The notes below the pieces were generated by a model. The model did no database searches and had not been told where the DNA came from. It saw nothing but the letters and a program-made list of their open reading frames with translations. 24,000 nt of DNA. Origin: Saccharopolyspora rhizosphaerae. GTDB taxonomy: Bacteria > Actinomycetota > Actinomycetes > Mycobacteriales > Pseudonocardiaceae. Both the position numbers and the translations under genes were made by a program. The stretch lies in assembly GCF_003931915.1 (NCBI RefSeq), contig NZ_RSAA01000006.1, positions 81,255 to 105,254 of the forward strand, written 5' to 3'. Shown here piece after piece: positions 1-24,000 of the stretch. How positions within the stretch are numbered: the first letter of the stretch is position 1; each line of letters starts with the position of its first letter.

Positions 1-233
1 GCGACCGACCCGCGGACGTCGAGCAGCACGGTGAGCGCGAAGGTCAGGGCGGGCAGCACGAGGAACTGCGCGACGACGCCGATCCCGATCGTCACCGGCC
101 GGCGCAGCGCCGCGGCGAACGACGACAGCGGTGTGTCCAGCGCGATGCCGAACAGGATCGCGCCGATGACGATCTTGAGCGTGGTCAGCGAGCCGCCGTC
201 GAAGGCGATCCGGACGCCGTCGACGTCGGTCAC
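1..233 (-). CDS. Bile acid:sodium symporter (BASS/ACR3-like) family transporter, N-terminal part (gene runs off the window)
   Basis: My own translation of the minus strand from GTG 233-231 gives VTDVDGVRIAFDGGSLTTLKIVIGAILFGIALDTPLSSFAAALRRPVTIGIGVVAQFLVLPALTFALTVLLDVRGSV. This is hydrophobic and resembles BASS N-termini as I remember them. The GTG overlaps the upstream TGA (GTGA, 230-233). The ORF track omits it because it is open-ended. Confidence 0.6.
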   Translation of the reverse strand, partial: MTDVDGVRIAFDGGSLTTLKIVIGAILFGIALDTPLSSFAAALRRPVTIGIGVVAQFLVLPALTFALTVLLDVRGSV

Positions 234-1525
234 GGCCGCAGTCCGAGCGCGTCGATCTCGCGGCGCACGGCGCGGCGGTAGGCGTCCTTGTTGACGTAGT
301 AGGCCATGCGCTCGACGCCGAGGTACCGGTAACCACCGGAGAGGTCGGGTCGTGGGCCTCGGGCGCGAGACTGCAGCGCGGCCGCCGCTGCCGGTCGTTC
401 GGTGCGGGCGCGCAGGGACGAAGCGACGAGCTCGGCCTGCTCGTAGCGGCCCTGCCAACCGATGCCGGAGGCCTCGATCATGCCCAGCACGAACAGGTCC
501 GGTTGGTCCGGGTTGAGGATGTTGAGGTAGAGGTCCGGTGCGGCGGGCGGGTTCCAGCGCAGCAACTGCCGGTCGATGAACGGGTAGTGCAACCGGTAGC
601 CGGTGGCGAGCACGATCATGTCGTACTCGCGCCGAACGCCGTCGCGGAACACCACCGAGGAGCCGTCGAAGCGTTCGACGTCCGCGCGCACGCTCAGGTC
701 GCCGTGCCCGAGGTGGTGCAGGACCAGCGAGTTGACGATCGGGTGCGACTCGTAGAGCTTGTGGTCGGGTTCGGGGAACCCGAACCGGGTCGGATCGCCG
801 GTGAACAGGCGCAGGACCCGCGAGTCCAGCGCCTGCTTGATCTTGGCAGGCAGCGGCCTGCCCTGGTTGAGCGTGTCGGAAGGCTTGCCGAACAGGTACT
901 TCGGCACGAAGTGGTAGCCGCGGCGCACCGAGATGTCCACGGCCGCCGCGTGGTGGACCGCGTCGACGGCGATGTCGCAGCCGGAGTTGCCCGCTCCGAT
1001 GATCAGGACCCGCTTGCCCGCGAAGATCGTCGGGGACTTGTAGGCGCTGGTGTGCAGCAGCTCGCCGTCGAAGTGCCCCGGGAAGGTCGGGACGTGGGGC
1101 TCGGAGAGCGTGCCGTTGGCGAGGAGCACACCGGTGTGGTGCTGGGTCCGCTCCCCCTCCGGGCCCGAGGTGGTCACCTCGTAGCCGCCACCGTCCGCGG
1201 GTTGCACGCGGGTGACTTCGGTGCCGAAGCGGAATCCCGCCTCGAGGTCGAAGTGCTCGGCGAACGCGCGGAAGTAGGCGAGCAGTTCCCGGTGCGAGGG
1301 GTAGTCCGCCACCGCATCGTCCATCGGGAACTCGGTGAACTGCGTCGTGGTCTTCGAGGAGATCAGGTGGGCCGAGTCGTACACGGTGCTGCGCGGAGCT
1401 CGCGCGTCCCACAGGCCCCCCACGCCGTCGGCGAGTTCGTAGCCCTGCCACGGGATGCCGAAGCGTTGCAGGTTGCGGGCAGCGGCGAGACCAGAGGGGC
1501 CCGCCCCGATCACGGCGTAGGACAC
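230..1525 (-). CDS. Flavin-containing monooxygenase-like (class B FAD/NADPH-dependent) oxidoreductase
   Basis: 431-aa ORF. Contains an N-terminal FAD motif GAGPSG, the FMO signature FxGxxxHxxxY (FDGELLHTSAY), a second dinucleotide motif GAGNSG and an ATGY motif. The start codon is GTG at 1525-1523. Confidence 0.85.
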   Translation of the reverse strand: MSYAVIGAGPSGLAAARNLQRFGIPWQGYELADGVGGLWDARAPRSTVYDSAHLISSKTTTQFTEFPMDDAVADYPSHRELLAYFRAFAEHFDLEAGFRFGTEVTRVQPADGGGYEVTTSGPEGERTQHHTGVLLANGTLSEPHVPTFPGHFDGELLHTSAYKSPTIFAGKRVLIIGAGNSGCDIAVDAVHHAAAVDISVRRGYHFVPKYLFGKPSDTLNQGRPLPAKIKQALDSRVLRLFTGDPTRFGFPEPDHKLYESHPIVNSLVLHHLGHGDLSVRADVERFDGSSVVFRDGVRREYDMIVLATGYRLHYPFIDRQLLRWNPPAAPDLYLNILNPDQPDLFVLGMIEASGIGWQGRYEQAELVASSLRARTERPAAAAALQSRARGPRPDLSGGYRYLGVERMAYYVNKDAYRRAVRREIDALGLRP

Positions 1526-1560
1526 AAGGCGGACTGTAGCCCAGACAACGACCTGTCTCG
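1526..1560 (-). promoter_or_regulatory. Candidate leaderless promoter of the monooxygenase gene, with an adjacent short inverted repeat
   Basis: On the minus strand, TACAGT (1538-1533, fits TANNNT) lies 7 nt upstream of the GTG start, and I see no obvious RBS. The inverted repeat AGACA-n6-TGTCT (about 1543-1558) lies just upstream. Confidence 0.25.
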
Positions 1561-1734
1561 TGTGTCGATCGTCTCTCCCCGACCACCTGGCCGAGGCGCA
1601 GGAGCCGATCTTTCGTCAGACCGAGCTTGGAAGGTTCCGGAGGGACCTGCCAGACGGACGAAGGACTTGGTCCGAACGGCAGCTGTCGTAGGAACCGTGC
1701 GTCCAGAGGCTCGGTCAGCCCGGAAGCAGGTGGG

Positions 1735-2550
1735 TCACCGGGCTCGACTGGAGCTCTCCACGCCGCTCGCCGTGACGGCGGCCGCTCCCGCCCGGAGGTC
1801 GCGCAGCCACGCCAACCACTCCGCGAGGCCGTCGCCGCGCGTGGCGGAGATCTGCTGGATCTCCAGGCGTGGGTTCACCGCCAGGGCGTCCGCGCGGAAG
1901 CGGGCCACGTCGAAGTCGACGTGCGGCAGCAGGTCGACCTTGTTGAGCAGGACGAGGTCCGCTGCGCGGAACATGTGCGGGTACTTCAGCGGTTTGTCCG
2001 CGCCCTCGGTGACCGAGGTGATCACCACCCTCGCCCGCTCTCCCAGGTCGAACAGCGCGGGGCAGACCAGGTTGCCGACGTTCTCGACGACCACCACGGA
2101 GTCCTCCGGCGGTTCGAGATTGCGCAGGCCGTCCGCGAGCATCTCCGCGTCCAGGTGACAACCGGCACCGGTGTTGATCTGCACGACCCGGCACCCGGTC
2201 GCCCGGATCCGGTCCGCGTCGAACAGCGTCTCCTGGTCGCCCTCGATCACCGAGATCGGCGGCGAGCCGGCGGCCTCGGCCAGGGTTCGTTCCAGCAGCG
2301 TGGTCTTGCCCGAGCCCGGTGAGCTCATGAGGTTGAGCGCCACGATCCCGGCTTCGGCAAGCCGGTCGCGGTTGCGCTGGGCCAGCGCGTCGTTCTTGGC
2401 CAGCACCCGCTGTTCCAGCGTCACGGTCCGGTCCGCGCCGTGGCCGTGGCCGTGCTCGTGCTCGTGCTCGTGGTGGTGTGCCGGCGCTGCGCCCACCTCC
2501 GGCCCGCTGATCCGGACCCCCGCGTCGCCGCACCCGCAGGTCGCACACAT
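1735..2550 (-). CDS. hypB: Hydrogenase nickel-incorporation GTPase HypB
   Basis: 271 aa. Has the N-terminal CxxCGC motif (MCATCGCG), a His-rich tract HHHEHEHEHGHGHG, a P-loop GSGKTT and an NKVD motif. ATG at 2550-2548 lies 1 nt after the hypA stop. Confidence 0.95.
   Translation of the reverse strand: MCATCGCGDAGVRISGPEVGAAPAHHHEHEHEHGHGHGADRTVTLEQRVLAKNDALAQRNRDRLAEAGIVALNLMSSPGSGKTTLLERTLAEAAGSPPISVIEGDQETLFDADRIRATGCRVVQINTGAGCHLDAEMLADGLRNLEPPEDSVVVVENVGNLVCPALFDLGERARVVITSVTEGADKPLKYPHMFRAADLVLLNKVDLLPHVDFDVARFRADALAVNPRLEIQQISATRGDGLAEWLAWLRDLRAGAAAVTASGVESSSRAR
2440..2478. repeat. Hexanucleotide/trinucleotide tandem repeat inside hypB that encodes the His-rich tract
   Basis: Plus strand reads (GTGGCC)x2 (GTGCTC)x3 GTGGTGGTG. 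Minus strand reads CAC CAC CAC (GAG CAC)x3 (GGC CAC)x2 GGC, i.e. HHH(EH)3(GH)2G. Confidence 0.9.
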
Positions 2551-2551
2551 C

Positions 2552-2881
2552 TCACATCACCTCGACTGATCTGATCCGCAGCTCGGTCCCCGCGAGCAGT
2601 TCGACGTCGGCGTTGCCGCAGGGGCACAACGCCACCGGCCCGTTGATCTCGGTCTCGCTCCGGCACCGCGCGCACGCGATGCGCCCGCGCGGTTCGTCGA
2701 TGTCGAGCCGGGCTCCCTGCACCGTCGTGCCCTCGGCGACCAGCTCGAAGCAGAAGCGCACCGAGTCGGCCACCACCCCGGAGAGCGCACCGATCTCCAG
2801 TTGGAGGCTCGCGATCCGCGTCGAACCCATCCGCTCGACGACCCCGCTCACGATGCTCTCGGTGATGGCCAGCTCGTGCAC
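2552..2881 (-). CDS. hypA: Hydrogenase nickel-insertion metallochaperone HypA
   Basis: The ORF at 2552-2932 was trimmed to GTG 2881-2879, giving (V)HELAITESIV, the typical MHE HypA N-terminus. An RBS GGAGGGAG lies upstream. Zn-finger pairs CARC...CPCG are present. 109 aa. Confidence 0.9.
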   Translation of the reverse strand: MHELAITESIVSGVVERMGSTRIASLQLEIGALSGVVADSVRFCFELVAEGTTVQGARLDIDEPRGRIACARCRSETEINGPVALCPCGNADVELLAGTELRIRSVEVM

Positions 2882-2928
2882 CCGACTCCCTCCTCGACGA
2901 GCGGCAGGACCGCCACCCCCACACCGGT

Positions 2929-3186
2929 TCACCGGGTGGGGCGCTCTTCCTCGGGCATGGCCTGCCCCATCAGCTCCAGCCCGGACAGGGCCTCGTCCGC
3001 CTGCGCCCGGTCGACCTTCTCCACGGCGAAACCGACGTGGATGAGCACCCAGTCACCGGGAGCGAGGCTCCCGGGCTCGAGCAGCCCGATGTTCACCCGC
3101 CGCCGGGCGCCGACGACGTCCACGATCGCGAGCTGGTCGTTGTCGGCGACCAGCTCCACGACCTCTCCGGGAATTCCCAGGCACAT
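2929..3186 (-). CDS. hypC: HypC/HybG/HupF-family hydrogenase assembly chaperone (copy 1)
   Basis: 85 aa starting MCLGIPG (essential Cys2). RBS GAGGGAG lies upstream of ATG 3186-3184. Confidence 0.9.
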   Translation of the reverse strand: MCLGIPGEVVELVADNDQLAIVDVVGARRRVNIGLLEPGSLAPGDWVLIHVGFAVEKVDRAQADEALSGLELMGQAMPEEERPTR

Positions 3187-3213
3187 GCTCGTGACGCTCC
3201 CTCGACGCTGTCG

Positions 3214-3336
3214 TCACATCGTGCGGATCCGCTTGTACCGCTTGACGTCCGGCCACGACAGGACGCCGAGGTAGACGCCTCCGGCGACAGCCGCCAGCAA
3301 GAACACCGTCGTGGCGATCCCGAGCTTGCGCATCAT
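3214..3336 (-). CDS. Small (40 aa) single-pass membrane protein, absent from the ORF track
   Basis: My translation is MMRKLGIATTVFLLAAVAGGVYLGVLSWPDVKRYKRIRTM*. It has one hydrophobic helix and a basic tail. Its ATG (3336-3334) overlaps the endopeptidase TGA (3335-3333) as ATGA. GC3 is high and it fills an otherwise empty 147-bp gap. From memory it resembles a 'DUF6893-type small protein' found in actinobacterial hydrogenase loci. I could not verify this. Confidence 0.5.
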   Translation of the reverse strand: MMRKLGIATTVFLLAAVAGGVYLGVLSWPDVKRYKRIRTM

Positions 3337-3824
3337 TTCTCCTCACCGGCGCCCGCAGGCGCCAACTCGTGGTTCAACAGGGACGTGATGGTCGCGACGG
3401 CCGGTTCGAGCGCCGCCGCGACGGGTTCGGAGAGCCCGAGGGACTCCTCGGTGGACAGTGGTGTGCAGCCGACGACGTAGGTGCGGGGCAGTTCCCCGCC
3501 CATGGCCACGAGAGTGGCCAGCACCGACGTGGGGTTCATGCTGTGCGCGTCGAGCCCGTCGGCCTCCTCCACGTGCTCAGGCCCGACCTCCAGCACCCGC
3601 ATCTCGCCGGGCGCACCGTCGGCCGGGAGGGCGTCGACGAGCACCAGGGCGTCGTACCCGTCCAGCAGTTCGTAGGCCAGGTGCAGTCCCCTGATCCCGT
3701 AGTCGATGACCCTGGCGTGCTCGGGCACCGGCCTCGCCGAGAGCAGACGGACGACCTCGGGGCCGAAACCATCGTCGCCGAGGAACATGTTGCCGATCCC
3801 GGCCACGAGCACCCGGGGCCTCAT
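3333..3824 (-). CDS. [NiFe]-hydrogenase maturation endopeptidase (HyaD/HybD/HupD family)
   Basis: The ORF was trimmed to MRPRVLVAGIGNMFLGDDGFGPEV, which carries the family motif GxGNxxxxDDGxG. A His (DAHSMNP) lies downstream. ATG 3824-3822 overlaps the upstream TGA (ATGA). 163 aa. Confidence 0.9.
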   Translation of the reverse strand: MRPRVLVAGIGNMFLGDDGFGPEVVRLLSARPVPEHARVIDYGIRGLHLAYELLDGYDALVLVDALPADGAPGEMRVLEVGPEHVEEADGLDAHSMNPTSVLATLVAMGGELPRTYVVGCTPLSTEESLGLSEPVAAALEPAVATITSLLNHELAPAGAGEEK

Positions 3825-5215
3825 GCGACACCTCCGGGCTCGAGCGGTTCGATCTCCTCGGGTCCGAAGTAGAGGTAGCGCCCGTACCACTGGTGGAGGT
3901 CGCCGGCGGGGTCGTCGCGCAGCACCACCGCCACGTGGACCCGCCCGTCGACGTCGCGGTCGACCCTCGTCACCACAGCGACCTGGCCCGCGAGGAAGAG
4001 GTCCTGGGCGTCGGCCCGACGCGAGGGTCGCAACCGCACGTGACTGCCCGCTGCCACCGGGGTTCCGCCGACCAGCACGGAGTCCGTCTCAGGCCGCACG
4101 CTCGCATCCACGTCCGGGTCCCACCACGGCCGGTCCGCACCGTCGTGCCCGGGTGTCGACCACGTCGGGACCTCGCCGCCCGCGGGAACCTCGCGGGTGG
4201 TGCCGTGCAGCCGTCCGAGCTCGGTGTCGGGCAAGCTCTCGCAACGGTCCAGGAGCGCCCGGGCGCGGTCGTCGGTGGCGCGGACCTCGCGCTTCTCGTC
4301 CTCGGTCAGCGTCATGACCCGCAGCGTGAGCAGCTCGTCGATCTCGGTGGAGTCGAAGAGGTCACCGGGGCTCTCGGCGGCGACCTCGGGCCAGTCGTAG
4401 AGGATGATGGGCGCGGCGAGCACGACGTCCTGGTCCCCCTTCTCGCCGACGAGCACCGGCCAGCAGCGGTGGTTCGCGCACTGCGCCGCCGCCTCGGAGG
4501 CCCAGGCCGGCGGGTCGATCACCGACAGGAACCGGCCGTCCAGCACCGAGAGCACCACGTGCGCGCTGAGCAACGAGCGCTGCAACGCCTGGTCCCGGTG
4601 CGGTCGACCGGATTCCAGGGGGACCCACGGGTGCTGGTTCTCCAGCCGCAGGCCGACCGCCACGGCACCACCCACCCGCCGCGCGCTCACCCGCAGCACC
4701 GCGCTCAGCGGCAGGCGCTCGCGCACGACCTTCCCGACGAGCTCGCCGTGCTCGTCGCGGAGGAGCTCGGCCTCCGCGCCGCCCGGGACCTCCACCGGCA
4801 GGAGCCGCTCCACGCCGTCCAGCAGCTCCGGGATGTGCTGCGGGGCGAGGTCCACCTCCTGCTCCACCGCTTCGTCCCAGCTCAGCCAGGTCTGGGAGCC
4901 GCAGGTCAGCTCGTGCACCGGCGTGAGCCGGCGCGGTGTCGCCTCCCGGCGCCACACCGTGCGCGACTGCAGCTGCAGGAAGCGCACGCGGATGTCCACA
5001 GTGGTCTCACCGCCGAGCTCCAGCAGGCAGTCGGTGGACATCGCGGAGTCCTCGCCGCAGCCGGCCTCGCGGGCGCCGATCGGCCCGAGCACGCCGAACT
5101 GCCAGCGCACCTGGTTCTTCGCGGCCGAGGCCCGGTAGGGGTAGAGCAGGTAGCCCTCGTAGAGCACCGCGTCGGCGATCACCCGCGCCCGGTCGAGCAG
5201 GTCCGTGCTGGTCAC
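3821..5215 (-). CDS. Conserved hypothetical protein of group 1h hydrogenase loci (464 aa), function unknown
   Basis: The ORF at 3821-5344 was trimmed to GTG 5215-5213, which has RBS GGAGGTGA upstream and forms a GTGA overlap with the upstream gene. The sequence is non-repetitive with high GC3. I recognise no catalytic motif. Confidence 0.75.
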   Translation of the reverse strand: MTSTDLLDRARVIADAVLYEGYLLYPYRASAAKNQVRWQFGVLGPIGAREAGCGEDSAMSTDCLLELGGETTVDIRVRFLQLQSRTVWRREATPRRLTPVHELTCGSQTWLSWDEAVEQEVDLAPQHIPELLDGVERLLPVEVPGGAEAELLRDEHGELVGKVVRERLPLSAVLRVSARRVGGAVAVGLRLENQHPWVPLESGRPHRDQALQRSLLSAHVVLSVLDGRFLSVIDPPAWASEAAAQCANHRCWPVLVGEKGDQDVVLAAPIILYDWPEVAAESPGDLFDSTEIDELLTLRVMTLTEDEKREVRATDDRARALLDRCESLPDTELGRLHGTTREVPAGGEVPTWSTPGHDGADRPWWDPDVDASVRPETDSVLVGGTPVAAGSHVRLRPSRRADAQDLFLAGQVAVVTRVDRDVDGRVHVAVVLRDDPAGDLHQWYGRYLYFGPEEIEPLEPGGVA

Positions 5216-5862
5216 GACCTCACCTCCGCCGCGTCCCGCGCTTCGTCGAGCAGTGCGGCGCACACCTCGTCCCAGCCGAGCAGACCACGCCGCTTCTTGA
5301 AGCGCCGCAGCTCGGCGATGGTCTCCTCCTGCAGCCGCAACCACCCGCTGCCCGGGAAGTGCCGGTGCACCAGTTCGTCCCAGACGGCGACGGGCATCCG
5401 GTGGTCGACGTCGTGCTCCCAGGAGATCTGCTCGACCGCGAAACCGGTGTCACCGCGGGTGAAGACCGTTCCGGCGAAGCTGAGGCAGAGCGGTACCTCG
5501 CCGTCCTCGAGGGCGTGCAGGTACTTCGACGCGGCGACCTCGTGGTCGTAGGTGACCGACATCGGCAGGTCGAACTCACGAGCACCCCGGAAGCCCTGCA
5601 CCGTGGTCGAGCAACACCCCCATAGCAGGGGTTTCAGCGTGCGGCCCCACCGTTCGGGTTCGCCGAAGAGGTCGGTCACCCCCTCCTGTTCCGCCTCGGT
5701 GTAGCGCCGCCGCTGCGCGTCGATGCGCACCTGCGCGCGCACCGCCATCGCGTGCACGGTCTCGCCTGTGCTCTCGTCCACGCGCACCCGGAACTGCAGC
5801 ACCGGCGACACGGCGTAGGGCTCCGGCCGGGCGTCGAGGACCGCGAAGGTCAGCCGAGTCAT
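5212..5862 (-). CDS. Conserved hypothetical protein (216 aa), hydrogenase-operon associated
   Basis: The true start is MTRLTFAVLDARPEPYAV at ATG 5862-5860, with RBS AGGAGG and an ATGA overlap with the upstream gene. The rest of the 411-aa track ORF is a GC-rich read-through extension. From memory it resembles a 'DUF6084'-type protein. Not verified. Confidence 0.75.
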   Translation of the reverse strand: MTRLTFAVLDARPEPYAVSPVLQFRVRVDESTGETVHAMAVRAQVRIDAQRRRYTEAEQEGVTDLFGEPERWGRTLKPLLWGCCSTTVQGFRGAREFDLPMSVTYDHEVAASKYLHALEDGEVPLCLSFAGTVFTRGDTGFAVEQISWEHDVDHRMPVAVWDELVHRHFPGSGWLRLQEETIAELRRFKKRRGLLGWDEVCAALLDEARDAAEVRS

Positions 5863-6542
5863 GAGGCCTCCTGTCCGGTGCGCACGGGGCGGCTGCGCGT
5901 GCGAAGGTCGTCGAAGAACCGCTGCAGCCGTTCCCGGACCTCCTGGCCGCCGTCGAAGCCGCGCCACTGCCGCCGCAGGTGCCCGACGAGCTCGTAGCAG
6001 GCGTCGATGGGGACCAGGAAGCAGTCGAAGGCGTCCTCCCCGGCCCCGACCGGCCCCTCGACGTTCCGGTCGGCGACCAGGACGGCCTCCACGTCGGGTT
6101 CCGCGTCGGCAAGACCGGGGTTGACGGCGACGACCTCCTCCCACCCGGCCACGGTCAGCTCGGACTCGGTGGCCCCGGCGGGGCTCGGGTAGAACGCCAC
6201 CACCCGGCCCAGCCGCGAGTTGCGGAAGAAGAACGCCATGCCGACCGGGACCCCGAGCGCTTCCCACTGCGCCCTGGTCAGGGCGAATTCCGGGAACTGC
6301 TGGTAGCGCTCGGGAACCGCTCGGTACCGGCCGGCCGCGGCGCCCTCCGGGACGAACAGGAACGAGCACGGCCGGCAGGTGCACATCAGCTCGCGGCTGT
6401 CGAGGTCCACCACGTGCGGGTGGGACTGCTCGACGGGTTCCGCGCACATCTCGCAGCGCTCGCCGTCGCGGCGGCTGGGAGCGTTGCGCATCACCCGCTG
6501 CAGGGCGCCCACCGAGCCCGGGGGAACGCGCCGGCCCGTCAT
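5859..6542 (-). CDS. Conserved hypothetical Cys-motif protein (227 aa), hydrogenase-operon associated
   Basis: The start is MTGRRVPPGS at ATG 6542-6540, overlapping the upstream stop as ATGA. It contains CEMCAEPVEQSHPHVVDLDSRELMCTCRPC, i.e. CxxC...CxCxxC plus HxH, a possible metal site. From memory it resembles a 'DUF5947'-type protein. Not verified. Confidence 0.75.
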   Translation of the reverse strand: MTGRRVPPGSVGALQRVMRNAPSRRDGERCEMCAEPVEQSHPHVVDLDSRELMCTCRPCSFLFVPEGAAAGRYRAVPERYQQFPEFALTRAQWEALGVPVGMAFFFRNSRLGRVVAFYPSPAGATESELTVAGWEEVVAVNPGLADAEPDVEAVLVADRNVEGPVGAGEDAFDCFLVPIDACYELVGHLRRQWRGFDGGQEVRERLQRFFDDLRTRSRPVRTGQEAS

Positions 6543-7432
6543 CCCGCCACCGCCGGTGCCGGTACCGCGATCTCCAGCACGCCGTCGTTCTCCAGCAGCG
6601 GCAGCGGGTCCAGGTGGCGGGTCCCTTCGTCCAGCCCGGCTCCGGCGGCCCGCACGTCGTAGTGCGACCGGCAGGTCGGGCAGATCAGGATCGCCGAGCC
6701 GGCTGGACCGCCGGGTGCCCGCTGCAGGCTCGCCCCGGCGACGCTGCCGCCGCACCCGGGGCAGGCGTCCCGGAAGGCGTAGCTGTGCCGGCCGACCCGG
6801 CAGACCACGACGTCCACATCGGACACCACCAGCGAGCGGATCTGCCCGGACTCCAGCGGACCGGCCTCGACCTGCTCCCACACCGCGTTTCCCGCGACTC
6901 GGCCGGCGCGAGCACGGTGCAGCAGGGACTCGGCCGGGATCACCGAAGCGTCCTCCGGCGAGTCGTCGCACTCGATGGACTCGATCTCCGGTGCGGCGGC
7001 CTCGATCGCCCCCTCCACGGCCAGCGTGAGCGTCACCGTCGAGGAGGGGCAGCCCTGGCAGGTGCCGAGCATCCGCAGCCGCACCACGGAGTCCTCGACA
7101 CCGAGCAACCGGACGTCGCCACCGTGCGAGCCGAGGTAGGGACGCACCCGTTCCAGGGCCCGCTCGATCCGCGTCTCGACGTCGTGCGGGTGCAGGCCGT
7201 GCAAAAGCAGCAGGCTCGACACCAGCTCGTCGTCGGCGAACCGCTCCAGCAGGTCGCCGCTGAGCAGCCCCGCCTCGTCGGTGATCTCCAGGACGCGTTC
7301 CAAACCTGCGCCGTGCAGCCGCGAGACCAGCCGGACCAGTTCCTCGGCGCGCTGCCGGGCCAACGGCCCGCTCGCGTCGAAGGACGCCAGCAGCTGGTCG
7401 ATCCGCTCTCCCGAAACCTCGTTGCCGCTCAT
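6539..7432 (-). CDS. hhyE: NifU-like / Rieske-like putative Fe-S protein (HhyE/HucE-type)
   Basis: 297 aa. The central NifU C-terminal-type domain reads LGSHGGDVRLLGVEDSVVRLRMLGTCQGCPSSTVTL. The C-terminal domain has paired motifs CPGCGG ... CPTCRSHYD in a Rieske-like arrangement. ATG 7432-7430 overlaps the hhyL TGA (ATGA). Confidence 0.8.
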   Translation of the reverse strand: MSGNEVSGERIDQLLASFDASGPLARQRAEELVRLVSRLHGAGLERVLEITDEAGLLSGDLLERFADDELVSSLLLLHGLHPHDVETRIERALERVRPYLGSHGGDVRLLGVEDSVVRLRMLGTCQGCPSSTVTLTLAVEGAIEAAAPEIESIECDDSPEDASVIPAESLLHRARAGRVAGNAVWEQVEAGPLESGQIRSLVVSDVDVVVCRVGRHSYAFRDACPGCGGSVAGASLQRAPGGPAGSAILICPTCRSHYDVRAAGAGLDEGTRHLDPLPLLENDGVLEIAVPAPAVAG

Positions 7433-9216
7433 TCCTCCGGACTACCTCCGCTCGGCGAGTGCAACCGTTCCAGCGACTTCCCCTTGCCCAGGTACATGTG
7501 CACGCCGCAGGGCAAGCAGGGGTCGAAGCTGCGGACCGTGCGCATGATGTCGATGCCCTTGAAGTTCTCCCGGTTGTTCTCCTCGAACAGCGGCTGGTCC
7601 TGCACCGCGTCCTCGTAGGGGCCCGGGGTGCCGAAGCTGTCGCGCGGACTGGCGTTCCAGGGCGTCGGCGGGTACGGGTGGTAGTTGGCGATCTTGCCGT
7701 CCTGGATCACCATGTGGTGCGAGAGAACGCCGCGCACCGCTTCGGTGAAGCCGCAGCCGACCGCCTCGTCGGGCACCTCGAAGCGCTCCCAGGTCTTGGT
7801 GTTGCCGGCGTGGATCTCGGCCATCGCGCGTTCGGCGAAGTGCAACGCGCACGCGGCGGCGTAGGCCTGGAAGTAGGTCCGGGCGCGGTTGCGCTCCAGC
7901 GTGTTGCTCCACTTCGGGATCTTCCACTCGAGCTCGACCTCGGGCTTGAGCCCGGTCTTGGGCAGCCGGATCTTCACGCTCTGGCCGGTCGCCTTGACGT
8001 GGTCGGTCTCGACCTTGCCCGCCAGCGCGGTCGCCCACAGGCGGGCGAGCGGGCCGCCACCGGTGTCCAGCGGCAGGTGGTCCTTGCCGTCGTACCACCG
8101 CGGCGACATGACCCAGCTGTACTTGTCGTCGAGGTCGCGGCGCTGCGGGTGCGGGTTGGTGTGCTGGTTCCAGGGGTGGCGTTCGTCGACCGGGTTGCCC
8201 AGCGGGTCGCGTTCGACGAACTTGCCCTGACCCTTCCAGTCGTCGTAGTAGGAGCTGCCGAGCAGGATCCGGATGCCCAGGTTGATGTCGACCAGGTCGG
8301 TGGTGACCAGCCTGCCGTCCACCACGACTCCAGGGGTCACGAACATCTTGTTGCCCCAGGCGTTCATGTCCTTGTAGGAGAAGTTGCACACCTCGGGGTC
8401 TTGGAAGGCCCCCCAGCAGCCGAGCAGGATGCGCCGGTTGCCGACCTGCTCGTAGCCGGGCAGCGCCTCGTAGAAGAAGTCGAAGAGGTCGTCGTGCAGC
8501 GGCACCGCGCGCTTCATGAACTCCACGTAGCGCATCAGCCGGGTCGTGTAGTCGGTCATGAGCTGGACCGTGGCGACGGTGCCGACCCCGCCCGGGTACA
8601 ACGTGGAGGGGTGCACGTGCCTGCCCTCCATGAGGCAGAACATCTCCCGGGTGCTGCGGCTGACCTGCAGCGCTTCGCGGTAGTACTCGCCGGAGAAGGG
8701 GTTGAGCGCGCGCATGATGTCGGCGATGGTCCGGTACCCGTGCTTGTCCGCGTTGGGAGCTCGGGTGTTCTCCGCCTTCTTGAGCACGCCCGGGTTGGTC
8801 TCGGAGACCATCTTCTCGCAGTAGTCGACCCCGACCAGGTTCTCCTGGAAGATGTTGTGGTCGAACATGTACTCGGCGGCCTCGCCGAGGTTGACGATCC
8901 ACTCGCTGATGTTCGGGGGCTTGACCCCGTAGGCCATGTTCTGCGTGTAGCAGGAGCAGGTGGCGTGGTTGTCCCCGCAGATGCCGCAGATCCGGCTGGT
9001 GATGAAGTGCGCGTCGCGCGGGTCCTTGTCCTTCATGAAGATGCTGTACCCGCGGAAGATCGACGAAGTGCTCTTGCACTCGGCGACGGTCCGGTTCTCG
9101 AAGTCGATCTTGGTGTAGATCCCGAGGCTGCCGACGATGCGGGTGATCGGGTCCCAGTTCATGTCGACGAGCTGGGTCTTCTCCTTCTTCGTGGAAGGCT
9201 GCACTTTCGTGGCCAT
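7429..9216 (-). CDS. hhyL: [NiFe]-hydrogenase large subunit, group 1h/5 (high-affinity type)
   Basis: The 734-aa track ORF was trimmed to MATKVQPSTKKEKTQLVDMNWDPITRIVG (ATG 9216-9214), giving 595 aa. The L1 motif TSRICGICGDNH and L2 motif SFDPCLPCGVH match the group 5/1h signatures. After the His there is a 22-aa C-terminal extension (MYLGKGKSLERLHSPSGGSPEE), presumably removed by the endopeptidase. Confidence 0.95.
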   Translation of the reverse strand: MATKVQPSTKKEKTQLVDMNWDPITRIVGSLGIYTKIDFENRTVAECKSTSSIFRGYSIFMKDKDPRDAHFITSRICGICGDNHATCSCYTQNMAYGVKPPNISEWIVNLGEAAEYMFDHNIFQENLVGVDYCEKMVSETNPGVLKKAENTRAPNADKHGYRTIADIMRALNPFSGEYYREALQVSRSTREMFCLMEGRHVHPSTLYPGGVGTVATVQLMTDYTTRLMRYVEFMKRAVPLHDDLFDFFYEALPGYEQVGNRRILLGCWGAFQDPEVCNFSYKDMNAWGNKMFVTPGVVVDGRLVTTDLVDINLGIRILLGSSYYDDWKGQGKFVERDPLGNPVDERHPWNQHTNPHPQRRDLDDKYSWVMSPRWYDGKDHLPLDTGGGPLARLWATALAGKVETDHVKATGQSVKIRLPKTGLKPEVELEWKIPKWSNTLERNRARTYFQAYAAACALHFAERAMAEIHAGNTKTWERFEVPDEAVGCGFTEAVRGVLSHHMVIQDGKIANYHPYPPTPWNASPRDSFGTPGPYEDAVQDQPLFEENNRENFKGIDIMRTVRSFDPCLPCGVHMYLGKGKSLERLHSPSGGSPEE

Positions 9217-9286
9217 GTGGCTGTCCCCCTGCGGACGGGTGCGAATTCGGGCGGGTGCCCGGGCGCGGTGCCGGGCTGGGTGCCGG

Positions 9287-10345
9287 CTAGCGCTGCGATC
9301 CCTGGTAGCCGGTGGTGAGCTCGGCGGCGCGATGGCGCCACTTGGGTTCCTTGTCGAGCGTCTTGCCGGTGATCTTGCGCAGCGAGCGGACCGCGGCGCC
9401 GTAGGGACCGACCACGGTGGTGGACAGCTTCCCGCCGGGGGGTTCGTCCATGAACGGCATGAACTTGTCCGGGAACCCGGGCATGGTGCAACCGATGCAG
9501 ATGCCGCCGACGTTGGGGCAACCGCCGATGCCGTCCATCCAGCCCCGCTTGGGCACGTTGCACTTGACGACCGGGCCCCAGCACCCGAGCTTGACGATGC
9601 ACTTCTCCGAGCCGTACTCCTCGGCGAAGTCACCCTGCTCGTAGTAACCCGCGCGATCGCAACCCTCGTGCACGGTCCTGCCGAACAGCCAGGTCGGCCG
9701 CAGCGCCTCGTCCAGCGGGATCATCGGCGCCTGACCACTGGCCTGGTAGAGCAGGTAGGTGATCGTCTCGGCGAGGTTGTCGGGCTGGATCGGGCAGCCG
9801 GGCACGCACACGATCGGCAAGCCCGCCTTGGACTTCCAGTCCCAGCCCAGGTAGTCGGGGACACCCATGGCGCCGGTCGGGTTGCCCGCCATGGCGTGGA
9901 TCCCGCCGTAGGTCGCGCAGGTTCCCGCGGCCAGCACGGCCAAGGCCTTGGGCGCGAGCCGGTCGATCCACTCGTTGGTCGTGATCGGCTGCTGGGTGGC
10001 CGGGTCGTTGCCGAACCCGCACCAGTACCCCTCGCCGCTGACCTCCTCGTTCGGGATCGAGCCCTCGACCACCAGCACGAAGGGCTCCAGCTCGCCGCGG
10101 TCGGCCTTGCGGAACCACTCGAGGAAGTCGTCGGCCCCGCCCTGCGGACCGCACTCGAAGTCGATCAGCGGCCAGTGCACCGCCACGTTCGGCAGTCCCG
10201 GCAGGGCGCCGAGCGCGATCTCCTCCACGCTCGGCTGGGTCGCGGCGGTCAGCGCGACGGAGTCGCCGTCGCAGCTGAGTCCTGCGTTGATCCACAGCAC
10301 GTGGATCGGTGCTTGCTCAGGAGAAGTCTTCGCCCCTGCTGTCAT
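9287..10345 (-). CDS. hhyS: [NiFe]-hydrogenase small subunit, group 1h/5, no Tat signal
   Basis: 352 aa. Contains Cys clusters typical of small subunits (GLSCDGDS, GTCATYGG, VPGCP, KLGCWGPVVKCN, GGCPNVGGICIGC). The N-terminus MTAGAKTSPEQAPIHVLW has no RRxFxK twin-arginine motif. Confidence 0.95.
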   Translation of the reverse strand: MTAGAKTSPEQAPIHVLWINAGLSCDGDSVALTAATQPSVEEIALGALPGLPNVAVHWPLIDFECGPQGGADDFLEWFRKADRGELEPFVLVVEGSIPNEEVSGEGYWCGFGNDPATQQPITTNEWIDRLAPKALAVLAAGTCATYGGIHAMAGNPTGAMGVPDYLGWDWKSKAGLPIVCVPGCPIQPDNLAETITYLLYQASGQAPMIPLDEALRPTWLFGRTVHEGCDRAGYYEQGDFAEEYGSEKCIVKLGCWGPVVKCNVPKRGWMDGIGGCPNVGGICIGCTMPGFPDKFMPFMDEPPGGKLSTTVVGPYGAAVRSLRKITGKTLDKEPKWRHRAAELTTGYQGSQR

Positions 10346-10526
10346 CGTGCCACCACCTCCAGGTGTCTCGGACGGGCCGGGTGGGCCCGGGTTCCTCGGC
10401 GATCGGGTGGCACGTCGTGTCAGCGAGCTCCGCTCCGCGGCGGTGGCACGGGTGCTACCCCTCGGCGGTGGCCCGGCACGAGCTCACCGCTCCTCAACTG
10501 ATCCGGCACGATCACCCCCTCTGCTG
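10346..10526 (-). promoter_or_regulatory. Upstream region of hhyS (181 bp): RBS plus a repeated GGCACG-containing motif array, probable promoter/operator region
   Basis: RBS GGAGGTG lies about 10 nt upstream of the ATG. On the plus strand, GGTGGCACG occurs at 10406-10414 and 10442-10450. CCGGCACGA occurs at 10473-10481 and 10503-10511. The inverted copy CGTGCCACC at 10346-10354 abuts the start codon. I could not assign a clear -35/-10 pair. Confidence 0.3.
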
Positions 10527-11333
10527 TCAGGAGCCCTCGAGGTCGGCGGACGGACGTTCGGTGCGCGCGGTCCGGTCCCGGGCGAGGGTCCGGTTGGTCA
10601 GCCGCAGCTGACGGTCGGTGCAGTCGCGCAGTGCGGCGAGCTGCCGGTCGTTGAGCCGGTCGCAGACCCAGTCCCAGTGCATCGAAACCTGGTCCCCGGG
10701 TTTGATGTCGCGCAGCAGCGAGCGTCCGCGGTCCGCCCAGCGCGGCCGTTCCTCCCGTTCCGGACCCCACGACAGCTGCCGGCCGTCCCACCTCAGCGGG
10801 CGGGAGCGCACGACGGCGCGGTCCCCTTCCACGGCCAGCACCCGGCCCCACCGGATGCGGCACTGGTCGAGCACCGACAGGGCGGGTTCGCCGTCACCGC
10901 GGCCGAGCATGCCGACCCACGGGTACACCTCGAAGACGTGGAAGCTGTGGTGCGGCAACGCCTCCGACGTCTCGAACCGTCCCGCGGGCAGTCCGGAGAA
11001 CCGGGCTCCGACCTGGTCGGCGAAGCGGGCCCGCACCGTCGCGCCGAACCGGACCGGGTCGACCTGCTCCAGCAGCGGGCTGCCGATCCAGTACGCCTCG
11101 ACGACGGCCGGATCCAGGGGATCCGTACCGGTACCGGCGGAGATCACCTCCAGGTAGGCCCACGCCCCGTCGAAATCTCGTGCGCGGCGGACCAATTCGC
11201 TCTCCGACACCACATCCTCCGCAGACGCGGAGGACAGCAGCTCCTCGGCGGAAGGCGGCCCGCAGTAGCCCAGCTCGTTGGGCGGGTAGGCGTAGCGCGC
11301 GAACATCGCAGGTCCGCTCTCCAGCTGGTGCAC
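10527..11333 (-). CDS. Conserved hypothetical protein (268 aa) encoded after hypE, function unknown
   Basis: The ORF starts at GTG 11333-11331 (RBS AAGGAGG); an alternative ATG lies at 11306. The sequence FARYAYPPNELGYCGPP... has high GC3. It sits 24 nt downstream of the hypE stop, so it is probably co-transcribed. From memory it resembles a 'DUF6390'-type protein. Not verified. Confidence 0.7.
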   Translation of the reverse strand: MHQLESGPAMFARYAYPPNELGYCGPPSAEELLSSASAEDVVSESELVRRARDFDGAWAYLEVISAGTGTDPLDPAVVEAYWIGSPLLEQVDPVRFGATVRARFADQVGARFSGLPAGRFETSEALPHHSFHVFEVYPWVGMLGRGDGEPALSVLDQCRIRWGRVLAVEGDRAVVRSRPLRWDGRQLSWGPEREERPRWADRGRSLLRDIKPGDQVSMHWDWVCDRLNDRQLAALRDCTDRQLRLTNRTLARDRTARTERPSADLEGS

Positions 11334-11357
11334 GGTCCTCCTTCCCCGACCCGACGG

Positions 11358-12441
11358 TCAGCAGATCCGGGGCAGCTGCTCGCCCAGCGGCAGGTCCACG
11401 ACCCGGGTGGCGCCGAGGCCGGTCCGGGCCACCATCGTGCCCGGGTGTTCGGCCACGCACTCGCCGATCACCCGCGCCTCGGCACCGAGCTCGTGGCGGC
11501 GCATCGCCTCCAGGACCCTGTCGGCGTCGTCTGCGGGCACGATCGCGATCAGCTTGCCCTCGTTGGCCACCAACATCGGGTCCAGTCCCAGCAGTCCGCA
11601 GGCGTTGACCACCGAGTCCGGCACCGGCAACGACCGCTCGTCGATGCGGATGCCGACCTGGGCGGCGCGGGCGATCTCGTTGATCGAGGCCGCCAGTCCA
11701 CCGCGGGTGGGGTCGCGCAGCACGTGGATGTCGGCGCCCGTCGCGAGCATCTCCGTGACGAGCCCGTTGAGCGGCGCGGTGTCGCTGCGCACCGCCGTGC
11801 CGAACTCGACGCCGTGCCGGCTGCTCATCACCGCGACCCCGTGCAACCCGAGTGGGCCGCTCACCAGCACCTTGTCGCCCACGCTCGCCCTCGACGGCCG
11901 GACGTCGACGCCATCGTCGACGATGCCGATCCCAGCGGTGTTGACGTAGATCCCGTCCCCGTGGCCGGAGTCGACGACCTTGGTGTCCCCTGTGACCAGC
12001 CGGACGCCCGCGCGCAGCGCCGCCTCCCCCATGGTCCTGGCGACCCTGCCGAGGTCCTCCATCGACGTGCCCTCCTCGATGATGAAGGCCGTCGACAGGA
12101 ACTGGGGCCGTGCGCCGGACATCGCCACGTCGTTGACGGTGCCGTTGACCGCGAGGTCACCGACGTTGCCGCCGGGGAAGAACGTGGGCTTGACGACGTA
12201 GGAGTCAGTCGAGAACGCCACCCGGCAACCGGGCAGCGGCAGCACCGCGGCATCCCCGCCGTCCCCACCGTTGGCCTCGCCGTAACCGGCGAGGAACAGG
12301 TGCTCGACGAGCTCGGCGGACAGGGCTCCGCCGGCGCCGTGGCCCATGACGATGGTCGGCGAATCCCGCAACGGCAGCGGGCAGCTCCAGCCCGGGTCGA
12401 TCGCGGTGGCCGCCACCTCGCGGGAGCCGGTGATCACGTTC

Positions 12442-12449
<8 letters not shown>
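11358..12449 (-). CDS. hypE: Hydrogenase maturation carbamoyl dehydratase HypE
   Basis: The ORF was trimmed to MSENVITGS (ATG 12449-12447, an 8-nt overlap with hypD). It shows an AIR-synthase-like fold signature and the diagnostic C-terminus ...GEQLPRIC. 363 aa. Confidence 0.95.
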
Positions 12450-13550
<1,101 letters not shown>

Positions 13551-13554
<4 letters not shown>

Positions 13555-13862
13555 GCTCGGGGCTCCTGTTCCACACCGGGCTGCTCGACTCCGGCTTGCT
13601 TCGCCGCCTGCGCGAACCCGTCGCCGAACTCCTCCTCCAGCAGCCCGAGGTTCTCGAAGTTCGCTAGGGTCTCCAGCGCCGACTTCTCGTCCAACCGCTG
13701 GATCGCGAATCCCACGTGGACGATCACGTAGTCGTCGACCGCGACGCTGGGGAGGTACTCCAGGCACACGTCCTTGAGCACGCCTCCGAAATCGACTTCG
13801 GCCATCCGGGCTCCGTCTTCCGACCGGAGGCCGACGACGCGTCCGGGGACTGCCAAGCACAT
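13551..13862 (-). CDS. hypC: HypC/HupF-family hydrogenase assembly chaperone (copy 2, with an acidic C-terminal extension)
   Basis: The ORF was trimmed to [10 protein letters not shown] (ATG 13862-13860, RBS AAGGAGA). 103 aa. The C-terminal tail reads ...[28 protein letters not shown]. Confidence 0.9.
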
Positions 13863-14134
13863 GGGCACGGTCTCCTTCCGTGGCCGGGTTCGCGTCCCGG
13901 CGCGCAGACCAGCGCGAGAACGGCTCGTCGCTGTCGTGGTGGGGGTTCGGTCAGGTGGGTCCACGGAGAAGTGGTCGTCATGCTCTGCGTCGCACCTAGG
14001 CCGTGTGTAGACCTGCTCCACACCGCCTGCAAGTCGAGCTCTCTACGTGAAAATCTCGCGCATACCGTAGTTCCCACAGCTCACAGCGCATGCGGACGAG
14101 ATCATCCAGTCGCGCCCGGAAACACGGCTCTGGC

Positions 14135-16393
14135 TCATCCGGGGCACGCGGCGACGACCGCCTGGCCCAGGCACACCCCGCCGTCGTTGGTCGGGACCCG
14201 CGAGTGCGTGAGCACGCGAAAACCGCGATCTTCCAAGGCGGACACGGTGCGGTCGAGCAGCAGCAGGTTCTGGAAGACCCCTCCCGACAGGGCTACACCG
14301 GTGACACCGGTCCGATCCCCGAGCACCTGGCACCCGCGCACGATCACGTCCACCACCCCGTTGTGGAAGCGCGCAGCGATCCGCGACGGGTCGACCCCCG
14401 CTCGCAAGTCCTCGACGCAGGCGCGGACCAGGTCGACCCCGGCGACGACCAGCGGGTCGGAGTCGGAGATCCTGGCGCGGTAGGAGGCGGTTTCGGTGAT
14501 GTCGGCACGTTGTTCGAGCTCGACCGCCGCCTGGCCCTCGTAGTTGATCGCATCGCGCGAGCCCAGCAGCGAGGCCACCGCGTCGAACAGCCGGCCCGCG
14601 CTGGAGGTCAGCGGCGAGTTGAGCCCGGCCCGCAGCAGGCTGCGCACACCGGCCCACTCGGACTCGTTGCGGCGCAGCACCTCCAGGTCGGCGGCCGAGA
14701 TCTCAGCACTGGCGAGGTAGGAGGCCGCCATCCGCCACGGTTGCTTGATCGCCGCCGTGCCACCGGGCATCGGCACCACGCCCAGGTGACCCACGCGCCG
14801 GAAGCTCGAGACGTCGGCGAGCAGGAACTCACCTCCCCAGATCGTGCCGTCGGTGCCGTACCCGGTGCCGTCGAACGCCACGCCGATGACCGGGCCGCGT
14901 TCCCCGTTGTCCGCCAGGCAGGAGGCGATGTGCGCGTGGTGGTGCTGCACACCGACCCGTTCCACGCCGTCGAGTGCGCGCGCGTACTTCGTCGACAGGT
15001 ACTCCGGGTGCAGGTCGTGCGCGACGACCTGCGGGGTGATGTCGAAGAGCTCGCGGAAGTGGTCGATCCCCGTGGTGAACGAGCGCAGCGTCTCGTAGTT
15101 CTCGAGATCGCCGATGTGGTGGGAGAGGAAGGCGTGCTTGCCCGCCGCGAGGCAGAAGGTGTTCTTCAGCTCTGCTCCGCACGCGAGCACCGGACGGCCG
15201 AAGCCGCCCGGCACGGTCACGGGTTCGGGGACGTACCCGCGCGAGCGGCGCTGCAGCTGCTCTCGCCCGCGGAACGGACGCACCACCGAGTCGTCGGTGC
15301 GGATGTGGATCTCCCTGTCGTGCACGAGGAAGGCGTCCGCGATGCCGCGCAGCCGGGTGAGCGCGTCGTCGTCCTGGTGGACGATCGGTTCGTCGGAGAC
15401 GTTCGCGCTGGTGAGCACGATCGGAGCGGCGAGGTCGGCGAGCAGCAGGTGGTGCAGCGGGGTGTAGGGCAGCATGATGCCCAGCTGCCGGTTGCCGGGC
15501 GCCACCTCCGCCGCCACCGCGGCGTCAGGGTGCTTGGGCAGCAGGACGATCGGCCTGCGCCGGCCGAGCAGCAGCCGTTCTGCGAGTGCGTCGACCTGGC
15601 CGAGGCGGCGCGCTGCGTCCAGGTCGGGCACCATCACGGCGAACGGCTTGTCCTCCCGGTGCTTCCGCGCGCGCAGCGTCGCCGCCGCGGTGGGGTGGGC
15701 CGCGTCCACCGCCAAGTGGTAGCCACCCAGTCCTTTGATCGCGACGACCTGCCCGGCGCGCAGGCCGCTCACGACCGCCTGCACCGGATCTCCGGGGATG
15801 CGCCGACCGTGCGCGTCGTGCAGCCCCAAGCTCGGTCCGCAGTCCGGGCAGCACACCGGTTGGGCGTGGAAGCGGCGGTCCCGGGGGTCGTCGTACTCCC
15901 GCGCGCACGCGGGGCACATCGGGAACCCCGCCATGGTGGTGAGCGGTCGGTCGTAGGGGATCCCGCGCACGATCGTGAACCGCGGGCCGCAGTGGGTGCA
16001 GTTGACGAACGGGTACCGGTAGCGCCGGTCGGCCGGGTCGTGCAACTCGGCCAGGCAGTCCTCGCAGGTGGCGCTGTCGGCCGAGACCAGCGTGTTGGTC
16101 TGGCCGCCGGTCGGACTGGCGACGATGCGGAACTCGGCCTCGCCCACCGGCGCGATCTCCTCGGAGCGCACCGCGTCGACCACCGCGAGTGCCGGCGCCT
16201 CGGTCTGCAGGGAGTCCAGGAACTTCTCGATCGCCGATCGATCACCCTCGACCTCGACGAAGACGCCGTCCGAGTCGTTGCCGACGTGACCGCCGAGCCC
16301 GAGGCGCGTCGCGAGGCCGTGCGCGAACGGCCGGAAACCGACCCCCTGCACCACGCCTTCGACACGCACGGACACCCTGACCTGCTCACTCAC
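14135..16393 (-). CDS. hypF: Carbamoyltransferase HypF
   Basis: Contains an acylphosphatase domain (VEGVVQGVGFRPF), two Zn-finger pairs (CEDC...CTHCGPRF; CPAC...CPDCGP), and YrdC-like and Kae1-like C-terminal domains. The start is set at the second of two GTGs (16393-16391), 6 nt after RBS AGGAGGGAG; 16396 is equally possible. About 752 aa. Confidence 0.93.
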   Translation of the reverse strand: MSEQVRVSVRVEGVVQGVGFRPFAHGLATRLGLGGHVGNDSDGVFVEVEGDRSAIEKFLDSLQTEAPALAVVDAVRSEEIAPVGEAEFRIVASPTGGQTNTLVSADSATCEDCLAELHDPADRRYRYPFVNCTHCGPRFTIVRGIPYDRPLTTMAGFPMCPACAREYDDPRDRRFHAQPVCCPDCGPSLGLHDAHGRRIPGDPVQAVVSGLRAGQVVAIKGLGGYHLAVDAAHPTAAATLRARKHREDKPFAVMVPDLDAARRLGQVDALAERLLLGRRRPIVLLPKHPDAAVAAEVAPGNRQLGIMLPYTPLHHLLLADLAAPIVLTSANVSDEPIVHQDDDALTRLRGIADAFLVHDREIHIRTDDSVVRPFRGREQLQRRSRGYVPEPVTVPGGFGRPVLACGAELKNTFCLAAGKHAFLSHHIGDLENYETLRSFTTGIDHFRELFDITPQVVAHDLHPEYLSTKYARALDGVERVGVQHHHAHIASCLADNGERGPVIGVAFDGTGYGTDGTIWGGEFLLADVSSFRRVGHLGVVPMPGGTAAIKQPWRMAASYLASAEISAADLEVLRRNESEWAGVRSLLRAGLNSPLTSSAGRLFDAVASLLGSRDAINYEGQAAVELEQRADITETASYRARISDSDPLVVAGVDLVRACVEDLRAGVDPSRIAARFHNGVVDVIVRGCQVLGDRTGVTGVALSGGVFQNLLLLDRTVSALEDRGFRVLTHSRVPTNDGGVCLGQAVVAACPG

Positions 16394-16695
16394 CACGGAC
16401 TCCCTCCTGCCACCACGATCGCGGTGCGCTCGGTGTCCATGGAACCGCAACCCGCGCCCCTCCACGACCGGGTCCTCTGTGGACATGCTGCGACGATCCC
16501 CCGTTGTGAAGCCGAGAATCCTTCACGCGAGCAGGAGGACCGCTCGGGCGTCGGGCAGATCCGAGCGGCAGCAGGAGGCTGTTCACCATCGCGGCGCACC
16601 GCCGCCGGCAGCGCCTCGTGGCGAGTCGCGCACACCAGGAGTGGTGCAGGTGGCCCCGGAGCCGCCCAGGTCCTGCTACCGGTACCCGAAGGCGT

Positions 16696-17193
16696 TCAGG
16701 AGCGCTTGTAGACCTTGCCGTCGAGGGTGCGCGGGCGGTCTGAGGGCGGCCAGACGTACGGCATGTCGTCGGGGACGCCGTCGAAGAACCGCCGGTAGTG
16801 CTCGGGGTGCTTCCGCACCAACGCGGACTGGTGGCTGCGGTGGAACAGCGGGTCGCCCCACCACGGCGGCAGCTCTCCGGCCTCCGCGAGCTCGTCCTGC
16901 GAACGCACCGCGGTCAGCCCGGTCGTCTCCAGCAGGTCTTCGCGGATGCTCACCTCGCAGGTGTCGGGCCTGCCGGTCACGGTCCAGGCACCGCACATCG
17001 CGAGGCCGTAGCAGGCCAACGCCTCTTCGTACCCCGCCCACATCGCCACCGCGGGGTGGTGCTGCCAGCCGTACCCCTCCCGGGTCAGCGCGCGCAGCAC
17101 CTGCAGCGCTTCCACGCGCTGCTTGCCGAGCCGGCGATCATCGAGCACCGCGGCCGACTCGTCGAAGCTCGGGTACGGGAGGAACGTCTGCAC
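16696..17193 (-). CDS. T4 endonuclease V-like pyrimidine-dimer DNA glycosylase family protein ('MSMEG_6728-family')
   Basis: The N-terminus (V)QTFLPYPSFDESAAVLDDRRLGKQRVEALQVLRAL...HPAVAMW matches my memory of actinobacterial Pyr_excise-like proteins, which start MQTFLPYPDF...LGKQRVE. The start is taken as GTG 17193-17191. The track's longer start at 17220 is the alternative. Confidence 0.6.
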   Translation of the reverse strand: MQTFLPYPSFDESAAVLDDRRLGKQRVEALQVLRALTREGYGWQHHPAVAMWAGYEEALACYGLAMCGAWTVTGRPDTCEVSIREDLLETTGLTAVRSQDELAEAGELPPWWGDPLFHRSHQSALVRKHPEHYRRFFDGVPDDMPYVWPPSDRPRTLDGKVYKRS

Positions 17194-17273
17194 CCCTCCC
17201 GGGTTCCCGCACGCCACCACGGGTAACCGCCCACCGAGGCACCGCCGGTGTCCGTGCGCTCACGTGGACCGGG

Positions 17274-17297
17274 CGCGGTCGGTCCACCGACGGCGTG
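17274..17297 (-). terminator. GC-rich hairpin immediately after the NTF2-like gene stop (possible factor-independent terminator without a U-tract)
   Basis: GTGGACCG (17274-17281) pairs perfectly with CGGTCCAC (17290-17297), leaving an 8-nt loop. It lies 4 nt downstream of the stop at 17301-17303 on the minus strand. No T-run follows. Confidence 0.25.
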
Positions 17298-17300
17298 CCG

Positions 17301-17728
17301 TCAGCGGCGGCCACCCCGGAGCGCCACCAGCGCGGCCAGCGCGGCCAGATCCGCGGTTGCGCCAGCAACGCCCGGATCGCGGGCGTCGGAGGCTCTCCCT
17401 GCCGCGATCCGACCGTCGGAGTCCACGGTCAACCTGTCGATCACGGGGAGGCGCAGTTCCCGGTCACCGAGGTGAGCGAGCAGCACCAAGTCCACCACGA
17501 GGACCTCCCCCTCGGTCCACCACCGACGGACCTCCCCGCGGAGGTCGGGCATCAGCTCGAACAGGCGTCCGTACTCGTCGGCGAGAGCCTCACGACCTCG
17601 TCGATCCGGGAGCAGCGGTTGGTGCAGTTCCACGTCCGGGCTGAGCAAGTCGTCCCAGGCATGAGCGTCCGGCTGTGCCCACCCCCGGGCGACTGCTCGA
17701 CCACGCGCTCCGCTGCCGGGTCGACCAC
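17301..17728 (-). pseudogene. NTF2/SnoaL-like domain protein interrupted by a frameshift in a G5 run
   Basis: GTG 17728-17726 (RBS GAGAGGGAAG) opens a high-GC3 frame, VVDPAAERVVEQSPGG. The SnoaL-like body (WAQPDAHAWDDLLSPDVELHQPLLPDRRGREALADEYGRLFELMPDLRGEV...DSDGRIAAGRA) lies in the -1 frame, beginning right after the run CCCGGGGG (17682-17689). Upstream of that run, the body frame has low GC3 and no plausible start. Confidence 0.45.
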
Positions 17729-17888
17729 GGTCTTCCCTCTCACCTGCCCGCGCACGTCCCACAGGCGCAGGGAACACAGCGCCGAGCGCCACGTCAAGGT
17801 TGAACGCCCAGACCGGACGAACGCCGCGCCCCCGATCGCTGCGACCGGGGGCGCGGCGCACACCGCCACCACCCGAGGGCACGCCATC

Positions 17889-17908
17889 GCTGACGACATG
17901 TCGTCAGC
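17889..17908. repeat. 20-bp perfect palindrome GCTGACGACATGTCGTCAGC
   Basis: The sequence equals its own reverse complement. It can fold as an 8-bp stem with a CAUG loop on either strand. It lies in the non-coding stretch between the NTF2-like gene and the fusA/tuf fragments. Confidence 0.9.
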
Positions 17909-18024
17909 CTGCCGAAACACCACCCTGACCTGCGCGAACACGCACCGCCACGAAGGCGAGGCGCGACGTGGAGGGAGCGAGGGGGCGTCAACCTCGCGTG
18001 AGGACGTCGCGAGCGCTTCTGAGC

Positions 18025-18179
18025 ACGACTGCGCCGTGAGCAGCGCGGACTCGCCCGGCGTCTGGCGGGCGCCGCGTCTCGACCTGAGCAGCGGAGTCAA
18101 CAAGGTGGACAAGCTGGGTGCGGACTTCTACTTCCGGACCACGGACGTGACCGGCGTCGTGACCCTGCCCGAGGCGTGA
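18025..18179 (+). pseudogene. Chimeric gene relic: an EF-G (fusA) internal fragment fused in frame to an EF-Tu (tuf) domain-3 fragment
   Basis: Plus-strand translation gives ...[52 protein letters not shown]. The part VWR...[13 protein letters not shown] resembles actinobacterial EF-G (from memory ...[28 protein letters not shown]...). The part [16 protein letters not shown] is identical to EF-Tu (from memory ...[21 protein letters not shown]...). There is no start codon or RBS. Confidence 0.7.
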
Positions 18180-18252
18180 TCCCGGTGTAGTGCAGAACGC
18201 GCTCGGTCGTGGTGGTCCTGCCCGCATCGATGTGGGCGTCGTGGCGGAGGCG
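18178..18252 (-). pseudogene. EF-G (fusA) N-terminal G1/P-loop fragment in inverted orientation, abutting the tuf fragment
   Basis: Minus-strand translation gives RLRHDAHIDAGRTTTTERVLHYTGI, compared with EF-G from memory (K/R)(V/L)RN(I/F)GIMAHIDAGKTTTTERIL(Y/F)YTG(I/V). An in-frame TGA lies upstream at 18296-18294 and there is no start codon. Downstream the frame runs into the antisense of the tuf piece. Confidence 0.7.
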
Positions 18253-18458
18253 GGGCGCGACCCCGGTTCCCGGGCCGCGCCCCGCCTGTCGAAGTCATCC
18301 TCCCACTGCTCGTCCCTCGTGGACGCTCGTCAGCGGTCTCGATGACGACGACGTCGTACCCCTGGTGCGGAGAGTCCAGCGAAGCTGCTCCTACGAGCGC
18401 ACGCCCACCGTGGAGGAAGGCGAGCGGAACCACCCTCGCGCACAGCGGCGTTGCGGCC

Positions 18459-19307
18459 TCACCCCTTGACGGCGCCGCCGAGCTGGGCACGCACCAGGTG
18501 GCGCTGGCTGATCAGGAACACCACGGCCACCGGCACGGTCGCCACCAGCGCGATGGTGAGCTTCAGCGGCAACTGCTGCCCTTCGCCCAGCGCTCCGCCG
18601 ACGAGGCGGGCGAGCCCGACGGTCAACGTCTCGTAGCCGGGGCTGGAGGTCGACACCAGGTAGTGGGTGAACTCGTTCCACGAAGCTTGGAACGCCAGGA
18701 TGCCCAAGGTGACCACCGCCGGACGCACCATCGGCAGCACCACGCTCCACCAGCGCCGCACGACGCCCGCGCCGTCCATCTTCGCCGACTCCTCGACCTC
18801 GTGCGGGACCTGCTCGAAGGCCTGCTTCATGAGGAAGATCCCCATCGCGTCGGCCAGCAGCGGCAGGATCATCCCGGCGTAGGAGTCGAACAGCGACAGT
18901 TCCCGCAGGACGAGGAACTTCGGGATCAGCAGCACCACCGGTGGCACGGCCATGACCATCAGCACGCCGCTGAACACCGTCCCGCGGCCGCGCCAGCGCA
19001 GTCGTGCCAGCGCATAACCGGCCATCGCGTCGATCAGCAGCCGCCCGACGGTGACCGAGACCGTGACCAGCAGCGAGTTGCCCAGCCACAGCGGCACGTC
19101 CACCGCCGGGTCGGTGGCGACCCGCTCGTAGCTGCTGGTGTCGACCTGCTCGGGGATCAGCGACAGCGGGTGGGCCACCGCGTCCGCGTCCGACTTGAAC
19201 GAGGTGGCCACCTGGATGAGGAAGGGGCCCAGGTAGAGCACCGCGCCCACGACCAGCACGAGGTAGCCGAGGGCCACGCCCAGCACCCGGACTCGCTTGG
19301 TGCTCAC
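18459..19307 (-). CDS. Carbohydrate ABC transporter permease (MalG/CUT1-type)
   Basis: The ORF was trimmed to (V)STKRVRVLGVALGYLVL at GTG 19307-19305 (RBS GGGAGGAA, GTGA overlap with the upstream permease). It has six predicted hydrophobic segments and an EAA-like loop EESAKMDGAG. 282 aa. Confidence 0.9.
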   Translation of the reverse strand: MSTKRVRVLGVALGYLVLVVGAVLYLGPFLIQVATSFKSDADAVAHPLSLIPEQVDTSSYERVATDPAVDVPLWLGNSLLVTVSVTVGRLLIDAMAGYALARLRWRGRGTVFSGVLMVMAVPPVVLLIPKFLVLRELSLFDSYAGMILPLLADAMGIFLMKQAFEQVPHEVEESAKMDGAGVVRRWWSVVLPMVRPAVVTLGILAFQASWNEFTHYLVSTSSPGYETLTVGLARLVGGALGEGQQLPLKLTIALVATVPVAVVFLISQRHLVRAQLGGAVKG

Positions 19308-20398
19308 GTGTTCCTCCCATCCCGCAGCAGAACCCGCTGCAGCGCTGTGAGCCCGACGATCAACAGGAACAGCAGCAGGGCGATCGCGGCGCCGACGCCG
19401 AAGGAACCCTCGGCGAAGGACTGCTGGTACGACAGGAACGCCGGGGTCAGCGTGGTCTTCGCCGGGGCGCCCTGGCTCATCACGTAGACCTGGTCGAAGA
19501 CCTGCCAGGTGCCGATGAGCCCGAGGGTCGCGACCAGGAAGATCGTGGGCATCAGCTGCGGCACGGTGACCTTCCAGAACTTCTGCCACCAGCCCGCGCC
19601 GTCGACCAGCGCGGCTTCGGACACGTTCTCCGGCAGGTTCTGCAGCGCCGCGAGGAAGATCAGCATGTAAGTGCCCGAGGTCGTCCACACCACCAGCGCG
19701 ATGACCGTGACCAGCGCGACCGACGGCCCGGAGACCCACTCCCACAACGACAACCCGCCGAGCTCGGTCTCGGCCAGCAGCCGCGGCGGTCCGTCCAGGC
19801 CGAACAGCGCCAGCACCTCGTGCAGCACGCCGCGCGAGTCGGTGAACCAGTTCGGCCCCTGCACCCCGAAGAACTCGAGCAGCGCGTTGACCGCACCCGA
19901 GCCGGAGAACAGGAACAGGAAGATCACCGAGATCGCCACCGAGCTGGTGATCGACGGGAAGTAGAACACCGAGCGGAAGAACGCCCGCCCCCGCAGCGCC
20001 CGGTTGTTGACCACGACCGCCAGCGCCAGCGCCACCAGCGTCTGGCTGGGCACGACCAGCAGCACGAAGTACGTCGTGTTGCGCACGCTGGTCATGAAGT
20101 CGCGCCGGACCAGCCCGTCCTCGAACAGCAGCTGCCGGTAGTTGTCCCACCCCACGAACGGCGCACGGCCGGTCAGCGGGCTGTAGGTGCCGTTCCAGTC
20201 CAGCATGCTCACGTAGAAGGCCAGTCCCGCCGGGACGACCAGGAACAAGCCGATCAGCGTGATGGCCGGAGCGACGAACAGCCAGCCGGCGCCGTTCTCC
20301 CGGCGCGCCTCGGCGGTCTTCGTCCCGCCTCGGCGCGGGGGTACCGGCCCGCCGGCGGGCGGAGCCGGTCTCACCGTCGCTTCGGTCGTCGCTGTCAC
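19304..20398 (-). CDS. Carbohydrate ABC transporter permease (MalF/CUT1-type)
   Basis: 364 aa. GTG 20398-20396 overlaps the binding-protein TGA (GTGA). It has multiple TM segments and an EAA-like loop SEAALVDGAGWWQKFWKVTVP. Confidence 0.9.
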   Translation of the reverse strand: MTATTEATVRPAPPAGGPVPPRRGGTKTAEARRENGAGWLFVAPAITLIGLFLVVPAGLAFYVSMLDWNGTYSPLTGRAPFVGWDNYRQLLFEDGLVRRDFMTSVRNTTYFVLLVVPSQTLVALALAVVVNNRALRGRAFFRSVFYFPSITSSVAISVIFLFLFSGSGAVNALLEFFGVQGPNWFTDSRGVLHEVLALFGLDGPPRLLAETELGGLSLWEWVSGPSVALVTVIALVVWTTSGTYMLIFLAALQNLPENVSEAALVDGAGWWQKFWKVTVPQLMPTIFLVATLGLIGTWQVFDQVYVMSQGAPAKTTLTPAFLSYQQSFAEGSFGVGAAIALLLFLLIVGLTALQRVLLRDGRNT

Positions 20399-21624
20399 TT
20401 CGTCAACACCTGTTCGGCGCTGCGCTGCAGCTCCTGCAGGATCTTGGCGGGGTCGTCCCCGGCGGCCAGGCCCAGCACGCGGGAGTCGAAGTCGCTCTCG
20501 ACCGAGTCCCAGCCCTGGACGGTCACCTCGCCCTGGGCGTAGTCGGCGCCCACGGCGAAGCCGGTCATCTCCGGCTTGCCCTCGGTCAGCTTCGGAGCGG
20601 CCTGCTGGTGGGCGGGGTTGACGCCGACCTCGGCGGCGATGCGCTCCTGCTGCGGCTGGTCGGTGAGGAAGGCGACCAGGTCCTGGGCTGCGGCATGCTT
20701 GCTGCTGCGCTCGGGGATGCCCCAGCAGTTGGTGAACGACAAGGTCCCCTTGCCCGCCGGTCCCGCGGGCAACTCCACCGAACGCCAGCGGGCGTTCGGG
20801 TAGTCGGAGGCCAGCGCGCCGCTGGCCCAGTTGCCGTCGATGGCCATCGCGGCGTTGCCCTTGCCCAGCGCTTCACCGGCCCAGCCCGCGTCGACGTCGG
20901 CGGCGAACGCGGTGCTGCCGGACTGCAGCAGCGACTGGACGTAGCGCAGCGCCTCGAGGTTCTGCGGGGTGTCGAGGGTCGGCTTGCCGCTGCCGTCGAC
21001 GTGCCAGCCACCGGCCTGGCGCATGAAAGCACCCATGCGGTCGGCGCTGTCGTCCACGACCAGGCCCTTGCGCTCCGGGGTGGTCAGGCGCTGGGCGACC
21101 GCGGCCAGCTGCTGCCAGTCCTTCGGGACGTCGGCGTCGGTGAGGCCGGCCCGCTTCCAGGCCTCGGTGTCGATCAGCAACGCCAGCGTGGAGAAGTCCT
21201 TGGGCGCGCAGTAGAGCTTGCCGTCCCGGGTGAAGACGTCCTTCACGTTGGGGTAGAGCGAACCGGCGGTGCGCAGCTGGTGGCCGTAGGGGTGCAGGGA
21301 ACCGTTCTCGACGTAGCGACCGAGGGAGCCCGGTGCGAGGTAGAACAGGTCGGGCGGAGTCCCGCCGGCGAAGGCCTGGCCGAGCTGCTGGTCGAGCTCA
21401 GCGGCCTGCACGATCTCGACCTTGTTGCCGGTCTGCTGCGACCACGCCGCGGTCTGCTCCCGCAGCACCCGCGTCTCGGCCGTGGTGCCCGACCCGACCA
21501 GCAGCCGCAGGCTGACCGGACCGGACTCCTGCTCGGCGCCGTCGTCGAAGCCGCTCCCGCAGCCGGTCATCACCGTGGCGAGGACCGCGACCGCGGCGGC
21601 GAGCCATTTACGGTTCACTCTCAT
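20395..21624 (-). CDS. Extracellular sugar-binding lipoprotein of a CUT1 ABC transporter
   Basis: 409 aa. A signal peptide and lipobox are present (MRVNRKWLAAAVAVLATVMTGC|GS). The composition is that of a family-1 solute-binding protein. ATG 21624-21622 overlaps the lacI-family stop by 1 nt, with RBS GGAGGA. Confidence 0.9.
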   Translation of the reverse strand: MRVNRKWLAAAVAVLATVMTGCGSGFDDGAEQESGPVSLRLLVGSGTTAETRVLREQTAAWSQQTGNKVEIVQAAELDQQLGQAFAGGTPPDLFYLAPGSLGRYVENGSLHPYGHQLRTAGSLYPNVKDVFTRDGKLYCAPKDFSTLALLIDTEAWKRAGLTDADVPKDWQQLAAVAQRLTTPERKGLVVDDSADRMGAFMRQAGGWHVDGSGKPTLDTPQNLEALRYVQSLLQSGSTAFAADVDAGWAGEALGKGNAAMAIDGNWASGALASDYPNARWRSVELPAGPAGKGTLSFTNCWGIPERSSKHAAAQDLVAFLTDQPQQERIAAEVGVNPAHQQAAPKLTEGKPEMTGFAVGADYAQGEVTVQGWDSVESDFDSRVLGLAAGDDPAKILQELQRSAEQVLTK

Positions 21625-22655
21625 CAGGACTGTCCTCCGTCGTCGTTGCCGGATGAGCTGCTGGCCCGCACGATCAGCTCCGGTCGGAGCAGTTCGCCCG
21701 GTTCGCCTTCGGGGCGGTCGAGCAGGCGCACCACCCGTTCAGCGATCCGGTCGATCGGTTGGTGCAAACTCGTGAGGCCGGGGCGCACCACCGCGGCCGT
21801 CGGGCTGTCGTCGAAACCGGTCAGCGCCACGTCCAGGCCCGGGCGCACACCGCGTGCTTCCAGAGCCTCGTAGGCGCCCAGGGCGATCGCGTCGTTGGCG
21901 GCGACCAGAGCGGTGGGCCTCGGCTCGGAGTCGAGCAGGCGTCCTGCGGCTTCCCCTCGATCGCGGTGCTCGTCGGCCGACCTCGCCAACATCCGCTCGC
22001 CCGCCTCGATGCCGTGCTCGGCGCAAGCGCGGCGCCAGCCGGCCGCGCGGTCGTCGCCGACCGGGTTCCCCTCGGGCAGGCCGAGGAAGCCGATACTGGT
22101 GTGGCCCTGGGCGACCAGGTGCTCGACAGCCTGCGCGGTTCCACTCGCGCCGTCGACGTCGACCCAGGGACCGGGCTGCGGCTCGTCGCTCCAGACCCGG
22201 CCGAACGAGGCGAAGGGCACCCCCTTGTCGCGCAACCACGCGTGCCGCGGGTCGCCGGGCCGGGTGTCGCTGAGCACGAAGCCGTCGACCGCGCTGCGCG
22301 CCAGCAGGTCGTCGTAGACCGACAACCCGGCTTCGCCTTCCGGCGCGGTGAACAGCAGCAGGTGCCGACCGGTGCGCTCGACCTCGGTGGTCAGCGCTCG
22401 CAGGAACCGGTCCATGAAGACGTTGACCGAGCCGTCCTGGCGCTGGGCGACGCAGTAACCGAGCAGCCCGCTGGAGCGGGTGCGCAACCCGCGAGCTCGG
22501 GTGTCCGGGCGGTAGCCGAGCTCATCGATCACCTGCCGGACCCGCTCCAGGGTCTCCGGACGGAGCTTCTCCGGAGCGTTGAGCGCGTTCGAGACGGTCT
22601 GCCTGGAAACACCCGCGCGCTCCGCGACCTGCTCCAGCGTGGTTGCCCGCGACAC
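21624..22655 (-). CDS. LacI-family transcriptional regulator
   Basis: The start is set at GTG 22655-22653, with RBS GAAGGAG 8 nt upstream. The N-terminal HTH reads TLEQVAERAGVSRQTVSNALN...ETLERVRQVIDELGYRPD. A periplasmic-binding-protein-like sugar-binding core follows. 343 aa. Confidence 0.9.
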   Translation of the reverse strand: MSRATTLEQVAERAGVSRQTVSNALNAPEKLRPETLERVRQVIDELGYRPDTRARGLRTRSSGLLGYCVAQRQDGSVNVFMDRFLRALTTEVERTGRHLLLFTAPEGEAGLSVYDDLLARSAVDGFVLSDTRPGDPRHAWLRDKGVPFASFGRVWSDEPQPGPWVDVDGASGTAQAVEHLVAQGHTSIGFLGLPEGNPVGDDRAAGWRRACAEHGIEAGERMLARSADEHRDRGEAAGRLLDSEPRPTALVAANDAIALGAYEALEARGVRPGLDVALTGFDDSPTAAVVRPGLTSLHQPIDRIAERVVRLLDRPEGEPGELLRPELIVRASSSSGNDDGGQS

Positions 22656-22721
22656 CCCATCGACTCCTTCGAACTCGCTCTGGCTTCGCGGGGCGCGGTC
22701 GTGCAAGACTGCCCTCCGCTT

Positions 22722-22761
22722 GATGTGAACGTTCAAACGCGTCGGTTTGAACGTTCACATC
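22722..22761. promoter_or_regulatory. 40-bp perfect palindrome containing two LacI-type operators in the divergent intergenic region
   Basis: GATGTGAACGTTCAAAC (22722-22738) and its exact reverse complement GTTTGAACGTTCACATC (22745-22761) flank a 6-nt spacer. Each arm contains the self-palindromic core TGAACGTTCA (22726-22735 and 22748-22757). The core centres are 22 bp apart. A degenerate third copy TGAATGTTGA lies at 22767-22776. Confidence 0.7.
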
Positions 22762-22817
22762 GAAGGTGAATGTTGATCCCACCGTCCGCGGTTGTCAAGA
22801 AGCGATCAGGAGACCCC

Positions 22818-24000
22818 ATGCCCCACGGCAAGCAGCCCGCTCTCCACGAGCTGACTACCACGCTGTGCGCGCCGAACATCGCGCTCAGTTCGCCGTCCGG
22901 CCAGATCAGCCGTGGCGACGGCACCGGGCTGTACCGGCAGGACCGACGCAGCCTCGCCCACGCCGCGTTCGGCGTGGGCGCCGCGGAGCTGGTCCCGGTC
23001 GGCAGCGCGGCGGGCACGGGCCACACCCGTTTCCAGGGCCTGGTCCGCGGGCATGGCGACACCACACCCGACGTCGGACTGCACTACGTCCACGACCGCA
23101 CGCTGACCGCGGACGCGATGCGCGAGACCTGGACGCTGCACAACGTCTCCACCGAGTCCGTGACGGTGACCGTCACGCTCAACGCCGCCACCGACCTGGC
23201 CCGCATGGACCAGGTCAAGGGCGGGGAGCAGCCGGCCCTGCTGGACCCCTCGGCCACCGAGGCCGAGGCGGCCTGGAAGCTCGACGACTGCGAGGTGCGG
23301 CTGCGCCTGGGCTCCGCCGCCGACTCGGTCTCGGTGACCGACGGGGACATCACCTGGAGCTGGCGGGTCGAGCTGGAAGCCGCTGCGGCTCGGGCGTTCT
23401 CCTTCGAGGTCGAGCAGCACGAGACCGAGCAGGGCGGCTTCCTGCCGAAGCGACCGGAGCCCGCCGTGGGCCTCCCCCTCCCGGAGGCGGCGTCCCTCGA
23501 AGGCGATCACGGCCGGTTGCTGCGGCGCAGCCTCGCGGACCTCGACGGCCTGCAGCTCTCCGACGACGGCACGCCAGGCACCGCGTTCCTGGCCGCCGGC
23601 AGCCCGTGGTTCCTGACGCTGTTCGGCCGGGACTCCCTGCTGGCCGCCCGGCTGCTGCTGCCGCTGAGCACCGACCTTGCCGCGAGCACCTTGCGCGTCC
23701 TGGCCGCGCGGCAGGGCACCAAGCACGACCCGGACACCGAGGAGCAGCCCGGCAAGATCCCGCACGAGCAGCGGAGGGTCGCCATCGACATGGACGGCGA
23801 GAACCCGTTGCGGCTGCCCCCGCTGTACTACGGCACGATCGACGCGACCCCGCTGTGGGTGTGCCTGCTGCACGACGCGTGGCGCGCGGGCATGGCCGAA
23901 TCCGAGGTGCGCGAACTGCTCCCCGCGCTGCGAGCCGCGCTGGAGTGGGTGCGCGGGCCGGGCGACGCCGATGGCGACGGGTTCCTCGAGTACAGCGGTT
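22818..24000 (+). CDS. Amylo-alpha-1,6-glucosidase / glycogen-debranching-enzyme-like (GDE_C-type) glycoside hydrolase, 5' part (runs off the window)
   Basis: My own translation from ATG 22818 (RBS AGGAGA at 22808-22813) gives MPHGKQPALHELTTTLCAPNIALSS...FLAAGSPWFLTLFGRDSLLAARLLLP...EEQPGKIPHEQR...YYGTIDATPLWVCLLHDAWR...DGDGFLEYSG. These are motifs I associate with bacterial GDE N-terminal plus amylo-alpha-1,6-glucosidase domains. The ORF is open to the window end, so the track omits it. Confidence 0.8.
   Translation, partial: MPHGKQPALHELTTTLCAPNIALSSPSGQISRGDGTGLYRQDRRSLAHAAFGVGAAELVPVGSAAGTGHTRFQGLVRGHGDTTPDVGLHYVHDRTLTADAMRETWTLHNVSTESVTVTVTLNAATDLARMDQVKGGEQPALLDPSATEAEAAWKLDDCEVRLRLGSAADSVSVTDGDITWSWRVELEAAAARAFSFEVEQHETEQGGFLPKRPEPAVGLPLPEAASLEGDHGRLLRRSLADLDGLQLSDDGTPGTAFLAAGSPWFLTLFGRDSLLAARLLLPLSTDLAASTLRVLAARQGTKHDPDTEEQPGKIPHEQRRVAIDMDGENPLRLPPLYYGTIDATPLWVCLLHDAWRAGMAESEVRELLPALRAALEWVRGPGDADGDGFLEYSG

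Follow-up and report, generated by a model that had tools for sequence, protein, structure and literature searches.

In the genome of Saccharopolyspora rhizosphaerae, a non-coding gap contains a 151-nt mosaic in which fragments of fusA and tuf are joined in both orientations. It occupies positions 18096-18246 of the window, by which we mean the whole 24-kb stretch of DNA that was analysed, and it consists of three pieces, probably four, with sharp edges. Along the plus strand, and in the nucleotide numbering of the donor genes, these are fusA 406-444 (piece A), tuf 997-1045 (piece B), inverted fusA 115-55 (piece C) and possibly inverted tuf 237-229 (piece D). The pieces are 39-61 nt long, with the possible last one a stub of 9 nt, and in both orientations together they span about 3.3 kb of a single str operon. 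The mosaic is most likely a lineage-specific, non-functional scar of error-prone DNA-break repair and not a gene; 18096-18246 is probably a templated or captured insertion, left at a break by microhomology-mediated template switching combined with end joining.

Composition and uniqueness of the mosaic

Nucleotide tests were made against the genes of relatives, not those of the host. The reference str operons were those of Nonomuraea gerenzanensis (L041), Nocardia farcinica (L042) and Tsukamurella tyrosinosolvens (L043), in the last of which rpsL-rpsG-fusA-tuf is annotated. All three stand in PLSDB as 'plasmid' records (NZ_LT559118.1, Nonomuraea, 11.85 Mb; NZ_LN868939.1, Nocardia, 2.66 Mb; NZ_LR134464.1, Tsukamurella, 224 kb), and they are evidently chromosomal, because each bears the rpsL-rpsG-fusA-tuf operon. 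A protein search with the Nocardia EF-G returned Nocardia and its relatives only, with no match from Saccharopolyspora. Measured against natural fusA and tuf genes of other organisms and not the host's own, identity is 92% for piece A, 100% for piece B and 88.5% for piece C; the heterogeneity of changes among the pieces is marginal (about 0.05-0.09) in a rough count that takes the relatives' genes as references.

The whole window has a G+C content of 70%. A degenerate pattern for the 11-residue peptide across the fusA-tuf junction found no match in 185,579 species genomes and none in viral contigs, and the 24-kb window contains no further fusA or tuf fragment. Rfam detects no structured RNA family at the mosaic, and neither strand has a predicted RNA fold better than those of shuffled sequences. 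A phage or plasmid origin of the mosaic was also considered and found no support in the collections searched.

The fusA-tuf junction

Piece A (18096-18134, plus strand) is a copy of fusA nt ~406-444, from the G4 region of EF-G. It matches the Tsukamurella gene over nt 406-444 at 36 of 39 positions (E 4.5e-10, small database), the Nocardia gene at 35/39 and a fusA homologue on metagenome contig L046 at 35/38, and a codon-shuffle control gave p<0.0005. It departs from the references by a single replacement, ATG to GTG, and at two synonymous sites. The upstream edge is abrupt: identity to fusA is about 92% within the piece and at chance level upstream of 18096. In local alignment, the score of 18036-18095 against fusA nt 286-405 was no better than those of codon shuffles (p 0.21 and 0.70), which argues against any graded decay of fusA, and global alignments of the DNA upstream of 18096 to fusA were inconsistent with one another. 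A search of solved structures aligned the stretch before the EF-Tu-like residues weakly to residues 120-151 of the M. tuberculosis EF-G (E 0.089). The candidate 'decayed fusA' (VWR) upstream of 18096 was examined by alignment and shuffle test and is best taken as chance.

Piece B (18126-18174, plus strand) copies tuf nt ~997-1045, in domain 3 of EF-Tu. An exact scan with the 49-mer found it identical, at 49 of 49 nt, to five natural tuf genes on metagenome contigs (L044-L048); against tuf nt 997-1045 it scores 47/49 with Tsukamurella, 46/49 with Nocardia and 43/49 with Nonomuraea. Its 16-residue translation is exactly residues 333-348 of the M. tuberculosis EF-Tu in the search of solved structures, as the initial annotation had recognised for domain 3. 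In the five metagenomic tuf genes the 49-mer is preceded by CGTCCGCAG (RPQ), whereas the mosaic has GGTGCGGAC (GAD) in that place. One of these contigs (L046, ERZ501054.77-NODE-77) has a peculiarity of its own: at ~1682-3800, upstream of tuf, it has a fusA homologue whose alignment to EF-G starts only at residue 115; the G1-G3 part of this homologue is swapped for unrelated in-frame sequence, and it may be another rearranged or truncated fusA.

The two pieces overlap in 9 nt, TTCTACTTC (encoding FYF), at 18126-18134. The same word stands in both parent genes at matching positions, fusA nt 436 and tuf nt 997, and it is for this reason that the proposal of a fusA-tuf chimera joined at a common Phe-Tyr-Phe can be regarded as confirmed. 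The match is far beyond chance. A 9-nt exact overlap at a random blunt join has a probability of about 1e-5. Roughly 45-60 exact 9-mers are common to fusA and tuf in each genome, and homology-guided jumping between the two genes would therefore be easy.

Other parts of the original reading need to be redrawn. The left part of the chimera does come from the EF-G G4 region at 18096-18134, but not from ~18051 onwards, as 18036-18095 is at shuffle level. A chimera lies within the interval first proposed (18025-18179), but the feature extends as far as 18246, taking in an inverted fragment from the 5' part of fusA and possibly a stub of tuf. The suggestions that the fusA part had decayed upstream, and that the two parts differ in age or that the tuf segment is under selection, lose their support because there is no fusA homology upstream of 18096; the upstream similarity cannot be distinguished from chance, and with piece B being the sequence of natural tuf alleles, neither age nor selection is needed.

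The inverted half of the mosaic

Downstream of piece B, two bases, CG (18175-18176), have no assignment; they could be added nucleotides, or could belong to piece C if the host fusA reads ATC ACG. At this B/C junction tuf would go on with GGC and the reverse complement of fusA would read ...GT before TGATCC, which leaves at most 1-2 nt of microhomology. Piece C (18177-18237, minus strand) is an inverted copy of fusA nt ~55-115, the G1/P-loop region of EF-G, and reads AHIDAGRTTTTERVLHYTGIT on the minus strand. It agrees with nt 55-115 of the Nonomuraea fusA at 54 of 61 positions (E 7e-12 in 7.3 Gb of plasmid records), was aligned by tblastn to EF-G residues 19-43 (E 1.4e-6), and was recovered in a six-frame search as Pfam GTP_EFTU (E 0.0016). 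Its changes, which are not seen in the natural fusA references, turn the invariant P-loop Lys into Arg, an Ile into Val and a Phe into His, and may or may not be native to the host. The Lys-to-Arg change in the P-loop indicates a piece of fusA that is not under selection for GTPase function.

Piece C is followed by a 9-nt stub, CGCCACGAC (18238-18246, minus strand), that corresponds to tuf nt ~229-237, the RHY of RHYAHVDA. At the C/D join the common word GCCCAC (18232-18237) is extended by the imperfect (A/G)TCGA(T/C)GC. The 15-mer CGCCACGACGCCCAC, which spans the join, finds the RHYAH site of tuf in five of six tuf loci at no more than 2 mismatches (1 in Nocardia); in a background of ~1.36 Mb, both strands, it has 9 matches at up to 2 mismatches and none at up to 1. 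A fourth, tuf-derived piece is probable, its 9 nt being suggestive but short of proof.

These inverted pieces bear directly on the mechanism first put forward, a single microhomology-mediated deletion between fusA and tuf. Such a deletion explains the A/B join alone; the inverted fusA nt 55-115, and probably the tuf stub, lie beyond it, and the extended, decaying homology that a simple deletion predicts is absent. In its fuller form, the mosaic would be the relic of a duplicated str operon that lost ~2.8 kb when a microhomology-mediated deletion joined fusA to tuf at FYF, and that afterwards decayed and was truncated. The two genes are indeed adjacent and co-oriented in relatives, and the A/B junction falls inside the 9-nt common word. 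This history is nevertheless distinctly unlikely: an additional inversion and several deletions would be needed to place fusA 55-115 in inverted orientation after tuf 1045 and then tuf 229-237, similarity does not fade gradually but drops from ~92% to chance at 18096, and the 24-kb window has no other fusA or tuf remnant. What is found is not what a decayed paralogue would leave, in that homology is confined to blocks of 39-61 nt, piece C is inverted and the upstream DNA is at chance level.

Genomic context

The mosaic is situated in a 735-nt non-coding gap between a sugar ABC operon and an NTF2-like gene. All of the neighbouring genes are on the minus strand: to the left are a NiFe-hydrogenase/hyp cluster, a pyrimidine-dimer glycosylase-like gene and the NTF2-like gene, and to the right is the sugar ABC operon with a gene for a LacI-type regulator. 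The observation that the fragment is remote from any translation-gene context is borne out. The hydrogenase cluster (1735-16486, minus strand) is complete: it encodes the small and the large subunit, and its other genes are the HypA-F-type maturation genes, DUF6084, DUF6390 and one that is NifU-like. About 1.6 kb separates its end from the mosaic, and the syntenic locus of S. rectivirgula lacks it. ARAGORN calls a 99-nt tRNA-Gly (anticodon ACC) at 16824-16922 on the plus strand, opposite the pyrimidine-dimer glycosylase-like coding sequence (16696-17220, minus strand); this is probably a false positive, because Rfam sees no tRNA at that place.

Synteny with S. rectivirgula, the nearest genome compared, extends leftwards from 23998 to 18453, with 82% of the nucleotides identical, and breaks off at the permease stop, which places the mosaic at a synteny breakpoint. 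In S. rectivirgula a convergent gene lies ~57 nt past the permease stop, and none of the genes on the left flank of the window is found within 10 kb of that locus. No relative with both flanks of the mosaic was found, and the left neighbour, an NTF2/SnoaL-like protein annotated on the same 239,242-nt contig as the open reading frame of the mosaic, is without a close orthologue.

Two GC-rich hairpins, both on the minus strand, stand on either side of the mosaic. The right one (18248-18287; dG -40.7 kcal/mol, z -4.1) adjoins it, lies 170 nt past the stop codon of the ABC permease gene (18459) and is likely to be the terminator of the sugar ABC operon. The left one (17822-17858; dG -44.1 kcal/mol, z -6.1) is ~240 nt away, on the opposite side of the gap, by the 5' side of the NTF2/SnoaL gene. 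Between the left hairpin and the mosaic is non-coding DNA (17883-18095) with no detectable source, which may belong to the same insertion event. Neither this stretch nor 18247-18458 gave anything significant in the plasmid, phage and E. coli collections or in the str-operon loci, and a six-frame Pfam search of the gap found only piece C. A minus-strand reading of GYDVVVIETADER (~18330-18368) as the DTAGR motif of an SRP GTPase had no Pfam support and was dropped.

Some further features of the gap may be recorded. A direct repeat, CGAAGGCGAGGCGCGAC at 17951-17967 and CGGAGGCGGGGCGCGAC at 18245-18261, agrees at 15 of 17 positions with its copies 294 nt apart; the right copy starts at the right edge of the mosaic, and the repeat could be the flanking duplication of a larger insert, with ~0.3 such 15/17 repeats expected by chance in 1 kb (an estimate). 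From 17650 to 18095, over ~450 nt, one codon phase has a G+C of 0.83-0.93 and no gene is recognisable on either strand; this DNA may be what is left of a coding sequence since destroyed, or a further stretch of captured coding DNA. The NTF2/SnoaL-like protein itself (17301-17882, minus strand) has 193 aa in the NCBI annotation, with the Pfam domain at residues 63-160; codon-position G+C backs coding only up to ~17650-17723, the hairpin at 17822-17858 falls inside the annotated N-terminus, and the start is probably over-extended. A perfect, operator-like 20-nt palindrome, GCTGACGACATGTCGTCAGC (17889-17908), is found just upstream of this annotated start (17882).

The source is a draft assembly, and a mosaic of this kind might be suspected of being an artefact of assembly or library preparation. 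This is extremely improbable, however: it lies inside unique sequence in the middle of a contig (239,242 nt), its blocks of 39-61 nt and joins of at most 9 nt are far below assembler k-mers, and the changes of piece C are absent from natural fusA references.

The annotated open reading frame

The plus strand holds an open reading frame, annotated by NCBI as a hypothetical protein of 47 aa (18036-18179; 100% match, S. rhizosphaerae), whose protein cluster has one member on one contig (239,242 nt). The fragment had been described as having neither start codon nor ribosome-binding site; an in-frame GTG at 18036 serves as the start of the NCBI call, while the second half of the statement stands, with no Shine-Dalgarno-like motif before that GTG. 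Neither a sigma-70-like promoter nor a U-tailed terminator was found in 17600-18600. In the segment 18021-18110 the G+C of the three codon positions is about 0.65 / 0.45 / 0.93, a pattern consistent with captured, once-coding plus-strand DNA. The 47-aa call is probably spurious, an artefact of annotation that would be due to the codon-position signal which pieces A and B, as captured coding DNA, have kept.

A functional element would be either a real 47-aa protein or a minus-strand RNA antisense to the mRNA of tuf (over 49 nt) or fusA (over 39 nt). NCBI annotates the frame, and the neighbouring genes are all on the minus strand, so that read-through RNA would be complementary to both tuf and fusA. 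Even so, function of either sort is very improbable, given that there is no ribosome-binding site, promoter-like site or unusual fold, that the junction is found in no other genome searched, and that the mosaic lies downstream, on the minus strand, of a strong terminator-like hairpin. A small-protein gene would not be expected to combine a single-sequence cluster with the lack of both a Shine-Dalgarno motif and a promoter-like site. We conclude that the mosaic is non-functional, because it shows no ribosome-binding site, promoter-like site, unusual fold or GTPase constraint.

Break repair as the probable origin of the mosaic

The pieces, their orientations and the sequences at their junctions are observed; the favoured explanation for them is repair of a chromosome break by template switching plus end joining. 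The break would have fallen in the gap that separates the NTF2-like gene from the sugar ABC operon, and a repair polymerase would have copied a few dozen bases of a str operon, switching from one of the two genes fusA and tuf to the other where its growing 3' end was able to anneal anew. One of the jumps would have used the 9 nt of TTCTACTTC, and the other GCCCAC with its imperfect flanking bases. Copying may have started at both broken ends, one time at each, or may have proceeded in series from a single end; in the first case the two nascent ends would have been ligated in the middle, with the B/C and outer junctions closed by end joining of the Ku/LigD type. Against the reference genes, homology amounts to 0-2 nt at the B/C junction in the centre and at the outer junctions. 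Each half of the mosaic is sense sequence running away from its own flank, an orientation compatible with the priming of both broken ends on one common donor region. Nearly as good a fit is given by the serial, one-ended version, or by capture of a fragment that was already chimeric; the outer junctions are without microhomology to the reference genes, whereas simple priming from the broken ends predicts otherwise. The donor may have been the host's own str operon.

Two sets of features speak for such a scar. The donor sequence exists elsewhere, and the junctions are either microhomologies or nearly blunt, with two unassigned bases, as befits an insertion scar. As in rearrangements of the MMBIR/FoSTeS type, there are two switches at microhomology, nearby templates and two inverted pieces, with the second switch hinging on piece D.

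Fragment capture in its pure form would dispense with switching: small double-stranded fragments of a str operon, own or foreign, would have been ligated by NHEJ. The central and outer junctions, with their 0-2 nt of homology, are compatible with this, and NHEJ-dependent capture of fragments has been shown in bacteria (PMC5869714, PMC6379672). We regard it as unlikely, however, in that, of the three internal junctions, two lie exactly within common words, which is unexpected for blunt-joined random ends, and four independent fragments from one 3.3-kb operon are hardly to be expected. Annealing and ligation of pre-existing fragments, on the other hand, is formally inseparable from template switching.

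A route through RNA may also be envisaged. fusA and tuf are carried on one highly expressed polycistronic transcript, and a host reverse transcriptase, jumping from template to template at microhomologies, could have made cDNA of str mRNA that then served as repair template or was captured at a break. Both donors would lie on one str-operon transcript, to judge from the operon order seen in relatives, and in the two-ended reading both halves are sense copies, as the copying of antisense cDNA would presumably give. Bacterial reverse transcriptases of the group II intron-like kind do perform MMEJ and snap-back synthesis at microhomologies (bioRxiv 10.1101/2022.03.14.484287). This route is quite improbable all the same: with pieces in both orientations, a single cDNA strand copied once is insufficient, there is no reverse transcriptase gene in the 24-kb window, and nothing specifically requires RNA. 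Nor is the arrangement that of a processed pseudogene, pieces A and B being on the plus strand and pieces C and D on the minus strand. If the RNA route were true, donors would be drawn preferentially from highly expressed genes, and patches like this one should turn up throughout the genomes of Actinobacteria.

Template switching plus end joining, the reading preferred here, would make the mosaic a clean natural case of a templated insertion that is built of several pieces, joined at microhomologies, and has become fixed in a bacterial chromosome. Such insertions have been documented mostly in eukaryotes, and in bacteria only by experiments with induced breaks. Scars of this kind are recognisable in finished genomes because their donors are highly conserved genes, and a screen of intergenic DNA for short stretches that match core genes at high identity is suggested as a means of estimating the frequency of filler DNA in Actinobacteria. 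The 47-aa 'hypothetical protein' may at the same time be flagged as a spurious annotation.

Comparison with known systems

The mosaic is best classed among the natural instances of a mutational process already known. Its closest counterparts in an actinobacterial host are the NHEJ scars of S. ambofaciens, among which are insertions of 30, 42 and 83 bp copied from the cell's own genome (Hoff et al. 2018, PMC5869714). The two have in common the type of host, short copies of genomic sequence (own-genome copies of 30-83 bp in S. ambofaciens) and microhomologies at the scars. They differ in that the scars of S. ambofaciens followed breaks induced by I-SceI and received single fragments, whereas the mosaic is natural and fixed, holds three to four fragments of one operon in both orientations, and owes its break to inference. 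In S. meliloti, too, DNA fragments are captured by NHEJ (Dupuy et al. 2018, PMC6379672). With bacterial NHEJ capture, as with the filler DNA, NUMTs and cDNA capture of eukaryotes, the mosaic shares the patching of a break without homology to the flanks; NHEJ-captured fragments are, however, normally single, longer and blunt, whereas two of the three internal joins of the mosaic have common words of 6-9 nt.

In its architecture the mosaic resembles the products of MMBIR/FoSTeS (PMC8421209, PMC7954356), with several short segments, switches at microhomologies of 2-15 nt, templates close to one another and mixed orientation. Those processes are known mainly from eukaryotes and cancer genomes, and in the mosaic, by contrast, the donor is apparently distant from the acceptor site and there is no change in copy number. 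A bacterial polymerase with suitable properties is represented by the G2L4 / group II intron reverse transcriptase, for which microhomology annealing, snap-back synthesis and break repair have been described (bioRxiv 10.1101/2022.03.14.484287). The likeness to MMEJ mediated by G2L4 lies in the use of short microhomologies by such a polymerase in break repair; that study reported no multi-fragment inserts from an expressed operon.

Follow-up and report, generated by a model that had tools for sequence, protein, structure and literature searches.

A short intergenic mosaic of fusA and tuf pieces in Saccharopolyspora rhizosphaerae, most likely a scar of error-prone break repair

The 24,000 nucleotides of Saccharopolyspora rhizosphaerae DNA analyzed here (the window) contain a mosaic of 142 nt, at positions 18096 to 18237, that consists of three abutting copies of str-operon pieces, all from the fusA–tuf part. 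We read it as most likely the harmless trace of error-prone break repair at a point of rearrangement and not as a regulatory RNA gene. We estimate a probability of roughly 70% that it is non-functional filler DNA, produced by a single repair event that was mediated by microhomology and switched templates several times on one fusA–tuf donor. No physiological role of the mosaic is evident.

Locus and synteny

The window has a G+C content of about 70–71%, and near the mosaic every gene lies on the minus strand, as judged by Pfam matches of the flanking open reading frames. A sugar ABC operon under LacI regulation (22736 to 18459, with its stop at 18459) lies on one side. On the other side are a SnoaL-like open reading frame (17301–17882), which is probably shorter than called, a pyrimidine-dimer glycosylase-like gene (Pyr_excise; 16696–17220), and hypF, hypC, hypD and hypE together with a [NiFe]-hydrogenase cluster. 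A non-coding gap of 576 nt (17883–18458) separates the ABC operon from this SnoaL/Pyr_excise/hyp block and holds the mosaic. The codon-position signal of the gap is weak and not convincing, and a six-frame Pfam scan of its 576 nt found nothing besides a fragmentary match to GTP_EFTU. Searches for phage and plasmid similarity gave no match of the gap except fusA itself, and comparison with the intergenic DNA of relatives gave nothing alignable. A peptide encoded on the minus strand at about 18361–18323, 'GYDVVVIETAD', resembles SRP GTPases and was rejected for want of Pfam support.

Several other elements of the window were recorded. A perfect 20-nt palindrome, GCTGACGACATGTCGTCAGC, lies at 17889–17908 in the gap upstream of the SnoaL-like open reading frame; its sequence looks like the operator of a dimeric regulator, and no regulator gene is adjacent on that side. 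At 22722–22761, between divergent genes for a LacI-family protein and a GDE_N-domain protein, there is a perfect 17-nt inverted repeat, GATGTGAACGTTCAAAC / GTTTGAACGTTCACATC, with 6-nt spacing, which probably serves the sugar operon as its LacI operator. Two genes of the HypC/HupF family (2929–3186 and 13551–14021, by Pfam) occur in one hydrogenase/maturation cluster. This cluster also carries DUF6084, DUF6390 and NifU-like genes, a composition usual for high-affinity [NiFe]-hydrogenase loci of actinobacteria.

Comparison with related genomes placed the mosaic inside a joint between two blocks of genes. The ABC operon is 82% identical to that of S. rectivirgula from 23998 down to 18453 (its stop codon), where the similarity ends. 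Within 57 nt past its ABC stop, S. rectivirgula has a hairpin and a convergent gene, while in S. erythraea a YkuD-domain gene neighbors the ABC operon instead; in both species a hairpin is found about 50 nt or less past the stop of the ABC permease gene. In S. rhizosphaerae, the first strong hairpin comes 172 nt past the ABC stop, and the segment 18288–18458 matches nothing. The rearrangement breakpoint may sit right at the ABC stop codon. For the other flank, the closest homologues of the glycosylase-like protein are 77–80% identical and belong to Saccharopolyspora sp. CA-218241 and S. karakumensis. They lie in unrelated neighborhoods, and the use of the Pyr_excise protein as an anchor for synteny on the left was rejected on these grounds. 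The junction of the ABC operon with the SnoaL–hyp block is absent from every other available Saccharopolyspora genome, the nearest of which are about 80% identical. Since both flanks have other neighbors in relatives, the joint is species-specific among the available genomes.

Three patches from two neighboring genes

The patches were compared with the fusA and tuf genes of Nonomuraea gerenzanensis, Nocardia farcinica and Tsukamurella tyrosinosolvens, taken from PLSDB, and with those on metagenome contigs. All of these references belong to genera other than that of the host, so that this comparison can reveal patches only where the gene segment is conserved; the mosaic, or the str-derived share of the 576-nt gap, may exceed 142 nt.

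Two features of the reference collections themselves were also noted. The PLSDB "plasmids" NZ_LT559118.1 (11.85 Mb, Nonomuraea gerenzanensis), NZ_LN868939.1 (2.66 Mb, Nocardia farcinica) and NZ_LR134464.1 (224 kb, Tsukamurella) carry rpsL-rpsG-fusA-tuf and are chromosomes or pieces of chromosomes. On metagenome contig ERZ501054 NODE-77 (about 7850–8340 of the reverse complement), the fusA that precedes tuf is devoid of G1–G3, and unrelated sequence runs into '...RVLDGAVAVFDGKEG'; this fusA is either a product of chimeric assembly or a truncated or fused gene.

Patch A (18096–18134, plus strand, 39 nt) corresponds to fusA codons 136–148, which include the NKxD/G4 motif, and reads VNK[M>V]DKLGADFYF. 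It is identical to fusA at 36 of 39 nt in Tsukamurella (E=1e-9) and 35 of 39 nt in Nocardia, and its alignment score was reached by none of 500 shuffles. Patch B (18126–18174, plus strand, 49 nt) corresponds to tuf codons 333–348 plus 1 nt. Its translation agrees with EF-Tu at 16 of 16 amino acids (about residues 332–348), and it matches Tsukamurella tuf at 47 of 49 nt (E=5e-18). The exact 49-mer (49/49 nt) is found in the tuf genes of five metagenome contigs, and patch B is thus indistinguishable from a real tuf allele.

Patch C (18177–18237, minus strand, 61 nt) is an inverted copy of fusA codons 19–39 plus 1 nt, covers the P-loop and reads AHIDAG[K>R]TTTTER[I>V]L[F>H]YTGI. It matches fusA of Nonomuraea gerenzanensis at 54 of 61 nt, with E=3e-13, or E=7e-12 against the 7.3 Gb of PLSDB. 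The minus strand from 18252 to 18178 translates to RLRHDAHIDAGRTTTTERVLHYTGI, which matches residues ~18–39 of EF-G among PDB proteins (phmmer, E=7e-6) and Pfam GTP_EFTU (E=5e-4). The 'RLRHD' end of this translation (18238–18252) has no homology, and the match at the DNA level is confined to 18177–18237. The rest of the 24-kb window showed no other resemblance to the str operon.

These results bear out what a preliminary description of this DNA had observed, and its interpretation in part. An inverted fragment from the 5' part of fusA is real, as the EF-G protein, Pfam and fusA DNA matches agree, and it meets the tuf piece head to head, the two being separated by only 2 nt (18175–18176). The description had also spoken of three short patches from two neighboring genes in mixed orientation, and pieces of 39, 49 and 61 nt from fusA and tuf are indeed present. 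The extent had to be revised: the mosaic spans 18096–18237 and not, as had been claimed, 18126–18252.

Attempts to enlarge the mosaic were unsuccessful. An upstream extension of patch A ('VWR..PR', 18060–18095) and an extension of patch C beyond codon 19 both scored no better than shuffles and were rejected. A 14-nt exact match of the hairpin arm 18253–18266 to 'LGATP' of Nonomuraea fusA was dismissed as chance level; a 14-mer in common with the references occurred in 49% of shuffles and in 24 of 28 other segments of the window. The 9-mer GGCGTCGTG, which occurs at 18153–18161 and at 18235–18243, was considered as a fourth micro-patch and is too short to be told from chance.

Junctions, edges and a probable common donor

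Patches A and B overlap in a 9-nt microhomology, TTCTACTTC (18126–18134, plus strand), which encodes Phe-Tyr-Phe and belongs to 'GADFYF' of fusA as well as to 'QFYF' of tuf. Codon alignments show TTC TAC TTC at these sites in both genes of both Nocardia and Tsukamurella. The base on the 5' side of TTCTACTTC follows fusA and the base on its 3' side follows tuf. Because the same nine bases are present in both donor genes, the crossover between A and B is placed inside the microhomology.

The junction between B and C is of a different kind. Codon alignments leave 2 nt (CG, 18175–18176) that match neither donor: native tuf would go on with GGCACC, and the reverse complement of fusA would start with ...TTGAT. 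Microhomology at this junction amounts to 1 nt at most, which fits scars of the NHEJ type (0–4 nt of microhomology, a few added nucleotides, or both); the 9 nt at A/B are more typical of template switching or MMEJ. One simple mechanism does not fit both junctions, since there are 9 nt of microhomology at A/B and essentially none at B/C. For joining of the Ku/LigD type, the 9-nt microhomology at A/B exceeds classical use. The outer edges of the mosaic are sharp, as the 60 nt upstream of A and the sequence beyond C gave shuffle-level scores when compared with the corresponding parts of fusA.

The A/B junction also bears on whether the mosaic exists in the organism at all. The source is a draft assembly (a 239-kb contig), and chimeric fusA/tuf reads might in principle have been mis-assembled into a gap. 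We regard such an assembly or sequencing artifact as having an almost negligible probability. Any single chimeric read is a rare event, and such reads do not add up to a consensus. The patches, for their part, are short, differ by substitutions from the expected genes and sit within unique sequence of a long contig, and a junction with 9 nt of microhomology is a biological signature and not the behavior of an assembler.

In the reference operons, the donor segments are fusA nt ~406–444 for A, tuf nt ~997–1045 for B and fusA nt ~115–55 (inverted) for C. From A to B the path moves about 2.8 kb downstream without a change of strand; from B to C it returns and flips. In Tsukamurella, Nocardia and Nonomuraea alike, a stretch of about 3.2 kb in a single operon includes all three donors, which argues for one donor molecule rather than three captures. 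Had the three captures been independent, we judge it extremely unlikely that all would have come from one stretch of 3.2 kb in a genome of several megabases, and we therefore favor a single donor, either a molecule copied with several switches or a fragment that had shattered.

The same observations could be explained by a larger ectopic copy of fusA–tuf, acquired by duplication or as horizontal DNA, that was later reduced to three pieces by deletions and an inversion. Patches A and B share a strand and keep their native 5'-to-3' order, a single deletion of about 2.8 kb between the TTCTACTTC repeats would yield the exact A/B junction, a single operon is the source of all patches, and the rearrangement junction is a possible entry point of foreign DNA. 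However, only 142 nt are left, with sharp edges and flanks that show no residual similarity. The 100% identity that patch B retains to natural tuf alleles speaks against long neutral decay, and the inverted patch C abutting B needs further precise events. We consider such a relic unlikely. In practice, it differs from a filler origin only in the number and timing of events.

The pieces as gene debris

The pieces do not constitute a gene. They comprise only 13, 16 and 21 codons of fusA or tuf, one of them inverted, which is too little for either a gene or a pseudogene, and the Pfam GTP_EFTU match covers 28 of 188 positions and remains under the gathering score. The differences between patch B and the reference genes are synonymous only. 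In patch A, a single codon specifies a different amino acid (ATG to GTG in NKMD), and patch C has three amino-acid-changing differences from all three reference EF-Gs. The presence of such changes in C and their absence in B may reflect either uneven mutation or the native sequence of the host.

One of the changes in patch C can be interpreted further. The lysine of the P-loop is invariant in P-loop GTPases, and its codon in patch C is AGG (Arg) in place of AAG. AGG at this position cannot be native to a GTPase. Furthermore, the in-frame fusion of A and B stops at a TGA (18178–18180). Two open reading frames run across the mosaic, one of 566 aa on the plus strand (16479–18179) and one of 120 aa on the minus strand (18128–18490); both overlap real minus-strand genes, and in our view they are spurious and owe their length to the high G+C of this DNA. 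The mutated P-loop codon, the TGA stop and the spurious nature of the spanning reading frames indicate that the pieces are debris of genes and not a gene.

Antisense potential and the flanking hairpins

A transcript of the mosaic could in theory act in trans as an antisense RNA on tuf (49 nt) and fusA (39 nt on one strand or 61 nt on the other) and so tune the elongation factors. A minus-strand transcript would hold antisense tuf (49 nt) and antisense to the G4 region of fusA (39 nt), and a plus-strand transcript would hold antisense to fusA codons 19–39. It had been suggested that either RNA would carry a perfect or near-perfect antisense segment. This may hold for tuf, where patch B is identical to real alleles, with no amino-acid changes, and pairing would be perfect should the host tuf have this sequence. 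It fails as a claim of perfect pairing for fusA, given the AGG codon in the P-loop. Patch C carries several mismatches, this codon among them, and targets codons 19–39, outside the translation-initiation region.

Two very stable G+C-rich hairpins enclose a segment of about 390 nt that contains the mosaic and could stabilize or terminate a transcript. The first, at 18248–18287 between the ABC stop and the mosaic, has a 16-bp G+C stem (-40.7 kcal/mol on the minus strand, z=-3.8). The second, at 17822–17858 on the other side of the mosaic, reaches -47.6 kcal/mol (z=-5.4). The two hairpins share the 10-mer GCCGCGCCCC, which is absent elsewhere in the 24 kb (3 matches compared to 0.8 expected, with 4 of 100 shuffles reaching 3), and both may be members of one family of palindromic repeats that resemble terminators. 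The assertion that no convincing terminator follows the ABC stop overlooked the stem at 18248–18287, which is likely to be a transcription barrier or a terminator, although termination by hairpins lacking a U tail is debated for actinomycetes. Simple read-through from the ABC operon into the mosaic is doubtful because this very stable hairpin stands between them. The same hairpin is possibly a fragile palindrome: long inverted repeats are known to be unstable, and this one, adjacent to the mosaic, could for this reason have been the fragile site.

Searches for signs of expression and conservation gave no support to an antisense function. No consensus promoter of the sigma-70 type and no U-tailed terminator were found at the mosaic. 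The promoter scan is a weak argument at 71% G+C, since -10 hexamers of the form TANNNT are nearly absent window-wide: none occurs in 17701–18470 and only five occur in the whole window, which makes their absence near the mosaic uninformative, and scans of the -10 type say little in this genome. The scarcity of the hexamer is an observation in itself, as the five occurrences on both strands of 24 kb compare with about 4.7 expected from composition for the 770 nt of 17701–18470 alone.

A search of Rfam gave no match at E<=1, and the fold of the mosaic is unremarkable compared to shuffles (z of 0.15 and -0.69). Searches of the metagenome and viral collections did not find the A/B hybrid junction, and the mosaic is absent from the syntenic regions of S. 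rectivirgula and S. erythraea, which belong to the nearest available genomes yet are only about 80% identical. The mRNAs of tuf and fusA are among the most abundant in the cell, and a weak intergenic transcript could hardly titrate them. None of these results supports a trans-acting antisense RNA, which we consider very unlikely.

Compared to known trans-acting antisense sRNAs, the mosaic is similar in having long complementarity to distant mRNAs and stable flanking hairpins. It differs from them in that neither a promoter nor a family match, a conserved structure or conservation was found, and in that its complementarity lies deep in coding regions and consists of plain gene fragments instead of an evolved seed.

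A proposed multi-switch repair event

A filler origin of the mosaic can be described as a series of steps. A broken or stalled 3' end would have primed synthesis on an ectopic single molecule that spans fusA–tuf, and fusA nt ~406–444 would have been copied. Within the TTCTACTTC microhomology, synthesis would then have switched to tuf nt ~997–1045, about 2.8 kb downstream on the same strand. The product would next have been linked, through 2 extra nt, to a segment from the 5' part of fusA in inverted orientation (nt ~115–55) and last to the recipient flank. Such an event would be of the MMBIR/FoSTeS type and possibly completed by Ku/LigD end joining. The break, its position, the order of the switches, the enzymes, the outer junctions with the recipient and the host's own str operon as the donor are what we infer from the arrangement of the patches.

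The earlier suggestion of multi-patch filler DNA, formed by template switching or NHEJ, is in good agreement with these data: it fits the patches, the 9-nt microhomology, the 2 extra nt, the sharp edges, the mutated codon and the position at a synteny junction. As expected of a repair scar, short segments near-identical to genes elsewhere lie in unrelated flanks, as measured against fusA and tuf of other genera.

MMBIR/FoSTeS and the quasipalindrome-associated template switching of E. coli produce several short templated segments, in direct and inverted orientation, with joints at microhomologies and with point changes nearby. The mosaic resembles the products of MMBIR/FoSTeS in that its segments come from a limited region, are both direct and inverted, include a microhomology joint and show point changes; the three templated segments, in both orientations, go back to one restricted donor region. 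It differs from them in two respects. First, the donors in MMBIR/FoSTeS are usually near the acceptor, whereas the str operon lies outside the 24-kb window. Second, the B/C junction is devoid of clear microhomology.

Captured DNA at chromosomal breaks has been described in several bacteria. In Streptomyces ambofaciens, I-SceI breaks were healed with 30, 42 and 83 bp of endogenous DNA, and with pieces of up to 18.8 kb (Hoff et al. 2018, PMC5869714). In Sinorhizobium, chromosomal breaks were shown to take up DNA through NHEJ (Dupuy et al. 2019, PMC6379672). In Acinetobacter, SPDIR inserts ectopic single strands of 3 to ~100 nt at microhomologies (bioRxiv 10.1101/2023.11.22.568220).

The mosaic is similar to the scars of S. 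ambofaciens (PMC5869714) in that the host is an actinomycete, short pieces of presumably its own DNA (39, 49 and 61 nt here) sit at a non-homologous joint, and a junction shows extra nucleotides with little or no homology. It is unlike the scars of Hoff et al. and Dupuy et al. in that theirs are single inserts at an engineered I-SceI break with a known empty site, whereas three patches from one operon are found here. Furthermore, the mosaic is natural and one of its junctions has 9 nt of microhomology, and its break and its Ku/LigD dependence are deduced.

With SPDIR, the mosaic has in common that ectopic strands from the same or another genome act at (extended) microhomologies and give "microindels" of unrelated sequence. 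SPDIR events are single patches, annealed to the recipient at both ends, in contrast to the three patches of the mosaic, and a donor in three pieces, partly inverted, is not known to have been described for SPDIR.

A further possibility concerns the nature of the template. The patches could have been copied from str-operon mRNA, by reverse transcription or RNA-templated repair with jumps at microhomologies, or the pieces could have been co-opted as an antisense RNA that tunes EF-Tu and EF-G. A single transcript, of two genes that are among the most highly expressed, holds all three pieces, and patch B is an unmutated copy; both facts are compatible with these ideas, although nothing speaks specifically for either. 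We give them very little credence. If the mRNA were the template, the mosaic would be a natural record of the flow of information from RNA to the genome in an actinomycete.

Implications

If the mosaic is filler DNA, as we favor, it provides a clean natural case of what has so far been seen mainly in engineered break-repair experiments with actinomycetes. The finding also holds a caution for annotators, as isolated intergenic hits to GTP_EFTU can be debris of repair. For the genus, and provided that this reading is true, the mosaic would be a datable, sequence-level footprint of mutagenic break repair amid the shuffling of Saccharopolyspora genomes.
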